Shown here: piece after piece, positions 1-64,000 of the stretch | How the letters are laid out: every line of letters starts with the position of its first letter | Position numbering within the stretch: the stretch's first letter is position 1 | Source of the DNA: a virus | DNA: 64,000 nt | Virus record (IMG/VR): IMGVR_UViG_3300045988_113168 | Strand: one strand, 5' to 3' | Made by a program: the position numbers and the translations under genes | Notes under the pieces: model-generated | The model's input: the letters and a program-made list of their open reading frames with translations, nothing else | Told to the model about the DNA's origin: nothing | The model's database searches: none

Positions 1-180
1 ATTTTTTTTGCCTTCGATTCCGTCAGATCGTCCACTCTTCGAGTGTACGTTTTCTACAATGCTCGCTTGTAGTCTCGTTTCAATTTCCGGCGCAACACCC
101 TCAAGGATATCTTGAACGCTGCTAACCACACCGGCCAGTAAATCATCAAAGTTTGTATACGAAGAAGCAAGACTTCCCAT
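1..180 (-). CDS. hypothetical protein, N-terminal part only (gene runs off left edge)
   Basis: ATG at 180-178 just after GGTGGAG; frame open to position 1 (MGSLASSYTNFDDLLAGVV...). Confidence 0.5.
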   Translation of the reverse strand, partial: MGSLASSYTNFDDLLAGVVSSVQDILEGVAPEIETRLQASIVENVHSKSGRSDGIEGKKN

Positions 181-190
181 TCACTCCACC

Positions 191-1180
191 TCAAATCTCA
201 AATCGATCCTTTGCAGACTGAATCTTTGTGGTATCCTTTTTGATGTAATACTTGTTGGTCACATCCGTGCCAGCATGGTTGAGCAGGGAAGAGACATCTT
301 CCAGACTCATGCCCGCGTTCTTCAGCAGGGTAGCACCACTATGCCGGAAGTCATGCGGGTGCAGCGTGGGCTCATCAATCATCTCACCAATTTTCTTACA
401 CCAATCACCAGCGGTGCTTGAAGTAATCGGCATCCATGCACCATTGGTTTTCGTACCAACAAACACATAGCCGCCATCCTCAATATCATGCTCAGTGCGG
501 TATTCCTTCAGCTCTTTCAAAAGCTCAAAAACCTCCTTGCTGAACATCAGATCAACGATTTTACCTTCCTTTTCCAGAACGTCATGCACCATGCGATTTT
601 CATAATCGATAGATTTCCAGAGTGTATTCCGCACAGCATTGACACGAGCCATCGTGGATAGCGAGAACAGTGCGTACAGACGCAGTGTCATCGCATTATC
701 CTTCATGTGAACTGTGGTCGCAGATTCAACCAGGGCGTTCAGCTTCTCTCGCATCAACTTAACCTCATCCGGCGTAAGGTACGTCTGCTTCACAACAGCC
801 ACGTCCTTTGTCGGTCGGTCAATGAACTCCATCGGATTCTCTTTGATGATTTTTTTCTTACGAAGATACCGATATAGCGCAGAAATTGTACTCATGCGCC
901 GCTTCATACGAGCAGAGTTATTTCCATGCTTCTTACAGTAGAACAGAAATTCCTCAATATCCTCTTCTTCAAGTTCCGTCACAGGAGCGTTGCCCTGATT
1001 ATCCAAAACATAAATCATCCACTGCTTGAAATCCGATTCATAATTGTAAACAGTAGACGGGCTGAGGTCACGGATGCCCATATCAGTCTCATATCTATCC
1101 CAGTATTTCAAAGACACTGGGTTTACGTTTTTGAACTTCTCAGCATCCCATAACTTCAGCGGTTTACTTCTTGTAGCCAT
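191..1180 (-). CDS. int: tyrosine recombinase / phage integrase
   Basis: 329 aa; C-terminal HPHDFRHSGATLL ... LLNHAGTDVTNKYY (HxxR ... H ... Y catalytic signature); SD GGAGGG before ATG. Confidence 0.85.
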   Translation of the reverse strand: MATRSKPLKLWDAEKFKNVNPVSLKYWDRYETDMGIRDLSPSTVYNYESDFKQWMIYVLDNQGNAPVTELEEEDIEEFLFYCKKHGNNSARMKRRMSTISALYRYLRKKKIIKENPMEFIDRPTKDVAVVKQTYLTPDEVKLMREKLNALVESATTVHMKDNAMTLRLYALFSLSTMARVNAVRNTLWKSIDYENRMVHDVLEKEGKIVDLMFSKEVFELLKELKEYRTEHDIEDGGYVFVGTKTNGAWMPITSSTAGDWCKKIGEMIDEPTLHPHDFRHSGATLLKNAGMSLEDVSSLLNHAGTDVTNKYYIKKDTTKIQSAKDRFEI

Positions 1181-1214
1181 ATTAAAATTCCCTCCAACCC
1201 ACCTCTAAAAGTGT

Positions 1215-1724
1215 TTATTCCTTTTTATCTTTTGCCAGCACAGCAGAGATCTCCTGCTTATTGTCCAGCAGGGCAGAAGTCACTTCAGAAAACTTCTCGA
1301 CGTCAAAGTCATTCAAGTTGCCCTTCACATCATTCAAATAGTTCTCCATAAAGTCAACGAAATCAGAAATAGGGTCAGGCTTCTCAATAATCTCGTTGAG
1401 CTTGCCACAGAGACCAAGAACAAGCCATTCCTTATGAGAACGATCAATCTGCTCATGAACGGCCTTCTCCAGAGAATCATACTGATCCCAGAACGCAGAA
1501 GTATCACAACCGGCCTTGTTAATCTTGAAATTGAAAGACTCGTAAGCAATACGAGGCCACTCACTCTGCGGCTCGCTACGATAGTCATAATCTGCAAAAT
1601 ACTTCAGGATAGTCAACCGGAACACAACATCGAGCAGTGCAGGCTGATAATCACCATCGATAGTACATGTCTTGACTACCTCATCAAGAAACTCATTTCG
1701 CTCCTGAAAATTTAAAACCTTCAT
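1215..1724 (-). CDS. hypothetical protein
   Basis: 169-aa ORF, SD AAGGGAG, tightly packed with neighbours. Confidence 0.6.
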   Translation of the reverse strand: MKVLNFQERNEFLDEVVKTCTIDGDYQPALLDVVFRLTILKYFADYDYRSEPQSEWPRIAYESFNFKINKAGCDTSAFWDQYDSLEKAVHEQIDRSHKEWLVLGLCGKLNEIIEKPDPISDFVDFMENYLNDVKGNLNDFDVEKFSEVTSALLDNKQEISAVLAKDKKE

Positions 1725-1725
1725 T

Positions 1726-2199
1726 TTATCTCCCTTTCGTCTGTGCTTGCTTTAATTTCTTTCGCTCTTTCCGAGCTTTTTTTAGGTCGTCATAATCGAC
1801 CCAGCCTCCATCGATTTTGGAGTATGTGATCCAGCGGTAATCTACATCAGGATACTTGAACCAGAACATCTTGCGCTTCATCAAAGCAACACTATCAGCG
1901 AATCCCTTCGTATCAATCACTTGTTTGCTGCCATCTCGATATGTAATTTCATAGTCCGCCACATAGTCAATCTTCCGCACCGCTACGTCCTTGCCGTCCT
2001 TATCGACCCGGCGGAACGATTCTTGCAGAAGAAATGGGACCTGCTTACGACACTCTACAATTTCGCCGCTTGCCAGCCTTGGCAATACAATATCTCGATA
2101 AAACAACATTTCTGCCTTACTATCATAAACTACGCCATCATATGTTCTATCTGCTGGATTCTTACTGACATTAAACTTCGTTCTGTTCTTTTTCTCCAT
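1726..2199 (-). CDS. DUF1064-family protein (nuclease-like fold)
   Basis: 157 aa; pattern YDGVVYDSKAE..Y...L......I......Q..F.L ... IDYVADY ... VIDTKG typical of DUF1064 as I recall it. Confidence 0.55.
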   Translation of the reverse strand: MEKKNRTKFNVSKNPADRTYDGVVYDSKAEMLFYRDIVLPRLASGEIVECRKQVPFLLQESFRRVDKDGKDVAVRKIDYVADYEITYRDGSKQVIDTKGFADSVALMKRKMFWFKYPDVDYRWITYSKIDGGWVDYDDLKKARKERKKLKQAQTKGR

Positions 2200-2227
2200 A
2201 AAATCACCACGAAAAATAAAGGGGCGG

Positions 2228-2611
2228 TTATGCCCGCCCCTTACGATTTGATGTTTTCTTAACTACCGGCTTCACGGGCGTTTCATCTTTTACATCACCA
2301 GATGACTCATTCTCTGCCTTTGCAGGCTCATCTATGATTTCATGGAAAATGTCACGAACAGCCGGGATGAAATTTTCCACCTCGGACTCCGTAATATTCT
2401 TGTACTTGCGTGTCAAAAGAGTAGTCAAGTCTGCCTTTGCAGTCTCTTTTGAAATAATTCCCTGGCGATACTGGTTTACAGCAGTCCACACAAGAAAGTG
2501 TGGCTCAGTGTCACAAATCATTCGCCAAGGGTTAAGACGCGCATCCTGCTCGCAATGCGGGCATACCGGATATTCTTTTCCGCAAGTACGGCACCAATTC
2601 AGATTTGCCAT
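2228..2611 (-). CDS. hypothetical zinc-ribbon protein
   Basis: 127 aa; CRTCGKEYPVCPHCEQ motif at N-terminus. Confidence 0.6.
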   Translation of the reverse strand: MANLNWCRTCGKEYPVCPHCEQDARLNPWRMICDTEPHFLVWTAVNQYRQGIISKETAKADLTTLLTRKYKNITESEVENFIPAVRDIFHEIIDEPAKAENESSGDVKDETPVKPVVKKTSNRKGRA

Positions 2612-3411
2612 TAGGCAGCAGCAGTCTCAATACGGAACAGGCGCTTGTCTTCAGAGCAGTATTCCTGAGTAGCGCTAATCTTGACCGGATGAGCCAGCTC
2701 ATTAGTGAAAGTCATATCGATAGCATTGTCCATCTTGGCATTCGGGAAGATGATACGCATCAGCTTCTTATTTGCCTTGTCGCAAGGATTGTAGCAGAAT
2801 GCCTCAATCACGAACTCGCCCTCGGTAGAGAACTTATTGGCGCTATCATTGATAGCAATGCCCTCCTCGCTCTCGTACTGATACTTCACAACAAAGCGGT
2901 CGCCAGCCTTCAGGTTTGCACCAGTGGGCAGAGTAACCTCAGTGCCAGAAACAGAGAACTGAGATTCGGCGGTCTCACCCAGCTCAAAGGTCTTTAGTGC
3001 ATTACCCTGACCATCGACCAGATCAATGTACTTAAAGGGGGCATTTGCAACAGCAGCCTTGGGGGTATGAGTCAGAGTCAGCTTCTGGCCGTCGGCAGAA
3101 GTCAGATACTCAACAGTGGTAAAGACCTGTTTTGCTGTAGAAGAAGCAACCTCCTTCTTGGAGCCCATCTGCTCTGCCAGAGCACCCAGATGCATCAGAG
3201 CATTAGACCAATCCGCCTCGGCAGTCTTGCTCTTGTCGAATGCCATGATGTTAACGCCCTGTGCATCCTGAGCATAAACGGTCTCGCCACCCAGAGTCAG
3301 CTTGAAATCCTTAACCTGATTCATGGTCCACAGGCGCTTGCCGTTCAGGTCATACTCGTGAATGCGATGAACGCGGTCAATAACGACCTCATTAAAATTA
3401 AAATCGCTCAT
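2611..3411 (-). CDS. putative major tail / tube-like structural protein
   Basis: 266 aa, follows a strong terminator in the late operon; size and position only, no motif proof. Confidence 0.35.
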   Translation of the reverse strand: MSDFNFNEVVIDRVHRIHEYDLNGKRLWTMNQVKDFKLTLGGETVYAQDAQGVNIMAFDKSKTAEADWSNALMHLGALAEQMGSKKEVASSTAKQVFTTVEYLTSADGQKLTLTHTPKAAVANAPFKYIDLVDGQGNALKTFELGETAESQFSVSGTEVTLPTGANLKAGDRFVVKYQYESEEGIAINDSANKFSTEGEFVIEAFCYNPCDKANKKLMRIIFPNAKMDNAIDMTFTNELAHPVKISATQEYCSEDKRLFRIETAAA

Positions 3412-3439
3412 AATTTTCTTCCTTTCAATTTATTTGGAT

Positions 3440-3477
3440 AAAATAAAAAGAGCAAGGTAAATCAGTTAACCTTGCTC
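3440..3477 (-). terminator. rho-independent terminator
   Basis: minus-sense GAGCAAGG-loop-CCTTGCTC followed by TTTTTATTTT; stop codon of upstream gene sits in the loop. Confidence 0.7.
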
Positions 3478-4199
3478 GTCCAATCCAGTTGTGATTTTGA
3501 AATCTTTCCAAACTCCACGGTGCCAGCATAAACGCCATGCATCGTATTGTCGTAGTTCTTTATTTGCTGAATCTTTCTTACATGATTCATAAACACACTC
3601 ATAGGGTAGTCCATAGCCTTGAAGTAATCCGCTTTAAAGCCGGAGGAGCACGCCATTGAGAGAACAAGCTCCGCAAGTCGTGGCTCATAACGCTTTATTT
3701 TCTGATACTCCAAATTATCTCTGGCTTCCTCTATCATTGCAATCCTTGTCGGTTCGTCAGCGGCAAATTCGGAATGCTTTTCAATTCCATTCGCAGCACA
3801 TAGGTACTGAGAAATTGTTTCATACACTACATGGTCAATACGGGTATCCGTAAGTCTGTTGTGTAACACAATTTCACCACTTATGTTATCTTTTGCCATT
3901 ACAAACCCGGAAATATCCATATCGCCAAACAAAATAGACATATCTTGATTTTTGTTGCCTATAAAGAGCTGCCGAAACATTTCAAAGTCCGAAATTTTTT
4001 GCCAATCAACCCCAACAGAGTCAAGTTGTGCTTTATAGTCGCTTGATGTAGAGCAGAACAAATAAACCAACTGAAAATACTTTTGCTCACCATAATCGAT
4101 AATATCACCAACAGACGGCATGTGAATCGTAATTTTGTCGTTGATTTTAAAGTCTCTTCCACGCATCAAGCTCGGCTCGTACATTTCTCTAAGCTCCAT
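3462..4199 (-). CDS. hypothetical structural-module protein
   Basis: ORF; ATG at 4199 overlaps upstream stop (TAATG). Confidence 0.6.
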   Translation of the reverse strand: MELREMYEPSLMRGRDFKINDKITIHMPSVGDIIDYGEQKYFQLVYLFCSTSSDYKAQLDSVGVDWQKISDFEMFRQLFIGNKNQDMSILFGDMDISGFVMAKDNISGEIVLHNRLTDTRIDHVVYETISQYLCAANGIEKHSEFAADEPTRIAMIEEARDNLEYQKIKRYEPRLAELVLSMACSSGFKADYFKAMDYPMSVFMNHVRKIQQIKNYDNTMHGVYAGTVEFGKISKSQLDWTSKVN

Positions 4200-4678
4200 T
4201 AACCACACCCCACAAGATCATCCAGATCCTGCGTCTTAAACGTCATAATTCGCACACGATGGTGTAAATCCATGTTGTCCTCGATATTGGATGTGATTTT
4301 AAGTTGCTTAATTCCAAAAATTGTACTGCCGTGTAATTCTTTCTCCACTAAACCGCTCAGATAGTCAACTCGTGTTGCTCCACCATGACCTTTCATCTTC
4401 ATCAACGCCTGATTCACAATAACCCACACAGTAAGCGTAAAGTTCTCGTACCAGTCATTAACATTACTGCGGTCAGTCATGTTTACCTTAAAACAAATAT
4501 AGCTGTGTGCTGCCTCAATCGTGTCGGGAATATGGAAGTATGGGAAGATATATGTATAAATTGCCTCATCTGGCTCTTCAATATCATCATTACCCATCGC
4601 TTCAACAAGCCCATCCGTATTGACCAACTTTAAAGCTAATTTGTTTTTATAGTCCGTAATCAATTCACTCGTTGTCAC
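4199..4678 (-). CDS. hypothetical structural-module protein
   Basis: 159 aa, GTG start overlapping upstream TGA (GTGA), SD AAGGTGG. Confidence 0.6.
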   Translation of the reverse strand: MTTSELITDYKNKLALKLVNTDGLVEAMGNDDIEEPDEAIYTYIFPYFHIPDTIEAAHSYICFKVNMTDRSNVNDWYENFTLTVWVIVNQALMKMKGHGGATRVDYLSGLVEKELHGSTIFGIKQLKITSNIEDNMDLHHRVRIMTFKTQDLDDLVGCG

Positions 4679-5700
4679 AGCAAGCTCACCACCTTACATT
4701 CAATGGATGTATTTGCCGTACCATCTGCATTTGTCAGAGAAATTCTAACAGTTACGCCATCCATGATGCTATTATTCAAAATACGAATTTTGAAAACACC
4801 ATCCGTAGCAACCTGTGTTTCAACAAAACTCTTAAACTCATCAAGGCAAATAAAGCTCCACTTTGCAACTTCCGCAACTTCTTCGCCCGTAATGCTTGTG
4901 AATACCGGAATGAATTTCTTCCAAGAACCGCCAACACGAACTTCTGGCCTGCCTGCATACTTAATAGTAGCTGTAATCTGAGAGTCCGCACCTGGCTCAT
5001 TACTCTTGTTTGGCTCAAAGTAGTCACAAATCATCTTCTCAGCATTGTCCGTCTTGCTGTTATACTGATCTTGCCGAATATTCAACACAAGGAATCCCTG
5101 TGTCTTACCGTGCAGTTCATAGCGCTCTGTACTCTGATCAACAGAAGTCGTAACATATGTTTTCGGCTCTCCATTGATAATTTCCAACATAAAGCGCTTA
5201 TCAAGGTCAATCAGCGCAGTTTCATCATCGAAAGGCATCTGTACCTTATACTCACGCTGGCTCAGTGAAGTCACAACAAGCTCCTTATTATTTGCGTAAT
5301 AAGGCTTACTCAGTGTTGCCCAACGAGATACTATCTCACCAGTAATCGGATTTTGCCATTGAATCTGGCGGTTACACAGCTCCATTTTCCCACGAAGAAA
5401 AATCTCATCGTTCGGTTCAATCTCAGTCACCAGCCATTTACAGTTGTAGCAGTCAACAATATCACCAAGATTCAAAGAATCACCGGGGTAAGCCCAAATC
5501 TTCTTCTCCTTGGCTACGCTGTTACTACGGCTAACAACCAGCTTCTGAGGCAAACCATTCACCAGAGTATTATCCTCATAGTCAACACTATCCTTGAAGT
5601 GTGCAGCGAAGTCACGTTTCGCAAAAGCAATTTTGACATCCTTTTTATTAGACATCTTTGCGGCACCGCCAACAGCTCGTACCCTCGTATAAAAGTCCAT
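4675..5700 (-). CDS. hypothetical structural-module protein
   Basis: 341 aa, SD AAGGAGG 7 nt before ATG. Confidence 0.65.
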   Translation of the reverse strand: MDFYTRVRAVGGAAKMSNKKDVKIAFAKRDFAAHFKDSVDYEDNTLVNGLPQKLVVSRSNSVAKEKKIWAYPGDSLNLGDIVDCYNCKWLVTEIEPNDEIFLRGKMELCNRQIQWQNPITGEIVSRWATLSKPYYANNKELVVTSLSQREYKVQMPFDDETALIDLDKRFMLEIINGEPKTYVTTSVDQSTERYELHGKTQGFLVLNIRQDQYNSKTDNAEKMICDYFEPNKSNEPGADSQITATIKYAGRPEVRVGGSWKKFIPVFTSITGEEVAEVAKWSFICLDEFKSFVETQVATDGVFKIRILNNSIMDGVTVRISLTNADGTANTSIECKVVSLL

Positions 5701-5712
5701 CGGTACACCTCC

Positions 5713-6213
5713 TTACTCAGAGTAGGAAGCGTATGTATCATAGTCGATGGTCTTACGCTTGCGGGTCGAGCGGTCTTTTGCCATATAGTTGTCCAACATC
5801 GTCATATTCTCCTCATGGATGTCTTTCACAAGAGCACGAATGCTCGTGCGCTCGTTAGCAGGGGAGAATACCTGTAAACTTGTAGGAAGGTCCTGTGCGC
5901 TAAATGCTTTCAACTTCCCAAACTCACGCTTAAAATGTTGCTCCAACATCAAATGCGCTAACATATCAATCTCATCGAATGTGAGATCTGAATTAAACTC
6001 TTCTAGTTCTGAATCGTAATCATCGAAACTAAAATCCTCTTCCGGTTCAATGTTTCTGGTAATCACAGAAAGTGACTCCATCAAATAACTTTTTGCACGG
6101 TCATGTACAAGATCTCGCACTTCATTCTCGGTTAAGTCGAAATACTGAAAGAAATTACTATCAGTCTCAACTAACTCGTAGAACTTATCATATACATCCG
6201 AAAATGCGGTCAC
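5713..6213 (-). CDS. hypothetical structural-module protein
   Basis: 166 aa, GTG start after GGAGGG. Confidence 0.6.
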   Translation of the reverse strand: MTAFSDVYDKFYELVETDSNFFQYFDLTENEVRDLVHDRAKSYLMESLSVITRNIEPEEDFSFDDYDSELEEFNSDLTFDEIDMLAHLMLEQHFKREFGKLKAFSAQDLPTSLQVFSPANERTSIRALVKDIHEENMTMLDNYMAKDRSTRKRKTIDYDTYASYSE

Positions 6214-6228
6214 ATTATCCCTCCAATC

Positions 6229-6930
6229 TTACTCGGCGGGAACGACCTCCGCCTTTTCTCCATCAGCCTTCTTACGGCTACGCTTAGTAGTCTTCTCAAC
6301 AGGAGTGTCCTGTGCCACAGGCTGTGCGCCAGACATCATAGCCTGCATCTGCGCCAATGCCGCCTGCATCTGCTTCTGCATTTCAGCAAGCTGGTTCTTT
6401 GCGGCCTCAAGCTCTGCCTGAACATCAGTAGGGGCAGACTTGGCTGCAGGCACAACAGACAGTTCACTATTACGCTTGCCAGCACGAAGCTCCTTATAAC
6501 GCTCATCAATCAGGCGCTTGACCTTAGTGGACAGGTCTTCACCGGCATTCGTCATGCGATAAAAGCGACCACGAATACGCTCAAACTGAGCACCATCCTT
6601 AATGTCAATCATTCGCTGAAGATTCTCGACAGTGGGATTCAGAATCGCATCATCGATATCTTCAATGAATAAAACATCATCGCCCTTAATGCCAATAGCC
6701 TTAAAGATTTCATTCTGCTCTTCAGGGCGAAAACGCAGAACACCATTCTTGAACGCAGAACAAGTGCTGTTCATATACATGATCTCCTCCGGCGGAATAG
6801 GAATTACACAAGGCTCTTCCACACTACCGGGCTCGAAAGTATAACCCTTACCGTTCAGTGACGAAATGGTAACCACGTTATCGTCGCAGTTCAGAACGTC
6901 AATAAACTTCTTTTCCATCACGGAACTCAT
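6229..6930 (-). CDS. hypothetical protein with C-terminal coiled-coil / basic tail
   Basis: 233 aa, SD AAAGGAGA; first gene after the capsid-gene terminator. Confidence 0.6.
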   Translation of the reverse strand: MSSVMEKKFIDVLNCDDNVVTISSLNGKGYTFEPGSVEEPCVIPIPPEEIMYMNSTCSAFKNGVLRFRPEEQNEIFKAIGIKGDDVLFIEDIDDAILNPTVENLQRMIDIKDGAQFERIRGRFYRMTNAGEDLSTKVKRLIDERYKELRAGKRNSELSVVPAAKSAPTDVQAELEAAKNQLAEMQKQMQAALAQMQAMMSGAQPVAQDTPVEKTTKRSRKKADGEKAEVVPAE

Positions 6931-6945
6931 AATTTGTCTCCTTTT

Positions 6946-6975
6946 CTATAAAAGCGGAGACTTTGCGGTCTCCGC
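6946..6975 (-). terminator. rho-independent terminator after capsid gene
   Basis: minus-sense GCGGAGAC-cgcaaa-GTCTCCGC then TTTTAT, 22 nt after the exon-2 stop. Confidence 0.75.
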
Positions 6976-6997
6976 CCAGATTTGCCTTTGGTAAAAA

Positions 6998-7171
6998 TTA
7001 CTGCAGAACAATCTTAGCAACGCGCTCGATATGATCAATGCTATAACCGAAGGTAAAGTCCTTGACCATCAGATGAATCTTCTCGTTATTGTTGTCGTGA
7101 TCCTCGTAAGTATGAGTCTCACCCTTCATGTCAAGGCGACCGATCTTGCCCGCGATACCATAAATTCTCTT
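6998..7171 (-). CDS. major capsid protein, exon 2 (C-terminal 57 aa)
   Basis: open frame KRIYGIAGKIGRLDMKGETHTYEDHDNNNEKIHLMVKDFTFGYSIDHIERVAKIVLQ* with no start codon or SD; continues exon 1 (..GSLLIPD) in frame after intron removal. Confidence 0.7.
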   Translation of the reverse strand, partial: KRIYGIAGKIGRLDMKGETHTYEDHDNNNEKIHLMVKDFTFGYSIDHIERVAKIVLQ

Positions 7172-8758
7172 CTGTTATTTTTAAGAAAAATGTTTATCTA
7201 AAATTGATTCAATGTTATCAAAATCCGTGTAGGGAATCCTGATAAGCTTAATGCCGTTATTTTGGCAATATTCGGTTTTAATGTTGTCATTCCGTTTCTG
7301 TGTCTCAAATTTATACTTGACACGTTCAGCAGATTCGCCGTCTCCAAACTTTACTGGCTCAAAATGTTGTTCTCCATCGTATTCGATGCAAGTGTTTTTG
7401 TCCTTGACGTAAAAATCAAATGGTAATGGACGAATATTCCTACAATCATCAAACTTAAATTCACGAGTGTAGTTTATTCCGTTGTCATCAAAATACTTTG
7501 CAATACGTAAAGCGCCATGCGATAGGTTGCATTTTGGGCAACCTCTTCCTGCTAAAACAGAACCAACAAGAGTGTGCCACTCATAACCACATTTTTTGCA
7601 TCGAAAATTCGCATGAGATGACATATCTTTATAACCATTTATGTATTCAATACGATCATTCGTTTTTGCAATTCTTTCAATAATTTCTGCCTCTGAGACA
7701 CGAGCCTTTCCAGCACATTTTGGGCAACCAGAATTTCTGTTATTAAGTATCGTATCAGGAATTGCAGTCCAATGATAACCGCAAACATCACATGCAAAGT
7801 CCACTTTTACGGCAATGCGAACGTATTTTGAAAGAACGCGGATAGTAGGAAACCGCTCGTGCATTTCTTTCAAAAACTCATCTTCTGTGCGTCTATTTGC
7901 AGCACGCCGATAACACTCCATACACCCATGACCTTCAAGCAAAGTGTGTGGAATGCCGTCCCACTCGTATCCGTCAATTTTACACTTACAGCGAACACGA
8001 GAATCGTTTTTCTCATACTCCGAAAGTAATTCGATGTTTGGATTTACTTTAAAAAGTTCTTCTTTAAATTGAGTAGGAGACTTTCGGTTAGACTTCCCTC
8101 GCTTTGAAGATGCACAAATTTGACACCCATGCCCTTCAAAAAGAATTCTGGCTTGAACTTCTCTAATATCTCCACATACTGTGCATTTTCTAAGAATTGG
8201 TTTCCTTGAGCCTTTATACTCAGAAAGCAACACAATAGTCGGATTTAATTCAAACACTTTCTTTTTAAACTCTTCGTTGGTTATTTTCGAACCCATTCTA
8301 CACACCTCCTTTCTTGCAAAATAAAAGCCAGATACTCTACACAGCATCTGGTTGAATCAAAATATTAGATAAACACTATAATCGGACGCTACTCCGTTCT
8401 TGTTGCATATAGCAACCTCGTACTCTCATACGAGCAAAGACTATATCTTCACCCAGTAAAACTGGGGCACACCACTTCGGATGCCAGACACTTGCATCCT
8501 AACCGCTCCCACGCGGATAGTCGTTGAACCTTCTCCTTTTCGGAGCTTGGCTGCTGATTGCCCATTATTTTTAATGTTTAGGTTTTAACCATGCATCATC
8601 TACAATTTTCTTTCTACTTTCGCAACCATCCATCTAGGTATATTTCATCCTTCTGTTTTGGTAATTGTAGTTTTAGGGTTTTCCAGCAATTCAATGTGTA
8701 TTTGTTATCGTGACTTACATCACGACTGGACTATATTACGTAAATTTACATAAATTTA
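7172..8758 (-). mobile_element. group I intron (IA-like) carrying a homing endonuclease ORF, inserted in the capsid gene
   Basis: 5' splice after U (..CCGGAU|UAAAUU). P1 can form GGAUUA/UAGUCC with a U.G wobble at the splice site. Core strands AACGACUAUCC and GUGAAGAUAUAGUCUUUGCUCG resemble P7/J8-7 of T4 td and Tetrahymena introns. Intron ends in G (..AACAG|AAGAGA). Confidence 0.75.
7181..8296 (-). CDS. intron-encoded homing endonuclease (4 zinc-ribbon repeats + Vsr/PD-(D/E)XK-like nuclease core)
   Basis: 371 aa from ATG after GAAAGGAGG. Four repeats of C-x2-C ... G-x-GC-x-x-C. C-terminus LPFDFYV ... CIEYDGEQHF ... IKLIRIPY. Confidence 0.7.
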   Translation of the reverse strand: MGSKITNEEFKKKVFELNPTIVLLSEYKGSRKPILRKCTVCGDIREVQARILFEGHGCQICASSKRGKSNRKSPTQFKEELFKVNPNIELLSEYEKNDSRVRCKCKIDGYEWDGIPHTLLEGHGCMECYRRAANRRTEDEFLKEMHERFPTIRVLSKYVRIAVKVDFACDVCGYHWTAIPDTILNNRNSGCPKCAGKARVSEAEIIERIAKTNDRIEYINGYKDMSSHANFRCKKCGYEWHTLVGSVLAGRGCPKCNLSHGALRIAKYFDDNGINYTREFKFDDCRNIRPLPFDFYVKDKNTCIEYDGEQHFEPVKFGDGESAERVKYKFETQKRNDNIKTEYCQNNGIKLIRIPYTDFDNIESILDKHFS

Positions 8759-9580
8759 ATCCGGGATCAGCAGGGAACCATCACCCAGCTTCTTGGCAGA
8801 GCTAATACCAGTAATAGCAACACCATCGTAAGTCTTAACCAGACCATAACGGTTAAACTCGTCCTTAGCTGCGTCAGACAGATACTCAGCGTAGCCGGTC
8901 ATACGACGCATCTTGGCACAATACTTCATCAGGCTGACAGTGAAGGGATTACCACCATCTGCGTACTCATTCAGATACAGAGCCAGAGCGTCCATATCCT
9001 GCATAGTGGGCTCCTTACCCTGTGCATCGATCTTCTGCTCGCCACCAGTGATAGCGTCATCAACCATGCTAAAGATGTCATAGAACATCTGGTTCTTCAG
9101 AGCCTCAGTCATAAAGGTGGTCAGAGTTGCCACACTCTTCCAAGCATTGCGTCTTACATCCACAAAGCTAAGATCAGCCTCGATCTGCTTATTACGCCAG
9201 ACGGGCTTAATGGTCTCGTAGTGCAGGTAAGACTTCGGCACGTTGCCGCCCTTAGCTGCATCATAAGCCTTCAGAGTGTTCTTAACAGTACGACCTGCCT
9301 CGTAATCATCAAACTCACCAACATTACCACGCTCAAACATGGAGTCCAGCAGCTCATCAGGTGCGCCATACAGCTCATCAGTCACGGTGCGGTTAACAAA
9401 CTGAGCAATCTCCTTGTTGGGGTCACCCTTGTCAATCAGCTCCTCAACATGAGCGCCAACAACCTCAGCAATCTCCTTATCCTCGGCATCCATAGCGCGA
9501 TTGTACTGAGTCTTCTCAGCAACTTCATAAACACGACCAGGCTGCTTCATCAGCTCGGCCACTTCAATATTCAGTGCCAT
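8759..9580 (-). CDS. major capsid protein, exon 1 (274 aa)
   Basis: position after scaffold/decoration genes and before a strong terminator; the TAA directly after ..LLIPD is the first intron codon. Confidence 0.65.
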
Positions 9581-9604
9581 AATTCATTTCCTTTCTCTTC
9601 GCGC

Positions 9605-9637
9605 AAAATAAAAGAGCTACCGCCAAAGACGATAGCC
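9605..9637 (-). terminator. probable rho-independent terminator
   Basis: imperfect stem GGCTATCG/CGGTAGCT followed by CTTTTATTTT on minus strand. Confidence 0.45.
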
Positions 9638-9676
9638 TTAAATTTCACGTATCATATTCAAGATTTTTTCTCTCAA

Positions 9677-10153
9677 TCAAGCAACAGTCTTTGCCTCGGG
9701 CAGCACACTGATCATAATCAGCTTATGGCCATTGTCATCCATCACACCAGCAAACTCAAAACGAGAAGTACCAGTAGTAGCAACCTGCCACTTACCGTCG
9801 GTATTAACCTCCAGCAGCTTGCCGATATTAGTGTCCTGTGCATCAGCAGTCTTGTACTGGTCAGTACCATACAGTTCGCCAGCATACAGAGGAACGCGCT
9901 TCACCAGCACACCTGCCTCAATCTTGGTGACCATCTTATCATAGTCATCAAAATTAGTCTGGCTTGCATAGATGCCCTCGGGAATAAACTCATGGGCAAC
10001 CATCTCGATGCCCTCAGCGGTAGCTGCATCAGGGAACTTAACCTGACCAGCCTTGTGGTCAACCTGAACACCCATACCGGTGACCATAGCGACCTTTGCG
10101 GCATAGTTAGCGGGAATATTCTTCGCGCCGTTCACCATCAGTTCACGAATCAT
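9677..10153 (-). CDS. putative head decoration-like protein
   Basis: 158 aa from ATG after GAAAGGA; sits between scaffold and capsid genes (lambda D-like position); function by synteny only. Confidence 0.35.
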   Translation of the reverse strand: MIRELMVNGAKNIPANYAAKVAMVTGMGVQVDHKAGQVKFPDAATAEGIEMVAHEFIPEGIYASQTNFDDYDKMVTKIEAGVLVKRVPLYAGELYGTDQYKTADAQDTNIGKLLEVNTDGKWQVATTGTSRFEFAGVMDDNGHKLIMISVLPEAKTVA

Positions 10154-10180
10154 AATATTTTTCCTTTCTCTCAAATGTTA

Positions 10181-11755
10181 TTACTTACCCAAATATTCCC
10201 GCCATGCGTCACGCTTGTTAGCGTTAGTGGTGTTATACTTGGTTTCATTCAAATTCAGCTTGATACTCTCAGGCTTATGTACCTCAGAAGTCTCAATATT
10301 CTTTTCAGCAGGCTTTGCATTCTTAGCGGCTTCAACACAGCGAGAAGCAATCACACCATTGATGCCAGCCTCATCCAGATTCTCAATCATACTTGCAAAT
10401 TCGCCCTCACCGGTCAGTTCAGCCTCAGTAATCATCTTGCTGGAAATAGCATACTGGCGCAGATTTTCCTTTTTCTGTGCAAGCTCGGCCTCCGCCTTTT
10501 CTGCAGCTGCCTTCTCCGCCTGTTCCTTGTACGGAGTCAGCTCCGCAATCTCATCCTTAGCAGACTGCAACTCTGTATTCAGGCTTGCGACAGTCTTGTT
10601 CAGCTCATCAATCTTGGTGTTGACCTGAGAAACAGAAACAGTCAGAGTAATATTCTGCGGCTCACCCAGAGAAACTTCATCACCCTCAACAGTATAAGGG
10701 AACATAATGTAATCCAACTCGTTCATGTAGCCCCACTTCTTGCACCAGATAGTGTGATCTTCAGGGAACATATCGGTCATGTAGTAATCAGAGCTAATCT
10801 TTGACACTGCATCTTCAAGCTTCATATACAGGTCACGACCGGTCAAACTGGAAGTCTCAGTGGTAGACTCCGGCTCTGGCTCACCAGCAGGCTCGGTGCT
10901 GGTTTCAGGCTCAGTCGGGGGAGGGGTTTCACCGCCTTCCTCAGAAGTCTGAACATCAGGCTCTGCCGGAGTGGTGGGCTCGGTGGTAGACTCAGTAGTG
11001 GTCTGTTCTGCCTGCTCAGTCTCGGTTTGATTCTCAACCTGTGCGGCCTGAGTCTCCTTGTCCTTATTCAGTTCCAAATTTTTTGCCTCCTTTTCATTAG
11101 ATTCTATATTTGAAATCTCTTTTGTGTCCTCGATATAGGCATTTGCCAATTCAAGACCAAAATCGGTTTCAGCGACTTCAAGCAGTTTAGAGCACTTATA
11201 TGCCGGTTCAACATTTGCACCAAGCAGACAATGTGCAGTAAACACGCCATCGTCAATAATTTTTGCCATGCGGCCACCCACGATTCCCTTATGAGCTTTT
11301 AGCACATCAATTTCCCAACTGGTATTTAATGTGCCACTCTCAATACGGCGCAGAATCGTCGCACAAGCTTTTGGATATCGCTTCCAGATCTTACAAGAGG
11401 CAACAATAAAGTCGGTATCGTCAATTTTCTCGATACCGACCGATTGAAAGCTACCGAACGCATCAGTGTCAAATTCGGCAGTCTTGTATTCATTGCCGTC
11501 AGCGTCTTTTCTGGTGACGACTTTCATATTGTGACCAGAAAAATCCAGTTCACCCTTTGGAGCTACGACCAACTTACCAACAAGCGGGTTGCCAACCAGT
11601 GTACTCATCCAACTTTCAATGGTTTCACGGTTCAAAGCAACCTGATTTCCATTTACTGAGAAATCACAAATGATAAACTTGGCAAGATAGTGGTCTGGAT
11701 GCTCCGTAATCTCAGAGCAACAGATGTTTCTACTATAGAAATACTCCTTACTCAT
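10181..11755 (-). CDS. putative prohead scaffold / protease-like protein
   Basis: 524 aa between portal and capsid genes; central acidic Thr/Glu/Pro-rich linker and C-terminal coiled coil (AELTPYKEQAEKAAAEKAEAELAQKKE). Confidence 0.45.
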   Translation of the reverse strand: MSKEYFYSRNICCSEITEHPDHYLAKFIICDFSVNGNQVALNRETIESWMSTLVGNPLVGKLVVAPKGELDFSGHNMKVVTRKDADGNEYKTAEFDTDAFGSFQSVGIEKIDDTDFIVASCKIWKRYPKACATILRRIESGTLNTSWEIDVLKAHKGIVGGRMAKIIDDGVFTAHCLLGANVEPAYKCSKLLEVAETDFGLELANAYIEDTKEISNIESNEKEAKNLELNKDKETQAAQVENQTETEQAEQTTTESTTEPTTPAEPDVQTSEEGGETPPPTEPETSTEPAGEPEPESTTETSSLTGRDLYMKLEDAVSKISSDYYMTDMFPEDHTIWCKKWGYMNELDYIMFPYTVEGDEVSLGEPQNITLTVSVSQVNTKIDELNKTVASLNTELQSAKDEIAELTPYKEQAEKAAAEKAEAELAQKKENLRQYAISSKMITEAELTGEGEFASMIENLDEAGINGVIASRCVEAAKNAKPAEKNIETSEVHKPESIKLNLNETKYNTTNANKRDAWREYLGK

Positions 11756-11766
11756 CGTTCATCACC

Positions 11767-13392
11767 TCACTTACTATCTTCATTTCTTTGCTGGTCATAA
11801 ATCTGTTTTTCAGTTTCCTCGCCCTTTGGACGGCCTGTCTTTTTATCACTGTCACCACCGCCTGGATTCCCAGTCGATGTATAAGAGGTCTGGCGAGCCA
11901 CAAACACATCGTCATAACCTTCCTCAGTTTCAGCCTGACGCTTGCGTAGTTCGTCCTCAGCATGAAGTCCCATGTACTCGTAAGCAGTCTTGTAAGAACA
12001 GTTCAAAGTGGTAAACAGGAACTGAGCAATCGCCTTCTTCATCTCCATACCCATCATTTCAGTAGTAGAGACCTTCACATCAGGGCAGTACATCGGGTCT
12101 ACACCTGCATCTTCAAGGCGAATACGATACCATCGCTTTAATACATCTTCAATCTGTTCTGCAATCTTACCGATATTTTTCATCAGCTGGTCAAGAGACA
12201 CCTTTGCAGTTGAAACAGTCTGTTGACCATCAGTATTCAAGAAACTAATACCCAAAGCAGCCATTTCTCGATTGCGATACTGTTTGACAGTCTCGATATT
12301 TGTCATCTCAACTTTTGGTTCAACATACTTGATATCCTTAACATAGGGAGCGGTCGTCACAAGCACGGTATTTTGCTTCCATGCACGTAGCAAATTGTCG
12401 TGTGCCGTCACCTGTTCAGAGAAGCCCTTTTTATCGTTATTTGGGCCCATCAATGCAGGATCAAGCTGTTGCCAGATGATTTTCTTTGCCTTTGCCTTAG
12501 CATTTACACGGTCTGAAGTATCAAAAGTCTCAAGCATCAATGCAGGACGTAAGGCGCGGAATAGGGGAGAGACACCATATTTCTGCCCCATATTGCCAAT
12601 ACGAATCACACCACAATGGTCAACATCCAATTTTGCATAGGTGTCACCATTCTTAAACGCTTGATACACCTCATCTGGATAGTTGTTTTGAATCTCAGTC
12701 TCCTGATTTTCAAAGAATAGTGCCTTATTCTTCTTGTCCTTCAGCATGGATTTGCTCAAAGCGGACTTCAATTTAGACATATTGATAAGCACAACAGGCT
12801 GTCCATTTGACAAATAATCACTGATTTCAGCAATACCAAGAGGGTAGTAGTCTACAATATAATTCTCATCTTTCTGGCGCAGATATGTAATGTAAGTGCC
12901 CTCGGCGTAAGTCATCGGAATGGCAGTACGCAACAGGCTTCGCACATTGATTTGTGTATTGAAATCATCAATCACTTCACGGGCATAGTTTACCTGTTTA
13001 GTTTTATTACGCTGTTCAGGGAACTGTGCGAAACTGCATTTGAACTCCGTATTAACATTCGCCTCAATCGCATCATAAGTAATGCCAATTAGGTCATCTT
13101 TATTGATGTAATTACGGATGATTCCATTGACCGTCTGCACATTCGTCAGGCTCGACTGTAACCCTCGCGCGAGCTCATCAATTCGGTCAACCGTCAGTGT
13201 CTCAGAGGAGGCTGAAATTTTCAGGTATGTACTATATTGCTTATTTTCTGGATCATATGACGCAACTGCATTTCGAATGACGTTGTTCATCCTCTCTTCT
13301 GAAAGTTCACTCAAAGAGGTTATAACAACAGTACCATCATCTGTCTGTGAAGCAGTCACGACATCAAAATCTTCCTTTTTCTTTCTTGCCAC
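11767..13392 (-). CDS. portal protein
   Basis: 541 aa immediately downstream of the large terminase; GTG start after GGAGGTG; call rests on size and synteny. Confidence 0.65.
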   Translation of the reverse strand: MARKKKEDFDVVTASQTDDGTVVITSLSELSEERMNNVIRNAVASYDPENKQYSTYLKISASSETLTVDRIDELARGLQSSLTNVQTVNGIIRNYINKDDLIGITYDAIEANVNTEFKCSFAQFPEQRNKTKQVNYAREVIDDFNTQINVRSLLRTAIPMTYAEGTYITYLRQKDENYIVDYYPLGIAEISDYLSNGQPVVLINMSKLKSALSKSMLKDKKNKALFFENQETEIQNNYPDEVYQAFKNGDTYAKLDVDHCGVIRIGNMGQKYGVSPLFRALRPALMLETFDTSDRVNAKAKAKKIIWQQLDPALMGPNNDKKGFSEQVTAHDNLLRAWKQNTVLVTTAPYVKDIKYVEPKVEMTNIETVKQYRNREMAALGISFLNTDGQQTVSTAKVSLDQLMKNIGKIAEQIEDVLKRWYRIRLEDAGVDPMYCPDVKVSTTEMMGMEMKKAIAQFLFTTLNCSYKTAYEYMGLHAEDELRKRQAETEEGYDDVFVARQTSYTSTGNPGGGDSDKKTGRPKGEETEKQIYDQQRNEDSK

Positions 13393-13409
13393 ATTTTCAC
13401 CTCCTCTGC

Positions 13410-15260
13410 TTAGAAGTCAATATTAGAAATACAAATTGGCGGTGCAGTCATTACCTCCACCGCAGACTGGCGCACTTTATCCTTACGACGTAATTCATAT
13501 AGACGATGAGCAAGCAAGATCGCAACATAGAACCTATCATCGTGGATTTTGTTGGCAACATCGGGCGCTAAAGCATACGTTACAGTCGTGTTTTCAGAGT
13601 TTGTCGTTTTCTGAATACTTGTAATCTCGTTCTTCATCAAGTCGATGTTAACCCACGCAGTTTGTTCTTCTAAAGTAAGTTCATGCGTCTTCAAAATTTC
13701 TTGACCAGTTGATTTATCCACGCCGTCTACTACCTGAACGTAATCTCCGCCGTTATATTCAAGAGGGAAGTGAATGACGCCAAGATTCATCAACTCAATA
13801 AATTCCTCAACCATGGCAGTACGGAATTTACGAGGACTAATTAGACGTAGCTTATCAACAGCATCTGGGTAACGGGCATCATATCCTTCATATAATTCAT
13901 GATTTGCGTCGATAAAACCACGATGTTCCGCACCTGTTTTATCGGTCCAATTATTAAGCAAACCGTCCGCATATGTGGAAGTACCACCGCCGCCAGCGCC
14001 TTGGTCAATCATCAATCTATCAATGTACTCGTAATCAGGATTTTGACCATTGTAATGTAGAATCAACTCATGTAACTGCTCAAGCTGACGATTAGAATCG
14101 AGCTTGAATTTTTTCTCATTTGCAATATCAACCATGTTCACGCAGTTGATAATATCTCCACACATGCCATTTTCTGGATCGTTATAAATACGCATAACAC
14201 CAACAATAGAATTATCCATTGTGCGGGCAGGATCAAACGCAAGAATATACTGATAGTTCTTATCCCAATAAAGCTGTGGGATATACTTTCGCTCATTGCG
14301 ACGAACTGTGCCCCATTTGATAATCTGGTTTACGCCACCATCACGGCTTGGGCGATTATAATATTCACGCAACGCCTTCATTTTATTTGACTTTAGAGCG
14401 GCTTCCACTTTGTCTCTTGTCAACAAAGCCTTGTATGGTTTACCATTCATATAGACCTGAATTGCAACATCGCAAATCATGTCGCAAACAAAATAATCAC
14501 GGTCACCGGCGATCATACGTTTTGCAAAGTTTTTGTAATAACGATAGAATAGTTTATCCATTGTATCCTGACTCGAAGCATACACAAGTTGTGTAGGAAC
14601 CTTGCGAGGCTGAGTTTCAGGATTATAAGAATCATCCGTATCAGTCACGAAGTCAGTATTCTGAGTGGCAAAAGCTTCACAGACAACAATCAGTTCGTCA
14701 GAGCAAAACGCAGCCTCGTCAAAAAACACAAGAGTTGCACGACGGGATCGGTTGGAATCCGGGTTGGAGTTTAGCGTGTTAATGGAGCTACCGTTGTAAA
14801 ACTCAACAACATACCCGGCGGGATTATGACTAAAGCCACTCTTATTGGTTGCAGACTTTTTCGTTTCTTTCTCTGCAATATCTTGCAGACTACGGATAGA
14901 CGCAGCTGTTTTACCAACACGAGTGACAATTTCTTCGATTTTATTAAAAGTTTCCTTACTCTGATCACCAACGCTACTTACGATGTAAATAGCTTGGTTT
15001 TCATACAACATAGCCTTCAGTAGAATAAAAACAGAACCTACAAAAGACTTACCAAAATTTCGACTACACGCCCAAAGAACATGACTTGCATTCCAGCTTT
15101 GTTCCAGCATATATGCCTGAGCGTCAAATAGTTGGATACCCAATAAATCTCTGGCCGCAATAACAGGATTACGCCGATAGAACGCAATCGTTGCCGCATC
15201 ACACTCATAAATCTTACGTTTTACGGCTGTGATAATAGGCGCTCTTTGCTTCATTCTCAT
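13410..15260 (-). CDS. terL: terminase large subunit
   Basis: 616 aa; Walker A-like SRNFGKSF, Walker B LVFFDEAAF, C-terminal nuclease-size domain; followed by portal. Confidence 0.8.
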   Translation of the reverse strand: MRMKQRAPIITAVKRKIYECDAATIAFYRRNPVIAARDLLGIQLFDAQAYMLEQSWNASHVLWACSRNFGKSFVGSVFILLKAMLYENQAIYIVSSVGDQSKETFNKIEEIVTRVGKTAASIRSLQDIAEKETKKSATNKSGFSHNPAGYVVEFYNGSSINTLNSNPDSNRSRRATLVFFDEAAFCSDELIVVCEAFATQNTDFVTDTDDSYNPETQPRKVPTQLVYASSQDTMDKLFYRYYKNFAKRMIAGDRDYFVCDMICDVAIQVYMNGKPYKALLTRDKVEAALKSNKMKALREYYNRPSRDGGVNQIIKWGTVRRNERKYIPQLYWDKNYQYILAFDPARTMDNSIVGVMRIYNDPENGMCGDIINCVNMVDIANEKKFKLDSNRQLEQLHELILHYNGQNPDYEYIDRLMIDQGAGGGGTSTYADGLLNNWTDKTGAEHRGFIDANHELYEGYDARYPDAVDKLRLISPRKFRTAMVEEFIELMNLGVIHFPLEYNGGDYVQVVDGVDKSTGQEILKTHELTLEEQTAWVNIDLMKNEITSIQKTTNSENTTVTYALAPDVANKIHDDRFYVAILLAHRLYELRRKDKVRQSAVEVMTAPPICISNIDF

Positions 15261-16378
15261 ACGGCATCACCATCCGTATCTTTTACGCTTGCGTCAATAC
15301 CGGCATCTTCCAACAGCTCCTTGAGCCGCTGATTCTCGATAAGAGACAGCCTGTATTTTTCCTTAGCGTCATCACTTTCTTTCTGGAACTTATCAATCAG
15401 TTCTCTTTGCGTATCGAAAATTTCCTGCATGTCATTTTCGTCAAAGAAAGCATTTTCCTTAATTGCCTTAACACTCATATCTGCCGCCCATTGAGTGCCC
15501 GGAGACCGTAACTGGTCGTAGAAGTTTGCTTCTGCGCCTGCAATATTTTTCTCTCGCATATCCTTCATTAAGAAGGTGAGAGTATTGCGTCCGGCATCCT
15601 TATTGGAACGGTTCTTGACAGAAATCTCATTTTCCTTTGCAATCTTGTCGTTATTAGAAACTAGCTTAACCTTGATATCATTCAGGCTCTTGATAGTGTC
15701 TGCTGAATTCATCGGGTCAAGCTGGGCAAGTCTGAAATCAATCTTACGAATCTGGCCGTTGTTGATGACAACCTGAATAATCTGAGATAGCTTATAAGGA
15801 TCGTCCTCAATACCATCTTCAAAATATTTGATAAGGTCACTAAACAAATAACGTCGGTCGTTTTCAGAGTGTCCTTCAAACGGGTCGTATCCGACAACCG
15901 AAATAACATCATCACGAGCTTGAATTTCAGCCTTTGACCATTTTTGTTCTTTTTCATCTCGAACATCCAGAGCATTCTTATTCAATTCACCATTTGTAAG
16001 AACGGTTGCAAATGTCTGGAATTGATACTGCCGACACGAGAGAGCCCTGGCGTACATTCCTGGTTTGCAAGAGCCGGAATTCTGCACAATAGAATCATAA
16101 AGACTGTTATAGAATGGAAAATCCAACATATGACAGAGAATCATACATGCTGTACGTTCACTCTCATATCGTTTCGTGTACTCATCGAATAATTCATTAA
16201 CACATTCCTTACAAAGAGTAGAGAACCCACCTCGATTTTTAAATAATTGAGAAAAACTATTTTTATAAAAATGTCCAGTGGGAGCTTCGTATGAGTGCTC
16301 ACAACGAGTACATTCCCATTTTTCCTTGGTAGGTATAGATGCCTCGACGGAATCTAATACCTTTTTCTTTCTCGGCAT
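15257..16378 (-). CDS. putative terminase small subunit / DNA-packaging accessory protein
   Basis: 373 aa from ATG after GGAGGTG (longer track ORF has no SD); CTRCEH...CKEC zinc motif; overlaps terL start. Confidence 0.4.
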   Translation of the reverse strand: MPRKKKVLDSVEASIPTKEKWECTRCEHSYEAPTGHFYKNSFSQLFKNRGGFSTLCKECVNELFDEYTKRYESERTACMILCHMLDFPFYNSLYDSIVQNSGSCKPGMYARALSCRQYQFQTFATVLTNGELNKNALDVRDEKEQKWSKAEIQARDDVISVVGYDPFEGHSENDRRYLFSDLIKYFEDGIEDDPYKLSQIIQVVINNGQIRKIDFRLAQLDPMNSADTIKSLNDIKVKLVSNNDKIAKENEISVKNRSNKDAGRNTLTFLMKDMREKNIAGAEANFYDQLRSPGTQWAADMSVKAIKENAFFDENDMQEIFDTQRELIDKFQKESDDAKEKYRLSLIENQRLKELLEDAGIDASVKDTDGDAV

Positions 16379-16660
16379 CAATACACCTCCAATCAAAATC
16401 AAAAATAAAAGCCGTAGAACGTGCGCACATTCCACGGCAAACAAAAGACACCCTCTAATGTGCTTGCGTAGCAGAGGCCAAGGGTGTTTCATTCACAAAA
16501 GACCCACCATGATACGCATCGTTGAGAGGCTTAGTGGGCTCAGGCGGCTCCGCCATTGTACGCTTCCATGAGAAGCGCGGCGGAGTCTTCATCATCTATA
16601 TAGGTTTGCTACGTCAACGACGTATCGCGCCCTGCTACCGAAGTGGCATAATAATCAATC

Positions 16661-16703
16661 AAAAACCTGAGTTATGGAGGGAGTAGTAAAGCCACAACTC
16701 AGG
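16661..16703 (-). terminator. terminator after leftward tRNA cluster
   Basis: minus-sense CCTGAGTT-22 nt loop-AACTCAGG then TTTTT. Confidence 0.5.
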
Positions 16704-16723
16704 CTTGCGAAAGGGGAGAATGC

Positions 16724-16799
16724 TGGCACGCCCACTCCGATTCGGACAGAGAACAAATGGTTTTAGAGACCACTGCTTTACCAATTAAGCTACGGGCGC
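16724..16799 (-). tRNA. suppressor tRNA, anticodon CUA (reads UAG), tRNA-Trp-like body, CCA encoded
   Basis: GCGCCCG-UA-GCUU-AAUUGGUA-AAGC-A-GUGGU-CUCUAAA-ACCAU-UUGUU-CUCUG-UCCGAAU-CGGAG-UGGGCGU-G-CCA. The 7-nt loop has U33 and A37, so positions 34-36 = CUA. Confidence 0.75.
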
Positions 16800-16820
16800 A
16801 TAAATATATCAGCATACAGG

Positions 16821-16900
16821 TGGGTGCAGCGGTTGGATTTGAACCAACGAATACACGGCTTATGAGGCCGGTGCCGTAGACCTGACTGGGCAACGCTGCG
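16821..16900 (-). tRNA. tRNA-Met (CAU), possibly initiator-like
   Basis: cloverleaf with loop CUCAUAA, T-loop UUCAAAU, encoded CCA; C1 x A72 mismatch is reminiscent of bacterial initiator tRNA. Confidence 0.65.
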
Positions 16901-17008
16901 TCATATGGTGCCTAAGTGTCTCAAGAAATAGAAAGTCATGTGTACATCATGATTCTAAAACCCAGACTTCGGACTTGCTATATGTCGCGCTCATATAGCC
17001 ATTTTCTT

Positions 17009-17116
17009 CGAGCTTGACAGGATTCGAACCTGCGCTGTATCCACGAATAAGCAATCTCGCTTCGTGCAGATGTCTGCTACCATCCGCTACGTTCAACCTC
17101 TTCGCATTACAAGCTC
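17009..17116 (-). ncRNA. atypical 108-nt tRNA-like RNA
   Basis: perfect 7-bp acceptor GAGCUUG/CAAGCUC, Ser-like D-arm (GCG-AAGAGGUUGAA-CGU) and canonical T-arm GCAGG-UUCGAAU-CCUGU. Two hairpins replace a standard anticodon arm. Confidence 0.4.
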
Positions 17117-17183
17117 ACAATAAAACCTACCTTTTAGCCGGTGGTAGGGAACCGGTATAATATAGGCCCTCCGGGAGAAGGAC

Positions 17184-17275
17184 TGGCGCGGTCTCAGAGA
17201 TTCGAACTCTGGCATCGGATTTACCGACCTAACGGTGTTCAAGACCGTTCTCTTCAACCACTTGAGTAAGACCGC
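17184..17275 (-). tRNA. tRNA-Ser (UGA), class II, CCA encoded
   Basis: GCGGUCU acceptor, loop CUUGAAC, long variable arm, T-loop UUCGAAU. Confidence 0.75.
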
Positions 17276-17387
17276 ACAATAAAAACAAGCATCCATCAAG
17301 CCACCCGAGCTAGTTGAATTGTTCTCGTGTTGATAAAACGCTTGTTTTAAACTTTAATGGTCCGCACTTACGGTGGCGGAACACCAA

Positions 17388-17461
17388 TGCCAGAGGTCGG
17401 GTACGATCCGACAGTCTGCTGATTACAGGTCAGCTGCATTATCCATTTATGCTACCCTGGC
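17388..17461 (-). tRNA. tRNA-Thr (UGU) with unusual loops
   Basis: GCCAGGG acceptor, anticodon loop CCUGUAA (C33), T-loop AUCGUAC (A54/U58 swap). Confidence 0.6.
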
Positions 17462-17489
17462 AAATAACCCGTAGACACTAGCCTACGGG
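17461..17489 (-). terminator. hairpin + U-tract upstream of tRNA-Thr (terminator or processing site)
   Basis: minus-sense CCCGTAG-gctagtgt-CTACGGG then TTATTTG. Confidence 0.45.
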
Positions 17490-17584
17490 CATAGAAAAGG
17501 AGACAATAAATGATGTCCCAAGCAGACCTTGCGGTCGTACTTCTTTTTTAATTACCCATTTAAATTGGTAGGGTCTCACCGTTT

Positions 17585-18580
17585 TTAATTCAAACGCACA
17601 ATATGCGTTTTACTCTCAATCAGCTTTCCATCCTTGTCCTGATAGACAACAATAAAACCCTCTCGCTGCGGAGTGGTTAGTTTACCGTCTGCATACTCCA
17701 TTTTTGAAGTATCACAACAACAGCCCTGCTCGTATAGATTGTACTTTCCAACAGAATAAGAGCCGACACGATGTACATGACTCATAACCAGCGAATCAAA
17801 ATCAAGTCCAATATCCTGAAAATAGCGTAGTGCTTTTTCGCTTGTTTTCAAAATTCCAGATGAGAATGCCATAGGATGACACAGAACAGTGCTTCCTATC
17901 TGGCTGTACCAACTGTCGTTGTAAATGATTTCAATATCTTCTGCACCAAACACCTCAATCAAAGGGTCATAATGAACCTTTGTATGAAGTTCCTTGTTAT
18001 AATGGTTAAATCCATCAACAAGAATCAATTCAAGTGCTGTCTTTGGCATCAAGGCAAGTAAATCCTCATCAATGTTCTTGGCAAGATAATTCTGAAAACG
18101 AATATCATGATTGCCGTAATTAACAACAACCTTCTTGGGTTGAAGCATTTCAATCAAGTCAATCAGATACTGTCTTGCCAACAAAATTTCATCCATTGGA
18201 CTTTGCCGATACACACGCGAAAAACGCGACAGGGCAGCGGCATCTACGCAATCTCCGTTTACCTGAAGAATATCAATCTTACCAGCGTACTCACTAAAAG
18301 TATCAATTGGCTTCTGAAATGGAATATGTAGGTCTGAAATGGACAGAATACAAGTACCTACATCTCTATTGGACAAGGATTCCTGATACTGCATACCCGC
18401 ACGGAATGCCTTAAAACGCTTGCGATATGCGCACTCACCAAAATTCTTGCCCAATTCATCGTTAAGCACTTTTGCTGCGCCATCCCAAGTCAATTCTCTA
18501 GCCAGAACAGCATTCCCGATTCTTACAAAGAAGTCATCGCTCGTTTCTTCTGGCCGTTTGTTATAGCAACCCATTGGCAT
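17585..18580 (-). CDS. calcineurin-like metallophosphoesterase
   Basis: 331 aa; ISDLHIP, NGDCVD, YGNHD, SHVH motifs. Confidence 0.75.
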   Translation of the reverse strand: MPMGCYNKRPEETSDDFFVRIGNAVLARELTWDGAAKVLNDELGKNFGECAYRKRFKAFRAGMQYQESLSNRDVGTCILSISDLHIPFQKPIDTFSEYAGKIDILQVNGDCVDAAALSRFSRVYRQSPMDEILLARQYLIDLIEMLQPKKVVVNYGNHDIRFQNYLAKNIDEDLLALMPKTALELILVDGFNHYNKELHTKVHYDPLIEVFGAEDIEIIYNDSWYSQIGSTVLCHPMAFSSGILKTSEKALRYFQDIGLDFDSLVMSHVHRVGSYSVGKYNLYEQGCCCDTSKMEYADGKLTTPQREGFIVVYQDKDGKLIESKTHIVRLN

Positions 18581-18768
18581 CAGGCGGGGTCGCCAAGCAG
18601 CTCATCAGAAGTGGAAATATTGATAGTGACACCCTCAATACCATCCCACTTTGCCAGAGCTTCCTTCAGATTAAAGACGTTCTCACCGTCCTTGGTAATT
18701 TCGGTGATGGTGCCCTCAACAGTATCAATAATAGCGTTCTTAAAAACAACACTCTTCTTAGTAACCAT
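18580..18768 (-). CDS. hypothetical protein
   Basis: 62 aa, SD AAGGGAGA. Confidence 0.55.
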   Translation of the reverse strand: MVTKKSVVFKNAIIDTVEGTITEITKDGENVFNLKEALAKWDGIEGVTINISTSDELLGDPA

Positions 18769-18794
18769 AATTTTATTCTCCCTTATATTTTATT

Positions 18795-19508
18795 TCAAAA
18801 TTCCAGCATATCAGCCCACTGACTAATCCATCCTCGATGGTTCGTTGTCAGTTCGCAAATTGCAGTCCTATCATGTCCACGAAAATGTTCAAGATAAACT
18901 TCAAAGCCTGAGTTTTCAGGATGCTTGTATAGATCACACTGTCCTGCATGACCGATACAGATCACCTTACAGTTCGATTTTGCTCTCGTAAGAACCTTCT
19001 TTAGATCGGAATTGTACATATTCTGCGTTTCGTCGGTCAAAATTACCTTGTTATCGAAGTTTATTCCTCGCATATAGGTATGAGTTGCAGCTTGAATATA
19101 CGCACCATACTTCTCACTTTCAGGATTATCCTCACTCTGGATAACCCTATCAGGATTTACACCAATGGTTTTTAAAGCTTCATATAGAGGTTCCATATAC
19201 GGAGCACTTTTTTGCTCCTGAGTTCCCGGAAGATAGCCCTGCTTTTCCTCCTGAGTGGGAGATACAATATAGACAATACCATCATACAGACCGTATTGCA
19301 CAAGCAAATTCGCTACGCCTACAGCGATAGTGGTTTTGCCAGTACCAGCACGGGCATTGCAGAAAACAACATCAATATTTGGGTCCCAAATACTGTCACG
19401 ATACACCTTCTGCTTCTCATCGAGCTCCATTCCATAAAAACTTGAGTAAACATCCAAACTTTGCGGAATATCCTTCTTCTTACGCATTTCAGTCTTATCA
19501 GAAGCCAT
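18795..19508 (-). CDS. phoH: PhoH-like ATPase
   Basis: 237 aa; Walker A ARAGTGKTT, Walker B ILTDETQN. Confidence 0.75.
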   Translation of the reverse strand: MASDKTEMRKKKDIPQSLDVYSSFYGMELDEKQKVYRDSIWDPNIDVVFCNARAGTGKTTIAVGVANLLVQYGLYDGIVYIVSPTQEEKQGYLPGTQEQKSAPYMEPLYEALKTIGVNPDRVIQSEDNPESEKYGAYIQAATHTYMRGINFDNKVILTDETQNMYNSDLKKVLTRAKSNCKVICIGHAGQCDLYKHPENSGFEVYLEHFRGHDRTAICELTTNHRGWISQWADMLEF

Positions 19509-19522
19509 ATATTTACTCTCCC

Positions 19523-20146
19523 TTAATTGAACTCATCCACATCATCGCAAATCTTATCGACGATACCAAAATTGACCTGCTCATTAGCATCCAGATACCA
19601 ATCCTTGGCCTTATTCTTTGTCATAGTCTTCTTGTCAATGGCAGAATGAGCCATAATATACTCACGCATCTTCACAACCTGCTTCTCGTAGTAGTCCATA
19701 GCCATCTTAGACTGCTCAAAAGTACCCTGCGTACCTCCAGAGCCACTGTGAATCAGCGCAGTAGAATGAGGCAGAGCAAAGCGCTTCTGACCAGACAGCA
19801 ACATCACAAGAGCAGCGCTCATTGCAATACCTGCGTTAATCGTCCAAACAGGAGTCTTGCTCAGTGCAACAACATCAATGAAACTGAACATAGCGTCCAA
19901 CTCACCACCATAGCTGTAAATAAACAGTTTAATGGGCTTGCGCTGCTCAACAGGGGTATTCTTATCGATACGATTGTATTGCAGAATTTTACGTTCAATT
20001 TCAATCAGAGACTGGTCAATCTCAAAGTCGATAAAAAAGATACGCTCTTTCTCATCAACATAGAAATTCATCATCTCAGGAGAGGGGAGACCACCCTTGT
20101 TCATCAGTTCAGTGATCTCTTCGGGCAGCTGAATCTCAAAATCCAA
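19523..20146 (-). CDS. clpP: ClpP-like serine protease
   Basis: 207 aa, TTG start; GIAMSAALVMLLSG (Ser) and ALIHSGSGG (His) motifs. Confidence 0.7.
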   Translation of the reverse strand: MDFEIQLPEEITELMNKGGLPSPEMMNFYVDEKERIFFIDFEIDQSLIEIERKILQYNRIDKNTPVEQRKPIKLFIYSYGGELDAMFSFIDVVALSKTPVWTINAGIAMSAALVMLLSGQKRFALPHSTALIHSGSGGTQGTFEQSKMAMDYYEKQVVKMREYIMAHSAIDKKTMTKNKAKDWYLDANEQVNFGIVDKICDDVDEFN

Positions 20147-20172
20147 ATTACTATACCTCGTTCTTTCAAAGA

Positions 20173-20352
20173 TTAGTAACGTGCGTTACGCTGCATCTGC
20201 TTTAGCATCTCGACAGCGGCAATATTAAAAGGAAGCAGCTCAAGATATCGAGCGGACTCTTCCAGATACCGCTTGTGACGGGTCTTTGCAATACAAGCAT
20301 GAGGGAAGACCTTTCGCACAGCCTTCGCTTCTGACTTAGTGATTTCAATCAT
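20173..20352 (-). CDS. hypothetical protein
   Basis: 59 aa from internal ATG with SD; the longer track ORF lacks an SD. Confidence 0.5.
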   Translation of the reverse strand: MIEITKSEAKAVRKVFPHACIAKTRHKRYLEESARYLELLPFNIAAVEMLKQMQRNARY

Positions 20353-20499
20353 TAGGTAAAACACCCTTTCAAAATAAAATAGGTAGGAAGAAAACAAGCA
20401 TCCTCGCTCTCTCCCTACCATAACTTTCCGCACTGTGTTTTACTCTATATATGTAAAATTATAACGTATCTACGTTAAAATATTGCGCTTTTTCGCATT

Positions 20500-21249
20500 T
20501 CATAAATCAAACATTTTTCTATTTTGCACGGTTTTCTCAATATTTACGTTTTTAGCGCACTTACGACAGTATTTTTGTCTGCGTCCGGTGCGAGCAACCA
20601 TCTTTCCGCAACAATCACACTTGATGTACTCTTTCCCACAATACTGGCTCCACAGAATACCAGCATTCTCAAAATCGTCCACGAAAATCTCATGAGGAGA
20701 ATCCGGCTCCGCAATCAAAACATGGATGTTCAAGTTGTCAATCTTTTTCAAGCTGGCAAACCCAATAAAGCCAAGATTATGTAACTCACAAATCATCTCG
20801 TTCTGTTTTTTTTCATTCGCGGATACGTTTGCCATCCTGAAAATATCAGCCGTATCTTCCGTAATCCAGTAGTTGCATTTTTCATTAACTGCAATATGAT
20901 ATTTTGCCAGACACAGCATCGTAAACATCAAGCGTTGCATCTGCTTGCCCTCAAGTGCTTGAATCTTCTCTACCTCTGCTTTTGTAATGCACACACCATC
21001 AAGTTCCACCATAGGACGGCCTTTAGCAGAAGCGATTGCTTTATCAATCAGTTCTCTATCCAGAACCTTGTTGTACCCTTCAAAATGACGCAACATATAC
21101 TCGTTGAGCTTTTCTCTTACATCATCCTTTGAGTACCCTTTGTAAAAATAGTACTTCGCAACATAATGCAAAACATGCCCCGCCCTTTTCCAAGGTACAT
21201 CCTTTTCTAGCCACTCTTCAGCGTAAAGAACTTCATTCAATACAATCAT
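20500..21249 (-). CDS. hypothetical protein with C-terminal zinc ribbon
   Basis: 249 aa; second ATG is properly spaced from AAGGAGG; CDCCGK...CRKC. Confidence 0.6.
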   Translation of the reverse strand: MIVLNEVLYAEEWLEKDVPWKRAGHVLHYVAKYYFYKGYSKDDVREKLNEYMLRHFEGYNKVLDRELIDKAIASAKGRPMVELDGVCITKAEVEKIQALEGKQMQRLMFTMLCLAKYHIAVNEKCNYWITEDTADIFRMANVSANEKKQNEMICELHNLGFIGFASLKKIDNLNIHVLIAEPDSPHEIFVDDFENAGILWSQYCGKEYIKCDCCGKMVARTGRRQKYCRKCAKNVNIEKTVQNRKMFDL

Positions 21250-24016
21250 CCGCATCCTCCTTGCTATTCATGTTAATCAACACATCCTTGAAACGCTTGC
21301 CATCATATTCAATATCGCCATTCTCGTCCTGCACAAGAGAATGCACCATACCGTCATGGCGTTCCAATAAGCGTTTAATCAAAGTATCATGAAACAGTTC
21401 CCAGACGATTGCAATACTGGATGCATTCTTCTTACAAAGATCAAGCATAATATCGCAAAGCACATCGTCATTGGAACATTTATCGTGAAGATTACGGAAC
21501 ATGCTTTCCTGATATAGCGCAATTCGTTCCTTGCGGTCTGCGCTGGTTTCTTTATTATTGTTTCCGTTGCCAGAATGGATTGCGTTGCCACGAGCAAATC
21601 TCAAGTAATCCTTAAAAATAGAGCGAATACCATAGTATTGAGAATTAGTGTACTCAATGCCAGACTTGAGCGAGTCGTAATCAAACTTGCGCTTTATCTT
21701 GAGTTCTTCTTCAAAATCTTCCAGCTCGTCCTCAACAGTCCAGCATAGGCGGTTCATGGTACAAGAATTGATTCCGACCGGCATCCGATAGAGGTAATAC
21801 TGGATAACCATTTCATCCACATCGTCCTTGACGGTCTTTTGCATAATCTCATCCAGACCAGCAAACCCATCCCACTTGATGCGCTTGCGAGCTGCGGCCA
21901 CATACTGCTTGTAGTCTCGCATCTGAGAAGGATAAATATAACTCATAAAGTACGGCTTTCGATAAGCACAAATACGAGCCAAGAATTTTTTATCCTCGAT
22001 AGTATCTGGGTTATCACCCTCGCTTGGAACGCAAGCTTTGTTGTCATACCAATATTTTGGCATAGGTACGCAGGAAATTCCCTTTATGCGATCAATCGTG
22101 TCCTGTTGATATTTCTGGCCAGAAATAATACGATATGTAAGCTCTTTATATTCTCTACTTTCTGGCTCAAATTTACTCTGTACATCAAACATCGTTGTAA
22201 TACGATTAGTTACCTTGCCGATATCATCACCAAATCCATTGATATTAGAGTCAATGAAATCCTGCTCGGTTGGAATTTTCTTTTCACCTTTTTTCTGAGC
22301 ACAAAGAATTACAGTCTCATCCCTCCATCTATCAAGGAGGACTCTGTTATCTGTGCTAAAGATGAGATCGCCATCCCAGTCCATTCCGTCGAGTGCTGCA
22401 CATGTGTTATCAAACGCACTTACGATAGCTACAGTCTTCATGTAACGATACCAGTTCTTACATTCGTCACTCGAATTTAAATTTAAGCACCGAATATTCG
22501 CCATCTGACTCATAGGAGCTCTAAAACAAGCCACTCGCTTAACATCTCTATCATTCCAAAAACGGCTGTAAACCTCACCGGCCTTTAACAGTCCAGTGAC
22601 TTCCATTCCAAAGATGGATTGGCAAAGTGCGTATGGATCTCCGCTTGCTACTTGAAAATTCCCTCGTACCTTCACAACACCCGTCTTTGCCTGAGAGATT
22701 CGCTTTTTAATAAAGTACCGAATTCGATTCTGCACATACGGGTCGTTAATCATGTCCGGCTCAATCATGAGAGCCTTAATGTAATCATTCTCAAGAGAGT
22801 TGACATACCCTGCGTCATCTCGCATCCCGCTTCCACGCAAATACAGCAACGCATCACGCCAGTCGCCGCCCATGACACCTTTGATTTCATCCAGAGTCGG
22901 CTTGACCAGTTCTCTAATCTCGTCATTCGTAAGCTGATAGCTTTGAATGAATTGATAATTCAAATTGCGTTCTTCATCAAGTTCCAACTCGCAGGTTTTC
23001 GTTACAGAGAAGTGATAATGGTTTTCCTGACAATTTTCAAAGTAATCCTCACAATTATGGTAACTATCCCATAGCTTTAACATCGACCCTGTAAGAATCA
23101 CTTGAACACGATTAACATCCTTATAGTTCCCCCAAATGTCCTTCACCATATTCTTTTTCGCAATCTTCTTTGCGAACTCACGGAAAGGGAAGGGGAATAG
23201 CATACCTTTACAAAAAGCGTTCCGTACACAGAAACCAGATGCTGTGGATGGCAGCTTTAAATCTTCGCTCCACTGTTGAGCAAGGTCATAGCTAATGAGT
23301 CCAAAACCATCGCTAGCGCACAACTCACAATCATGTTCCATATCCTCTACCATCGTAGGCTCACCGGATGCTCCATCGTCCAGAACGATTACATGGTCTT
23401 TGAAATGAGTGAAACAATCGTCTACGACCAGCACACCGTCTGGATCAGTGACCGGAATGGATGCAGAGCAGGCGAGTGCCCGATATGCTTCCAGCTTTGC
23501 CGGAATAAACTCCATTCCCTTGTTACGGCCATTGTCGATTCGTTTGCGGATCTCATCAACAAGACGGTCGCTCACAAACACAATCGTACTATTCTTGACA
23601 CCACCGGTAGTTCCAACCAAACGACGATATGTAATCCCATTGATTTTGAACCCTTTAGGAGAACATGCCCGGCGGTAATCATTCTTCTTGTCTACCACCA
23701 GACACATATAATCCGGCTTGAACTGAACTGCATCCAACTCAGTATACAATCTCCGAATCTCCCGGCGGTTCTCTAAACAAGATTGTTCATTCCGTAACAT
23801 CTTGATTCTACGCTTGATGCTCCGTGCCTTAGACTCTGCATCCGTAACACCATTCAACTCGTCAATCCATCGTAGAACAGTGCTATCAGCTAACGAGATG
23901 ATCTCGTGGTTTCGTCTGGCTTCATCCAATGGTAGGGTTAAATCCCATTTCGCTTCAACTAGACGCTTCGTATGAATCTTAAAAACAAACTTCTGACAAG
24001 TTTGCTGTTTTGCCAT
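21233..24016 (-). CDS. putative single-subunit RNA polymerase (YonO / RdRP-like two-barrel family)
   Basis: 927 aa; ALDGMDWDGDLIFS contains the DxDGD metal-binding signature of two-barrel RNAPs and cellular RdRPs. It is preceded by VACFRAPMSQMANIR (the R.P element seen in RdRP alignments). Confidence 0.55.
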   Translation of the reverse strand: MAKQQTCQKFVFKIHTKRLVEAKWDLTLPLDEARRNHEIISLADSTVLRWIDELNGVTDAESKARSIKRRIKMLRNEQSCLENRREIRRLYTELDAVQFKPDYMCLVVDKKNDYRRACSPKGFKINGITYRRLVGTTGGVKNSTIVFVSDRLVDEIRKRIDNGRNKGMEFIPAKLEAYRALACSASIPVTDPDGVLVVDDCFTHFKDHVIVLDDGASGEPTMVEDMEHDCELCASDGFGLISYDLAQQWSEDLKLPSTASGFCVRNAFCKGMLFPFPFREFAKKIAKKNMVKDIWGNYKDVNRVQVILTGSMLKLWDSYHNCEDYFENCQENHYHFSVTKTCELELDEERNLNYQFIQSYQLTNDEIRELVKPTLDEIKGVMGGDWRDALLYLRGSGMRDDAGYVNSLENDYIKALMIEPDMINDPYVQNRIRYFIKKRISQAKTGVVKVRGNFQVASGDPYALCQSIFGMEVTGLLKAGEVYSRFWNDRDVKRVACFRAPMSQMANIRCLNLNSSDECKNWYRYMKTVAIVSAFDNTCAALDGMDWDGDLIFSTDNRVLLDRWRDETVILCAQKKGEKKIPTEQDFIDSNINGFGDDIGKVTNRITTMFDVQSKFEPESREYKELTYRIISGQKYQQDTIDRIKGISCVPMPKYWYDNKACVPSEGDNPDTIEDKKFLARICAYRKPYFMSYIYPSQMRDYKQYVAAARKRIKWDGFAGLDEIMQKTVKDDVDEMVIQYYLYRMPVGINSCTMNRLCWTVEDELEDFEEELKIKRKFDYDSLKSGIEYTNSQYYGIRSIFKDYLRFARGNAIHSGNGNNNKETSADRKERIALYQESMFRNLHDKCSNDDVLCDIMLDLCKKNASSIAIVWELFHDTLIKRLLERHDGMVHSLVQDENGDIEYDGKRFKDVLINMNSKEDADDCIE

Positions 24017-24046
24017 TCGGCAGTCACCTCCGTGTTCTTCTTAAAC

Positions 24047-24068
24047 GTATCCTGTGATGTATAGCTAA
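24047..24068 (-). repeat. 22-nt motif copy I (minus sense TTAGCTATACATCACAGGATAC)
   Basis: 30 nt upstream of the RNAP-like gene start, just after a small hairpin + T-run. Confidence 0.8.
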
Positions 24069-24091
24069 AATGAAAATATAAAAGCAGGCTT

Positions 24092-24268
24092 TTACAGATA
24101 GCAGCTCTCACCATCTTCCATAGCCTTGAGCCAAAGCCGTTCACGCTCCTGATAGAGCTCATCCAGATAATCTTCAGCAGACTCATACTCCCGGCGGGTC
24201 AGACTTGCGTAGTTCATATCACGCACAAGCTGCTTGATTTCTGCATTAACATCCTCGTAAGTACGCAT
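24092..24268 (-). CDS. hypothetical protein
   Basis: 58-aa ORF (below track cut-off), ATGA overlap with upstream gene. Confidence 0.5.
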   Translation of the reverse strand: MRTYEDVNAEIKQLVRDMNYASLTRREYESAEDYLDELYQERERLWLKAMEDGESCYL

Positions 24269-24585
24269 CACTTATCAACCTCCGGTTCGTTCATATAATA
24301 ATATTTCTTTAACCACTCAATCCAACTAACCCATTTTCGGTATATCCGCTCTGCTAGTTCTCCCTCGACACAACTCCACTCACCAGTTTTCTTATTGTAG
24401 ATTTTACACAAATATGTGGCAGGGCCTTCCTTGGTAAACACTGGAACACCTTTTCGATAGCATGTCATGTAATCTTTATCTATCTGAATGTTTTCGGCGG
24501 AGTATTCCTTACCAATCATATTTGAGAGTTCTATGTTCAATAAGCGATACGCACGTTTACAAAGTTCTTCATCACTTAAATACAT
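24268..24585 (-). CDS. hypothetical protein
   Basis: 105 aa from ATG after GAGGTA; the longer track ORF overlaps the upstream gene. Confidence 0.55.
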   Translation of the reverse strand: MYLSDEELCKRAYRLLNIELSNMIGKEYSAENIQIDKDYMTCYRKGVPVFTKEGPATYLCKIYNKKTGEWSCVEGELAERIYRKWVSWIEWLKKYYYMNEPEVDK

Positions 24586-24595
24586 TGCTTTTACC

Positions 24596-24928
24596 TCAAC
24601 AATCTTGAACCATAACCGTTGGTTCATCCATAATAGCACCGCAAGCACCGCAGAACCGTGAGCAGTCAATTCCAGTAGAATCATGGCAACTGGAACACTC
24701 ACAATACAGTGATTCTCCAAAGTCAGCCTCATGCTCGATCCAGTGCGCGTGAACCACAGGTCTGACCTCGCCAACCTTCAATTCGTCCTGTACCATTTGC
24801 TTTGTCACACTAAGAGCTACCCAAACCACAACATCGCCTGTGGATTTGCCATTTCCACGCGGCGGAGTCTTTGCGAGTGCAGTATCAATATTTTTAATCA
24901 AATTAGTTGCGTTGATATATTTGTCCAT
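24596..24928 (-). CDS. hypothetical Cys-rich protein
   Basis: 110 aa, SD GGAGG; CECSSCH...CSRFCGAC. Confidence 0.6.
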   Translation of the reverse strand: MDKYINATNLIKNIDTALAKTPPRGNGKSTGDVVVWVALSVTKQMVQDELKVGEVRPVVHAHWIEHEADFGESLYCECSSCHDSTGIDCSRFCGACGAIMDEPTVMVQDC

Positions 24929-25207
24929 TTACTTAACCTCCTCGGCCACTTTCCTAATTGTCGCACCAATCTGTTCAAGCTCTGCCAGCAAGACATCCAC
25001 ATCCTCAGCATCACTCTCGGAAATATTCAAGTCCTTAATCTTATGTAATGCCCACTCAAGATTCGGATAATAGCCGACCGTAACTTCCTTTGTGCCAGTG
25101 CCTACCTCACCAGTCTTTGGATTCTTGCCAGCTGGTCTTTGCTCAATAATAATGAGATTTCGCTCATCGCAGTTCTTTATAATGTACTTGCCAATCTGAA
25201 TACGCAT
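24929..25207 (-). CDS. hypothetical protein
   Basis: 92 aa ORF with SD. Confidence 0.55.
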   Translation of the reverse strand: MRIQIGKYIIKNCDERNLIIIEQRPAGKNPKTGEVGTGTKEVTVGYYPNLEWALHKIKDLNISESDAEDVDVLLAELEQIGATIRKVAEEVK

Positions 25208-25210
25208 CAG

Positions 25211-26056
25211 TTAGATCTCCTTTACCTTACGGCTTGCCTCGGAACGGGGAAGAATACCCTCTTTCTTCAAACGCTTGTAAATATATGCCTTACCACGTTC
25301 AGTCCAACGCATGTGCTTACTAGATTTCTTTTTGCAGGTTTCCTTATCAAAGTAAGGAGTGGTCTCGTATTCAACAAAGCCCTCTCCGTCAAACTTACTG
25401 TAAAGATACCAGTGAGTGATCATCTTATCGCCACGTTTTGACTTGCAAAAATACTGGAGGCCGAGATCGTGAAGTTTCGTATTCATACGTGCTGCAGTCC
25501 AGCCATATTCCTTTGCAATATCAGTAACCGTATATGTGCTAGTAGACTGCAAAACCGCATCACAGTAGTCGGAACGAGGAGTCAAATATTCGTTTGTTTC
25601 CTTTAGCTGCTTATTTTTGCTAGAAAGGGCGGCGATACGCTTATCTCGTTCCGCAATCTTATTCTGCGCAACAATCAATGCAGCAGACAGAAGTTCGTCA
25701 TCAGTCATTTGCTCTTGACCAACAATGTAACCACCAGTCTTACGGACAGAAGGAATAATTTCATTAGCCACAAGTGCTTGGAACTTTTCTGCCACATCGT
25801 TTTTAGCCTTCATTGCCAGTCGATAAAAAATATTTTCAGGGATATAGCTTGGAAGATTTCCATCGACACTCGTGTCGATACCAAGATCGTGCAAATATTT
25901 ACGAACTCTCGTCCACTTTACACAAACATTTCCACTTGCGGCAACTTCTGTAAAACCAAGACCACGGGCAACATCTTCCAGTCGAAGATATGCAGTACCA
26001 TCTTGCTCATAGCAGGATACACCATACAAACTCACGATTTCAAAATTCTGACTCAT
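25211..26056 (-). CDS. antirepressor (Bro-N + KilA-C-like)
   Basis: 281 aa; N-terminal LRLEDVARGLGF ... IPENIFYRLAMKAKNDVAEKFQ..V..EIIPSVRKTGGY. Confidence 0.7.
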   Translation of the reverse strand: MSQNFEIVSLYGVSCYEQDGTAYLRLEDVARGLGFTEVAASGNVCVKWTRVRKYLHDLGIDTSVDGNLPSYIPENIFYRLAMKAKNDVAEKFQALVANEIIPSVRKTGGYIVGQEQMTDDELLSAALIVAQNKIAERDKRIAALSSKNKQLKETNEYLTPRSDYCDAVLQSTSTYTVTDIAKEYGWTAARMNTKLHDLGLQYFCKSKRGDKMITHWYLYSKFDGEGFVEYETTPYFDKETCKKKSSKHMRWTERGKAYIYKRLKKEGILPRSEASRKVKEI

Positions 26057-26116
26057 CAAATCTACTCCCTTTAATATGTATTTTATATTTCAAATAAGAG
26101 CCAAACAGACTCTTAT

Positions 26117-26383
26117 TTAATTCTCATTCATACGGCTGACCTCAAATGCAGCCACATCATTCATGAAATCATTGATATGTAGGTACTTATCAGCTTTCCG
26201 TACAGTCTTTGGCTTGAACTCTCGGCACTTGCATCGTACCTCGTCACAAGTAGTGAAACACGGGATCTCATACTGGCATTTAACACAAACATGCTTCTTG
26301 TAGAACTCAGGCAAGCGTCCAGCCGCTTGATAGTTCTCATAGGTTATTTTTAAATCAATCCAGTAGGGGTTATCAAAATTCAT
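26117..26383 (-). CDS. hypothetical Cys-rich protein
   Basis: 88 aa; CVKCQYEIPCFTTCDEVRCKC. Confidence 0.5.
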   Translation of the reverse strand: MNFDNPYWIDLKITYENYQAAGRLPEFYKKHVCVKCQYEIPCFTTCDEVRCKCREFKPKTVRKADKYLHINDFMNDVAAFEVSRMNEN

Positions 26384-26388
26384 TATGT

Positions 26389-27465
26389 TCAGCCTTCTTT
26401 CTTATAGACATTCAAACCATAGTTGCTATTATATTTTGGAGATCCCGCCATCTTAATATGATCAATCGCATTTTTAGATAATTGAACCATTTCTTCAATT
26501 AGATAATCATATTTCTTTAAATCAATTCTTTTGCACTTCAAAATATCACAAAAATCACTATTGGCAAGCATGAAATCACCTTTTAATGTGAAGTGAGTCA
26601 GTAGCAAATTTGTGTACTCTACAATTTCTGGACGAATCTCTATACCATAAGCAGGAAGAATACTTCTACATCCAAAATATCGATAACAAACATCGCTAAG
26701 TTGCTCATAAAAATATTTCGCATTTCCACTGCTATAAATATCATCATGATTTTTACAGGCAGAGCCGTCTTCGTTTTTGTATTCTAATAATAGCTTGTTC
26801 TCAAAAGTATGATACATATCCTCATCATTTTTTGAAAGCTTTATAGTTTTATACCTTACATTACCATCTTCTTCTGTAACGACTTTTCCAGTAGCAATCA
26901 AAACATTTTTAATCTTAATGATTCCTTTTTTTTGAAGAAAGTATAAAGCAGTTTCAAGATATTCTTTTGCAACGGATTTTGCATGATGCTTAAATGTTGA
27001 TGTATCTTTATAATTGACGCCATTAAGAATATCACACATAAAACCATATGTCTTTAAGTTGCAGTCCATCATCATTCCTGGAAGAGTCCAAAATACATCA
27101 ATAACATCATTATTAGATTTCTTATTATCAACATAAATATCCATAAGTTGATATGCAATTACTCGTTGAAACACGTCATAACAAGGAAGTTCTATCGGAC
27201 TATGGCTATTATACAGTTCATTTGTTTTATCATAATTTCGAATATACACAACCTTCATACCCCACGGAGTTCCATGAATGGCTTGGAAATCGACATATTT
27301 ATTAAGATCTAAAAAGAAATTATATCTTGTTTCTTTTCCGTATAATCTACCACCAGGAGTCGTCAGGCCAAGATATACCGCAATATCACGATAGCCATCA
27401 AATGTCTGTCCAACACGAAGCCGATTTACCATTTCCTTTGTGATTTCATAACGTTTATTTTCCAT
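26389..27465 (-). CDS. hypothetical protein (paralog of 27475..28644)
   Basis: 358 aa; N-terminus MENKRYEITKEMVNRLRVGQTF matches MDKKKYEVTSEIAGKLNDGQIF of the neighbour. Confidence 0.65.
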   Translation of the reverse strand: MENKRYEITKEMVNRLRVGQTFDGYRDIAVYLGLTTPGGRLYGKETRYNFFLDLNKYVDFQAIHGTPWGMKVVYIRNYDKTNELYNSHSPIELPCYDVFQRVIAYQLMDIYVDNKKSNNDVIDVFWTLPGMMMDCNLKTYGFMCDILNGVNYKDTSTFKHHAKSVAKEYLETALYFLQKKGIIKIKNVLIATGKVVTEEDGNVRYKTIKLSKNDEDMYHTFENKLLLEYKNEDGSACKNHDDIYSSGNAKYFYEQLSDVCYRYFGCRSILPAYGIEIRPEIVEYTNLLLTHFTLKGDFMLANSDFCDILKCKRIDLKKYDYLIEEMVQLSKNAIDHIKMAGSPKYNSNYGLNVYKKEG

Positions 27466-27474
27466 AAAGTCTCC

Positions 27475-28644
27475 TTACCTTTTATAAGAACCATACCATT
27501 TAAATCCAGCACGAGGAATTCCAGAATTCGCAGGAACACGAATCATTCCATCTATAAAGAGCTGAAGAACCTCATCACTCAACTGTCTATGCACAAAGCG
27601 AAATGGCGGCTGAGAAGCATCATTATAATATTCTGGATTTTCTTCCAACATCGCTCTACCTCTTCTGACGGCAGAAAGCGTTGGGATATTCTCACACATG
27701 GCGTCGTTCATCTCGTGGAAACTTTGCTGTTGCAATTTATATTCCGTCCGTGCCGCAGATCGCTTCAACGAGTTCGGCTCAATCGTAATATGATACATTG
27801 GTCGTGCTAGGTCGTATGTAAAGATTTCCTTGAATCTATTATCTAACTCTTCATAGAACTTATGAAGTCGTCCGGTTAAAAATACGTCTTGCTCACTCTG
27901 GCATACTCGCCCAGACGATGTGTAAAACTCATGAAGCACATTCGTATACATCTTCATATAAATGGCTTTTTGGTCTTCAGAAGGAATGTGGTACTCTTCT
28001 GGGTTGTGATTTATAAACACGGCAGGGCAGTCCTCAAAAAATATTTCTTTGTTTTTTGCCATGGATTTAAGTGCAGACTCAATATACCCAACCATTGTAG
28101 ATTTCGTACAATGCTGAAACGTCTCAGCGTCTGCTGCTAAATTCTCTCTAAACTCATCCATTTGCTCACGAGCAATATTTTCTAATGGTGTACCAACTAT
28201 CTCAGCCCAAAAGGTATCCTCACCATGTAGGTCTTCTGGATATTGATAAAAATTCTTATTGGTCATTCCACACGCTCGTAGTATTGCGGCTGGCGTCCAA
28301 AAGAACTCCATCCAACCACTTCCATCACATTCTCTAAGTAGGTGATAAGCAATCTGGTTCTGCAAACGCAAGGAGAACTTTCCTTTATTTCTTGTCGGTA
28401 GAGGAGGAAGTACCTCATTGTCTGGACGAATCTTTACAATGATAAAGTGCTTTCCTTCCTTTTTAAACTCAACGAATCGATTTAGCTCTTCAAGGAAGTG
28501 TTTTTTGCTAGTTCCATCTAGTGGCTTTCCATTTTTGCCAAAGACATTAAGATAAGTAGATAGTTCTAAAAAATTAGAAAAAATTTGACCATCATTCAAT
28601 TTGCCTGCTATCTCCGATGTAACCTCGTATTTTTTCTTGTCCAT
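27475..28644 (-). CDS. hypothetical protein (paralog of 26389..27465), first gene of leftward block
   Basis: 389 aa, SD GGAGG. Confidence 0.65.
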   Translation of the reverse strand: MDKKKYEVTSEIAGKLNDGQIFSNFLELSTYLNVFGKNGKPLDGTSKKHFLEELNRFVEFKKEGKHFIIVKIRPDNEVLPPLPTRNKGKFSLRLQNQIAYHLLRECDGSGWMEFFWTPAAILRACGMTNKNFYQYPEDLHGEDTFWAEIVGTPLENIAREQMDEFRENLAADAETFQHCTKSTMVGYIESALKSMAKNKEIFFEDCPAVFINHNPEEYHIPSEDQKAIYMKMYTNVLHEFYTSSGRVCQSEQDVFLTGRLHKFYEELDNRFKEIFTYDLARPMYHITIEPNSLKRSAARTEYKLQQQSFHEMNDAMCENIPTLSAVRRGRAMLEENPEYYNDASQPPFRFVHRQLSDEVLQLFIDGMIRVPANSGIPRAGFKWYGSYKR

Positions 28645-28918
28645 ATAACCTCCTACTCAATTTAGTTGGATTGACGAGTCTGTATTATATATATGTATGA
28701 AGATACATAGTCGTCAGTCCAAGTACAACTATCACAAAATATCTTTTAATGGTTTACTCGACTTGAAGCTATGGCGCGTAAGCGACATAGATTCAATTTG
28801 AGTAAACCTACGAGCGTCCGCAGACGCGAGATCCCTCTCTACGCCCTGTCCGGGAGGACTACTATAAATATCCATCGCAAACATCCACCACAGTCATTCC
28901 ATTACTAACTTCTTTGCG

Positions 28919-28940
28919 GTATCCTGTATTGTATAGCTAT
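28919..28940 (-). repeat. 22-nt motif copy A (points leftward)
   Basis: GTATCCTGTATTGTATAGCTAT; forms an imperfect inverted pair with copy B 36 nt away. Confidence 0.8.
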
Positions 28941-28976
28941 CTATACTCATTATACCATGAGATTGCCAAAAATTCA

Positions 28977-28998
28977 ATAGCTACATAATACAGGATAC
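28977..28998 (+). repeat. 22-nt motif copy B (points rightward)
   Basis: ATAGCTACATAATACAGGATAC. Confidence 0.8.
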
Positions 28999-29240
28999 GA
29001 ATGTTTCTAGCTTCTATTATAATAAGGTATGTTTCTTGGAGTGTCATCTACTGTAGTCTTTCCAGACAGTGACCGTCAGCTTACTTAGCTCAAGTCGCTA
29101 TTACACATTATTCTCCATGAAGAACATCTAGGTACTCTTGTGTGTTCTGTGTAAGCTGCCAGAGGCTACAATCATGCTCCTTGGAAGTCTCTGAAGTTTC
29201 TGAGAGTGCTGCTTAGATGCCAGATCAGTCCATTTATGGC

Positions 29241-29720
29241 GATAGGGGAGTACAGATAGGTACAAATAGGTATTTTATACTCCGAAGAATGGTCATTTTC
29301 GGTACATTTATGATACACATCGGGAAAACCCGCATAAATCCTAGACTTTTAAGCCTTTATTGGGTCAAAAAGGAACAAAAACATGGATAAAAAGGTACAA
29401 ATAAAAAGAAAAACTAGCCAAAATATAACGCAAATACGTTAAATTCTAGCTAATTACCGAATAAGCTACCGATTGAAAAATAGCGATTTTAAGCCATTTT
29501 TAGCTATTTTTAATGGAAAAGTGAATGATTTGTGGGTATATGTAGGAGATGGTATAGGGGTATATTTTGGGATGTTTTTGTCAGGGAGAAGTGTACCCCG
29601 GATAGGAGAGTAAAAGTGTCAAGGAATTATTTATTAACAGACTAGGAAGGTTAAAAAGTAGTAGTGTTGGTTGCCAATAGGAGAAGTATTGATGGAATTA
29701 TTGGAATTATTGGGAATTAA
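29241..29720. repeat. iteron-like short repeats in A-rich non-coding DNA
   Basis: RATAGG(R) words at about 29242, 29256, 29267, 29553, 29601 and 29677; AGGTACAAATA twice (29258, 29393); tandem GGAATTATT x3 at 29694-29720. Confidence 0.5.
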
Positions 29721-30138
29721 AGATAAAATAATATGTAAAATATTGCGATAAATCGTTATTAAATTGTTATTTCTTGAGGATGAATAAGAAAGATGTACTG
29801 GGGTTTCGGCCTGCTGCCGGGAACGTCCAAAAAATGAAAAGTATGCCCCATAGGTGCGAGTGCTGGAAATGCTCAAAATACGGCACTCGACAGGGCAAGG
29901 ACAAGGCGGGATTTTTGTCTGTATTGCTATCTGATAAAGTATCAACAGGTGCAGATAATGGTTAAAGAATTTTAATTGCTTGATAACGAACAAAAATGTT
30001 CGATACAAAACAAAATGTTATGTTGATTTAAAATCAACTTTAAATTATATATTGTTTCTTTTCAATCAACCATCAATTTTCCCTTATAAGGTAATTATAA
30101 TATAAAGCAAAAATCCATTTGTTGCACACGCAACATTT

Positions 30139-30180
30139 ACGGTGAAACCGCTTGACTTTCTACGGTGAAACCGTTATACT
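30139..30180 (+). promoter_or_regulatory. sigma70-type promoter P1 with two palindromic operators
   Basis: TTGACT(30152)-17 nt-TATACT(30175); ACGGTGAAACCG(T) at 30139 and 30162 (CGGT-N3-ACCG palindrome). Confidence 0.65.
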
Positions 30181-30262
30181 ACAGTCAAGCTCAAGGGCAA
30201 CACCGAAAAGCGGAAAACATGATGGTTCTGAAACACCGGAAAATTTCAGTTTCCACTTTTTG

Positions 30263-30325
30263 ACGTTTCACCGTTTGAGCGGTTCAAAAATAGGGCTTGA
30301 CAAAACGGTTAAACCGTGATACAAT
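30263..30325 (+). promoter_or_regulatory. sigma70-type promoter P2 with operators
   Basis: TTGACA(30297)-17 nt-TACAAT(30320); ACGGTTAAACCGT in the spacer, ACGTTTCACCGT at 30263. Confidence 0.65.
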
Positions 30326-30733
30326 ACAGTCAAGCTCAAGGGCGAAAGCCCAAAAGCAAAACCCAAAACCCAATAGCACATTGACAAGTCAAGATTTCTG
30401 ATTTTAACTTGTTTGGTTTAACTCTTGTTTAATTACAAGAAAAATCATGCAACAAAAGTCAAGATTAGAAGTCTACCATATCGGCAAAACTTTCGGGTTT
30501 TGTTGGTACGGTGCGACAAGTCACAATTTGCACCTTGAAAAACACGTTAAAGTAGAACGTTGTGAAACGCCGAAATTCCGTCAAATTGGCAAACAAGATG
30601 TTTTAGACGCAAGTCTTTCACTGGTCCCTAGGTAGACTATACCTAAGAGGATCAGCAAGGATGGTCAACAGTATGCACCTTGTATCAAAAGCGTACTGTA
30701 CCAGAACACTAAACAGAAAAGAGGTGTATTCAA

Positions 30734-30919
30734 GTGTTCAAAGAAAAGCTCAAAGCCGTTCTTTTTGTAGCTCTTTTTACTATTGGTTTCATTCTCATTA
30801 CCGCTGGTATGCTGGTTAGCTTTTGCGGATTGGCATACATGGGATATGCGGTTGTCTTAACCGTCTACGGCGGTTGTTCACTTCTTGCAACAGCTCTTGT
30901 TGAGGACATTCTCAAGTAA
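30734..30919 (+). CDS. small membrane protein
   Basis: 61 aa, GTG start after AGAGGTG, two hydrophobic helices. Confidence 0.5.
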   Translation: MFKEKLKAVLFVALFTIGFILITAGMLVSFCGLAYMGYAVVLTVYGGCSLLATALVEDILK

Positions 30920-30984
30920 GTCTATCCGGCAAAAGCCGTCACATCAATACACAATAAGTATAACACAAGTAAAGGAGAAATACT

Positions 30985-31848
30985 ATGTCTAACCTGTCTA
31001 ACGTCTGTCTGTCCATTCGTAAATCTTGCCGTGCAAGCTCTGAGAAAAAAGGCTATGCAAGCAATGGCAAGATGCTCATTTCCTACACCGTCAAGAACGG
31101 TCTGAACACGCTCAAGGCATACCCTAAAAAAGTGCCTGAGTACCTTCTCATGGACGAAAAAGAGTACAACGCATATGGCAAGGCTGTCCAGTACGTCTAC
31201 AACACGGCTTGCAATCTTAACAAGAGCAAGAGCAAGGGAGAAAATGCGGCTATTGTTAAGGTCTACACCGATAACTTCTATGAGTGCCTGAATGAGCTTG
31301 CAATCATCGTCTTTGGCGATACGTTCAAGATGGCGGAAACGTCCGATCTGGGTGGAAAGATTTTGTCTATGGCGGAAGCATACCTTCCCAACATGGACGG
31401 CGATTATAACCCTAGCAACCTTCCTATCAACAAGTTCGTCAAGGCTCTTGAGCCTATGCTTGAAGCGGTAGCAGCTCAGACCGTCTACCTTGAGGACTAT
31501 CAGCGGGATTATAACCTTGCTGAGAAGCGTTGCAAGGCACGTTTGGCAAAGGCAAATTCTCAGTTCTCCAACGCTCAGAATGCCCTTGATGATGCTCAGA
31601 AAGAGCTTGATAAGTGCAAGGCTCAGTGTGAGAAAGACGCAAGCGATAACACTATTAAGGATGCCACCAAAGAGAAGCATAATAAGGCTATGCTGTCCGC
31701 TCAGACCGTCTACGACGAAAAGAAAGCCGTTGTTGATACCATCAAGAACACTATCAGCTCTTGGAATATCAAACTTGAGGAAGCACGCAAGACTTTTGAG
31801 GAAGCAGACAAGGCTTTTAAGGCAAGTTCTAATAAAGTTGCCGCTTGA
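30985..31848 (+). CDS. hypothetical protein with C-terminal coiled coil
   Basis: 287 aa, SD AAAGGAGA. Confidence 0.65.
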   Translation: MSNLSNVCLSIRKSCRASSEKKGYASNGKMLISYTVKNGLNTLKAYPKKVPEYLLMDEKEYNAYGKAVQYVYNTACNLNKSKSKGENAAIVKVYTDNFYECLNELAIIVFGDTFKMAETSDLGGKILSMAEAYLPNMDGDYNPSNLPINKFVKALEPMLEAVAAQTVYLEDYQRDYNLAEKRCKARLAKANSQFSNAQNALDDAQKELDKCKAQCEKDASDNTIKDATKEKHNKAMLSAQTVYDEKKAVVDTIKNTISSWNIKLEEARKTFEEADKAFKASSNKVAA

Positions 31849-31960
31849 GTTAGTTACCGCTGACAGACCGGATAAAAGTCTGTCCCTGTCGGGCGGTAGA
31901 AGTCCGTCCCCTGATGATGGCATGAGCCGAAACAGGATTCTAAGAAAGAGGTGAAATATC

Positions 31961-32632
31961 TTGAAATCCTATCAGAATACGATGGGAGAAGTGCGTCAGA
32001 ACACTTCTGGACACTCTATCATTTACAACGGCACAGAAGTCAAAGAGCTTGATCTTTACGGCACATTTGACGGCGTTGTGTTTGTCAGTCGTCCGTTTAT
32101 CGCAATGGAAACAGGCTTTATGCCTATGTACGTCAAAACATCTATGGGATGGACTTCTATCCATCCTTGCAAGATTGTTGACTTCCTCAAAGAAGCATAC
32201 AAGGCAAGAAGTGTTTCCCTTTATGACTGGAATGCCTATCAGCAGAGCAAGAAAGAAAAGCGTCTTGCAATGGAAAAGGTCAAACAACAGCAGAGTGAAA
32301 CGGCTTTTCTCAGAGCGTCACAAACTAATGCAGAGGGCTCTTTGCGCTATCATAAGAGCAAGAAACGGCTGGATGACCGTTATAATGAAGTCGGTAAACC
32401 GATCCAGAAGAAACGTTCTCAGCGTGTCGTGTTTGGTTCTAATGAATACGTTACTGTTTCCGGCTGGATTTATGGCAGAACGATTTCGATGAATAATCAT
32501 AGTTTTGTCATGAACGAAAAAGTTTCGTATTATATGGACGGCACTGGATGCTGTGCCCGTGATTTTGATAACAGAGATATGCGCCCTTTGAATGACGTAT
32601 TCCCTGTGAAATCTGGCAAGAAAGCAAGGTGA
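31961..32632 (+). CDS. hypothetical protein
   Basis: 223 aa, TTG start 7 nt after AGAGGTG. Confidence 0.55.
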   Translation: MKSYQNTMGEVRQNTSGHSIIYNGTEVKELDLYGTFDGVVFVSRPFIAMETGFMPMYVKTSMGWTSIHPCKIVDFLKEAYKARSVSLYDWNAYQQSKKEKRLAMEKVKQQQSETAFLRASQTNAEGSLRYHKSKKRLDDRYNEVGKPIQKKRSQRVVFGSNEYVTVSGWIYGRTISMNNHSFVMNEKVSYYMDGTGCCARDFDNRDMRPLNDVFPVKSGKKAR

Positions 32633-32700
32633 TAACTTTGAGTTTGACAGCAATTCGTCAGAATGATATAATTGTACCATTAAGAAAAGGCGGTGCAATT

Positions 32701-32916
32701 ATGGCAAATCGTGATTATAAAAAAGAGTACGCCAGAGAAAAGGATCAATCGAAGCATATCGGCCTGAAGGTTGAGCCCACTCTCTTTGAAGCGTTCACGG
32801 CGAAAACAGAGCTAAATGGAACGACGAAAAACGCCGTTTTGAAAGCCTGTGCGGAAGCATACACTTATGGCAATCTCATTATTGATGAGAATGGAAAGCC
32901 TAAGATCAAAGGTTGA
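32701..32916 (+). CDS. ribbon-helix-helix (CopG/Arc-like) DNA-binding protein
   Basis: 71 aa; beta strand HIGLKV, then two helices PTLFEAFTAKTELNG / TKNAVLKACAEAY. Confidence 0.5.
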   Translation: MANRDYKKEYAREKDQSKHIGLKVEPTLFEAFTAKTELNGTTKNAVLKACAEAYTYGNLIIDENGKPKIKG

Positions 32917-32996
32917 TTCAAGCGCAAAGTGAACACCGATTCGTCAAACACTTTATGAGCTCAAAAATCATAGGGTGTTTTCTTTTTGCTCTAAAT

Positions 32997-33030
32997 TGCA
33001 TATTTATGCAAATAATATGCAGAATATGCA
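32997..33030. promoter_or_regulatory. operator-like TGCA repeats
   Basis: perfect palindrome TGCATATTTATGCA (32997-33010) plus ATATGCA at 33015 and 33024. Confidence 0.5.
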
Positions 33031-33182
33031 AAACGAAAATTCAGTAAAACCTCACATTTATGCCGTGCGATTAGCGGTCATGGGGAAGATAGTATACCGC
33101 TACCAGCCCAACAGGGTGCGCAATAGCGTTATAAAAACGAATTGGTAAAGCCTGGTTTGTCCTGGCAGAAAGGATGTTTGTT

Positions 33183-33311
33183 ATGAAATCGCTTCTCATG
33201 TTCTTTGGTTACTCTGCTTATCAGGCAAGCTGTGTTGCTCCTGTGATGTGGATGTTCGTTGTTGGTGTCATCGCTATGGGCGTGGCAGAATGGAAAGGGT
33301 GGTTGAACTAA
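33183..33311 (+). CDS. small membrane peptide
   Basis: 42 aa, SD GAAAGGA, hydrophobic; 1-nt stop/start overlap (TAATG) with next gene. Confidence 0.45.
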   Translation: MKSLLMFFGYSAYQASCVAPVMWMFVVGVIAMGVAEWKGWLN

Positions 33312-33583
33312 TGAAACTCGATCCTGTTTATTCCGATATTGTTAATCGCTTTCAGTATGTGAAAACGACTAACGCAGACGCTTGGCAGAAATATGTTAAG
33401 AGCGTCATTGCAGAGCATGAGTACAATGATCTGTTAACCCGGATTGCGTGGGATTTGCTCAGGTATGTGTACACTTCTGGTACGATTTGTGAGTGGTACG
33501 ATAAGTACAACGTACATGATTCCCATATCACAACGGCAGTCAAGAAGGCTTATGTTGAAGTCTTTGGAGTACCGTCAGAATAA
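33311..33583 (+). CDS. hypothetical protein
   Basis: 90 aa from MKLDPVY. Confidence 0.55.
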   Translation: MKLDPVYSDIVNRFQYVKTTNADAWQKYVKSVIAEHEYNDLLTRIAWDLLRYVYTSGTICEWYDKYNVHDSHITTAVKKAYVEVFGVPSE

Positions 33584-33639
33584 AAGATATGTTTTAAGGA
33601 AAGTTTGTTATGACCGCAAAAGAATAAGGAGAATGCAAA

Positions 33640-33780
33640 ATGAAAAAAGGTCAGTATTTTATGAACGATGAAACCGGTGTTATCACCAACATTCACAGGG
33701 AAGCTGTTGAATGGTTTCGGCAGGGTTCGAATGTTTCCATCTGGATTAACGGTGTTTTTGTATGCCGTTGGGGTCACTAA
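33640..33780 (+). CDS. hypothetical protein
   Basis: 46 aa, SD AAGGAGA. Confidence 0.45.
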   Translation: MKKGQYFMNDETGVITNIHREAVEWFRQGSNVSIWINGVFVCRWGH

Positions 33781-33796
33781 GAAAGGAGAACATAAA

Positions 33797-34120
33797 ATGA
33801 GAGCAAGTGTTGAAGTGTACGAGAACAATGCAGGCGGTATCTTTGTTGCTGTCTTTGGTCAGAACGGCCTGGAAAATATCATTCCGGGGTTTTATCATGA
33901 AATGATTTCTACGGCAGAATTCATTGACCAGTGCCTGCATGGGTGCTATGAATCGGATGATTTCAATCCGGCAGAATTTTCCGGCATGGATATGGATTCT
34001 GTTTACAATGAAATCAGCAGTCAGGATGACTTGATTGCAGAGTTTTTCGACAACAAAGAAATCATCCTGTATCCGGCAGACATGGGTGTTGCCGGAATGA
34101 AACTGTTTGGCATGGCTTGA
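33797..34120 (+). CDS. hypothetical protein
   Basis: 107 aa, SD GAAAGGAGA. Confidence 0.6.
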   Translation: MRASVEVYENNAGGIFVAVFGQNGLENIIPGFYHEMISTAEFIDQCLHGCYESDDFNPAEFSGMDMDSVYNEISSQDDLIAEFFDNKEIILYPADMGVAGMKLFGMA

Positions 34121-34202
34121 CCGTATGTTCACAAAATGTTCGCAGAAATAAAACGTATCAACGCATTAAAATGTGACGTTAATAAAATCTACATTTTAGT
34201 GC

Positions 34203-34231
34203 TTGACAAAATTATCGGTATCCTGTATTAT
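34203..34231 (+). promoter_or_regulatory. consensus sigma70 promoter overlapping reversed motif copy C
   Basis: TTGACA-17 nt-TATTAT; the spacer and -10 are part of GTATCCTGTATTATGTAGCTAA (34218-34239). Confidence 0.65.
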
Positions 34232-34239
34232 GTAGCTAA
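34218..34239 (-). repeat. 22-nt motif copy C (reverse orientation)
   Basis: GTATCCTGTATTATGTAGCTAA; inverted partner of copy D 38 nt away. Confidence 0.8.
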
Positions 34240-34246
34240 GAAAGGC

Positions 34247-34271
34247 AGTCCGTTAGAGGACTTTTATTTTT
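34247..34271 (+). terminator. small terminator-like hairpin between motif copies C and D
   Basis: AGTCC-gttaga-GGACT followed by TTTTATTTTT. Confidence 0.5.
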
Positions 34272-34277
34272 ACCGTT

Positions 34278-34298
34278 CAGCTATATAACACAGGATAC
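34278..34298 (+). repeat. 22-nt motif copy D
   Basis: CAGCTATATAACACAGGATAC, 17 nt before the start of gene 34316. Confidence 0.8.
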
Positions 34299-34315
34299 GA
34301 AAGAGAGGCTATAAA

Positions 34316-34549
34316 ATGGAACGGAATTGGAAACTTGGTGACGATATGGTTGTGAGCGACAATCTTCTGGATGGTATTACGTTTGATGATTTGATACTGA
34401 CAGTGCATTGCAACTGTCCCAAAATTACAGAACAGGCTGTAAAAAAAGAGCTGAAAGAAATTCTTGCGATTCATATGCAGGATATGGAATTTTTACTCGA
34501 AAACAATATCGACAAGATAATTGAGATGGCAAGTAAAAACAGAGAATAA
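34316..34549 (+). CDS. hypothetical protein
   Basis: 77 aa with SD. Confidence 0.6.
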   Translation: MERNWKLGDDMVVSDNLLDGITFDDLILTVHCNCPKITEQAVKKELKEILAIHMQDMEFLLENNIDKIIEMASKNRE

Positions 34550-34561
34550 GGAGAACTGGTT

Positions 34562-35059
34562 ATGAAACGCAATGACTATAATTACGAGAGCTTTTACTAC
34601 ACAAGCGACAGCTGCCTAATTCTTATGAATGAGGTTCGTTATAAGAAAAATGATTTCGGGGAGATGATTCTTGTACCGGATGAAACAAAGGAAGAAGTGA
34701 TTTCACCTACGTTTTACACAAACTATATCACAGCAATTCCGTTCTTTAATGATGATTTCTTTGGCCCTCATGCTTCTTGTGAAGCTAAATGGGATAGAAC
34801 GCCGGCAGGAGCTGTGCCTACTGTGGTAACAACGATCAATGGTGCAGGTGATGAAAAGATTGTCGCCACATTTACATTCATCAGCAAAAGTAAGCTTTTG
34901 GATACTGCTGGATGGCGTGAAAAGGAAGTCATCAAAAATGCAAAATACTTCCATATTGAAAGAATTGACGGTGCAGATATGATTTACTTCTACACTGAAA
35001 GTGATGGCGATACGGCAGAAGGCATTTTTGATACTAAGAGATCTATTTGGAGGGGTTAA
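34562..35059 (+). CDS. hypothetical protein
   Basis: 165 aa, SD AAGGAGA. Confidence 0.65.
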   Translation: MKRNDYNYESFYYTSDSCLILMNEVRYKKNDFGEMILVPDETKEEVISPTFYTNYITAIPFFNDDFFGPHASCEAKWDRTPAGAVPTVVTTINGAGDEKIVATFTFISKSKLLDTAGWREKEVIKNAKYFHIERIDGADMIYFYTESDGDTAEGIFDTKRSIWRG

Positions 35060-35063
35060 AATA

Positions 35064-35219
35064 ATGACTGATATTCAGAAAAAGATGTGGGATGCTCTTT
35101 GCAAAATGTCTGGTGAAGATGTCGCAAGGCTGTTTGTGAATTGGTGTGGAGAGCAAATTCTGGACAATGACTTCTACAAAAATATGGTTGATGAGGGAGA
35201 GATTGAAGATGAAGAATGA
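35064..35219 (+). CDS. hypothetical protein
   Basis: 51 aa from MTDIQKK after GGAGGGG. Confidence 0.5.
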   Translation: MTDIQKKMWDALCKMSGEDVARLFVNWCGEQILDNDFYKNMVDEGEIEDEE

Positions 35220-35643
35220 TTTTTACTGGAACAAGAACTATATGACTATTGCAAAGAATATTACAGAAAGGCATCGCACAAAAATTATAATACATAAAAG
35301 CTGGCAGTGGTATCTTGCTGAGTTTGATTCGCTTGAACAGCTACATTTCTTTGAAAACGTAGTTGGGTTCAAAACTCATTTTATTGAAATGGAAAATGGA
35401 ATTGCAAGATTTTCATTAAGCCATGAGTTTAAAGAAGAAAAGTATTTCTGGAAATTGTCTGAGCTTCCGGCTGGTGTAAAGCCCATCAAAGCATTATGTA
35501 ATGGTAGTATTGTTACCTGCTATTTTTTGAATGATGGAAAAATCATTCATTGGTATCGTCCAAATCCTAATGCACGAAATGTTTATAAACCAATGACAAT
35601 ACAACAGCATATTAAGCACCGTGAGGTATTTGGTTCATATTGA
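35209..35643 (+). CDS. hypothetical protein
   Basis: 144 aa from MKNDFYW after GAGGGAGAG. Confidence 0.6.
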   Translation: MKNDFYWNKNYMTIAKNITERHRTKIIIHKSWQWYLAEFDSLEQLHFFENVVGFKTHFIEMENGIARFSLSHEFKEEKYFWKLSELPAGVKPIKALCNGSIVTCYFLNDGKIIHWYRPNPNARNVYKPMTIQQHIKHREVFGSY

Positions 35644-35664
35644 AACGAAATAGGAGGACGAAGA

Positions 35665-35904
35665 GTGATTATTGATTCTATTCTTGACCGTAAAAACGGC
35701 AGGCGATACAGCGCACATGACTTCTATCTTGAAGTCAGAAAGTATGAGAGTCTGGGTGTAGGCACTCACGGTGAAGATATTTCAATCGCTATAGATTATG
35801 GCGATAACAAAGATGTGCAGCGTGTTCTGTGTCAGTACATCCAGCGCAATGGATACCCAACAGATATTGAGGACTACATAAGAAGTCAAGTCTGGGTGGT
35901 ATAA
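35665..35904 (+). CDS. hypothetical protein
   Basis: 79 aa, GTG start after AGGAGGA. Confidence 0.55.
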   Translation: MIIDSILDRKNGRRYSAHDFYLEVRKYESLGVGTHGEDISIAIDYGDNKDVQRVLCQYIQRNGYPTDIEDYIRSQVWVV

Positions 35905-35993
35905 GTAGTGGATGCAGGTGATTAGCGGTACTAGGGCAGACATAACCGCTATCAGAATGCGAAAGCATAAAAATATTAAAAGGAGTGTTTGAC

Positions 35994-36284
35994 ATGAAGA
36001 AGTTTAATTCGACCTTAAATAAAGGGTTCAATATGACTTTTGCAAATGGTATTACTGCAAGCGTCCAGTGGGGAGCTGGGAATTATTGCGATAATTATTT
36101 TAGCAAAGACTTCTTTTTCTCAAAAGAAGCAAGTTCTAATACAGCAGAAGTGGCCGCATGGAATGAAAGCGGCGAATGGGTTACAAATAAGCTCTACGAC
36201 ACCTTGGATGATGTTGCTGGGTATCTTTCACCAAATGAAGTGTTACAGTTTTTGAATAACTGTGCGAATTACAAAACGGTTTAA
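35994..36284 (+). CDS. hypothetical protein
   Basis: 96 aa, SD AAGGAG 8 nt upstream. Confidence 0.6.
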   Translation: MKKFNSTLNKGFNMTFANGITASVQWGAGNYCDNYFSKDFFFSKEASSNTAEVAAWNESGEWVTNKLYDTLDDVAGYLSPNEVLQFLNNCANYKTV

Positions 36285-36314
36285 AATCATGCTTTTATAA
36301 AGGAGTAAAACATC

Positions 36315-36620
36315 ATGACTATTGAAGAAGCAGTAAAGGATTTCATTGCAAAAGCAAACCCTTCTAAGTGGGAAGGATATAACGATGAGTCTCCCGAATG
36401 GGGAGATATTGTCCCCAGAGACGTTAACCTAAATGATTTTGAATATGATGTTGAAAATCGAAAAATTATTTTATCTTTTGTTTTTGATGACTACGGTCGG
36501 TTAGTAACATACTGTCGGATTTTTAACAAGAAGAAAGATGAATTGATGAATGCAGGCTATATTGGCAGCATTTGTTTTGCCGACATTATGTCAAATACAA
36601 TTCGTGGAATATTTTATTAA
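36315..36620 (+). CDS. hypothetical protein (paralog of 43395..43712)
   Basis: 101 aa; MTIEEAVKDFIAKANPSKWEG matches MTAREIARDFISKMNPCRWNG. Confidence 0.6.
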   Translation: MTIEEAVKDFIAKANPSKWEGYNDESPEWGDIVPRDVNLNDFEYDVENRKIILSFVFDDYGRLVTYCRIFNKKKDELMNAGYIGSICFADIMSNTIRGIFY

Positions 36621-36636
36621 CGAAAGGAAAATAAAA

Positions 36637-36792
36637 ATGAAGTATACCGTGAGCCTTGAAACAAAAGAAGTTTACGAAGTTGAAATCGAAGCGTCGGATG
36701 CAAATGTAGCCGAAAGAATTGCAATGGATATGTGGGAGGACGGGACATTAAAGCGAATGGATGGACTTATTGATTTTATTTCTAGTAAATGA
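36637..36792 (+). CDS. hypothetical protein
   Basis: 51 aa from MKYTVSLE with SD. Confidence 0.5.
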   Translation: MKYTVSLETKEVYEVEIEASDANVAERIAMDMWEDGTLKRMDGLIDFISSK

Positions 36793-36812
36793 TAAAAGGA
36801 GAAAATAAAAAA

Positions 36813-36962
36813 ATGTATACAGTAGAAGATTTTTATAAAGCGTATTCATGTTTGTACAAAACAACTAAAGAAGAAGCTATTGAAGTATATAAAAATTGCA
36901 GCGAGGAATTTGCTTATGAAACGATTTGTCGTTATAGATACCCTGATAAATATCCTTTCTAA
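36813..36962 (+). CDS. hypothetical protein
   Basis: 49 aa ORF, SD AAAGGAGA. Confidence 0.45.
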   Translation: MYTVEDFYKAYSCLYKTTKEEAIEVYKNCSEEFAYETICRYRYPDKYPF

Positions 36963-36995
36963 GGGAATATTCCTTATCAAAATTGAGGTGATAAT

Positions 36996-37241
36996 ATGAT
37001 GCGTAATTGTTGGATTGTCACATACAAAGATTATCACGGAGAATATAGCTAGTGTGTTTTTTATAAAAAAGAGGATGCAGAAAAATGTATCAAAGAGGAT
37101 TTTGAAAACGCGTTGCATGACTTAAAAAAAGATGGGTGGTATGACCCGTACACGGTTGATGGAACGTATTGGAAGACAATATTTATTCCGAATACCGATA
37201 TTGATTATGAATGGAATCTTAAGATTTCAACCATTAGATGA
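36996..37241 (+). CDS. hypothetical protein with in-frame TAG (codon 19, 37050-37052)
   Basis: SD TTGAGGTGATAAT-ATG is identical in style to neighbouring genes. Coding-like sequence on both sides of the TAG (..YKDYHGEYS-x-CVFYKKEDAEKCIKEDFENAL..). It fills an otherwise empty 250-nt gap. Confidence 0.6.
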
Positions 37242-37281
37242 CGAATAAAACAGATATTTTACAATGATTGAGGTGATAAAT

Positions 37282-37515
37282 ATGACCGAAAAAGATAAGC
37301 GTATTTTAAAATATGCGATTGATAATCTGATTGCAAGAGAGAATAGTTTGTGCGATGGATTTTGTAAGAATAATCCTACACATAAAGCAGAGCGTGAACG
37401 TGATAGAGATTTGATTATCTTTGGTATTCGTGATGTTTTATGTGAAGTTGAGCGTCTTGAAGAACAGGAAAAAGAGATGCTTGAAAATTCTAAACATGAA
37501 GTGGTTCAGTTTTGA
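37282..37515 (+). CDS. hypothetical protein
   Basis: 77 aa after GAGGTGA. Confidence 0.6.
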   Translation: MTEKDKRILKYAIDNLIARENSLCDGFCKNNPTHKAERERDRDLIIFGIRDVLCEVERLEEQEKEMLENSKHEVVQF

Positions 37516-37529
37516 TTGGAGTGATAAAA

Positions 37530-37838
37530 ATGTATAGTAGTGAAACTGTAAAACAAGTTAATGATTGGATGATTAACAATATTTCCGACTGGATGGTTGA
37601 GAATGGAACGGAAAACACCACAGAGGGTAATTGGATTATTTACACTGATGAAATTGTGAAGAAGTTCAATGTGACAAAGAATTGGATTACTGCATTTCGT
37701 GATGAAATCATCGATGCTCTTTATGAACACGAAGCAGTTGCAGATGTAACTTATGGATGGTTTCCCGATGGCGATGTAGAATGTTTCGACATTGATTTTT
37801 ATACAAGTTTTTGCCTAAACCTGAGTAGTGAAGATTGA
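37530..37838 (+). CDS. hypothetical protein (paralog of 41690..42184)
   Basis: 102 aa; shared ..W(M/Y)V E(N/Y)GT.NT..G.W ... KKFN(V/I)T..WI ... EVADV ... (I/V)DFYT..C.N. Confidence 0.6.
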   Translation: MYSSETVKQVNDWMINNISDWMVENGTENTTEGNWIIYTDEIVKKFNVTKNWITAFRDEIIDALYEHEAVADVTYGWFPDGDVECFDIDFYTSFCLNLSSED

Positions 37839-37850
37839 GGTAATAAAAAA

Positions 37851-38192
37851 ATGAGTAGTTATAAACCGGAAGAAATCTGGACTGCATTTGATGTTTTATC
37901 AAGCAGAATTGCCGATTCTGATGAAATCGGACAGAAGCGTTTAAGACAAATCAAAATCACTCTTACAGAATACTTTGGAATGACTAGACATCTAAAGAAA
38001 ACTCCTTTATGGGATATTTTTGAGTATGAAAAGAAGCTGGAACAGCCGCTTGGCCTTCTGGTTTATGAAAATAATCATCTCAAAGAAGAAATCAATAAAC
38101 TTCATAAAAAGCTGGGTATTAAAGAAAAGTATAAAACAAATCCATACGATTATATGTTCCAAGATGAAGATGGATTTAGAGACAAGGAATGA
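37851..38192 (+). CDS. hypothetical protein
   Basis: 113 aa with SD. Confidence 0.6.
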   Translation: MSSYKPEEIWTAFDVLSSRIADSDEIGQKRLRQIKITLTEYFGMTRHLKKTPLWDIFEYEKKLEQPLGLLVYENNHLKEEINKLHKKLGIKEKYKTNPYDYMFQDEDGFRDKE

Positions 38193-38196
38193 AAAT

Positions 38197-38382
38197 ATGA
38201 CAAACACTGAAAAGAATATCGTTCTCGCAGCTCTTTCTTCTTATCGGCGTAAGCTGATGGATCAGAGTGTTTCATTCCTTAGAGCTGGCAATCACGAGGA
38301 TGCAAAGCAGTCAACGATAGAAGCGGCCAACGTGAATGCATTGGTGATTAAGTTTACAAGAGAAAAGGAGTTTGCAATATGA
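38197..38382 (+). CDS. hypothetical protein
   Basis: 61 aa from MTNTEKN. Confidence 0.5.
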   Translation: MTNTEKNIVLAALSSYRRKLMDQSVSFLRAGNHEDAKQSTIEAANVNALVIKFTREKEFAI

Positions 38383-38666
38383 GAAACCTGTCTAAGCAGA
38401 ACCGTAAGAAAATTTTTGATTTGATTCGTCGGGATTGTGATTTCGTTGGTTCTTACGATTTGGAACATTCTGAAGAAAGTGTTTTGACCTATCTTCCGAA
38501 GCGTGGAACACAGATCTACAAAGATGTTGAAGAAGTTCGTGTCGTAAAAAATCGCAAGACCGGAAACTGGGTTGAGTCCATTATTGATGTGCGTTGGCAG
38601 TACGGTATGACTTGCGCTGATGCAGAGATGATTGAACGTAAGTATCAGTGTAAGTCTAATAAGTAA
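38379..38666 (+). CDS. hypothetical protein
   Basis: 95 aa, ATGA overlap, SD AAGGAG. Confidence 0.6.
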   Translation: MRNLSKQNRKKIFDLIRRDCDFVGSYDLEHSEESVLTYLPKRGTQIYKDVEEVRVVKNRKTGNWVESIIDVRWQYGMTCADAEMIERKYQCKSNK

Positions 38667-38678
38667 GGAGTTTGCAGT

Positions 38679-38999
38679 ATGAATAACGAAAATAAGATTG
38701 TTGTGACTAGTTGGGATGGTAAGTCTTGGGAAATGACTCCTGAACAGATTGAGGCGGCTTACCGTTACAAAGAACGTCAGTATCGCATTGAGGATGCTAA
38801 GAATCAGCTTGAATTTTACGCGGATTGGATTAAAGAAAAATACGGCTATTCCTACGATGAAGTTATTGAACATGCAGAGGAGTTGGCTGAATGTTTTCAG
38901 GACAATTTTGATTGTGATATGTCGGAAAATAGCTTATGGTCTAGTTTTATCACGGAAATGTTTGACGGACTTAGCAGAAAGGAAAATAACGATGACTGA
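38679..38999 (+). CDS. hypothetical protein
   Basis: 106 aa, SD AAGGAG. Confidence 0.6.
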   Translation: MNNENKIVVTSWDGKSWEMTPEQIEAAYRYKERQYRIEDAKNQLEFYADWIKEKYGYSYDEVIEHAEELAECFQDNFDCDMSENSLWSSFITEMFDGLSRKENNDD

Positions 39000-39222
39000 C
39001 CCCTGTCGTTATTGTGTAGCGCCGGAGCGTTATCCTGGTTGTCACGACCATTGTGAGAAGCTGAAGGCTCATCGTGAAAGTGACGAGTATAAAAAGCTGT
39101 GTGAGTATAAAGATACATATTTCAAAAGTCACCTTTGCAAGAATACGGTAGCAATCTATCACGATATGCGTCGCAGAAAACACAAAGGAATGTCTTGCCT
39201 TGGATATAAAGGAATAGGTTAA
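38992..39222 (+). CDS. hypothetical Cys/His-rich protein
   Basis: 76 aa from MTDPCRYC; CRYC...CHDHC. Confidence 0.5.
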   Translation: MTDPCRYCVAPERYPGCHDHCEKLKAHRESDEYKKLCEYKDTYFKSHLCKNTVAIYHDMRRRKHKGMSCLGYKGIG

Positions 39223-39234
39223 GGAGGAAATAAA

Positions 39235-39477
39235 ATGTGGGATTTAATTGAAGATGAATACTCTGAAGAATATAAAATCGGAAGAGCAAAATTCAAGAAC
39301 AAACAAACAGGTCATTACTTTACAATCATGTATAGGATATTTAGCTTTGACATTTCTTTTTATTATCCAGAGTATTCTTTCTCTATCACTCTTACTACCG
39401 TAAGAGATAAAGAAGAAATGAAAGGAATTATTATTTTAAGACATTCTAAAGCTTTGGCTAAAACTTTGGAGGATTAA
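39235..39477 (+). CDS. hypothetical protein
   Basis: 80 aa, SD AAGGAGG; shares the MWDL N-terminus with the next gene. Confidence 0.6.
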   Translation: MWDLIEDEYSEEYKIGRAKFKNKQTGHYFTIMYRIFSFDISFYYPEYSFSITLTTVRDKEEMKGIIILRHSKALAKTLED

Positions 39478-39479
39478 CT

Positions 39480-39728
39480 ATGTGGGATTTAAGAGAAGTT
39501 CATGCACTGTACGATGGTGAATGTTGGGTCTGGAATGAATCTTTCCATCACAAGAATGTGTTCGTAGACGAGAATGAAGATCCGAAAGAAATCTTTTGGC
39601 AGGAATGTCAGATGTTCTTCCTTCAGGACTATCTAAGCAGGTGTGAAATCGTGGATGATGGCGATATCCTGGAACTTCAGTTGAAGGATTCCGGTGAGCC
39701 GGTTCTCGCTATGATTATTGAAGAGTAA
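39480..39728 (+). CDS. hypothetical protein
   Basis: 82 aa. Confidence 0.6.
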   Translation: MWDLREVHALYDGECWVWNESFHHKNVFVDENEDPKEIFWQECQMFFLQDYLSRCEIVDDGDILELQLKDSGEPVLAMIIEE

Positions 39729-39741
39729 AGGAGAATGAGTT

Positions 39742-39912
39742 ATGCAGCAATACGAAATTGTATTTTACCGCAATGATATTCTCGATGAGTTAATTCCGTT
39801 TAAGAAAATGCATAAGGAATTTAATTCATATCAGGAAGCAAGAGTGTGGGCGCAAAATGAATTGTATGACTTGCCTACGGCAGTCGCAATGAATGTGTTT
39901 ATGGACATTTGA
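39742..39912 (+). CDS. hypothetical protein
   Basis: 56 aa, SD AAAGGAGA. Confidence 0.5.
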   Translation: MQQYEIVFYRNDILDELIPFKKMHKEFNSYQEARVWAQNELYDLPTAVAMNVFMDI

Positions 39913-39921
39913 GGTGACAAT

Positions 39922-40167
39922 ATGGACGCCTTACATACGATTATAAAAGAACTGAGAGCAGGTAAGGTTTATGGTAAAACCTATGAGGGTCGAATCGAAC
40001 CGTATTTCTGGTTTGTTATGTATAAAGATGGCAACCTTATCCGTTGGAGACATTTTGGTGAAAGTTCAAACCGTTGCAATTTGAAAGACCTCAAATGGAT
40101 AATAAAGGTCATCTTCAAGACAACGCCAGAGAAGTTTATTGAAGAGTACGAATGTAAATACTGGTGA
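39922..40167 (+). CDS. hypothetical protein
   Basis: 81 aa, SD GAGGTGA. Confidence 0.6.
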   Translation: MDALHTIIKELRAGKVYGKTYEGRIEPYFWFVMYKDGNLIRWRHFGESSNRCNLKDLKWIIKVIFKTTPEKFIEEYECKYW

Positions 40168-40186
40168 TAAAAGGGAGATTTTAGAT

Positions 40187-40684
40187 ATGAGTAAGTATAT
40201 TTTGATTACCGTCAACGAACGTAAAATTTTTGAGCCTAGCTATTTTGAAGCTCTTGATGAAGCTCAAATAGAAATGAGAAAACGTGTTAACCAGATTGTA
40301 AATCAGTCTGGTGGAGAAAATTGCGTAGATTTTAAAATCTTCTCTGAAGAAGCTTATGTGACGGACGCTCATTTTGAGCGTGGTGATGGAAATTGGGATT
40401 TCGCTATCTGTGAAATGGCTGATGCGAAAAACGCTGAAAACATTAAAGACGCCAAATTTACTTCTGTGTGGGATGGTGGTTTTGAAATCACCACAACTTG
40501 CAAAGTGAATATGGAGTCGAAAGAGATTTTTGATATTGAAGTGTCGGAATCGAACTCGGATATGGTAGAACAACTTGATGGCGAATGCGTCACTATTGAT
40601 GGAATTGACTATCGCGCAGTTACCGCAGAATATGCCAATCTATATCCAGAAGAGATGGATGAGGAGACCTTCTGGTATGAATGA
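40187..40684 (+). CDS. hypothetical acidic protein
   Basis: 165 aa from MSKYILI after AAGGGAGA. Confidence 0.6.
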   Translation: MSKYILITVNERKIFEPSYFEALDEAQIEMRKRVNQIVNQSGGENCVDFKIFSEEAYVTDAHFERGDGNWDFAICEMADAKNAENIKDAKFTSVWDGGFEITTTCKVNMESKEIFDIEVSESNSDMVEQLDGECVTIDGIDYRAVTAEYANLYPEEMDEETFWYE

Positions 40685-40802
40685 GAGAGGCACGAGATGG
40701 AGTATATGAAGAGGATGTCTAATTTGAAAATTATAATATGAGAGAAAATTGGGATTTTAAGATTTTCGAAATCTCTAAATAAATTGAAAGGATGTTTTAG
40801 AT

Positions 40803-41669
40803 ATGACTAATTTATATTGCTATGACAATGAGATTATAAAATGGACTTACGACGACAATCTATATTGTTTGCATATTCAGCACGACGACATTGCAGATAA
40901 CAATCCTCGTTGGTGGGATGACCATGATTCTGTAATGGCCTGTTTTCATCCACGTTATCGTCTTGGCGACAAGATTGATGCGAGTACGGCAGAAGAGTTT
41001 TGGAACGATCTGGTTTACAAATATTGTTATGATGATGAAGTTCTTGATGCGCTTTTTAATATGAAGCTGGAAGATACCTGTGTCGTTGTTGATGAGAATT
41101 ACAGTGACGAAAAACGATATGCTATCTGTGGTATCGGAACTCTTTTTAATGAAAAGGTTTCTAATAATCCAATGTATGTTGGATTGAAGTATAACGAAAT
41201 TGCTACATATGTTGCTGGTGAGTTTTCGATTCGCGATTGTCAGATTCTTCTTGATAAGTATATTGCATGGCTTCCTCTTTGGTTGCATGATCATTCTGAT
41301 TTGTCTATGGATTGCGATACGCGATTCAGAGGTTCATGGGATGATAGTAATGTTGGTTGGATTGTGACAGCTATTACGGATGGTTCAGATAATACCAAAA
41401 ATGAAGCAGAACGAATCATGCGTGATGAGGTAAAGGAATACAGTGACTATCTTTCTGGTGAGAACTATGGCTATACGCTTTATCGAGAAGAACACGGAGA
41501 ATGGAAAGAGATTGACAGAGCATTCGGATTTATCGGTTCTGACGTGTTTGAAAACGGTATCACATACAGTGCAGGCTATGGTCTTGAAAAGGAATTAAGG
41601 GAAGATCGATGCCGTATTGGTGATGCAGAAAAGGTTGTGACGGTCACTTATAAATTTGATAAATGTTGA
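40803..41669 (+). CDS. hypothetical protein
   Basis: 288 aa, SD GAAAGGA. Confidence 0.65.
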   Translation: MTNLYCYDNEIIKWTYDDNLYCLHIQHDDIADNNPRWWDDHDSVMACFHPRYRLGDKIDASTAEEFWNDLVYKYCYDDEVLDALFNMKLEDTCVVVDENYSDEKRYAICGIGTLFNEKVSNNPMYVGLKYNEIATYVAGEFSIRDCQILLDKYIAWLPLWLHDHSDLSMDCDTRFRGSWDDSNVGWIVTAITDGSDNTKNEAERIMRDEVKEYSDYLSGENYGYTLYREEHGEWKEIDRAFGFIGSDVFENGITYSAGYGLEKELREDRCRIGDAEKVVTVTYKFDKC

Positions 41670-41689
41670 ATTTTAGGAGGAAAATAAAG

Positions 41690-42184
41690 ATGGATGACAA
41701 CATGATGGAACGTCAGATTGCTGATTATATGGTAGAGTATGGCACTAAGAATACAAATTATGGCACATGGGTATTTGAGGTTGATGAACTGGCGAAAAAG
41801 TTCAATATTACAGAGAAATGGATTCAGGAACATGAAGACGGTATTATGTCTGAGCTGTATCTCAGAGAAGAAGTGGCTGACGTTGAACGTGAATTAAGCG
41901 GCAATGATATGACTATCACACTTTTTGATGTGAATTTCTACACCGACTATTGCCCTAACTATATTGAAGACGAACAGGAAAAGGATGATGGCGTAAATCA
42001 ATATTGGTTTGCTGAAACTCGTTGGTGTATCGATGATATTATCGGTATTGCAAAAGACAATGGAATTGAAATGACTCCGCAGCAAGCAGAACAGTGGTGG
42101 AAAAAGAATGAAAATTGGTTCAGAAACGCTCTTGTTGAATATGGTAATGAGATTCTTTTTAATGCAAATTTTAACGAGGTGTAA
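41690..42184 (+). CDS. hypothetical protein (paralog of 37530..37838)
   Basis: 164 aa after AGGAGGA. Confidence 0.6.
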   Translation: MDDNMMERQIADYMVEYGTKNTNYGTWVFEVDELAKKFNITEKWIQEHEDGIMSELYLREEVADVERELSGNDMTITLFDVNFYTDYCPNYIEDEQEKDDGVNQYWFAETRWCIDDIIGIAKDNGIEMTPQQAEQWWKKNENWFRNALVEYGNEILFNANFNEV

Positions 42185-42187
42185 GGT

Positions 42188-42502
42188 ATGTTTGTGGTGG
42201 TTAGAGATTATTACGATGAGGATGTAATGGCTTTTCCTAAATTCGAAATTTGTAAGACGTTTATTGATGCTCGATTTGCAGTTGGTTACGCCGACAATCT
42301 ATATTCTGATTATAAAAATGAAAATCGAGATGAAGATGCGAGTTACGACTTGGATAAGATTGATTTATATCCTTCAAAAGATGATTGTGAAAACATTTGT
42401 GGTTTGCGAGTAAAACCGAACCCCAAATATATTGTTGGTGAATATGCTACGAATTGTTTTGGTGATGGATACCATAATTACTATTGTGTTGTTGAAGTAT
42501 AA
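42188..42502 (+). CDS. hypothetical protein
   Basis: 104 aa. Confidence 0.6.
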   Translation: MFVVVRDYYDEDVMAFPKFEICKTFIDARFAVGYADNLYSDYKNENRDEDASYDLDKIDLYPSKDDCENICGLRVKPNPKYIVGEYATNCFGDGYHNYYCVVEV

Positions 42503-42517
42503 AAGGAGAGTTTTATT

Positions 42518-42703
42518 ATGAAATACGACACTCAAGCGATGGCTGAGGTCCTTTGTAAAACAGCAGGCGTTGAATATAGCTCTGATTTGGAAAAATTGCT
42601 ATACCATTTAGATATTCAAGCACAAAATCCTTACAATGCAGATTTTCGGCGTACAGGTTTGGCTATCATTGTAAAAGTGTGTGAGGAGTTGGAAAAACGA
42701 TAA
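42518..42703 (+). CDS. hypothetical protein
   Basis: 61 aa, SD AAGGAGA. Confidence 0.55.
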   Translation: MKYDTQAMAEVLCKTAGVEYSSDLEKLLYHLDIQAQNPYNADFRRTGLAIIVKVCEELEKR

Positions 42704-42897
42704 TGTATTATCATCTTGAATACTCTGTCAGACACTTTATGTACGGCGATACATATAGAGGACATGAAATATATCCAACAAAAGAACTGCGTGATGCAGA
42801 GATTGACTGGATGAAAACGTGTTACAGCAGACTGACCGAGCTTGTCTATGCAACGTATGAAACCGAAACGCTTGGTGAAGATAAGATAATAATATAA
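42703..42897 (+). CDS. hypothetical protein
   Basis: 64 aa, 1-nt stop/start overlap (TAATG). Confidence 0.55.
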   Translation: MYYHLEYSVRHFMYGDTYRGHEIYPTKELRDAEIDWMKTCYSRLTELVYATYETETLGEDKIII

Positions 42898-42910
42898 AGG
42901 AGAAAGATAT

Positions 42911-43171
42911 ATGTATAATGTTGATGAACATGATTTCAAAGTCAAAATTCATGATGGCTGGCTGATTGCTACGGAATCGGCAGATAAAGAAAGCTATCCA
43001 GGAATGGGAATTTTTTACTCGAAAGACGGGGAAACATTTTCATGGAACGATTTGATTACAATTGTTGAACAGGATGCAGAAAATGATAAGATTCGGACTG
43101 ATCTATATAAGAAAGGCCGCGAAGATTGTTGCTATGTTTTTGATTACGAAGATGGAGAATTGATAGAGTGA
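42911..43171 (+). CDS. hypothetical protein
   Basis: 86 aa, SD AAGGAGA. Confidence 0.6.
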   Translation: MYNVDEHDFKVKIHDGWLIATESADKESYPGMGIFYSKDGETFSWNDLITIVEQDAENDKIRTDLYKKGREDCCYVFDYEDGELIE

Positions 43172-43389
43172 ACGTTATGATGAAAAGTTGCTTCAATAGA
43201 AATTTCTTCAAATTTAAAACAAGGTCTGGGTACATTATTATTTTGACTTCAACGGATAAAAATGGGCACATGACTGCATTTGCATTTAGCTCAGTCGATG
43301 GAAAAACTTTTCATCCGTGGGATTTGATTAAGGTTTTTGATAACGAGGACGAGCGTATGGCAGATTTCAATTATGACGACATGAGGTGA
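43168..43389 (+). CDS. hypothetical protein
   Basis: 73 aa; start uncertain (GTG 43168 or ATG 43177). Confidence 0.45.
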   Translation: MNVMMKSCFNRNFFKFKTRSGYIIILTSTDKNGHMTAFAFSSVDGKTFHPWDLIKVFDNEDERMADFNYDDMR

Positions 43390-43394
43390 GAGTT

Positions 43395-43712
43395 ATGACT
43401 GCACGTGAAATTGCAAGAGATTTTATTTCTAAGATGAATCCATGTAGATGGAATGGACGTGGATACAAACCGGATACATTTAATGATAAAGATCAGATTA
43501 AATATCATGTAGATGGTCACCCTGAAATTGATGTGGATGTTTATTATGAATATGATGCTGGCGATAATAGCTGGTGGCATTTTTGTGATGCACGTGATAA
43601 TGCTTCTGGCGATAAAATTCTTGGTGTATGTAATCCTAATGTTTGGTCTATTGATGCAATTGAAGAATCTGTTAAATATTTATTTAACAAAATGAATATT
43701 GAAATTAAATAA
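43395..43712 (+). CDS. hypothetical protein (paralog of 36315..36620)
   Basis: 105 aa after GAGGTGAGA. Confidence 0.6.
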   Translation: MTAREIARDFISKMNPCRWNGRGYKPDTFNDKDQIKYHVDGHPEIDVDVYYEYDAGDNSWWHFCDARDNASGDKILGVCNPNVWSIDAIEESVKYLFNKMNIEIK

Positions 43713-43728
43713 AATCGAGGTTTTAAAA

Positions 43729-43974
43729 ATGTGGACTTTTAATAGGATTTATTTTCGGGAAAGTTGTATTTTGCTTGTTGAGGAGGACGGAGAAAAGAGT
43801 GCGATCACAACAAGTGTATATGACTTAATAAGAATGTACAATAACGGTGAGAGTGAATGTCCTAGTGATAACGCAAAGGTTATTTATTGCTCGATTTTTA
43901 ATGTAAAAATGAAATGTAAAACGTTCAAAGATTTTATGGATATGCTTGAGAAAATTGTAGCTGATTGTTGTTGA
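43729..43974 (+). CDS. hypothetical protein
   Basis: 81 aa from MWTFNRI. Confidence 0.55.
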   Translation: MWTFNRIYFRESCILLVEEDGEKSAITTSVYDLIRMYNNGESECPSDNAKVIYCSIFNVKMKCKTFKDFMDMLEKIVADCC

Positions 43975-43984
43975 GGTTTTAGAT

Positions 43985-44242
43985 ATGAAAAGTTATTTAT
44001 TTGATATGAATAATGTATTTTGTATTACGACAGAAGCAAGCAAAAAGATTGTTGTTTTTGATGAAGATTTTACAAGCAAGGATGTAGTTCTTTATTATTT
44101 GTGTAAACGAATTGTTGACCTCGAAAATGCTGGTTATTTAGTTTGCGGGGTCACAGAATTAAATCCAGATGGTTCTCATCCGAAGGTTGCGTTTCGTAAT
44201 ACGAAAGAATATAAGAGAGCTAAAAAGGAGTATAAATTGTGA
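43985..44242 (+). CDS. hypothetical protein
   Basis: 85 aa. Confidence 0.6.
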   Translation: MKSYLFDMNNVFCITTEASKKIVVFDEDFTSKDVVLYYLCKRIVDLENAGYLVCGVTELNPDGSHPKVAFRNTKEYKRAKKEYKL

Positions 44243-44448
44243 TGAATGTCAATGAAATTCGTTACTTTGAACGCAAGATGACCGACAGTGCATTCGACGA
44301 TGCGGTGAAATACGATCCAGCGATTGCAGTTCGTGCAAAGCGAGCATGGGTTATGAAGATGCAAGGGCTGATTTCGTTCCGGGAGTACATTTCTTGTTTG
44401 CAAGATATCACAGGCAATGCACGACTGTTCTGGAAATACCAGTTTTGA
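44242..44448 (+). CDS. hypothetical protein
   Basis: 68 aa, SD AAGGAG. Confidence 0.55.
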   Translation: MNVNEIRYFERKMTDSAFDDAVKYDPAIAVRAKRAWVMKMQGLISFREYISCLQDITGNARLFWKYQF

Positions 44449-44478
44449 TAAAACAGTTCTTTTAGGAGGAAAAATAAT

Positions 44479-44724
44479 ATGAACGAGAAGCGATTTGCAA
44501 TCGATACACCAATTGGGAAGATCGTGGCAGAGGGTTTGATCGAACCATATCCTGAGATTGTGATTTACCTTAAAAGAAACGATGGAGAGGTAATCAGTCT
44601 GTCCAGTATCAATTATGACATTGGTGGTAATATTGAAAGTTATCTTTGGATGGATGTACTCAGTGATGAATATACAGACCATAAGACCTGGCCGTTTGAA
44701 GAGTTGACCGTAGATTTTTCTTAA
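44479..44724 (+). CDS. hypothetical protein
   Basis: 81 aa, SD AGGAGGA. Confidence 0.6.
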   Translation: MNEKRFAIDTPIGKIVAEGLIEPYPEIVIYLKRNDGEVISLSSINYDIGGNIESYLWMDVLSDEYTDHKTWPFEELTVDFS

Positions 44725-44747
44725 CAAATAAAAAGGAGTAAAACAAA

Positions 44748-46052
44748 ATGGCTACTAACAATTCTATGACCAAAATAACATCTAAGCCCTTTGGTGTACT
44801 GAATGTGGATGTTTATCAGAATGATAAGCACCAGTATTACATGACCCGTGAACAAATTGGTGCGGCGCTGGAGTACAGTGATCCTAGAATTGCTATTTAC
44901 AAAATTCATCAGCGCAATGCAGACCGCCTTGATCCATTGAGCTCCGTAACCAAACTGGTTACTCAGGTTGGAAATCATACAGAAGAACGCGAATTGTTCT
45001 GTTACAATCTGCGTGGCGTAATGGAAATCTGCCGCTTCTCTCGCCAGCCGAAGGCTGATGCGTTCATGGATTTCTGCTGGGACATTATGGAATCCTTGAT
45101 GCGTGGTGATTCTGTTCTGGCTACTCCTAAGATGGATGCTGTGTTGAGCAAGGAGTTTATTGACGTAAGACTTCACGCTTTGTTTGATAGCATGAAGAAT
45201 CTTCAGAGTGAACTTGATTCCACTCGTAAGGAGCTCAGTGAACAGATTGAGGAAGCTCGTGCTACTAGCAACGAAGCGCTGAATGTAATCAGCAGCGTAT
45301 CTCAGTGTGTCCATCAGATTAAGGACAAGCAAATGGATAACGCGATTCGTGCTAAAAACTATACTCCTCGCAATGGTTTTCAGGATGAAATGAGTGACTG
45401 GCGTAAAGATTTGTATAGCAAGATTGGTGTGATTGCAAACACCAAAGGCTACACGAACAAAGAGACGCTTCACAAAATCTATGAATATCTGAATCGTAAT
45501 TATGGTTTCGTTTTGGAAGATGCTCGTGCAAAGTATATTAAGAGAACGAATCGTAGCGGGAAAATCTCTACGATTGACATTATTGAAGAGGATTCTACTT
45601 GGAAATCTATTATGGGTGCTGTTGTTGAAGATATGTACGCGGCATCTATTGAGCGTCTGCATCAGAATCAGAATGAACTTCGTCCGGTTTTGAAAACTAT
45701 TGAAGCAGCTCCAGAAGTGAATGTAAACGACGATCCTGTGGTTGAAGTTGAAGTTAAAGAAGTTGTGGATGAGAAGCCTAAGAAACAGAGTGAAATGGCA
45801 ACTCGTCTGGTTCCGATTATTGAACCGTTGGCTCAAAAACTCGGTGATAAAACTATTCATTATCATAAAACCTATCGTATGGTTTACAACAAGATTGGAT
45901 TCACTAAGATGGAAAACATGATGAAGCAGTATAAGCGTATTCATGGTCGTGTTCCGAGTCCCAAGACAAAAGTATTCCTTGAGAATGACAAGGCTATGCG
46001 GATGTTCAAGAAAGCGGTTAAAGAGCTGATGAAAGAGCAGGAGAGTAAGTAA
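44748..46052 (+). CDS. antirepressor (Bro-N domain + C-terminal extension)
   Basis: 434 aa; FGVLNVDVYQNDKHQYYMTREQIGAALEY ... LFCYNLRGVMEICRFSRQPKADAFMDFCWDIMESL. Confidence 0.65.
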   Translation: MATNNSMTKITSKPFGVLNVDVYQNDKHQYYMTREQIGAALEYSDPRIAIYKIHQRNADRLDPLSSVTKLVTQVGNHTEERELFCYNLRGVMEICRFSRQPKADAFMDFCWDIMESLMRGDSVLATPKMDAVLSKEFIDVRLHALFDSMKNLQSELDSTRKELSEQIEEARATSNEALNVISSVSQCVHQIKDKQMDNAIRAKNYTPRNGFQDEMSDWRKDLYSKIGVIANTKGYTNKETLHKIYEYLNRNYGFVLEDARAKYIKRTNRSGKISTIDIIEEDSTWKSIMGAVVEDMYAASIERLHQNQNELRPVLKTIEAAPEVNVNDDPVVEVEVKEVVDEKPKKQSEMATRLVPIIEPLAQKLGDKTIHYHKTYRMVYNKIGFTKMENMMKQYKRIHGRVPSPKTKVFLENDKAMRMFKKAVKELMKEQESK

Positions 46053-46672
46053 TGTATGTAATCTCGAATGGTCACAACTATATTATGAAACGGAAGGGAG
46101 GTCGAATTTGCGCCACCTGTGATATCAATCTGGCATTACAGTTTGAATCTAAGGGACTGGCGATTTGTGAGATCAACAAGCTTCCCGCCGGATATAAGAA
46201 TGGACACTACGCGCCAAAGTCTATAGATAAGGCTACCATCGCTGGCAAGAGTCTGAATATAACGGCTCCGGCTGACAAGCAGAATACATACGCATTTCAG
46301 ATTGAAGATTCCGAATGGCTTGCGAAACTTAAAAAGGATTTGGTTATTACGGATAGGACTATGTGTAATCTGAATGAAACGTATTCAAAAGTGTATGGTG
46401 ACCTGACTGCCGCAGGCGACGAGATTGATGATTTGGAACACGCTATTGAGTTCAAGATTGTAAATGCAGCGCAAGGTTATCAGCTTATGGCAGAACTTAA
46501 AAGGGCTCGCCAGAAGCGTAGGGAAGCTAAGGATGCAAAGTTTTTGCTTGAAATCATTATGAATGAAAAAGATAAGGGCTGGGTAGATGGTAGGTTGGAA
46601 ACTGCTATTGAACAACTTGGCAATCGTAAGTTTACTCCGAAGATTCGTAACGATTTGTTTGAAAAGAATTGA
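46052..46672 (+). CDS. hypothetical protein
   Basis: 206 aa, 1-nt stop/start overlap (TAATG). Confidence 0.6.
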   Translation: MYVISNGHNYIMKRKGGRICATCDINLALQFESKGLAICEINKLPAGYKNGHYAPKSIDKATIAGKSLNITAPADKQNTYAFQIEDSEWLAKLKKDLVITDRTMCNLNETYSKVYGDLTAAGDEIDDLEHAIEFKIVNAAQGYQLMAELKRARQKRREAKDAKFLLEIIMNEKDKGWVDGRLETAIEQLGNRKFTPKIRNDLFEKN

Positions 46673-46681
46673 GGTACATAA

Positions 46682-46834
46682 ATGCCTACTATTAGAGGAA
46701 ATGGACACTGTAAGGTTTGTGGCTCTCCTGCCGCTGTAAATCATGAGTATTGCGATCATTGCCGTAGAATGGTAAGAATCGAAGCACGACAGGCTTACGA
46801 AAGAAAGAAAGAGACGAGAACAGAAACGAAATGA
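46682..46834 (+). CDS. zinc-ribbon protein (possible frameshift extension to 46923)
   Basis: 50 aa; CKVCGS...CDHC. The +1 frame stays open and encodes an HTH-like PVLTFSDVVKLANAEGLSYGKYCLKYGI with no start of its own. Confidence 0.5.
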   Translation: MPTIRGNGHCKVCGSPAAVNHEYCDHCRRMVRIEARQAYERKKETRTETK

Positions 46835-46935
46835 AAAGCCGGTATTGACATTCAGTGATGTTGTAAAACTTGCAAATGCTGAAGGATTGTCTTACGGAAA
46901 ATATTGCTTAAAGTATGGAATTTGAGGTGAATATA

Positions 46936-47754
46936 ATGAGTGCAGCTGTTGAAAGAAAAGAAGAACAGATATCTAAATTGATTTATTTTAATCCGAAGCC
47001 TTCTGTTCCGGCTAAAAAACGTGGTGCTACAAAAAGTAAGCAGAAGCGTAAGCGTAATATTTCTCCAATTAGAAGCTTGGATGATGTTCAAATGATTTCA
47101 GAATACTTCTGGGATAAAAAGCAATATCGCAATTGGTGTCTATTTAATGTCGGTATTGCAACTGGGTTGCGTGCTAGTGACTTGCTTAAATTGAAAGTTT
47201 CTGATATGTCTTACTGTCTTTATAATGGAAAAATTGAGGTGGTTGAAGACGCTGGAGTATGCATCGTTGAAGAAAAAACATCCAAGTATCGCGAAATTAT
47301 TCTTACTCCAGAAGCGAGGGACATTGTTGAAACATACATCAAGATTGTGAATCTTGGATATGATGATTGGATGTTTCCGTCTCGACAAGGGAGTTGGAAA
47401 AAGTCGTTGAGGACAAATGGTGGAGATGGGAAAACTGGTATTCCTCATATTGCAGAACCTAAAAAGGCCGGTGATCCTATTGATGTTGATTCTTTTGCTC
47501 GTATTCTTCGTAATGCTGGTAAGGATTTAGGTCTTAATTATAAGATTGCTTCTCACTCTTGCCGTAAGACGTTTGGTTATCGTGAAATGTGCCTTAACAA
47601 GGATGACAATCAGGCACTGTCTTGGATTCAGAGTCAGTTGAATCATAGTAGCCAGGATATTACATTACGGTACGTTGGTTTTGATGAGGATAAGACAAAA
47701 GAATATTATAAGAAGACTTTTTATGGTGTGAATACACACAGCTTGGAAGACTGA
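46936..47754 (+). CDS. tyrosine recombinase (second integrase-family gene)
   Basis: 272 aa; ATGLRASDLL, HSCRKTFGY, LNHSSQDITLRYVG. Confidence 0.8.
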   Translation: MSAAVERKEEQISKLIYFNPKPSVPAKKRGATKSKQKRKRNISPIRSLDDVQMISEYFWDKKQYRNWCLFNVGIATGLRASDLLKLKVSDMSYCLYNGKIEVVEDAGVCIVEEKTSKYREIILTPEARDIVETYIKIVNLGYDDWMFPSRQGSWKKSLRTNGGDGKTGIPHIAEPKKAGDPIDVDSFARILRNAGKDLGLNYKIASHSCRKTFGYREMCLNKDDNQALSWIQSQLNHSSQDITLRYVGFDEDKTKEYYKKTFYGVNTHSLED

Positions 47755-47759
47755 GGTGT

Positions 47760-48437
47760 ATGATGGCTGATACTTATATTAAAATCTGGGATACTTATGA
47801 GAGCTACTTTGAACCCCTTAGTGCTGCAGAGGTGGGGCGTCTGGTACTGGCGATGATGAAATATAAATCGTCTGGAACGGAGCCTGAACTCAACGGAAAT
47901 GAGCGGTATGTGTGGCCTGCCGTGAAGAGAGATTTGGATAAAGATGCCGAATACATCGAAGGTAAGAGAATTTCTGGTAAAGCTGGTGGCTCATCAAGCA
48001 AGCGTAAGCAAAACGAAGCAAACGCAAGCAAAACAAAGCTAGAAAAAGAAAAAGAGAAAGAAAAAGATAAGATATCGTCTTCGTCTTGTGATGAGACGAC
48101 AACGACGAAACCTATCGAGGATGTTTTCCGAGAGAATATCGGGAAGCTTGGTGCTACTGGTCGAAAGGCTTTAGCAGAATATGTTGAGCGCATGGGTGAC
48201 GAACTTGTGCTTGCTGTGATTGGTAAGTGTTCTGATCTCGGCGGTAGCACATGGGCTTATGTGCGAAAAGCTCTGGATGAAGCAGAATCTCTTGGTTGCA
48301 AGACTGCTGATGATTATCGCCGGGCTTGTCCGATAGGGAGTGGTCGTAATCTTAGAGTGAGTAAGGAGATGCCTAGTTGTGGTGATTGGCTGAAGAACGC
48401 GACGCATAGACGTCCGCTGATAAAGAAAGACGCTTAA
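47760..48437 (+). CDS. DnaD-like replication / replisome-organizer protein
   Basis: 225 aa; N-terminal helical domain, K/E-rich linker, C-terminal FRENIGKL....ALAEYVERMGDELVLAVIGKC......WAYVRKALDEAE resembling the DnaD C-domain. Confidence 0.5.
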   Translation: MMADTYIKIWDTYESYFEPLSAAEVGRLVLAMMKYKSSGTEPELNGNERYVWPAVKRDLDKDAEYIEGKRISGKAGGSSSKRKQNEANASKTKLEKEKEKEKDKISSSSCDETTTTKPIEDVFRENIGKLGATGRKALAEYVERMGDELVLAVIGKCSDLGGSTWAYVRKALDEAESLGCKTADDYRRACPIGSGRNLRVSKEMPSCGDWLKNATHRRPLIKKDA

Positions 48438-48460
48438 AAGTAATATTTTAGGAGGAGCTT

Positions 48461-48652
48461 ATGGGTAATTGGTACAAAGTATCAGGTCAATACGATGACG
48501 GTTGTAAGGTGTATAAGAAAGACTATATCGTCTTTGCAGAGTCCAGCTCTGATGCAGAACAAAAGATTTTTCACTTGAAATTGCCGTATGATTGTTCTTT
48601 TTTTCCTTGCACGGTAACTCAGTTGATTAAAAATATTATTTATGAATTTTAA
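48461..48652 (+). CDS. hypothetical protein
   Basis: 63 aa, SD AGGAGGAG. Confidence 0.55.
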   Translation: MGNWYKVSGQYDDGCKVYKKDYIVFAESSSDAEQKIFHLKLPYDCSFFPCTVTQLIKNIIYEF

Positions 48653-48680
48653 TAAAAGAGTGATTTTAGTGGAGGAGAGT

Positions 48681-48851
48681 ATGAGTGAAGCTGAATATAT
48701 TGAGAAAATCAGACGCTTAGAGATGACGGTTGAAGAACAAAATAAACTGATCAGAAAAGCTTATTGCGATTGGGTGGCGCTAGTAGCCTTTTTAACAGCA
48801 GTTATGTTGTCATATTATATTTTCTTTGGAGTTATTGTTTCTTTAAGTTGA
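48681..48851 (+). CDS. small tail-anchored membrane protein
   Basis: 56 aa after GGAGGAG; C-terminal TM helix. Confidence 0.5.
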   Translation: MSEAEYIEKIRRLEMTVEEQNKLIRKAYCDWVALVAFLTAVMLSYYIFFGVIVSLS

Positions 48852-48866
48852 TTGGAGGTTTGAATT

Positions 48867-49268
48867 ATGGGACTGTTACTTGGTTTGGGTCTGCTTGGCG
48901 CAGCGTTTGGTATTGACGCAGTAAAGCAAGCGCCGTTTGATAGAGCGTATCGCCGTCTCGAAAACGAATGGGGCACTTGTACATCAGAGGAGAATAAGCG
49001 GTGCGACGCTCTAAAGTATGCTGTACAGAACGGCTTGTGTTTCGAGGACGAGAAGAAGCCTGTTATCGAATGGAAGAAACTGAGAGATCTTCAGTGGAAG
49101 TATCAGTTGGCCGGTATTTCTTGGCCGAGAGAATCTGCAATTCGAGATGTGTGTCGTTTGGCGGCTCGTGACCGTGGATTTGAGTATAAAGGGTATCTGC
49201 GAAACACATTGACGTTTGGTTATATCACTGATCCGAAAAACATTTGCAAGCTTGGTATTGTAGATTGA
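48867..49268 (+). CDS. hypothetical protein with N-terminal TM/signal segment
   Basis: 133 aa; MGLLLGLGLLGAAFG. Confidence 0.6.
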   Translation: MGLLLGLGLLGAAFGIDAVKQAPFDRAYRRLENEWGTCTSEENKRCDALKYAVQNGLCFEDEKKPVIEWKKLRDLQWKYQLAGISWPRESAIRDVCRLAARDRGFEYKGYLRNTLTFGYITDPKNICKLGIVD

Positions 49269-49282
49269 GAGGAGATTTGAAA

Positions 49283-49588
49283 ATGAATAACACTCGTAGA
49301 AAAGCTATAAAACAGACCATTGACCGCTTTGATTCCATCCGTAAGAAGCTGGATGAGCTGGTGTCGGAGTTCGAAAGTGTAAAATCAGACGTTGAGGATA
49401 TTCAGTGGGAAGAAGAAGAGTATCGTGATAACATGCCGGAGAACCTACAGGGAAGTGAACGGTATGACAAAGCAGATGAAGCTTGCACAAACCTGTCTGA
49501 TGCAGTGGAAGCTTTGGATGATATGATTAGCGCTCTGGATTTCGATTTTGGTGATGTGACTACATCTTTGGAGGAAGCAATGGAATGA
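49283..49588 (+). CDS. hypothetical acidic protein
   Basis: 101 aa from MNNTRRK, SD GAGAGGAG. Confidence 0.55.
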   Translation: MNNTRRKAIKQTIDRFDSIRKKLDELVSEFESVKSDVEDIQWEEEEYRDNMPENLQGSERYDKADEACTNLSDAVEALDDMISALDFDFGDVTTSLEEAME

Positions 49589-49773
49589 TTAAGACCACAA
49601 ACCCATTAAAGAGAAATGCATGGGCTGTGTTCTTGTACAGAGGTAGGCAAGTTGGTTCATATCTACTGCGTAATAGCAATCTTGGCGACAAGGAGCGTAT
49701 GGTAGAATTGCTGGCACGAAAGTACATGACAGAGCCAGAAAATATTGTTGTCGATATTGAATTTAAAGATTGA
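49585..49773 (+). CDS. hypothetical protein
   Basis: 62 aa, ATGA overlap. Confidence 0.55.
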   Translation: MIKTTNPLKRNAWAVFLYRGRQVGSYLLRNSNLGDKERMVELLARKYMTEPENIVVDIEFKD

Positions 49774-49873
49774 GGTGATAGAGAATGACCGCGTTTGCAA
49801 TGTTTGCTTTTAATGTGGCATTGATAATAGCAGTGAATAATAGTCCGTTTGTATTTTAAGTGGAGGTGAGAAT

Positions 49874-50101
49874 ATGAAAGAACTGGAAGAAATTTACAAT
49901 CGATTATATGATGAATACATTGACGCTAGACGAGAGCATTTTGAGTCTGCTCTCGATATGAAAAAGAATGGTGACAGAATATATCTACATGGTAAAGTGC
50001 ATGGGTTAGAAATTGCTATTAACATCGTCGATGAAGTGCTCGAAAGGGTTAAGGAAGAATATATCAAGGAAGCTTTTGACGTAGACCCATATAAAACCTA
50101 A
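49874..50101 (+). CDS. hypothetical protein
   Basis: 75 aa, SD GGAGGTGA. Confidence 0.6.
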   Translation: MKELEEIYNRLYDEYIDARREHFESALDMKKNGDRIYLHGKVHGLEIAINIVDEVLERVKEEYIKEAFDVDPYKT

Positions 50102-50118
50102 ATTCTTTGAAAGGATAA

Positions 50119-50370
50119 ATGGGAATGGATAGTAAGAAAACAAAAGAACTGCGGGCTGGTGTTATGAAAGTTGTCAGCTGGTTGGATAATAATTGGCGTT
50201 GGATTCATACCAATGATTTTGGAAATGAAGAAAAGGCAATGGATTCCGTTGAGATTTACCATACAGTCTTGAATACTGTTGAGATGCTTGGTGGTGATTG
50301 GCAGCGTGACGAGAATGGAAAGCATCGGGTGTTTATCGCCGGAGTTGGTGGAAAGGCAGAGACGGAGTAA
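50119..50370 (+). CDS. hypothetical protein
   Basis: 83 aa; start 50119 or 50125. Confidence 0.55.
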   Translation: MGMDSKKTKELRAGVMKVVSWLDNNWRWIHTNDFGNEEKAMDSVEIYHTVLNTVEMLGGDWQRDENGKHRVFIAGVGGKAETE

Positions 50371-50727
50371 AATCCGGGTTCTTGTGGATACTTAACAAAA
50401 GGATGTGTAGACCGATGATATAACTATTGATGACGTAGGATTATTAGTAAAATTTTGGTAATTTTGATAATTGTGTTGAATAATATCTTTATGCGGTGTA
50501 TGCTTGAGACGACCTCAATACAAGATAATCAAGCCAAAAGAAATGTGAGGGTAGTATAATGTGGACTATGATAGTTTTTGCTTATGGTGGCTAATATCGT
50601 GCTTGTGTATAGTATGATGAAAGTAGCCTCTCTTGCTGATGCTCAGAGTGAGCGGAAGGTGATTAAGCTTGACGATGCTCAAAATGAGCGGTTAACAAGG
50701 GAACATGGCCGGAAGGAGTGATATAAA

Positions 50728-50937
50728 ATGGATAGTAAAATCATTGGATGGTTAAGCACAACCGATGGAAAATATAATGTTGACATTTGTATTTCTACGC
50801 CAGATAATAATATCACGCTGGGATATTTCAGTGATGCTCCAGATATGGAATTAAGTTCTGTGACATTAACAAAAGAAAATGCTCAATTATTGATTTCTTT
50901 TTTGAATGTTGCGATTGATACGACTGATAAAAGTTAA
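50728..50937 (+). CDS. hypothetical protein
   Basis: 69 aa, SD GAAGGAG. Confidence 0.6.
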   Translation: MDSKIIGWLSTTDGKYNVDICISTPDNNITLGYFSDAPDMELSSVTLTKENAQLLISFLNVAIDTTDKS

Positions 50938-50955
50938 GTTCTAGGAGAGTTTTAT

Positions 50956-51204
50956 ATGATTGCTACAGAGTTAATTAAGATTTTGGAAAAGCTACCAAGT
51001 GATGTTTTTATCGAAACGGATAGCGGCTGGGAATGTGATGCAACAGAGGTGAATGCTGCTTATTATAGCAGTCAAAAAAATGTTTTGGTTTTAACATGGA
51101 AACCGCAAGGAAACTATAAATATTACGAGGAATCTCCAAAATGGGAGTGCGTGTTCTGCAATGTAGACAGTCATTCCCCGGTAGTGCTGCATTCTGATTT
51201 TTGA
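50956..51204 (+). CDS. hypothetical protein
   Basis: 82 aa. Confidence 0.6.
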   Translation: MIATELIKILEKLPSDVFIETDSGWECDATEVNAAYYSSQKNVLVLTWKPQGNYKYYEESPKWECVFCNVDSHSPVVLHSDF

Positions 51205-51235
51205 TAAAAGCTGAGATTTAAGGAGGATTTTATTT

Positions 51236-51487
51236 ATGCTTTTTGAAAAGAATATGTTTGCTGACTGTTCTAAGGCTGAACTTGAGATGATGGTTAGAGC
51301 AATTGAAAAAGACGAAAGTTGCGGCCTACTTACTTTTGGATATGAAGCAATGGCCCGTCAAATTGAACGAATCCAAAGATACCTTAGTATTGATTACGAA
51401 AAGAAACGCTTCGATTCCGCTTCGGCATATAACATGGCGCAGAAAGAATTGTATGAAGAAATCTCTAAAAGATATTTTGAAAGCTAA
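51236..51487 (+). CDS. hypothetical protein
   Basis: 83 aa, SD AAGGAGG. Confidence 0.6.
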   Translation: MLFEKNMFADCSKAELEMMVRAIEKDESCGLLTFGYEAMARQIERIQRYLSIDYEKKRFDSASAYNMAQKELYEEISKRYFES

Positions 51488-51525
51488 TAGGAGCCTAAGA
51501 TTTCCTGAACTTTAAGGAGGTTACA

Positions 51526-51774
51526 ATGAATATAGTTGGACATTCCGTTTTAGAACGAGCAGAAAGAGAGCTCCGGGGCCAGTTTTCTGATACTGATGTT
51601 GAATTTTTCCGCAGGGGAGATGGCATAGACGAACCAATTCACTTGGTCGTTTCGTTGCCCGGAATCACAAAAGAACCAGATGAGACAATTTTGATTGGTG
51701 AAGCCTTAATTGTTGCCGGTAAGGCAGCAAAAGAATTTAAGTACAACGGATATTTTGTCGATTACAATGTTTGA
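51526..51774 (+). CDS. hypothetical protein
   Basis: 82 aa, SD AAGGAGG. Confidence 0.6.
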   Translation: MNIVGHSVLERAERELRGQFSDTDVEFFRRGDGIDEPIHLVVSLPGITKEPDETILIGEALIVAGKAAKEFKYNGYFVDYNV

Positions 51775-51803
51775 TAAAAACTAAGATTTAGAAGGAGATA
51801 ATA

Positions 51804-51956
51804 ATGGGCGTATTAGTAGACCGGGAAACGGCAAAGAAAGTCGAAAGAATCTTTGAACATCCAAACGAAATTTACTCTGTATATCTCAAATCGTCTGACG
51901 AAGCAGTCTGGCTCCAAGGAAAAGTTGAACTATACAAATATTTAAGAAGCTTGTAA
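51804..51956 (+). CDS. hypothetical protein
   Basis: 50 aa, SD GAAGGAGA. Confidence 0.45.
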   Translation: MGVLVDRETAKKVERIFEHPNEIYSVYLKSSDEAVWLQGKVELYKYLRSL

Positions 51957-51983
51957 AACCAAGTTCTACGGAGGAAATACATT

Positions 51984-52181
51984 ATGAAAAAGTTCGTTGC
52001 TCTTTTTGAAGGTTGGAATGATAAACACGACCATGAATGTATGTGCTATGTTATTGATGTGGATGATGACTTTGAAAGCATTTTGAGTGTTGAAGAACAG
52101 GCAGAGAAGATGGCTCGAAACGAGTATCCTCATCTGAAAAGTTTTGAGACGCTTTACATCAAAGAACTGCTTAACAGATAA
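51984..52181 (+). CDS. hypothetical protein
   Basis: 65 aa, SD GGAGGAA. Confidence 0.55.
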   Translation: MKKFVALFEGWNDKHDHECMCYVIDVDDDFESILSVEEQAEKMARNEYPHLKSFETLYIKELLNR

Positions 52182-52200
52182 AACTAATCTTTTATAGGAG

Positions 52201-52779
52201 ATGACTTCGGTGATACTAACATTAGGTATCGACAATTTTGATAAAGACAAATTTGAAATTCCTCATAATTCAGAAAAATCACAGTTCTTGAATAAGCCGG
52301 CAGGAGGTTTGTGGGGTTCAACTTTTACTCCAAATTATAATTATGTAAGTGATTGGGCGATGTTTGTTTTTGAAAACGATTTTGCCACTTCTATATACCG
52401 CAATGGAATCGCATACGAGCTAAATTCTAACGCCAGAGTTTTAGACGTTGATACTCGTTATGATTTCGTCAAACTGTTGAAGAACTTTGGGTGCCTTTGG
52501 CTTCCTGGATGTGCTTTAATTTGCATTCAAAACAAACGATTTATAGATTGGGACAAGATTGTTAAGCTTTATGACGCAGTTCATTTTAGTCGAGAAGCGA
52601 TTATATCTTGTCGTTTTATAATGAATGAGGAACGATTGGATAATGGCAAAGTGTTTACTGTGTCCAATTTGTACTCGTATGATTGCGAGAGTTGGGTAGT
52701 GTGTAACCCCGATGTGATTGATATGAAATCGATTCGCAAGATCGAATTAGATAGTGAAGGACGATTGGTGAAAAGCTAA
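52201..52779 (+). CDS. hypothetical protein
   Basis: 192 aa; start uncertain (ATG 52201 abuts the SD, GTG 52210 is better spaced). Confidence 0.6.
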   Translation: MTSVILTLGIDNFDKDKFEIPHNSEKSQFLNKPAGGLWGSTFTPNYNYVSDWAMFVFENDFATSIYRNGIAYELNSNARVLDVDTRYDFVKLLKNFGCLWLPGCALICIQNKRFIDWDKIVKLYDAVHFSREAIISCRFIMNEERLDNGKVFTVSNLYSYDCESWVVCNPDVIDMKSIRKIELDSEGRLVKS

Positions 52780-52798
52780 GTAAAAGGAGATGGCTACA

Positions 52799-53107
52799 AT
52801 GAAGCGAAGAGTAAATGGAGATAAGTTCAAACGTGCAAAACAGTACATTGACAATAATCTGGGGCCAACTGAATTTTTGGCTTTGTGTTATGACTTGTAT
52901 GATTTTGAGCATGGAGTAAATAATAAGCCGAGTGGTCCATTTAATAAGACTCTGGATGTTCTTGGAATGTGGGATGAAACAGACTCTGTGGCCGCAGCAA
53001 TCATGGACTCTGCACACAAGATGTTTGGAAAAATGGTGTTTATGCTGCTGGAAGACAATGTGACGGAATATCTGGACTATGATGTGGATTGTTTGCACAG
53101 TGATTGA
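52799..53107 (+). CDS. hypothetical protein
   Basis: 102 aa from the second ATG, 9 nt after AAGGAGA. Confidence 0.55.
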   Translation: MKRRVNGDKFKRAKQYIDNNLGPTEFLALCYDLYDFEHGVNNKPSGPFNKTLDVLGMWDETDSVAAAIMDSAHKMFGKMVFMLLEDNVTEYLDYDVDCLHSD

Positions 53108-53134
53108 TAAAACCAATATTTTAGGAGTAATATT

Positions 53135-53314
53135 ATGAAAACTTTTGATGTTTTAAAAGCTGGACAGACTATTGTGGCCGAAGACGGGGACACAATGAAA
53201 GTTATTGATTATGATTTTTATGGAACGGGGCAGAAGATCATGTGCTTCATGTCGGATCATTGTGTATATCCATCAACTGAGTTTAATGCAGGCGATTGGG
53301 AGATTGAAAGTTGA
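53135..53314 (+). CDS. hypothetical protein
   Basis: 59 aa, SD AGGAG. Confidence 0.5.
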   Translation: MKTFDVLKAGQTIVAEDGDTMKVIDYDFYGTGQKIMCFMSDHCVYPSTEFNAGDWEIES

Positions 53315-53329
53315 GAGGAGGTTTTATTT

Positions 53330-53956
53330 ATCACTAATAAATTGTTAATAAATCGTGAGCAAAGCGTTGCTATTGTATGTATAATGTGCTTGCTGGCAGG
53401 GAATCTAGTAGCGAAAACGTTACCAAATGTTGGAGCTGAAAGCACGTATACATATTATAATGGTCAATTTACTTCAAATGTTGCACAAGCAACAAAAGAG
53501 GATGAGAATGACGAGCCTGTGATCTTCGTAAAGGAAATCGTTGAGACGCGAGTTGTGAATTTCAGCCAGGGTAAACATGAACTCACAGATGACGAGCGTG
53601 CTCTTGCTGAACAGATTGTTGCTTGTGAAGCAGGTGCTGACAGCCTGGAAGGCCAGATGGCCGTAGCTCAATGCCTTTATAATTCTGCCGTGCTTGATGG
53701 CTTAACCATCCAACAGGTCTTCAAGAAGTATGGGTACAGTACCTTATATAATAGGAAGGTGACGGCAGAGAACGAACTGGCCGTGTCTATGGTGTTTGAT
53801 TATGGCGCTAAAATTTCAGACAAGCCAATCCAATGGTTTGTGACCCCGGCAGCTGCTCCTAGCAGTTGGCACGAGCAAGGGGCAACGTTCGCGGGTAAAT
53901 TTGGCGCACATAGGTTCTATTATAACGCAAAGTTGGTTGTGGATGATGCCGAGTAA
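53330..53956 (+). CDS. SleB/CwlJ-like cell-wall hydrolase with N-terminal signal anchor
   Basis: LAEQIVACEAGADSLEGQMAVAQCLYNSA matches the Hydrolase_2 motif as I recall it. The SD GAGAGGAGG is 8 nt before an in-frame ATC (53330); the first canonical start (TTG 53342) has no SD. Confidence 0.6.
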   Translation: MTNKLLINREQSVAIVCIMCLLAGNLVAKTLPNVGAESTYTYYNGQFTSNVAQATKEDENDEPVIFVKEIVETRVVNFSQGKHELTDDERALAEQIVACEAGADSLEGQMAVAQCLYNSAVLDGLTIQQVFKKYGYSTLYNRKVTAENELAVSMVFDYGAKISDKPIQWFVTPAAAPSSWHEQGATFAGKFGAHRFYYNAKLVVDDAE

Positions 53957-54010
53957 ATGGTATCATCTAAAATTTTGATAAAACAGCACAACAAAAAGAT
54001 GTGAAATATA

Positions 54011-54038
54011 TTGACTAAAACAAAAGGCTGTGTATAAT
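54011..54038 (+). promoter_or_regulatory. sigma70 promoter with extended -10
   Basis: TTGACT-16 nt-(TG)TATAAT. Confidence 0.6.
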
Positions 54039-54080
54039 ATATCTTGAAAGTTGTTTGCGTAAGTGGAAGGCGGTATTGTG

Positions 54081-54407
54081 ATGAGTGAGAGAAAGGTTCT
54101 GAAGATTATACGGGTTGATGATTTTTTAAAGTACATAAGAAAAAAGCGAGTGTGGGTTTGCTTTGTTTGCAATGGTGTGGATGTTCATATGGTTTGTAAC
54201 AAAATGGCCGACATTAGCGCAGAGACGCATGGTGTTGTCAAAGGTGTTGGCTTTTTCGGGAACGAGAATCATGTTGAACTGCAGCAAGAATGTCACGAAG
54301 TAAGAATGGTGGAGCTTAGACCTACCAGCAAAGAAAAAGCCTATGAGATGATCTTCAGCAGTACCAATGTGATTGTGTCAGAGAATCCTGAGTTGTACGG
54401 GCACTAA
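54081..54407 (+). CDS. hypothetical protein
   Basis: 108 aa from MSERKVL. Confidence 0.55.
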   Translation: MSERKVLKIIRVDDFLKYIRKKRVWVCFVCNGVDVHMVCNKMADISAETHGVVKGVGFFGNENHVELQQECHEVRMVELRPTSKEKAYEMIFSSTNVIVSENPELYGH

Positions 54408-54425
54408 AAATATTTAAAAAACCTC

Positions 54426-54454
54426 TTGACTTCTGCAAAGGTATCCTGTATAAT
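54426..54454 (+). promoter_or_regulatory. consensus sigma70 promoter overlapping reversed motif copy E
   Basis: TTGACT-17 nt-TATAAT; drives the MazF-like gene. Confidence 0.7.
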
Positions 54455-54462
54455 ATAGCTAT
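54441..54462 (-). repeat. 22-nt motif copy E (reverse orientation)
   Basis: GTATCCTGTATAATATAGCTAT; inverted partner is copy F, 1.47 kb away. Confidence 0.8.
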
Positions 54463-54497
54463 GGAACGGAGCTACACTATTATAGAGGAGAAAGACT

Positions 54498-54917
54498 ATG
54501 GACAACAATATTGACCCGAAGGTCGGAGAGGTTTGGTTGGTTGATCTATCTAATGCGACGGGCCATCAGCAGCGCGGTATTCGACCGTTTGTTGTGACAA
54601 GCAACAACAAGCGCAACTTCTTCAGTCCCACAATCAAAGGGAATCCGTTGTCTTCCAGAATATACAAGCGTTCTCCGGTTCATGTCCTGCTCTCAAAGGA
54701 AGATTGCGATTTTCTGGAAGTTGACAGTATCGTTCTCTGCGAAGAGACTGATACGCTTAACAAAGGGCAGTTCATCAAAAAGCTTGGTGTCTTGTCTGAG
54801 CGTCATATGAATATGATCGCAATGGCCAGATGCAAGGATGAACCGTTTTTGCTCGCAGCATTCCTAAGCGGCGTACAACATACTATGGAATTTCAGAATT
54901 TTGCCGCATTTGCTTGA
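54498..54917 (+). CDS. mazF: MazF/EndoA (PemK)-family endoribonuclease toxin
   Basis: 139 aa; GEVWLVDLSNATGHQQRGIRPFVV.SNN..N.FSPT ... DSIVLCEETDTLNKGQFIKKLG.LSERHM aligns with B. subtilis EndoA as I recall it. Confidence 0.75.
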   Translation: MDNNIDPKVGEVWLVDLSNATGHQQRGIRPFVVTSNNKRNFFSPTIKGNPLSSRIYKRSPVHVLLSKEDCDFLEVDSIVLCEETDTLNKGQFIKKLGVLSERHMNMIAMARCKDEPFLLAAFLSGVQHTMEFQNFAAFA

Positions 54918-54970
54918 TTTTTTATAAGGGTTAATGGTACACTACATATAATAAGAAGGAGTGTGCCATT

Positions 54971-55897
54971 ATGCTTACTGAAGAAAAGATCAACGCTTTT
55001 GCTGAAAAGTATTCTGATAGAAGCGGCGAGTTTGTTATATCGACACTTAACCATGTTATGGACTACGAAGCGGAGTGCGGGTATGAGCTATTCGACTTCA
55101 TAAAAGATGACTTTGTAAAGATGTTTGCCAAATACAATTGGGTAAACTCAAGTCGTTCGTTTAAAAATGTGAAGTCGATAATCACTGGCTACATCAAGAG
55201 CGAAAATCGTACAAGCGTGTATGATTTGGCTGAATTTTCAGAGAGTGATGTGAGCTCAGACAATATGTACGAGGACAAGTATTTTGCATCGGTTGATGAG
55301 TTTGTTGACTTCTTAAACAAGTATGAAGAAGCGTATCAGGTTCGTATGAATGTGATTGCTGTTTTGTACTGGATTGGGCTCACCTCTGAGGAAGTTTCTA
55401 ATCTAACAATTAACGATGTGGATTTTGAATCTCGTACTGTTCTTGACAAGACTGATGTTGATGGAAGGCTGATGGATATCATTAAACAGTGTTATGAGAT
55501 GAAACAATATGATGCGCCCAATATGGGAGGATACAGAACATTTTATGTCATAAACGGTGATTACATCCTTCGCAAAACAGAGGATAGAACTGGTGCAGAC
55601 AGTGATTCAAGAATGTCTACAAACACAATTCATAGTTATTTCACGCGCTTGAATGATATTCTCGAAAGAAGATATCATTCAAAGGCTTTAGACCGAAGAC
55701 ATCTGACCAGAAACGGCGAGTATGTCAAGGTTTATAACTACTGTAAAACTCATCCAGAATTTAATCTTGCAGAACTTAGTTTCGGAAATGGTAAAGATCC
55801 TCTTGCGGACATTATCGGAAGAAAGTGCAGCAAGGTTGCCTACATTAGTTTCCGGCAAGGATACAAGGGCTGGATCGAATACTTCCACAAAAATTAA
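54971..55897 (+). CDS. tyrosine-recombinase-like protein with degenerate active site
   Basis: 308 aa; box I-like VLYWIGLTSEEVSNLTINDVDF (Thr where the catalytic Arg is expected) and RRHLTRNG (HxxR-like). Confidence 0.4.
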   Translation: MLTEEKINAFAEKYSDRSGEFVISTLNHVMDYEAECGYELFDFIKDDFVKMFAKYNWVNSSRSFKNVKSIITGYIKSENRTSVYDLAEFSESDVSSDNMYEDKYFASVDEFVDFLNKYEEAYQVRMNVIAVLYWIGLTSEEVSNLTINDVDFESRTVLDKTDVDGRLMDIIKQCYEMKQYDAPNMGGYRTFYVINGDYILRKTEDRTGADSDSRMSTNTIHSYFTRLNDILERRYHSKALDRRHLTRNGEYVKVYNYCKTHPEFNLAELSFGNGKDPLADIIGRKCSKVAYISFRQGYKGWIEYFHKN

Positions 55898-55901
55898 AAA
55901 C

Positions 55902-55927
55902 AGGGGGCTTCGGCCCCTTGATTTTAA
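55902..55927 (+). terminator. rho-independent terminator
   Basis: GGGGC-UUCG-GCCCC followed by TTGATTTT. Confidence 0.7.
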
Positions 55928-55932
55928 CACGG

Positions 55933-55953
55933 TAACTATATAACACAGGATAC
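55933..55953 (+). repeat. 22-nt motif copy F
   Basis: TAACTATATAACACAGGATAC, upstream of the RNA-repair gene. Confidence 0.8.
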
Positions 55954-56031
55954 TCAACTAAAATAGACATTTTATGAAGAATTGGAAATGAATAAATAAC
56001 GATAATACGTTAACCAAAAGGAGAGAAAACG

Positions 56032-58242
56032 ATGAGAACTTTGCTTCTTTTCCGTGGAGCACCAGGATGCGGGAAGTCCACCTATATTAAAGAGCATGAT
56101 CTGGAAAAGTATACGCTTAGTGCCGATACGATTCGCCTTATGTGTCAGGGTGGTCAGGAAACCCCGGCTGGCACAATGGAAATCTCTCCCCAGAACGATG
56201 ATGTTGTCTGGGATATGCTCTTTAAACTGTTGGAGGTTCGGATGTCTCACGGTGAATTTACCGTGATTGATGCAACGAACTCTAAAACTGTCGAAATCAA
56301 TCGCTATAAGAATCTTGCCAAGCAGTACAGGTACAGAATGTACATCATCGACATGACTGATTTGCCCATTAGTGAGTGTAAACGGCGTAATTCGCTTCGC
56401 ACTCTTCTGAAGAGAGTCCCGGATGCTGCCATTGATAAGATGTATGCACGATTCGCAACGCAGAAGATTCCGTCTGGTGTGACTGTACTCTCGTCAGATG
56501 TAAATATCCTTGAGAAATTGAACTATGTTCCGCAGGACTTTAACAACTGGAGCAAAATTCATATCATCGGTGATGTGCATGGGTGTTACAGTTGCTTGAA
56601 AGAGTATCTTGGCGACCTGAAGGATGATGAACTGTACATTTTTGTTGGCGATTATCTGGATCGTGGAATTGAAAATGTAGAGATGTTCAAGTTCCTTTGT
56701 GATGTTGTAGACAATAATCGGAAGAATGTGATCCTTTTGGAAGGAAATCACGAGCGTTGGCTGAACAAGTGGGGGCATGATGAACCGGTTCAGAGTGAAG
56801 AATTTGCAAACTACACTCGTCCGCAGCTCTTTAAAGCCGGTATTGACAAGAACACTGCTCGTAAGATCTATTCCAGAGTCGGCCAATGTGCCTACTTTGA
56901 GTATGATGGGAAACGGTATTTTGTGAGCCACGGTGGTTTGAGTTATCTGCCTTATTTTCTTCCTTTTGTATCTGCTGATCAGATGATTAAAGGCGTAGGT
57001 CGCTATCCTGATATGCTAACCGTGGCTGAGTCTTGGGAAAAATCGATGCCGGATAGCTGCATTCAGATCTTCGGTCATCGAAATGTGCAGGATGTTCCCA
57101 TTGATATGGGGCATCGGTGCTACAACCTCGAAGGAAAAATCGAGTTTGGTGGATATCTCCGTTGCGTGGAACTTGAACACGGTCAGTCAATCAAATGTGT
57201 AGAAACCAAGAACGATGTGTTCCGAAAAGAGGAGCCAAAGACTGAAACTGCCGTTGAAATGAAAACTGAGTTCGATAACGCAGAACTTGTTAGTAAGATG
57301 CGCAAAAGCAAATATGTGTTTGAGAAGCGATTCGGAGATATTTCTTCTTTCAACTTCTCTCGTGAAGCATTTTACAAGAAGCACTGGGATGAGGTTTCTA
57401 CCAAAGCAAGGGGATTGTTCATTAACACAAAGACGAATAAGATTGTAGCTCGAAGCTATGATAAGTTCTTTGCGGTTGATGAGCGGAATGAAACGAGAAT
57501 TGGAAACCTACAGAACACTTTGAAGTTCCCGGTGACTGCATATCTAAAAGAGAATGGATTTCTCGGTATCATTTCGTATGATGCAGAACAGGATGGTCTG
57601 TTCATTGCAAGTAAATCTACTCCTGAAGGGCCTTTTGCAGATATGTTCCGAAAGATTTTCATGGATACGACTTCTGATGAAGACCGTAAGAATCTAAAGG
57701 AAGTTGCAAAAGAGAATGGTTCCATCATTTTTGAGGTAATTGATCCTGTAAATGATGCTCATATCATCGAATACAAGACACCACATATTGTTTTGCTGGA
57801 TATTATTGCGAATGATATGAACTTCAGTGTGATGGATTACGATGATCTGAAGCGTGTTGCTGAAAAGTGTCATTTGCAGATTAAGGAGAAGGTTAAGATC
57901 TTTGAGAGCTGGAGTGAATTCTATCCTTGGTATGAAGAAGTCATGAATGAGAATTATCTGTACCATGGCATCGAGCATATTGAAGGTTTTGTTTTGAGAG
58001 ATAACAACAATTTTATGTTTAAGCTGAAGCTTCCTTATTATAAGCACTGGAAGTTCTTGCGTGGTGTTATGCAGAGCGTACAGAAGCGTGGCTATTACGA
58101 AAACACTGCCAAGCTGTTTACTGCTGAAGATAATTTATTCTATGGTTGGATGCGTGAACAACGAGAGAAAGAAAAAGAGTCTTTCTGCAAGAAGGGTATT
58201 ATTCAGTTACGGAATGAATTCTATGAGAATCGGCACGAATAA
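56032..58242 (+). CDS. trifunctional RNA-repair enzyme: polynucleotide kinase + metallophosphatase + ligase-like adenylyltransferase (Pnkp-like)
   Basis: 736 aa; P-loop GAPGCGKST, phosphoesterase motifs GDVHGC / GDYLDRG / GNHE, and a C-terminal KENG (KxNG nucleotidyltransferase motif I). Same domain order as Clostridium thermocellum Pnkp. Confidence 0.7.
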   Translation: MRTLLLFRGAPGCGKSTYIKEHDLEKYTLSADTIRLMCQGGQETPAGTMEISPQNDDVVWDMLFKLLEVRMSHGEFTVIDATNSKTVEINRYKNLAKQYRYRMYIIDMTDLPISECKRRNSLRTLLKRVPDAAIDKMYARFATQKIPSGVTVLSSDVNILEKLNYVPQDFNNWSKIHIIGDVHGCYSCLKEYLGDLKDDELYIFVGDYLDRGIENVEMFKFLCDVVDNNRKNVILLEGNHERWLNKWGHDEPVQSEEFANYTRPQLFKAGIDKNTARKIYSRVGQCAYFEYDGKRYFVSHGGLSYLPYFLPFVSADQMIKGVGRYPDMLTVAESWEKSMPDSCIQIFGHRNVQDVPIDMGHRCYNLEGKIEFGGYLRCVELEHGQSIKCVETKNDVFRKEEPKTETAVEMKTEFDNAELVSKMRKSKYVFEKRFGDISSFNFSREAFYKKHWDEVSTKARGLFINTKTNKIVARSYDKFFAVDERNETRIGNLQNTLKFPVTAYLKENGFLGIISYDAEQDGLFIASKSTPEGPFADMFRKIFMDTTSDEDRKNLKEVAKENGSIIFEVIDPVNDAHIIEYKTPHIVLLDIIANDMNFSVMDYDDLKRVAEKCHLQIKEKVKIFESWSEFYPWYEEVMNENYLYHGIEHIEGFVLRDNNNFMFKLKLPYYKHWKFLRGVMQSVQKRGYYENTAKLFTAEDNLFYGWMREQREKEKESFCKKGIIQLRNEFYENRHE

Positions 58243-58308
58243 CTAAGATATTTTCTTCCTCCGAAAATGCCCTGCGCGGGGCTGACAGCCGGGAAAGACC
58301 GGCAATAT

Positions 58309-58387
58309 GGCCCTATGGCGGAACGAGGCATACGCAACAAGCTCAAACCTTGTAAAATTCTCAGTTCAAATCTGAGTAGGGCTACCA
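58309..58387 (+). tRNA. tRNA with anticodon CAA but class I (short variable arm) architecture, CCA encoded
   Basis: GGCCCUA acceptor, loop CUCAAAC, T-arm CUCAG-UUCAAAU-CUGAG, A73. Confidence 0.5.
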
Positions 58388-58466
58388 ACCCATTTGCAGA
58401 TGGGTAAGTGCTAGAATATTGGCAAATCGGAAAGACGGTTGACTGCTGGACAGACAGCTTTGATAT

Positions 58467-58551
58467 GTCACTATGGCGAAATTGGCGAGACGCATCGGAC
58501 TTAAGTTCCGACGGTAGCGATACCATCTGGGTTCGACTCCCAGTAGTGACA
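58467..58551 (+). tRNA. tRNA-Leu (UAA), class II
   Basis: GUCACUA/UAGUGAC acceptor, loop CUUAAGU, long variable arm, T-loop UUCGACU. Confidence 0.75.
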
Positions 58552-58558
58552 CTGATAT

Positions 58559-58634
58559 CCGGGTGTAGCTCAGTTGGAAGAGCGCGTGCTTTGGGAGCAT
58601 GAGGCCGCAGGATCGTGACCTGTCACTCGGACCA
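58559..58634 (+). tRNA. tRNA-Pro (UGG), CCA encoded
   Basis: loop UUUGGGA; T-loop AUCGUGA (A54/U58). Confidence 0.7.
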
Positions 58635-58666
58635 GCCCGAAAGGGCATGTAGAATTTTTCATTCAC

Positions 58667-58722
58667 ATTATTCCCAGCTCTCTGGAAACAGAGCAGTGTG
58701 GCGTAGCAAGCTGGGTAGATTA
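58667..58722 (+). repeat. 56-nt structured tRNA leader element, copy 1
   Basis: ATTATTCCCAGCTC..; 7-bp stem CCCAGCT/AGCTGGG enclosing CTCTG-GAAA-CAGAG; abuts tRNA-Gln. Confidence 0.7.
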
Positions 58723-58794
58723 CGAGGATTAGCCAAGCGGATAAGGCAGTGGAATTTGACTCCACGACCGCAGGTTCGATTCCTGTATCCTCGA
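58723..58794 (+). tRNA. tRNA-Gln (UUG)
   Basis: CGAGGAU/AUCCUCG acceptor, loop AUUUGAC, T-loop UUCGAUU. Confidence 0.7.
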
Positions 58795-58801
58795 TTTATA
58801 T

Positions 58802-58886
58802 GCGGGTATGGTGTAACTGGCAGCCACGCGGATTTTAGGTGTCCGTGCCGAAAGGCGTGAGGGATCGTGCCCCTCTACCCGTACCA
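58802..58886 (+). tRNA. tRNA-Leu (UAG), class II, CCA encoded
   Basis: loop UUUAGGU, variable arm UGCCGAAAGGCGU, T-loop AUCGUGC. Confidence 0.7.
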
Positions 58887-58933
58887 CGGTCATAGAATGG
58901 TTGCGTACCGTTTGTTGATCTCCTTTGACCACT

Positions 58934-58989
58934 ATTATTCCCAGCTCGCTCGTAAGAGTGCAGTAGTGCTTTGTAAGCTGAGTGATTGT
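58934..58989 (+). repeat. 56-nt structured tRNA leader element, copy 2
   Basis: ATTATTCCCAGCTCGCTCGTAAGAGTGCAGTAGTG..TAAGCTGAGTGATTGT; same architecture (GNRA hairpin CTC-GTAA-GAG). Confidence 0.7.
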
Positions 58990-59061
58990 GCAGTTATGGT
59001 GTAGTTGGTAAGCACGCTTGCTGATGAAGTAAGAGGATGAGTTCAAAACTCATTGACTGCA
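58990..59061 (+). ncRNA. tRNA-like gene with aberrant anticodon loop
   Basis: good acceptor, D and T arms (AUGAG-UUCAAAA-CUCAU), but the loop is UGAUGAA (G33) and the variable region is 3 nt; anticodon not assignable by eye. Confidence 0.4.
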
Positions 59062-59065
59062 AAAT

Positions 59066-59258
59066 ATGAAATCAGTTGTTCTAGCTCGTTCGTGGATTGG
59101 CCGTACATTGGCGACCGGAAAGACGTCATACCGGTAAAGGACGTCAAGCCAGACAAGAAGAGAAATAAGGTGTAAGCCGACTAGCTATCGGATAAATACT
59201 CTTCGGTTCGCCAGAAAACTAGAATGTAAAACGAATGGTTGGCTGTTTCTGATTTCAT
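59066..59258 (+). ncRNA. unclassified ~193-nt structured RNA inside the tRNA array
   Basis: closed by a 10-bp stem ATGAAATCAG/CTGATTTCAT, then TTCTAG/CTAGAA. Internal GGCGACCGGA/TCTTCGG(T)TCGCC, GACGTC/GACGTC and CCGA/TCGG helices. No ORF. Confidence 0.45.
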
Positions 59259-59264
59259 TTATAT

Positions 59265-59340
59265 GCGACTGTAGTTCAATTGGCAGAGCGTCAGATTTCC
59301 AATCTGAATGTTGCGGGATCGTGCCCCGTCAGTCGCTCCA
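59265..59340 (+). tRNA. tRNA-Gly (UCC), CCA encoded
   Basis: GCGACUG/CAGUCGC acceptor, loop UUUCCAA, T-loop AUCGUGC. Confidence 0.7.
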
Positions 59341-59471
59341 CACGCAGCCCCTTACGCTGCACCGGTTGCTCAGAGCCGAAAGAAACCTATATGTTACGAC
59401 ATGGTTGCCAAGAGTGATCATATTGGAACGCGACGTAGCTTGGATAGTGAGAATTAAATTCTGAGGTATAC

Positions 59472-59540
59472 TGCTGGATAGCTTAATGGTAAAAGCGCTC
59501 GGAAACGCCGAGAGATAAGGTTCGATTCCTTCACTGGCAT
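59472..59540 (+). ncRNA. 69-nt tRNA-like RNA with 5-nt anticodon-position loop
   Basis: D-arm GCUU-AAUGGUAA-AAGC and T-loop UUCGAUU are present, but the anticodon arm is CUCGG-AAACG-CCGAG. Confidence 0.35.
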
Positions 59541-59567
59541 CACGCCGATGAAAGTCGGCGTTTGCAT

Positions 59568-59644
59568 GGGATAGTAGCTCAGTTGGTCAGAGCTGGCGGC
59601 TCATAACCGCTTGGTCGCGAGTTCAAATCTTGCCTGTCCCACCA
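59568..59644 (+). tRNA. tRNA-Met (CAU) (elongator or Ile2-type), CCA encoded
   Basis: GGGAUAG acceptor, loop CUCAUAA, T-loop UUCAAAU. Confidence 0.7.
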
Positions 59645-59705
59645 GCCCGATAGGGCATACATAAAATCTGCTAGAACTTTTGTTTTATAAGCGAATGAAT
59701 AATAT

Positions 59706-59730
59706 GACGTTAATACGTCTATTATTTTTC
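59706..59730 (+). terminator. terminator after tRNA array
   Basis: GACGT-taat-ACGTC then TATTATTTTT. Confidence 0.55.
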
Positions 59731-59746
59731 GCTCATTTTTAAAGTT

Positions 59747-59768
59747 TTAGCTATATAATACAGGATAC
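59747..59768 (+). repeat. 22-nt motif copy G
   Basis: TTAGCTATATAATACAGGATAC, 17 nt before the methyltransferase-like gene. Confidence 0.8.
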
Positions 59769-59785
59769 AAAAAGGAGGAGTTGTA

Positions 59786-60478
59786 ATCTTACGAGTTCTA
59801 ATTGCCTGTGAAGAATCACAGGAAGTTTGTAAAGCATTTCGATTGCTTGGTCATGAAGCGTATTCTTGCGATATTCAACCTCCGTCCGGTGGTTGCCCAG
59901 AGTGGCATATTTTGGGTGACGCACTGGCAGCTCTACAGGGTGGGCAGATAGTCACAATGGATGGCACACAACACTATGTTGAGCAGTGGGATCTATTGAT
60001 TGCACATCCTCCGTGTACATATTTATCAAACGCTGGCGCACGATGGTTATGGGCTGGACACAAATTGAATCAAGAACGGTATCAACGAGGATTGGAAGCT
60101 AAGGAGTTTTTTATGGCGTTTTATAACGCACCGATCAAACACATTTGTGTTGAGAATCCAATTCCGAGTGCTGTTTATGAAATGCCAAAACCATCGCAGA
60201 TGATTCAGCCATATGAATTTTATGGTAAGGACCATCCATGGACAAAGAAGACCTGTTTATGGCTGAAAGGTCTTCCTAATCTGGCTCCGGTTGAAGCGGT
60301 TGAACCGAAGGGTCCGTATTGTCCGTGTGGAACTTCCGCTAATAAAGGTAATGTAAGAAATCGTGGCGCAGCTAAACGTGGTGAGGATGCAAAGAATAGG
60401 GCTAAGACCTTCCATGGGATTGCTCGTGCTTTTGCAGAACAGTTCTCAGAGTACATTGAAAATGAAGGAGATGAGTAA
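59786..60478 (+). CDS. C5-cytosine-methyltransferase-like protein (PPC / ENP motifs, atypical N-terminus)
   Basis: LLIAHPPCTYLS (motif IV-like) and ICVENPIPS (motif VI-like). The conserved-looking N-terminus LRVLIACEESQEVCKAF lies upstream of the first canonical start. AAAGGAGGAG is 7 nt before an in-frame ATC at 59786. Confidence 0.55.
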   Translation: MLRVLIACEESQEVCKAFRLLGHEAYSCDIQPPSGGCPEWHILGDALAALQGGQIVTMDGTQHYVEQWDLLIAHPPCTYLSNAGARWLWAGHKLNQERYQRGLEAKEFFMAFYNAPIKHICVENPIPSAVYEMPKPSQMIQPYEFYGKDHPWTKKTCLWLKGLPNLAPVEAVEPKGPYCPCGTSANKGNVRNRGAAKRGEDAKNRAKTFHGIARAFAEQFSEYIENEGDE

Positions 60479-61592
60479 AAATTTGGTCTCAAACATCAAG
60501 ACTTTTAATCCATTAAATGTGTCCAGTAAGTTCGCCATATGCGGACTTCCCATCAGAATAGACTCATACAAGACCTGCTCTTTTGGTTGTAAATACTGTT
60601 TTGCAGAAAACCGAAAGATAATGGAGTACGACAAACACATACAGATCGGAAACGTAAGACAAGTAAAACAAAAGTTACATAGGATTTTTGATGAACGAAC
60701 TGTTGATGCCACAAAACTTCTTGATGTTTTGATTGCAGATGGAATTACGTGGCATTGCGGAGGAATGAGTGACCCATTCCAGCCATGCGAGCAAAAGTAT
60801 CATATTACAAAGCAAATTGTCGATATAGCGAATGAATATAATGTGAGTATTTTATTCTCGACAAAAAGCAATTGTTTGTATGGTGCCGATGTTAAACCTG
60901 ACCTACATACATTTCAATTGAGCGTTAGCAATGTTGATGACAGGCGAGATATCGAGCCAAATGTACCAAGTATCGCTGAGAGATATAGATTCTTTTGTGA
61001 TTTAAAGAATGCTGGATTTAGAGTTGGTATCCGAATCCAACCTTTCATCCCTAATGTTTCTACATTAAAAATTGTAGAGATGTTCAAGGACGCAGACCAG
61101 TTTACAATCGAAGGCGTGAAAATCGTACCACAGAATAAAGAGTGTAAGGAATTTATTTTGGAGCACTTGGGCTTAAATCGATGCGATTTTACCCAAATGG
61201 GGTTACTGAATCTAAAACCAGAGGTTCGGCTGCAGCTCTATAAGCCGTTTATTGATTATTTCAAGCAGAATGATATTCCTTATTCGATTGCAGACAATGA
61301 CTTGCGCTGGATTGGAAATAACAAATGTTGCTGTGGAGATAGGCTAGTAAAGAAAAGCACGAATTTTAATACCACTCGTATGATTATGGATTATGGTATC
61401 GACTACAGCAAAGAACAGCTTGACGAAGAACTTGGATGTTCTGGGTGTGGAGATTGTAAATGCAATAATCTTTTTACGTCTAATAGACAAGAAGGCTGTA
61501 TTACCGTCAGTGACTTCTATGGTAAAAGGTTTGAGCGAAAGTCTAGTCCGTTCTCACCGAAGTTTCAGTACATTTCTGAAACAATCTCATAA
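60471..61592 (+). CDS. radical SAM enzyme (SplB / DNA-photolyase-like COG1533 type)
   Basis: 373 aa from MSKNLVS; CSFGCKYC = CxxxCxxC cluster near the N-terminus; overlaps the stop of the upstream gene. Confidence 0.65.
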   Translation: MSKNLVSNIKTFNPLNVSSKFAICGLPIRIDSYKTCSFGCKYCFAENRKIMEYDKHIQIGNVRQVKQKLHRIFDERTVDATKLLDVLIADGITWHCGGMSDPFQPCEQKYHITKQIVDIANEYNVSILFSTKSNCLYGADVKPDLHTFQLSVSNVDDRRDIEPNVPSIAERYRFFCDLKNAGFRVGIRIQPFIPNVSTLKIVEMFKDADQFTIEGVKIVPQNKECKEFILEHLGLNRCDFTQMGLLNLKPEVRLQLYKPFIDYFKQNDIPYSIADNDLRWIGNNKCCCGDRLVKKSTNFNTTRMIMDYGIDYSKEQLDEELGCSGCGDCKCNNLFTSNRQEGCITVSDFYGKRFERKSSPFSPKFQYISETIS

Positions 61593-61620
61593 AAGGCTAA
61601 TTCAAATAAGAGGTGACACG

Positions 61621-61827
61621 ATGAACAGCAAAATTTCTATCAATGCAACCATCGACCCCGGTTCTTTGAGTATTCCGGCAAGTCCTATCTTCCAACAGGA
61701 AAAGAATACATATTTTTGTCCGTTTTGTGTGACGAAGCTGTAGAAGTTCGAGCGTGAATGTTCTGATTGTCATCGCAAGATGGATTGGAGTAGGTTCACT
61801 GAAAAGAAGGAGGAGGTGTTCACTTGA
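61621..61827 (+). CDS. zinc-ribbon protein with in-frame TAG (codon 41, 61741-61743)
   Basis: reading through the TAG completes a CPFC-x10-CSDC zinc ribbon. The extended frame ends in a TGA that overlaps the TTG start of the next gene (TTGA) behind AAGGAGGAGG. Confidence 0.65.
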
Positions 61828-62102
61828 ATATAGATTTCTTCCGACGGCGCAAGACTCAGCTTGAAGATACGCTTCTTTTGAAAAATCAGGCCGTCGATAT
61901 GCTTGATTATCTAAAGACGCACTGCATCAACAATGACCAGTATTGTGTAATTCGGGATTATATTGAAGAAGCTGCGAAGATTCTGGAGAGCGATCTCGAA
62001 TATGCAAATAACAAACTGCAGTCTGCATTTAGACCTAAGCATGGTCGGAACAACAGATTGACTCGTGCTCAATCTAAGATGTTCCGTGATAGGGAATATT
62101 AA
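61824..62102 (+). CDS. hypothetical protein
   Basis: 92 aa, TTG start after GAAGGAGGAGG. Confidence 0.55.
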   Translation: MNIDFFRRRKTQLEDTLLLKNQAVDMLDYLKTHCINNDQYCVIRDYIEEAAKILESDLEYANNKLQSAFRPKHGRNNRLTRAQSKMFRDREY

Positions 62103-62118
62103 AATGGGGTGATGCCGT

Positions 62119-62331
62119 ATGAACACATGTAAGAAAATATGTAACTGGTGTGGTCGTGAAATCAAGCCGATAGGCAGCGAGCAGGGAATCAGTTTTGAAC
62201 ATCAATACTCTTACGGTAGCCAACTTGATGGTTCGCTTTTGAGTTTTGATCTGTGTCCTGAATGTTCAGAACGGCTCCCGGTAGTGCTCGGCGCGATGTT
62301 TTTACATAATCCCTTAAAGGACGATTTCTAA
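62119..62331 (+). CDS. hypothetical zinc-ribbon protein
   Basis: 70 aa; CNWCGRE ... CPEC. Confidence 0.55.
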   Translation: MNTCKKICNWCGREIKPIGSEQGISFEHQYSYGSQLDGSLLSFDLCPECSERLPVVLGAMFLHNPLKDDF

Positions 62332-62476
62332 CGGTAAAAGCCGTATGAAATATAAGCCATCAATAAGCCAGACGGAGGATAATACATAGAATGAATAGTG
62401 CATGAATTGATTTAAGACAGCATAAAGAAACATAAGTGATTGTTAATGAAACAAAATTACATAAAGGAGACTTGAT

Positions 62477-63580
62477 ATGGCAGATAGAATTTTTAATCTT
62501 CCTCAGACCCGTGGCTCTTTTGAGATGGCTGGTAAGGTCACCGGCACTCAGCGTAGCAACTTCTATAATGAGAAGGAGACAAAGAGTGGTGCTATGCGCC
62601 GTGTCTTGAGCTTTGGCGTTCAGACCTCTAACGAGAACACTTTCTATATTGATCTGGCTGGTATGCCTCGTGACAAGGTTTACTTCTTCCGACGTGCCGA
62701 TAAGGACAAGGGCATTGAGAAGGACAAGAAGGAAGTCGCTTGGAAGGATCGCATGACCTATGTTGCACCGGAAGGCTATGACATGATTGGCGTTAAGGTC
62801 GGTGTTACCAAGAAGACGAATGAGTCCGGCAAGGTTGTCAACGATAACAAGACTCTGACTGACTTCGATGCAGCTAAAGAGATTTCTGAGAACCTGCATG
62901 ACGGCGATAATGTGTATGTCCGTGGTAACATTGAGTACAGCACTTACAATGGTAAGCACCAGATTCGTTTTGTTCCTACTCAGGTGTCGCTGAGTTCTAA
63001 GGAAATCGACTTCGATGCAGAGGGTTTTGAGGAACTGGCTCTGTTCACTCAGACCATTGTGTACACTGGTTGCCGCAAGAGCGATGAGGGTGATGAAGTA
63101 GTTGTCGATGCGAAGATCGTAAACTATAACACCATCGAGGATGCAGAGTTCTTCATTGATTATAAGGCAAACGCTCAGAATAAGGTCCTGGCTGATTCTA
63201 TTCGTAAGCGTCTGAAGCCTTATACTAGCTTCGAGTGTTTTGGTCCCATCGTTAATCAGCAGAAGGTTGAGGAAGTTGAGACCGAGAATATCTGGGGTGG
63301 TCCCAACAAGATGAAGCGCCAGAGCACTCCGGCGGTTCGCAAGCTGTATATCGAGGGTGTTAATCCTGATTCCTTTGATCCGAATCCCGGCGAGAAGGAT
63401 GCAGAGCCTACTTACACCGAGGACAATATCTCTGAGGCACGTGCAAAGATTGCCGCTAATGCTCAGGCCAAGAAGGATTTTGACGGCAAGGCTGCTGAGA
63501 ACGACACTTCTTGGTGGGGTGGTTCTAACAAGTCTACTGTAACTCCTGTAGACGAGGAAGAGGATGACTGGGGAGTGTAA
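62477..63580 (+). CDS. putative ssDNA-binding protein
   Basis: 367 aa, SD AAAGGAGA; acidic C-terminal tip EEEDDWGV; next to a recombination ATPase. Confidence 0.45.
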   Translation: MADRIFNLPQTRGSFEMAGKVTGTQRSNFYNEKETKSGAMRRVLSFGVQTSNENTFYIDLAGMPRDKVYFFRRADKDKGIEKDKKEVAWKDRMTYVAPEGYDMIGVKVGVTKKTNESGKVVNDNKTLTDFDAAKEISENLHDGDNVYVRGNIEYSTYNGKHQIRFVPTQVSLSSKEIDFDAEGFEELALFTQTIVYTGCRKSDEGDEVVVDAKIVNYNTIEDAEFFIDYKANAQNKVLADSIRKRLKPYTSFECFGPIVNQQKVEEVETENIWGGPNKMKRQSTPAVRKLYIEGVNPDSFDPNPGEKDAEPTYTEDNISEARAKIAANAQAKKDFDGKAAENDTSWWGGSNKSTVTPVDEEEDDWGV

Positions 63581-63589
63581 TTTTTAGTC

Positions 63590-63611
63590 TTAGCTAAGTA
63601 ACACAGGATAC
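63590..63611 (+). repeat. 22-nt motif copy H
   Basis: TTAGCTAAGTAACACAGGATAC. Confidence 0.8.
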
Positions 63612-63647
63612 TAATAAAAGAAAAGATTTGGAGAGGAATTTACATAT

Positions 63648-64000
63648 ATGGCTATGATTCGTAAGGCATCTGCTGTTCGTAAGAAGCTTCATATGCTGAT
63701 TTATGGCGAACAGGGAACTGGTAAGTCTCGTACTGCTATGCAGCTGTGCTATTTGAAAAATGCAGACGGTAAGCCGTTCCGTGTTCTGTATTTGGATACC
63801 GAGAATGGTTCTATTGATAATTACACCGAGGAGCTGGAAGCCAATGGTGTGAATCCTGATAATCTGCTGATTGTTTACACACAGTCTCTAGCAGAGGTTC
63901 AGGATTATATCAAGATGGTTACCAACGATGAGGATATTGAGGATGAGAATGGAGATGTTTATCTGGATGCAGATGGCAAGCCGTTCCGTGCAGACGCTCT
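63648..64000 (+). CDS. AAA-family (Sak4/AAA_24-like) recombination ATPase, N-terminal part
   Basis: LHMLIYGEQGTGKSRTA Walker A then VLYLDTENG; runs off the right edge. Confidence 0.6.
   Translation, partial: MAMIRKASAVRKKLHMLIYGEQGTGKSRTAMQLCYLKNADGKPFRVLYLDTENGSIDNYTEELEANGVNPDNLLIVYTQSLAEVQDYIKMVTNDEDIEDENGDVYLDADGKPFRADA

What the first reader, a model, noticed from the sequence alone, without database searches (positions are those of the whole stretch)
6998..9580. Major capsid gene interrupted by a group I intron carrying a multi-zinc-ribbon Vsr-like homing endonuclease
Exon 1 stops at a TAA right after ..GSLLIPD. About 1.6 kb further along the same strand, an orphan frame with no start or SD continues KRIYGIAGKIG... 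to a stop followed by a strong terminator. The intervening RNA has:
- a P1 with a U.G wobble at the splice site
- td/Tetrahymena-like P7 strands (ACGACUAUCC ... GAAGAUAUAGUC)
- P8 and P9 hairpins
- a terminal G

The endonuclease ORF sits in the 3' (P9) extension and ends 9 nt before the 3' splice site. The spliced product would be a 331-aa capsid protein.
Basis: partly seen in the sequence, partly recalled or inferred. Interest (0 to 1): 0.7.

Follow-up and report, generated by a model that had tools for sequence, protein, structure and literature searches.

The report
Mobile intron splitting a phage capsid gene
The major capsid gene of an uncultivated SPβ-like gut phage is split by a 1,587-base group I intron that carries its own DNA-cutting homing enzyme; this is a well-supported but ordinary example of a known kind of selfish genetic element.

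Summary
On the minus strand, exon 1 (9580-8759) ends ...GSLLIPD and runs into a TAA made of the first three intron bases. A 1,587-nt group I intron follows (8758-7172), then exon 2 (7171-6998) and a terminator hairpin. Rfam scores the core at 75.3 bits (gathering score 50). The joined 331-aa protein is colinear with uninterrupted 331-aa homologues at 99% identity, and it models as an HK97-fold capsid of the SPβ YonB family. The same intron sits at the same codon in capsids only 45-99% identical. Across nine copies, 40 of 92 base pairs show compensatory changes, including the exon-guide pair in P1. The 3' splice site is fixed by a 2-bp P9.0 pairing that covaries in four states. The intron ORF (8296-7181) has four Cys4 zinc ribbons and a C-terminal Vsr-fold nuclease with the EDxHD-type Asp/His/Asp. 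Related phages show empty sites, full introns, a frameshifted endonuclease gene and an ORF-less 392-nt intron, plus signs of horizontal transfer and endonuclease-cassette swapping. Splicing and DNA cleavage were not shown experimentally. Group I introns in phage capsid genes and Vsr-like homing endonucleases are both already described, so this is a new member of a known kind.

The parts
8759..9580 (-). Capsid exon 1 (274 codons, ATG at 9580, last base U8759)
   Evidence: ORF list and translation. It is colinear with the intron-less gene in L001. Homologues are assigned Pfam YonB.
7172..8758 (-). Group I intron, subgroup IA-type, 1,587 nt. Its first three bases, UAA, form the in-frame stop; its last base is G7172 (omega-G).
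   Evidence: Only one junction reproduces the intron-less allele. Rfam gives 75.3 bits over 8759-8417. Covariation supports the structure. All 13 carriers end in G.
8728..8762 (-). P1: exon GGAU plus intron UA (8762-8757) pairs with the internal guide UAGUCC (8733-8728), with U8759.G8731 at the splice site. The P1 extension hairpin lies between the two strands.
   Evidence: Minimum-free-energy fold. The exon-guide pair at column 9/43 occurs as G-C (7 copies), A-U (1) and C-G (1), tracking the synonymous Pro codon CCG/CCA/CCC.
8707..8726 (-). P2 hairpin with a GNRA loop (GUAA)
   Evidence: 7 of 8 pairs show compensatory changes. The loop is GUAA in the window and GAAA in L008.
8468..8698 (-). 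P3 (8698-8692 with 8474-8468), which encloses P4 (8688-8683 with 8557-8552), P5 with its extension (8678-8561), P6/P6a (8551-8528), the P7 5' strand (8522-8517), P7.1 (about 8516-8503) and P7.2 (8499-8479)
   Evidence: RNAalifold, run blind, recovers P4, P5, P5a-d, P6 and P7.2. Pair counts support them. Hairpins between P7 and P3' are the IA hallmark named in PMC3984707.
8435..8467 (-). P8 (8467-8450), J8/7 plus the P7 3' strand GAAGAUAUAGUC (8450-8439), and J7/9 UUUG (8438-8435), whose last two bases form P9.0
   Evidence: Match to the Rfam consensus. P7 is invariant in all nine copies. P9.0 covaries.
8383..8434 (-). P9 (8434-8417), P9.1 (8416-8402) and P9.2 (8396-8383)
   Evidence: Compensatory pairs occur in all three helices.
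8318..8351 (-). Terminator-like hairpin plus U-tract inside the intron, just upstream of the endonuclease ribosome-binding site
   Evidence: Pattern scan. Fold at -13.8 kcal/mol, z = -4.4. The hairpin is kept, with base changes, in L002 and L008. Its function is unknown.
7181..8296 (-). Homing endonuclease gene (371 aa). The SD AAAGGAGG lies at 8312-8305. The protein has four Cys4 zinc ribbons and a C-terminal Vsr-fold nuclease (D294, E305, D307, H311, D337, K340).
   Evidence: Pfam DUF4379, CapR and DUF723, with weak DUF2726. PHROG homing-endonuclease families. Family alignment. AF2 model at pLDDT 90.7. Foldseek hits to 1vsr and 1cw0.
7172..7180 (-). 3' tail AAAUAACAG. C7174 and A7173 pair with U8436 and G8435 (P9.0). 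G7172 is omega-G.
   Evidence: P9.0 covaries in four states across 13 introns.
6998..7171 (-). Capsid exon 2 (57 codons plus TAA)
   Evidence: Colinear with intron-less alleles. It is under purifying selection in carriers: 10 synonymous and 0 nonsynonymous codon differences against L002.
6948..6976 (-). Intrinsic-terminator-like hairpin after the capsid gene
   Evidence: Fold at -17.1 kcal/mol: a 9-bp stem followed by UUUUAU.

Best explanation
This is a mobile group I intron, with a subgroup IA architecture, inserted in the major capsid (HK97-fold, YonB-type) gene of an SPβ-like phage. The phage probably infects gut Clostridia or Lachnospiraceae.

Inferred mechanism, from established group I chemistry:
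- The capsid gene is transcribed as one pre-mRNA.
- Ribosomes stop at the UAA formed by the first three intron bases, which leaves the ribozyme free to fold.
- The internal guide pairs with the last exon-1 bases (P1, U.G at the splice site).
- An external guanosine attacks after U8759.
- The 3' end is positioned by P9.0 and omega-G7172, and the exons are ligated. The result is an mRNA for the 331-aa capsid protein.

The intron also encodes, after P9.2, a 371-aa endonuclease with its own strong ribosome-binding site. Four zinc ribbons are inferred to bind DNA, and a Vsr-fold (EDxHD-type) nuclease is inferred to cut intron-less capsid alleles near ...CCGGAT|AAG.... Repair from the intron-carrying copy would then copy the intron, plus some flanking exon, into the cut genome (homing).

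Shown here: the anatomy, the family assignments, the exact junctions, structure conservation, presence/absence polymorphism and horizontal-transfer signatures.
Inferred only: splicing, cleavage and homing.
For: Intron identity and structure:
- Rfam Intron_gpI scores 75.3 bits, E = 1.2e-18, full length. The same family is found in every carrier and not in the empty-site locus L001.
- Only one junction makes the window colinear with the intron-less gene: 996 nt against 996 nt with 41 substitutions.
- 331-aa uninterrupted homologues at 99% identity read LLIPDKRIYGIAGK across the junction.
- On nine introns, 98.7% of cells pair and 40 of 92 pairs have compensatory changes. Slid controls give 0-5, and 0 of 500 shuffles reach the observed values.
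- The P1 exon-guide pair occurs in three Watson-Crick states.
- P9.0 occurs in four complementary states, up to 1.26 kb apart.
- Omega-G is present in 13 of 13 introns.

Exon 2 is expressed:
- It evolves under purifying selection in carriers: 10 synonymous and 0 nonsynonymous differences, and 15 and 1.

Capsid identity:
- The joined protein has an HK97 fold and the Pfam YonB assignment, in a YonD/YomW/YomU gene neighbourhood.

Endonuclease:
- Vsr fold at probability 1.00.
- Invariant D294, H311 and D337, with the same 17-residue D-to-H spacing as I-Bth0305I D196 and H213.
- PHROG homing and intron-encoded nuclease families.

Mobility:
- Related phages show an empty site (L001, L136, L137), a full intron, a frameshifted endonuclease gene (L009) and an ORF-less intron (L172).
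- Against L011, the ribozyme is 88-99% identical while distal exon 1 is only 57-72% identical, and exon identity rises to 84-87% next to the intron.
Against: - There is no RNA or biochemical evidence that this copy splices or that the endonuclease cuts.
- P7, P4 and most of P3 are invariant, so covariation says nothing about them. They rest on the match to the consensus.
- No convincing P10 pairing was found.
- A terminator-like hairpin with a U-tract sits inside the intron (8351-8318). If it worked as a terminator, it would lower exon-2 transcription.
- The endonuclease has no sequence-level match to any solved structure, and I-Bth0305I (3R3P) was not among the top 50 fold matches.
- The capsid model is only moderately confident (pLDDT 74.7).
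Confidence: 0.9

Rival explanations
1. The intron splices, but its endonuclease is no longer, or not only, a homing enzyme. It could be inactive in this copy. It could act as a splicing helper (maturase). Or it could mainly serve competition between phages by cutting the capsid gene of co-infecting intron-less relatives.
For: - The endonuclease module is a mosaic. It is only 71% identical at the DNA level to the module in L002, whereas the exons and the ribozyme are each 97% identical.
- The window's exact protein is absent from a 5.8-billion-protein collection; the best match is 84%.
- Decayed (L009) and ORF-less (L172) copies show that the ORF is dispensable for keeping the intron.
- A phage intron endonuclease that interferes with a competing phage is documented for PhiPA3 (PMC11620839, abstract seen).
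Against: - The ORF is intact.
- All invariant family residues are present: the four Cys4 sets plus D294, E305, H311, D337 and K340.
- It has a strong SD.
- No maturase has been reported for this endonuclease class; this rests on my own knowledge and was not tested.
Confidence: 0.2
2. The interrupted gene is a dead or decaying capsid gene in a defective prophage. The intron-like sequence no longer splices, and only a truncated 274-aa product is made.
For: - Gene callers annotate only a 274-aa product and a separate 43-aa ORF.
- The window carries an integrase, so a prophage state is possible.
Against: - Exon 2 is kept in frame and under purifying selection in all carriers, which span 45-99% capsid identity.
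- Ribozyme helices are maintained by 40 compensatory pairs, and the splice-site pairings P1 and P9.0 covary.
- The carrier allele P0015 occurs on at least 23 contigs of up to 147 kb.
- In the model, residues 276-329 form five beta-strands of the HK97 fold, which a truncated protein would lack.
Confidence: 0.03
3. The two capsid pieces are expressed as separate polypeptides, or are rejoined at the protein level (split gene or intein-like) rather than by RNA splicing. The endonuclease would then be a free-standing gene between them.
For: Free-standing homing endonuclease genes between split phage genes are known; this rests on my own knowledge. Exon 2 contains an internal ATG at 7129.
Against: - Exon 2 has no start codon or SD at its 5' end, and none before the ATG at 7129.
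- No intein or Hint domains were detected.
- A complete group I ribozyme with splice-site pairings lies exactly at the break.
- An ORF-less 392-nt intron occupies the same site in L172, so the interruption does not depend on the endonuclease gene.
Confidence: 0.02

Closest known systems
Phage group I introns of subgroup IA with 3'-terminal or peripheral endonuclease ORFs (T4 td, nrdB and nrdD/sunY; Bacillus SPO1 and SPβ introns; Staphylococcus Twort/K introns)
   Same: - Self-splicing-type core with P1-P9 and extra hairpins between P7 and P3'.
- U.G at the 5' splice site and omega-G at the 3' end.
- An in-frame stop right at the intron start.
- An endonuclease ORF looped out of a peripheral element with its own SD.
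- Insertion in a highly conserved stretch of an essential phage gene.
- Presence/absence polymorphism among close relatives (general features from PMC3984707).
   Different: - The host gene is the major capsid gene, not a nucleotide-metabolism, polymerase or lysis gene.
- The endonuclease is not GIY-YIG, HNH or LAGLIDADG.
- The phage lineage has no match in the isolated-phage collection by megablast or tblastn.
Group I introns in major capsid genes of crAss-like phages (Delta and Zeta groups; Yutin et al. 2021, PMC7886860)
   Same: A gut-virome phage with its HK97-fold capsid gene split by one or more group I introns that carry endonuclease domains.
   Different: - A different phage order and host phylum (Bacteroidetes hosts there; here the relatives sit in Clostridia and Paenibacillus genomes).
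- A single intron here against up to four there.
- Here the splice sites, the structure and the homing-cycle states are resolved to the nucleotide.
I-Bth0305I and the EDxHD (Vsr-like) homing endonuclease family (Taylor et al. 2011, PMC3239194)
   Same: - Encoded in a group I intron of a phage that infects a Gram-positive host.
- C-terminal nuclease with a Vsr fold.
- Conserved Asp...His...Asp, with an identical 17-residue Asp-to-His spacing.
   Different: - I-Bth0305I binds DNA through N-terminal NUMOD/HTH motifs, and its ORF sits in P5. Here there are four Cys4 zinc ribbons (DUF4379, CapR, DUF723) and the ORF follows P9.2.
- No sequence-level hit to 3R3P, and 3R3P was not among the top 50 fold hits.
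- The Asp-to-second-Asp spacing is longer (43 residues against 26).
Zinc-ribbon plus Vsr-like nuclease ORFs in isolated Firmicutes phages (for example 'intron-encoded protein B' of Staphylococcus phage SPJ2, Lactobacillus phage 3-521, Listeria phage P70, Streptococcus thermophilus phages)
   Same: The same full-length architecture at about 31% identity in 635 phage records, of which 139 cover at least 80% of the query. PHROG 559 matches at E = 1.3e-87.
   Different: These are annotated inconsistently as HNH endonuclease, homing endonuclease, restriction enzyme or hypothetical protein. None of those inspected was reported in a capsid gene. Their contexts were not examined here.

Membership tests
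Group I intron (Rfam RF00028) | Covariance-model score at or above the curated gathering score | tested here: met
   75.3 bits against 50, E = 1.2e-18, model positions 1-253. Carriers score 63-84 bits. The ORF-less L172 copy scores 42.3 bits, below the gathering score, with E = 2.6e-9.
Group I intron (Rfam RF00028) | P1 formed by the end of the 5' exon and an internal guide sequence, with U.G at the cleavage site | tested here: met
   GGAU|UA pairs with UAGUCC in the minimum-free-energy fold. U.G is invariant in all nine copies. The adjacent exon-guide pair occurs as G-C, A-U and C-G.
Group I intron (Rfam RF00028) | Conserved core helices P3-P8 and P4-P6, including the P3/P7 pseudoknot | tested here: met
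   98.7% of cells pair and 40 of 92 pairs are compensatory. P7 and P4 never vary, so they rest on the consensus match only.
Group I intron (Rfam RF00028) | Terminal guanosine (omega-G) at the 3' splice site, positioned by P9.0 and/or P10 | tested here: met
   G is the last base in 13 of 13 introns. P9.0 covaries in four states. No P10 pairing was found by inspection.
Group I intron (Rfam RF00028) | Guanosine-dependent self-splicing | not testable with these tools
   Needs an in vitro transcription and splicing assay, or RNA reads across the junction.
Subgroup IA group I introns | Extra P7.1 and P7.2 hairpins between P7 and P3' | tested here: met
   P7.2 (8499-8479) has 3 compensatory pairs. 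A P7.1 hairpin with one compensatory pair is predicted blind by RNAalifold. The assignment to IA1, IA2 or IA3 was not resolved.
EDxHD / Vsr-like homing endonucleases (I-Bth0305I type) | Catalytic domain with the Vsr endonuclease fold | tested here: met
   Foldseek: 1vsr at E = 5.3e-3, probability 1.00, TM 0.56 (normalised to the target); 1cw0_A at probability 1.00. The model has pLDDT 90.7.
EDxHD / Vsr-like homing endonucleases (I-Bth0305I type) | Conserved catalytic residues Asp (Vsr D51), His (H69) and Asp (D97) that make up the E-D-x-H-D motif | tested here: inconclusive
   D294, E305, H311 and D337 are invariant and D307 is at least 90% conserved in 38 family members. The D294-to-H311 spacing equals that of I-Bth0305I D196 to H213. 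Residue-by-residue superposition on Vsr or 3R3P was not done.
EDxHD / Vsr-like homing endonucleases (I-Bth0305I type) | N-terminal NUMOD/HTH DNA-binding region | tested here: not met
   The N-terminal 260 residues are four Cys4 zinc ribbons (Pfam DUF4379, CapR, DUF723). No NUMOD hit was found.
EDxHD / Vsr-like homing endonucleases (I-Bth0305I type) | Detectable sequence or fold similarity to I-Bth0305I itself (PDB 3R3P) | tested here: not met
   No PDB sequence hit with a single sequence or a profile. 3R3P is absent from the top 50 Foldseek matches.
EDxHD / Vsr-like homing endonucleases (I-Bth0305I type) | Site-specific cleavage of the intron-less allele near the insertion site | not testable with these tools
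   Needs purified protein and an L001/L137-type target DNA.
HK97-fold major capsid protein, Pfam YonB (PF27364) | HK97 fold | tested here: met
   356 PDB matches at E <= 0.001, all of the listed top matches being phage capsids or encapsulins. The best is the NF5 capsid at 2.6e-9, probability 1.00. The model has pTM 0.73 and pLDDT 74.7.
HK97-fold major capsid protein, Pfam YonB (PF27364) | Match to the family profile | tested here: inconclusive
   PF27364 is precomputed for many homologues, some marked weak. The local Pfam copy gave no hit for exon 1 or exon 2 alone; the joined protein was not scanned against the local Pfam copy. One homologue is named 'Major capsid protein' by UniRef.
HK97-fold major capsid protein, Pfam YonB (PF27364) | Position in a head-morphogenesis module | tested here: met
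   The minus-strand gene order is TerL (13410-15260), a 541-aa ORF, a YonD-like ORF, a 165-aa ORF, then the capsid gene. YomW- and YomU_Tube-like genes lie downstream in relatives.

The most novel reading that the evidence does not exclude
The endonuclease cassette, the last bases of the intron and the first ~12 nt of exon 2 may travel together as a swappable specificity module. Different cassettes (68-85% protein identity) sit in otherwise 97%-identical introns. Each is associated with its own synonymous recoding of the exon-2 start (AAGAGAATTT, AAACGTATTT or AAAAAGATCT). The P9.0 partner 1.26 kb upstream changes in step with the 3' tail.

If so, related SPβ-like gut phages would be in an arms race. 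Intron endonucleases would cut the capsid gene of co-infecting relatives, giving both interference competition and homing, and target-site recoding would give immunity. The intron-internal terminator-like hairpin might further restrict capsid and endonuclease expression to a terminator-insensitive phage RNA polymerase.
Probability: 0.15. Interest if true: 0.55.

Novelty: new member of a known kind. Interest (0 to 1): 0.3.

Why it matters
- Annotation: gene callers report this essential capsid gene as a truncated 274-aa protein plus orphan ORFs, and PHROGs labels the endonuclease family 'HNH' although its nuclease domain has a Vsr fold. Recognising the intron restores a correct 331-aa capsid protein for a whole lineage of uncultivated SPβ-like gut phages.
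- Biology: the set of related contigs gives an unusually complete natural snapshot of the homing cycle at one site. It includes the empty site, an intron with an intact endonuclease gene, a frameshifted endonuclease gene, and an ORF-less intron. It also shows nucleotide-level covariation of both splice-site pairings (P1 with the exon, and P9.0 across more than 1 kb). This makes it a convenient system for studying intron spread and endonuclease-cassette exchange in gut phages.
- Limits: it does not change any general concept.

Tried and rejected
- Megablast and tblastn of the region and of the joined capsid against 50,697 isolated-phage records found nothing. The lineage is known only from metagenomes.
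- phmmer and a profile search of the endonuclease against PDB sequences gave only marginal zinc-ribbon hits. The fold search was needed to see the Vsr domain.
- The 14-nt core motif GTTCAACGACTATC occurs in at least 120 viral contigs. It is generic to group I cores, so I did not follow those loci further.
- I considered a covariance model of the whole ribozyme but did not build one. At about 390 positions, calibration would exceed the stated limit. MAFFT alignments with a hand-mapped structure were used instead. P7.1 and P8 shift register between lineages, so they are under-counted.
- Rfam's own alignment places its P1 on an intron-internal hairpin. I rejected that in favour of the exon-guide pairing, which the fold and covariation support.
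- RNAalifold proposed long-range pairings 35-41/438-444 and 74-79/396-401. I rejected them because they conflict with the canonical P1 and P3.
- I looked for P10 by eye and found no convincing pairing.
- Literature searches for 'YonB' found no paper containing that term. Calling YonB the SPβ capsid family therefore rests on the Pfam name, the fold and the gene order.
- The sigma-70 promoter scan was no better than shuffled sequence (5 found, 6.1 expected). Nothing can be said about promoters, and the phage appears to encode its own YonO-like RNA polymerase.
Full report
**Observation.**
All features lie on the minus strand.
- An ORF of 274 codons runs from ATG 9580 to GAU 8761-8759 (...GSLLIPD). 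TAA at 8758-8756 follows directly.
- 1,587 nt downstream, a frame with no start codon or Shine-Dalgarno reads KRIYGIAGKIG...AKIVLQ and stops at 7000-6998.
- A 9-bp GC-rich hairpin (6976-6953) with a UUUUAU tail follows, at -17.1 kcal/mol.
- Between the two frames lies an ORF from 8296 to 7181, preceded by AAAGGAGG. Its stop codon ends 9 nt before the second frame begins.
- Every coordinate and motif in the finding checks out.

**It is a group I intron.**
- Rfam's Intron_gpI model matches 8759-8417 over its full length at 75.3 bits (gathering score 50), E = 1.2e-18.
- It is the only such match in the 64-kb window, even at permissive thresholds.

**The exact splice junctions.**
- A search with the joined protein found uninterrupted 331-aa proteins at 99% identity and 100% coverage (P0001-P0003), and hundreds of 328-334-aa relatives down to 53%. 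All of the full-length homologues that were aligned continue through the junction, most reading LLIPDKRI(Y/F)G; L139/P0013 reads LLIPNARIFG.
- The intron-less gene on L001 is 996 nt. Joining window 9580-8759 to 7171-6998 also gives 996 nt and aligns without gaps, with 41 substitutions.
- Shifting either boundary by one base breaks the match. So the last exon base is U8759 and the last intron base is G7172.
- This satisfies the group I rules of a U before the 5' splice site and a terminal G.

**Structure and covariation.**
- The same intron sits at the same codon in capsid genes that are 99%, 94%, 71%, 70%, 52% and 45% identical to the window's (L002-L007, L015, L008-L010, L011-L013, L169, L172).
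- RNAalifold, run blind on nine ribozyme segments, recovered P2, P4, P5 with its extension, P6, P7.2, P9, P9.1 and P9.2, with 24 compensatory pairs.
- I then wrote out the canonical architecture, including P1 and the P3/P7 pseudoknot. On an alignment that includes the two most distant copies:
  - 98.7% of cells pair.
  - 40 of 92 pairs have changes on both sides.
  - Sliding the 3' partners by 1-3 columns gives 0-5 such pairs and 32-41% pairing.
  - No shuffle out of 500 reaches the observed values.
- P4 and P7 are invariant, and P3 has one compensatory pair. These core helices rest mainly on their match to the consensus.
- Hairpins between P7 and P3' (P7.1, P7.2) indicate a subgroup IA architecture, which is usual for phage introns.

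**Both splice sites are defined by covarying pairings.**
- P1: GGAU|UA pairs with UAGUCC, with U8759.G8731 at the splice site. The neighbouring exon base is the third position of a proline codon. It reads G, A or C in different phages, and the guide base reads C, U or G to match.
- P9.0: the two bases before the terminal G pair with the last two bases of J7/9. The states are:
  - CA/UG in the window and L015.
  - UG/CA in eight other copies.
  - UA/UA in L169.
  - UC/GA in L172.
- The single mismatch is in L009, whose endonuclease gene is also frameshifted.
- In the window these partners (8436-8435 and 7174-7173) are 1.26 kb apart.

**The host gene is the major capsid gene.**
- Homologues carry the Pfam family YonB. 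They sit between YonD-like and YomW/YomU(tube)-like genes, downstream of the large terminase.
- An AlphaFold2 model of the joined protein (pTM 0.73) matches 356 PDB chains at E <= 0.001, and every listed top match is an HK97-fold phage capsid or encapsulin.
- Residues 276-329, encoded by exon 2, form five beta-strands of that fold, so the 274-aa product would be incomplete.
- In intron carriers, exon 2 shows 10 synonymous and 0 nonsynonymous codon differences (window vs L002), and 15 and 1 (vs L015). It is therefore translated.
- The window also encodes an RdRP-family protein of the YonO type and a tyrosine integrase.
- Related capsid genes lie in Lachnospiraceae, other Clostridia and Paenibacillus genomes. 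The phage is SPβ-like, and its host is probably a gut Clostridia member.

**The intron ORF.**
- The 371-aa protein has four Cys4 modules, with cysteines at 38/41/58/61, 103/105/125/128, 169/172/191/194 and 233/236/253/256. They match Pfam DUF4379, CapR and DUF723.
- A C-terminal domain shows invariant F-D294-F, E305-x-D-G-x-Q-H311 and D337-x-x-K340 across 38 family members.
- No solved structure matches by sequence.
- A confident model (pLDDT 90.7) matches E. coli Vsr (1vsr, 1cw0) at probability 1.00.
- The Vsr-like EDxHD homing endonuclease family is defined by I-Bth0305I, with D196, H213 and D222 (PMC3239194). The D-to-H spacing here is identical.
- I-Bth0305I uses NUMOD/HTH motifs rather than zinc ribbons, and 3R3P was not among the top fold hits. 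I therefore call this enzyme Vsr-like and EDxHD-type in mechanism, but not a demonstrated member of the I-Bth0305I lineage.
- The same architecture occurs at about 31% identity in 635 isolated-phage records, under inconsistent names.

**Evidence of mobility.**
- Related phages show the whole homing cycle at this one site:
  - Empty sites (L001, L136, L137/138).
  - An intron with an intact endonuclease gene.
  - An intron with a frameshifted endonuclease gene (L009).
  - A 392-nt ORF-less intron whose P9.2 is followed almost directly by the same 3' tail (L172).
- Against L011, the first 600 nt of exon 1 are 57-72% identical, the 200 nt next to the intron are 84-87%, and the ribozyme is 88-99%. 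This is the pattern expected from horizontal transfer with co-conversion.
- Against L002/L003, identity is 95-99% up to about 8380, falls to 48-84% across the endonuclease gene, and recovers after the 3' splice site. So the endonuclease cassette has been exchanged or evolves much faster.
- The first ~12 nt of exon 2 differ by synonymous changes between cassette types and empty sites, whereas 36 nt of exon 1 are almost invariant.

**What is not shown.**
- No RNA data or enzymology is available here, so splicing, cleavage and homing are inferences from anatomy and comparison.
- A terminator-like hairpin inside the intron (8351-8318) is unexplained.

**Novelty.**
- Group I introns in phage capsid genes have been reported for crAss-like phages (PMC7886860).
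- Intron-rich gut phages with metatranscriptome-confirmed splicing have been described (PMC12880540).
- Vsr-like homing endonucleases are an established family.
- This is therefore a well-documented new member of a known kind. Its main value is for annotation and as a clean natural example of the homing cycle.

Noticed in passing
window 13410-15260 (-); L002:1-2198, L003:1-2171, L013:41-1209: The large terminase gene is intact in the window. In close relatives it is interrupted after residue ~163 next to a LAGLIDADG ORF (L002-L004), and near residue 574 next to a GIY-YIG/NUMOD1 ORF (L013). These phages therefore carry several variable mobile insertions in their head genes.
   Followed up: partly
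window 8318-8351 (-): A stable hairpin (-13.8 kcal/mol, z = -4.4) followed by CUUUUAUUUU lies inside the intron, just upstream of the endonuclease ribosome-binding site. It looks like an intrinsic terminator in the middle of an essential transcript. Relatives keep it, with base changes.
   Followed up: partly
window 21233-24016 (-): A 927-aa protein matches Pfam RdRP (PF05183, E = 5.7e-14). This is the family of the SPβ YonO single-subunit RNA polymerase, which supports the SPβ-like assignment. It also means host-type promoter and terminator rules may not apply to the late genes.
   Followed up: no
window 56032-58242 (+) and 58309-59641 (+); 16727-17461 (-): A 736-aa fusion of a kinase (AAA_33), a phosphoesterase and a T4 RNA ligase 1 domain (Pnkp-like RNA repair) sits directly upstream of a cluster of nine tRNA genes. 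A second cluster of four tRNA genes lies near the terminase. This could be a tRNA repair and replacement module against host anticodon nucleases.
   Followed up: no
L005:5216-10757: In one carrier contig the intron endonuclease ORF breaks off after about 122 aa. The sequence then continues into ParB, ArdA and type IV coupling-protein genes. This is probably a chimeric assembly, or possibly a junction with a conjugative element.
   Followed up: no
window 9615-9637 (-): A terminator-like hairpin with a U-tract lies between the 165-aa upstream gene and the capsid start codon.
   Followed up: no
window 7129-7171 region and L001/L136/L137/L139 junctions: The 36 nt of exon 1 before the insertion site are almost identical at the DNA level, even between capsids only 70% identical, while the first ~12 nt of exon 2 vary synonymously. 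L139, an empty site, reads CCCAAT|GCTCGC and may be a naturally resistant target.
   Followed up: partly
window 191-1180 (-): A tyrosine integrase gene lies at the distal end of the structural module, which suggests a temperate lifestyle.
   Followed up: no

What the first reader, a model, noticed from the sequence alone, without database searches (positions are those of the whole stretch)
16724..16799. Phage-encoded amber-suppressor tRNA on a tRNA-Trp-like scaffold, while TAG is never used as a terminator
The minus-strand tRNA folds canonically with loop CUCUAAA, giving anticodon CUA. Its body closely parallels bacterial tRNA-Trp as I recall E. coli tRNATrp: D-loop AAUUGGUA, loop CUCCAAA differing only at position 35, variable xUGUU, and discriminator G. 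Every CDS I call in this window (about 115) ends in TAA or TGA. None ends in TAG, and two genes need TAG read-through (separate findings). Classical genetics shows that a Trp-derived CUA suppressor (su7) is largely charged with Gln, so the inserted residue is open. Here recoding is sparse and lies in early-type small genes, not in the late genes reported for other recoded phages.
Basis: partly seen in the sequence, partly recalled or inferred. Interest (0 to 1): 0.8.

Follow-up and report, generated by a model that had tools for sequence, protein, structure and literature searches.

The report
Phage tRNA reads TAG as tryptophan
A large human-gut phage carries a working amber-suppressor tRNA descended from a tryptophan tRNA, and comparison with about 200 sister genomes indicates that this phage family reads the stop codon TAG as tryptophan, a meaning I did not find reported for phages.

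Summary
ARAGORN and Rfam both call a canonical tRNA with anticodon CUA at 16724-16799(-). None of about 100 credible genes in the window ends in TAG.

The window comes from an SPbeta-like phage of about 130 kb that is common in human gut metagenomes. Its nearest non-suppressor relative among 321 family tRNAs is a phage tRNA-Trp(CCA), at 78% identity against 68% or less for all others. The two share the acceptor stem and the G73 discriminator.

In sister genomes, recurrent in-frame TAGs sit in late genes, including the large terminase. Every recurrent site but one lies where the other genomes have TGG or another aromatic codon, with 8 recurrent Trp sites against 1 Gln site. They occur almost only in genomes that carry a CUA tRNA (49/3/3/25, Fisher p=2.5e-14). 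Genomes with a tRNA identical to the window's rely on it in this way.

So the inserted residue is most likely Trp, not Gln as in E. coli su7. This window has TGG at all those sites. Its own two in-frame TAGs (37050 and 61741) are lineage-specific and fall at non-Trp positions in small genes.

I rate it a new variant of a known kind, namely phage stop-codon recoding. The recoding here is sparse, polymorphic, and UAG to Trp.

The parts
16724..16799 (-). Amber-suppressor tRNA (anticodon CUA), body type 'A'. It has a tRNA-Trp-derived scaffold, G1:U72, G73 and an encoded CCA.
   Evidence: ARAGORN. Rfam tRNA at 56.3 bits. Nearest non-suppressor tRNA is Trp(CCA) at 78%. The identical sequence occurs in L005 and L021, which carry W->TAG in late genes.
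16724..16820 (-). A cassette of about 97 nt (21-nt spacer plus the suppressor tRNA) that is present or absent as one unit immediately 3' of the 80-nt tRNA-Met.
   Evidence: L004, L006 and L065 join the tRNA-Met 3' end directly to the sequence that follows the suppressor in the window. L011 and L012 keep only the 5' half of the suppressor.
16821..17462 (-). Rest of the late-module tRNA array: tRNA-Met 16821-16900, a tRNA-like gene with a 28-nt anticodon-loop insert at about 17008-17117, tRNA-Ser(UGA) 17184-17275 and tRNA-Thr(UGU) 17387-17462.
   Evidence: The array's composition varies between relatives.
37050..37052 (+). In-frame TAG at codon 19 of small ORF 36996-37241 (81 codons). There is no ATG downstream of the TAG.
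   Evidence: Four distant homologues have TAC (3) or ACA (1) at this position.
61621..61827 (+). A 68-codon zinc-ribbon gene (CPFC...CSDC) with an in-frame TAG at codon 41 (61741-61743), between the two CxxC knuckles.
   Evidence: All 74 relatives have GAA or GAG (Glu) here, and both halves are conserved.
15072..15095 (-). Terminase codons W56 (15093-15095) and W63 (15072-15074). Both are TGG in the window. W56 is TAG in 5 of about 140 related loci and W63 in 61, just upstream of the Walker-A motif 'GKS'.
4002..5496 (-). Four Trp codons in three virion-module genes, all TGG in the window and TAG in relatives: 4002-4004 (g3462 W69), 4424-4426 (g4199 W85), 5434-5436 (g4675 W89) and 5494-5496 (g4675 W69).
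13410..15260 (-). Large terminase (yonF position), used as the anchor gene for the family comparison.
   Evidence: phrog_2 and Pfam Terminase_6N. 205 relatives in IMG/VR.
21233..24016 (-). YonO-like single-subunit RNA polymerase, upstream on the same strand as the tRNA array and the late genes.
   Evidence: Pfam RdRP PF05183 at 5.7e-14. YonJ_N, YonG_N and YonD_N domains flank the array and the terminase.

Best explanation
The gene at 16724-16799(-) encodes a functional amber-suppressor tRNA that descends from a phage tRNA-Trp. I infer that it is charged with tryptophan, most likely by the host TrpRS. Recognition would go through the invariant acceptor stem (G1:U72, C2-G71, G3-C70, C4-G69...) and G73, not through the anticodon. 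It decodes UAG as Trp in competition with RF1.

The tRNA belongs to a set of exchangeable tRNA cassettes in the late-gene tRNA array of an SPbeta-like temperate phage family from human-gut Clostridia. The family has almost purged TAG as a terminator. Members that carry a CUA tRNA have converted a few conserved Trp codons (TGG to TAG) in packaging and structural genes. Completing those proteins therefore depends on the suppressor, which sits in the same late transcription unit.

The genome in this window is a low-recoding member. It has the suppressor and no TAG terminators, it keeps TGG at all family recoding sites, and it carries only two lineage-specific in-frame TAGs in small accessory genes, which the suppressor would read through.

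Shown: the tRNA and its anticodon, the Trp ancestry, the TAG/TGG alignment, the association between the tRNA and in-frame TAGs, and the terminator depletion.

Inferred: Trp charging, which synthetase does it, the timing of expression, and any regulatory purpose.
For: The tRNA is real and under selection. ARAGORN and Rfam call it. Thirteen family tRNAs (11 CUA suppressors of seven or more body types plus 2 Trp(CCA)) keep the cloverleaf, with compensatory changes in 13 of 21 pairs and 97.8% of cells paired, against 36-51% when the partners are slid.

Trp ancestry. The nearest non-suppressor tRNA is the phage Trp(CCA) at 78%, against 68% or less for all others. The acceptor stem and G73 are shared, and in some genomes Trp(CCA) occupies the same array slot as suppressor type B.

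UAG read as Trp. In-frame TAG lies opposite the window's TGG at 7 sites (129 locus events), against 5 Gln sites (6 events). A wider survey finds 8 recurrent sites where the alternative is TGG or an aromatic codon, against 1 recurrent CAG site. The probability that 7 of 7 sites fall on TGG by chance is 1.6e-9 over all one-step neighbour codons, or 3e-4 counting transitions only.

Dependence on the tRNA. L027 terminase reads '...SHVL*ACSRNFGKS' where the window reads '...SHVLWACSRNFGKS', upstream of the Walker A motif. Suppressor presence against W->TAG presence gives 49/3/3/25, Fisher p=2.5e-14. Two of the three exceptions carry a truncated suppressor. Every body type, including the window's exact sequence (L005, L021) and its 1-nt variant (L027, L028), co-occurs with W->TAG.

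Terminator depletion. TAG ends 0 of 97 genes in the window and about 0.6-0.7% in family members with or without the tRNA. Relatives at 65-71% terminase identity use it in 13-14% of genes.

Late-gene bias. There are 8 recurrent sites among 94 late-module TGG codons, against 1 among 147 early-module TGG codons (p=0.003).

Late-operon position. The array lies between the yonJ-like and yonG-like genes, downstream of a YonO-like RNAP on the same strand.

Identity-rule knowledge. G73 plus the first base pair are Trp determinants in bacteria, and G1-U72/G73 occurs in a genuine bacterial-type tRNA-Trp from rice mitochondria (PMC9976931).
Against: There is no direct evidence of aminoacylation or of the inserted residue. 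C35 of the anticodon is a major TrpRS determinant in the model bacteria studied. E. coli tRNATrp(CUA) is charged largely with Gln. B. subtilis TrpRS prefers G2-C71 and G4-C69, which this tRNA lacks.

The window's own two TAGs align with Glu and with Tyr/Thr, not Trp. Sporadic TAGs opposite Gln, Tyr or Gly exist in relatives, two of them in suppressor-less genomes.

The association statistics ignore shared ancestry. The acceptor-stem invariance is partly built in for the types found with my search pattern, although types A, B, E and F and the Trp(CCA) tRNAs were found independently by ARAGORN.

Only 64 kb of about 130 kb is visible, so a phage-encoded synthetase or release-factor modulator cannot be excluded. 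The host species is unknown. The gene calls come from my own crude caller.
Confidence: 0.74

Rival explanations
1. su7-like behaviour. The Trp-derived CUA tRNA is charged mainly with glutamine (by GlnRS, or by GluRS plus GatCAB) because of U35 and G73. UAG would then mean Gln, as in all other TAG-recoded phages described.
For: E. coli tRNATrp(CUA) is glutaminylated (PMC9976931). In E. coli extract, 28 of 29 tested phage tRNA-CUA inserted Gln (PMC12636597). A few TAGs in relatives align with CAG (5 sites, 6 events).
Against: Recurrent TAG sites are at invariant TGG positions, 8 against 1. TGG->TAG and CAG->TAG are equally one-step transitions, and CAG is twice as common as TGG. The acceptor stem has C2-G71 and G1:U72 rather than the U1-A72, G2-C71 and G3-C70 set that I recall as the E. 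coli GlnRS determinants. The review says only that pairs 1-72 and 3-70 matter for Gln identity. The phage has its own, quite different tRNA-Gln(UUG) (68% identity).
Confidence: 0.1
2. In this particular genome the suppressor is not there to decode phage genes. It is either a mobile or selfish tRNA cassette hitch-hiking in a hypervariable array, or a tool for perturbing host or competitor translation by reading through host TAG stops. The two in-frame TAGs would then be incidental pseudogene lesions.
For: The window has TGG at every family recoding site. Its two TAGs are unique to this lineage, at non-Trp positions in small accessory genes. The tRNA is a clean indel of about 97 nt relative to close relatives. 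Three suppressor-bearing loci have no TAG in the 22 kb examined.
Against: The identical tRNA is needed for late genes in L005 and L021, and its 1-nt variant for the terminase in L027 and L028. Half of this genome is unseen and may hold Trp-site TAGs. The family-wide purge of TAG terminators indicates long-term suppression acting on phage genes.
Confidence: 0.12
3. It is a pyrrolysine tRNA, as ARAGORN labels it.
For: Only the anticodon CUA and ARAGORN's default label.
Against: It has a standard cloverleaf: a 2-nt connector, an 8-nt D-loop with GG, a 5-bp anticodon stem and a 4-5-nt variable loop. It matches the general tRNA model in full. The body is Trp-like. None of the roughly 30 larger window proteins scanned against Pfam or PHROGs returned a PylS or PylBCD family, but the roughly 70 remaining, mostly small ORFs were not scanned. 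TAG aligns with Trp codons.
Confidence: 0.01
4. It is a decaying or non-functional tRNA-Trp paralogue whose anticodon mutation is neutral, and TAG absence is only a compositional effect.
For: The T-loop is unusual (UCCGAAU, with C at position 55). The fold energy is not exceptional (z=-1.2). One lineage shows a truncated copy.
Against: Extensive compensatory covariation across body types. 111 IMG/VR contigs carry the family. There is a tight association with in-frame TAGs in essential genes. TGA makes up 44% of the window's stop codons, so G+C composition alone does not obviously account for the loss of TAG.
Confidence: 0.03

Closest known systems
Suppressor tRNAs of stop-codon-recoded gut phages (crAss-like, Lak, Garnet, Amethyst, Topaz, Agate, Jade; Borges et al. 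preprint 10.1101/2021.08.26.457843; Peters et al. PMC9523058)
   Same: The tRNA(CUA) is phage-encoded. The recoded stop codon is depleted as a terminator. In-frame stops are concentrated in structural and packaging genes. Closely related genomes with and without recoding coexist. A suppressor can be present in genomes that are otherwise close to standard code.
   Different: Those phages read TAG as Gln, and Borges et al. state that only TAG->Gln and TGA->Trp were seen. Here TAG aligns with Trp and the tRNA is Trp-derived. Recoding is very sparse (0-3 sites per 22 kb), so coding-density screens would class the family as standard code. Treating TAG as sense raises the window's coding coverage only from 81.5% to 82.7%.
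E. coli su7 (supU), the amber suppressor derived from tRNA-Trp
   Same: A tRNA-Trp body with anticodon CUA (a C35->U change), G73 and a weak first base pair.
   Different: su7 is a single-step laboratory mutant that is mostly charged with Gln. The phage tRNA is a diverged natural paralogue (78% identity to the phage Trp(CCA)) with a different acceptor stem (G1:U72, C2-G71), and comparative data point to Trp insertion.
Balanophoraceae plastid genetic code (NCBI table 32, UAG = Trp; recalled from memory; a 2026 preprint held in the library mentions 'UAG to Trp')
   Same: The same codon reassignment, UAG to Trp.
   Different: That is an organelle with an extremely AT-rich reduced genome and a fixed reassignment. 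This is a virus acting inside a standard-code host, with a dedicated suppressor tRNA and recoding that is polymorphic from site to site.
TGA->Trp recoded phages with tRNA(UCA), some with their own TrpRS (Jade, Agate; AP1 TrpRS:tRNA-UCA, PMC12636597)
   Same: A stop codon read as Trp through a Trp-type suppressor with G73.
   Different: The codon is different (UGA pairs with a near-cognate Trp anticodon, and U34 keeps C35 and A36). No TrpRS was found among the larger window proteins scanned, and the rest of the genome is unseen.
Bacillus phage SPbeta
   Same: The genome is about 130 kb. It has a YonO-like RNAP, a yonJ / yonG / terminase / portal-position / yonD gene order, and an integrase.
   Different: The relationship is distant (terminase about 26% identical). 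The host is a gut Clostridia member. The phage has large variable tRNA arrays, a Pnkp-ligase fusion and the suppressor system.

Membership tests
Canonical elongator tRNA (Rfam RF00005) | Cloverleaf with 7/4/5/5-bp stems and a full-length match above the gathering score | tested here: met
   56.3 bits against a gathering score of 29, model positions 1-71. ARAGORN. MFE cloverleaf. Covariation in the D, anticodon and T stems.
Amber suppressor tRNA | Anticodon CUA in a 7-nt loop | tested here: met
   Loop CUCUAAA, anticodon at position 34-36.
Amber suppressor tRNA | In-frame UAG codons in genes that must be read through | tested here: met
   Terminase W63 is TAG in 61 related loci, including those with the same tRNA type (A2). 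The window has two in-frame TAGs.
Amber suppressor tRNA | Demonstrated aminoacylation and read-through activity | not testable with these tools
   Needs charging assays, a reporter assay or proteomics.
tRNA-Trp lineage | Closest sequence relatives are tRNA-Trp | tested here: met
   77.9% to the phage Trp(CCA), against 68.4% or less for 25 other anticodon classes. Aligned.
tRNA-Trp lineage | Bacterial Trp acceptor identity: G73 and a weak first pair | tested here: met
   G73 and G1:U72 are invariant in all 13 aligned family members. The identity rules come from PMC9976931.
tRNA-Trp lineage | Anticodon CCA, with C35 a major TrpRS determinant | tested here: not met
   The anticodon is CUA. Trp charging is therefore an inference from codon alignments, not from identity rules.
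tRNA-Pyl | Atypical fold (6-bp anticodon stem, 3-nt variable loop, small D-loop without GG) with pylS/pylBCD nearby | tested here: not met
   Standard fold with a GG-containing D-loop. No PylS/PylBCD family among the roughly 30 larger window proteins scanned; the small ORFs were not scanned.
Gln-inserting amber suppressor (code 15 phages; su7 behaviour) | In-frame TAG aligns with Gln codons in homologues | tested here: not met
   8 recurrent Trp or aromatic sites against 1 recurrent Gln site.
Alternatively coded (stop-recoded) phage in the sense of Borges et al. | Many genes fragmented under the standard code, with coding density rising when the stop is read as sense | tested here: not met
   Coverage rises only from 81.5% to 82.7%. 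Only two credible in-frame TAGs in 64 kb.
Alternatively coded (stop-recoded) phage in the sense of Borges et al. | Matching suppressor tRNA, recoded stop not used as a terminator, in-frame stops biased to late genes | tested here: met
   tRNA(CUA) present. 0 of 97 TAG terminators. Family TAG sites are in the late module.
SPbeta-like phages | YonO-type RNAP and the yonJ-yonG-terminase-yonE-yonD gene order | tested here: met
   Pfam RdRP on the 927-aa protein. YonJ_N, YonG_N and YonD_N in that order around the terminase. Distant terminase hits to SPbeta phages.

The most novel reading that the evidence does not exclude
A widespread human-gut phage family uses a natural UAG->Trp code variant, caught at its earliest stage. 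TAG has already been purged as a terminator. Interchangeable suppressor cassettes derived from tRNA-Trp move in and out of the late-gene tRNA array. A handful of invariant Trp codons in terminase and virion genes flip between TGG and TAG depending on whether a cassette is present. As far as I could find, this would be the first UAG->Trp reassignment outside Balanophoraceae plastids and the first in a virus. It would also imply that a bacterial or phage TrpRS accepts a CUA anticodon through acceptor-stem identity.
Probability: 0.65. Interest if true: 0.85.

Novelty: new variant of a known kind. Interest (0 to 1): 0.78.

Why it matters
Phage stop-codon recoding has so far been described as TAG->Gln or TGA->Trp. 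That limit has been taken to mean that only GlnRS and TrpRS can be hijacked, each for its 'natural' near-cognate stop codon. A TAG->Trp system would break that rule.

It would also provide a natural series of tRNATrp(CUA) variants with a fixed acceptor stem. These could serve as a ready-made probe of TrpRS identity rules and as candidates for genetic-code-expansion pairs.

The family further offers a rare population-level snapshot of codon reassignment in progress: terminator loss, then gain of a suppressor, then site-by-site capture. Members with and without the suppressor differ by a single cassette.

On the practical side, these genomes pass as standard code in density-based screens. Their terminase and virion genes are therefore split or truncated in automated annotation.

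Tried and rejected
1. A near-identity search of GenBank phages found nothing. Only distant terminase hits to Bacillus and Clostridium phages came back, so no annotated reference exists.

2. Re-calling genes with TAG as sense produced mostly spurious 5' extensions with negative coding scores. Only 36996-37241 was kept from that list. Gene 61621-61827 emerged only from the comparison with relatives.

3. A broad survey of TAG-containing ORFs in all frames was dominated by off-frame ORFs and was not used as evidence.

4. ARAGORN alone undercounted suppressors because it misses the 75-nt types with odd T-loops. That made several TAG-bearing genomes look suppressor-less. A sequence pattern fixed this.

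5. A sigma-70 promoter scan of the array found nothing. It is uninformative if late genes are transcribed by the YonO-like polymerase.

6. The host search gave only relatives at 65-71% identity, in an Anaerovorax chromosome and a Eubacteriales MAG, plus a probably mis-binned Bacteroidota contig. The host is therefore assigned to class level only.

7. Literature searches for a phage TAG->Trp reassignment found none. The library is incomplete, so this is absence of evidence only.

8. I did not look for a phage TrpRS or release factor beyond the window. None turned up among the roughly 30 larger window proteins scanned.
Full report
**1. The observation**

ARAGORN finds 12 tRNAs in the window. One is a 76-nt gene at 16724-16799 on the minus strand with anticodon cta, which the program labels 'tRNA-Pyl' by default. 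Rfam's general tRNA model matches 16727-16799(-) end to end at 56.3 bits, against a gathering score of 29. The minimum-free-energy fold is a cloverleaf.

The sequence is GCGCCCGUAGCUUAAUUGGUAAAGCAGUGGUCUCUAAAACCAUUUGUUCUCUGUCCGAAUCGGAGUGGGCGUGCCA. It has anticodon loop CUCUAAA, D-loop AAUUGGUA, a G1:U72 pair, discriminator G73 and an encoded CCA. The T-loop is unusual (UCCGAAU).

I scored ORFs with a codon-usage model and selected them greedily. That gave 97 ORFs covering 81.5% of the window, of which 54 end in TAA, 43 in TGA and none in TAG. The remaining TAG-ended ORFs on the coding strands all have coding scores of 1.1 or less and lie in tRNA arrays or intergenic DNA.

**2. What the window is**

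Genes run on the minus strand to about 29 kb and on the plus strand afterwards. The minus block contains:
- a large terminase at 13410-15260;
- a head-maturation protease, a virion structural protein and an integrase;
- a PhoH protein and a 927-aa protein matching Pfam RdRP, as expected of a YonO-type RNA polymerase.

In public assemblies that encode the identical terminase, the neighbouring proteins carry the Pfam domains YonJ_N, YonG_N and YonD_N in SPbeta order. All of those assemblies are human gut metagenomes.

There is no close match in GenBank phages, and the terminase is only about 26-29% identical to Bacillus and Clostridium phage terminases. IMG/VR holds 205 relatives of the terminase on contigs of up to about 138 kb. 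More distant relatives, at 65-71% identity, lie in an Anaerovorax chromosome and a Eubacteriales MAG.

So the window comes from an SPbeta-like, probably temperate phage of about 130 kb that infects gut Clostridia.

**3. The tRNA family**

The tRNA array upstream of the terminase varies greatly between relatives. CUA tRNAs occur in at least three positions and in several diverged body types. A few genomes instead carry a tRNA-Trp(CCA) with almost the same acceptor stem and D-arm, in the slot that suppressor type B occupies elsewhere.

A pattern built on the shared ends and the CUCUAAA loop finds the family in 111 IMG/VR contigs, as 18 distinct sequences. It also recovers 75-nt types that ARAGORN misses.

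I aligned 11 suppressors and 2 Trp(CCA) tRNAs and counted pairs on the cloverleaf:
- 97.8% of cells are paired, against 36-51% when the partners are slid;
- 13 of 21 pairs show compensatory changes, all in the D, anticodon and T stems;
- the acceptor stem, G73 and CCA are essentially invariant.

The acceptor invariance is partly imposed by my pattern. However, types A, B, E and F and the Trp(CCA) tRNAs were found independently by ARAGORN.

Among 321 distinct tRNAs from all fetched loci, the window's tRNA is closest to Trp(CCA) at 77.9%. The next classes (Phe, Gln, Leu) reach 68.4%. The 'Trp scaffold' reading is therefore supported by a test and not only by recollection.

Relative to L004, L006 and L065, the window's suppressor plus a 21-nt spacer is a clean insertion of about 97 nt after the 80-nt tRNA-Met. 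L011 and L012 retain only its 5' half.

**4. What UAG means**

I ran tblastn with the window's proteins against 351 related loci. Recurrent in-frame TAGs in relatives fall exactly where the window has TGG:

| Gene | Trp codon | Loci with TAG |
|---|---|---|
| Terminase | W63 | 61 |
| Terminase | W56 | 5 |
| g4675-5700 | W89 | 29 |
| g4675-5700 | W69 | 19 |
| g3462-4208 | W69 | 10 |
| g4199-4678 | W85 | 4 |
| g11767-13392 | W338 | 1 |

That is 7 sites and 129 events. TAG opposite Gln occurs at 5 sites with 6 events in total.

A query-independent survey adds further sites. One is in the yonG-like gene, where homologues have TGG (64), TTT/TTC (43) or TAT (33) and 10 have TAG. Overall it finds 8 recurrent sites where the alternative is Trp or another aromatic residue, against 1 recurrent Gln site.

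TGG is only 5.5% of the sense codons one step from TAG in the late genes, and 32% if only transitions are counted. Seven of seven sites falling on TGG therefore has p = 1.6e-9 or 3e-4.

The sites matter for function. L027 terminase reads '...SHVL*ACSRNFGKS...' where the window reads '...SHVLWACSRNFGKS...', upstream of the Walker A motif.

Among 80 terminase-centred loci the counts are:
- 49 with both a suppressor and at least one W->TAG;
- 25 with neither;
- 3 with a suppressor only;
- 3 with TAG only.

This gives Fisher p = 2.5e-14, not corrected for shared ancestry. Of the three TAG-only loci, two carry the truncated suppressor and one is a 4.8-kb contig. Every body type co-occurs with W->TAG, including the window's exact sequence (L005, L021) and its one-nucleotide variant (L027, L028, terminase W63).

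The simplest reading is that these tRNAs insert Trp at UAG.

**5. TAG as a terminator**

In family members without any suppressor of this kind, 14 of 1471 called genes end in TAG. About ten look like genuine terminators. One example is the orthologue of window gene 32629-32916, which ends in TGA in the window.

In suppressor-bearing members 61 of 2596 end in TAG, and 46 of those are read-through sites. That leaves about 0.6%.

Relatives at 65-71% terminase identity use TAG normally, in 3 of 21 and 4 of 30 genes. TAG-terminator loss is thus a derived trait of the whole family and not of this genome. This fits the 'stop-codon depletion precedes recoding' idea of Borges et al..

**6. The window's own in-frame TAGs**

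Treating TAG as sense barely changes the gene set, raising coverage to 82.7%. Two cases survive scrutiny.

(a) ORF 36996-37241 reads MMRNCWIVTYKDYHGEYS[TAG]CVFYKKEDAEKC... It has no ATG after the TAG. Four distant homologues have TAC (3) or ACA (1) at that position.

(b) ORF 61621-61827 is a 68-codon CPFC...CSDC zinc ribbon with a ribosome-binding site. Its TAG is at codon 41, between the two knuckles. All 74 relatives have GAA or GAG there, and both halves are conserved.

Both TAGs are unique to this lineage and fall at non-Trp positions. They are best seen as recent nonsense changes that a resident suppressor makes tolerable, or as lesions in dispensable genes. They are not like the recurrent Trp-site recoding seen elsewhere in the family. 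At all seven family sites the window has TGG.

**7. Mechanism**

Shown:
- a conserved tRNA(CUA) of Trp ancestry;
- correspondence between UAG and Trp codons;
- dependence of in-frame TAGs on the presence of the tRNA;
- a late-module bias, with 8 recurrent sites among 94 late TGG codons against 1 among 147 early ones (p=0.003, with unequal sampling);
- the location of the array between the yonJ-like and yonG-like genes, downstream of the YonO-like polymerase on the same strand.

Inferred:
- The tRNA is charged with Trp, probably by the host TrpRS using G73 and the invariant acceptor stem. G73 and the first pair are Trp determinants in bacteria, and G1-U72/G73 occurs in a bacterial-type tRNA-Trp.
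- Its C2-G71 and G1:U72 may disfavour GlnRS. This rests on the E. coli GlnRS identity set as I recall it; the review says only that pairs 1-72 and 3-70 matter.
- Being in the late unit, it may make completion of terminase and virion proteins conditional on late transcription, as proposed for other recoded phages.

Against the Trp-charging inference, C35 is a major TrpRS determinant in model bacteria, and B. subtilis TrpRS prefers G2-C71 and G4-C69. A phage-encoded synthetase in the unseen half of the genome cannot be excluded.

**8. Comparison with what is known**

Phage suppressor tRNAs and stop-codon recoding are well described. The surveys I could read report only TAG->Gln and TGA->Trp (or Gly when the host uses code 25). 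A 2025 screen of 213 phage suppressor tRNAs in E. coli extract found Gln for 28 of 29 tested CUA tRNAs and Ala for one, plus Tyr for one engineered pairing. It found no Trp at UAG. Phrase searches for UAG/TAG-to-Trp returned only a plant-organelle paper. From memory, UAG = Trp is NCBI table 32 (Balanophoraceae plastids).

The tRNA works like E. coli su7 in form, being a Trp body with a CUA anticodon. It differs in that it is a diverged natural paralogue, and the evidence points away from Gln.

The window is not a recoded phage by the coding-density criterion. It does meet the other hallmarks of recoded phages.

**9. Verdict**

It is a functional, Trp-derived amber suppressor in a family that appears to read UAG as Trp, with sparse and polymorphic recoding of late genes. 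This genome is a low-recoding member of that family.

I rate the novelty as a new variant of a known kind. My confidence that the tRNA is a functional suppressor is about 0.9. My confidence that it inserts Trp is about 0.75.

Noticed in passing
window 8417-8759 (-) and 7181-8347 (-): A group I intron (Rfam RF00028, 75.3 bits) sits next to an HNH homing-endonuclease ORF (phrog_559, 1e-88; treble-clef zinc finger). Both lie inside the late module and apparently interrupt a structural gene (flanking ORFs 8756-9580 and 6229-7129).
   Followed up: partly
window 16502-16584 (-): Two tandem hairpins just 3' of the suppressor tRNA give sub-threshold matches to the abiF RNA motif (25.6 and 23.9 bits against a gathering score of 37). 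A terminator-like hairpin follows at 16438-16411. This could be a phage-borne RNA mimic of an abortive-infection or type III antitoxin repeat, or it could be chance.
   Followed up: no
window ~17008-17117 (-): A tRNA-like gene (acceptor GAGCUUG, good T-arm) carries a 28-nt insertion in the anticodon loop. ARAGORN in intron mode calls it Ser(gct)-like. Relatives L027 and L028 carry an uninterrupted tRNA-Ser(GCU) in the array.
   Followed up: partly
window 28645-30733: About 2 kb at the divergent strand switch has no ORF with positive coding score. It may be a regulatory or origin region, and the GC skew changes sign here.
   Followed up: no
window 56032-58242 (+) and 58309-59644 (+): A 736-aa polynucleotide kinase-phosphatase / RNA ligase fusion (phrog_8238, 5e-225) lies directly upstream of a second array of 8-9 tRNAs. 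This looks like a tRNA-repair and tRNA-supply module, probably against host anticodon nucleases. The array includes an odd tRNA-His with predicted anticodon AUG (58989-59062) and a weak tRNA hit at 59472-59540 that only Rfam calls.
   Followed up: partly
window 21233-24016 (-): A 927-aa protein matches Pfam RdRP (PF05183), as expected of a YonO-type single-subunit DNA-dependent RNA polymerase. This supports SPbeta-like late transcription.
   Followed up: partly
L011 and L012, 8620-8660: These two relatives have the window-type suppressor truncated within the anticodon loop by a deletion, yet still carry one Trp-site TAG (g4675 W89). They may be defective genomes, or they may depend on a suppressor supplied in trans.
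   Followed up: partly
L074-L077, L079, L080 (terminase match 10001-12243): The terminase gene is about 395 nt longer than in the window, through an intron- or intein-like insertion. In the suppressor-less L079 and L080 the terminase ends in TAG where 116 relatives have TAA.
   Followed up: no
window 60363-61592 (+): A 409-aa ORF with a CxxxCxxC-type motif (SFGCKYCF), suggesting a radical-SAM-like enzyme, overlaps the preceding ORF by about 116 nt. Pfam gave only a weak DUF1848 hit.
   Followed up: no
window 191-1180 (-): A tyrosine integrase (phrog_1, 1e-50) sits at the end of the late module. Together with a 65%-identical terminase inside an Anaerovorax chromosome (L353), it suggests a temperate lifestyle.
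   Followed up: partly
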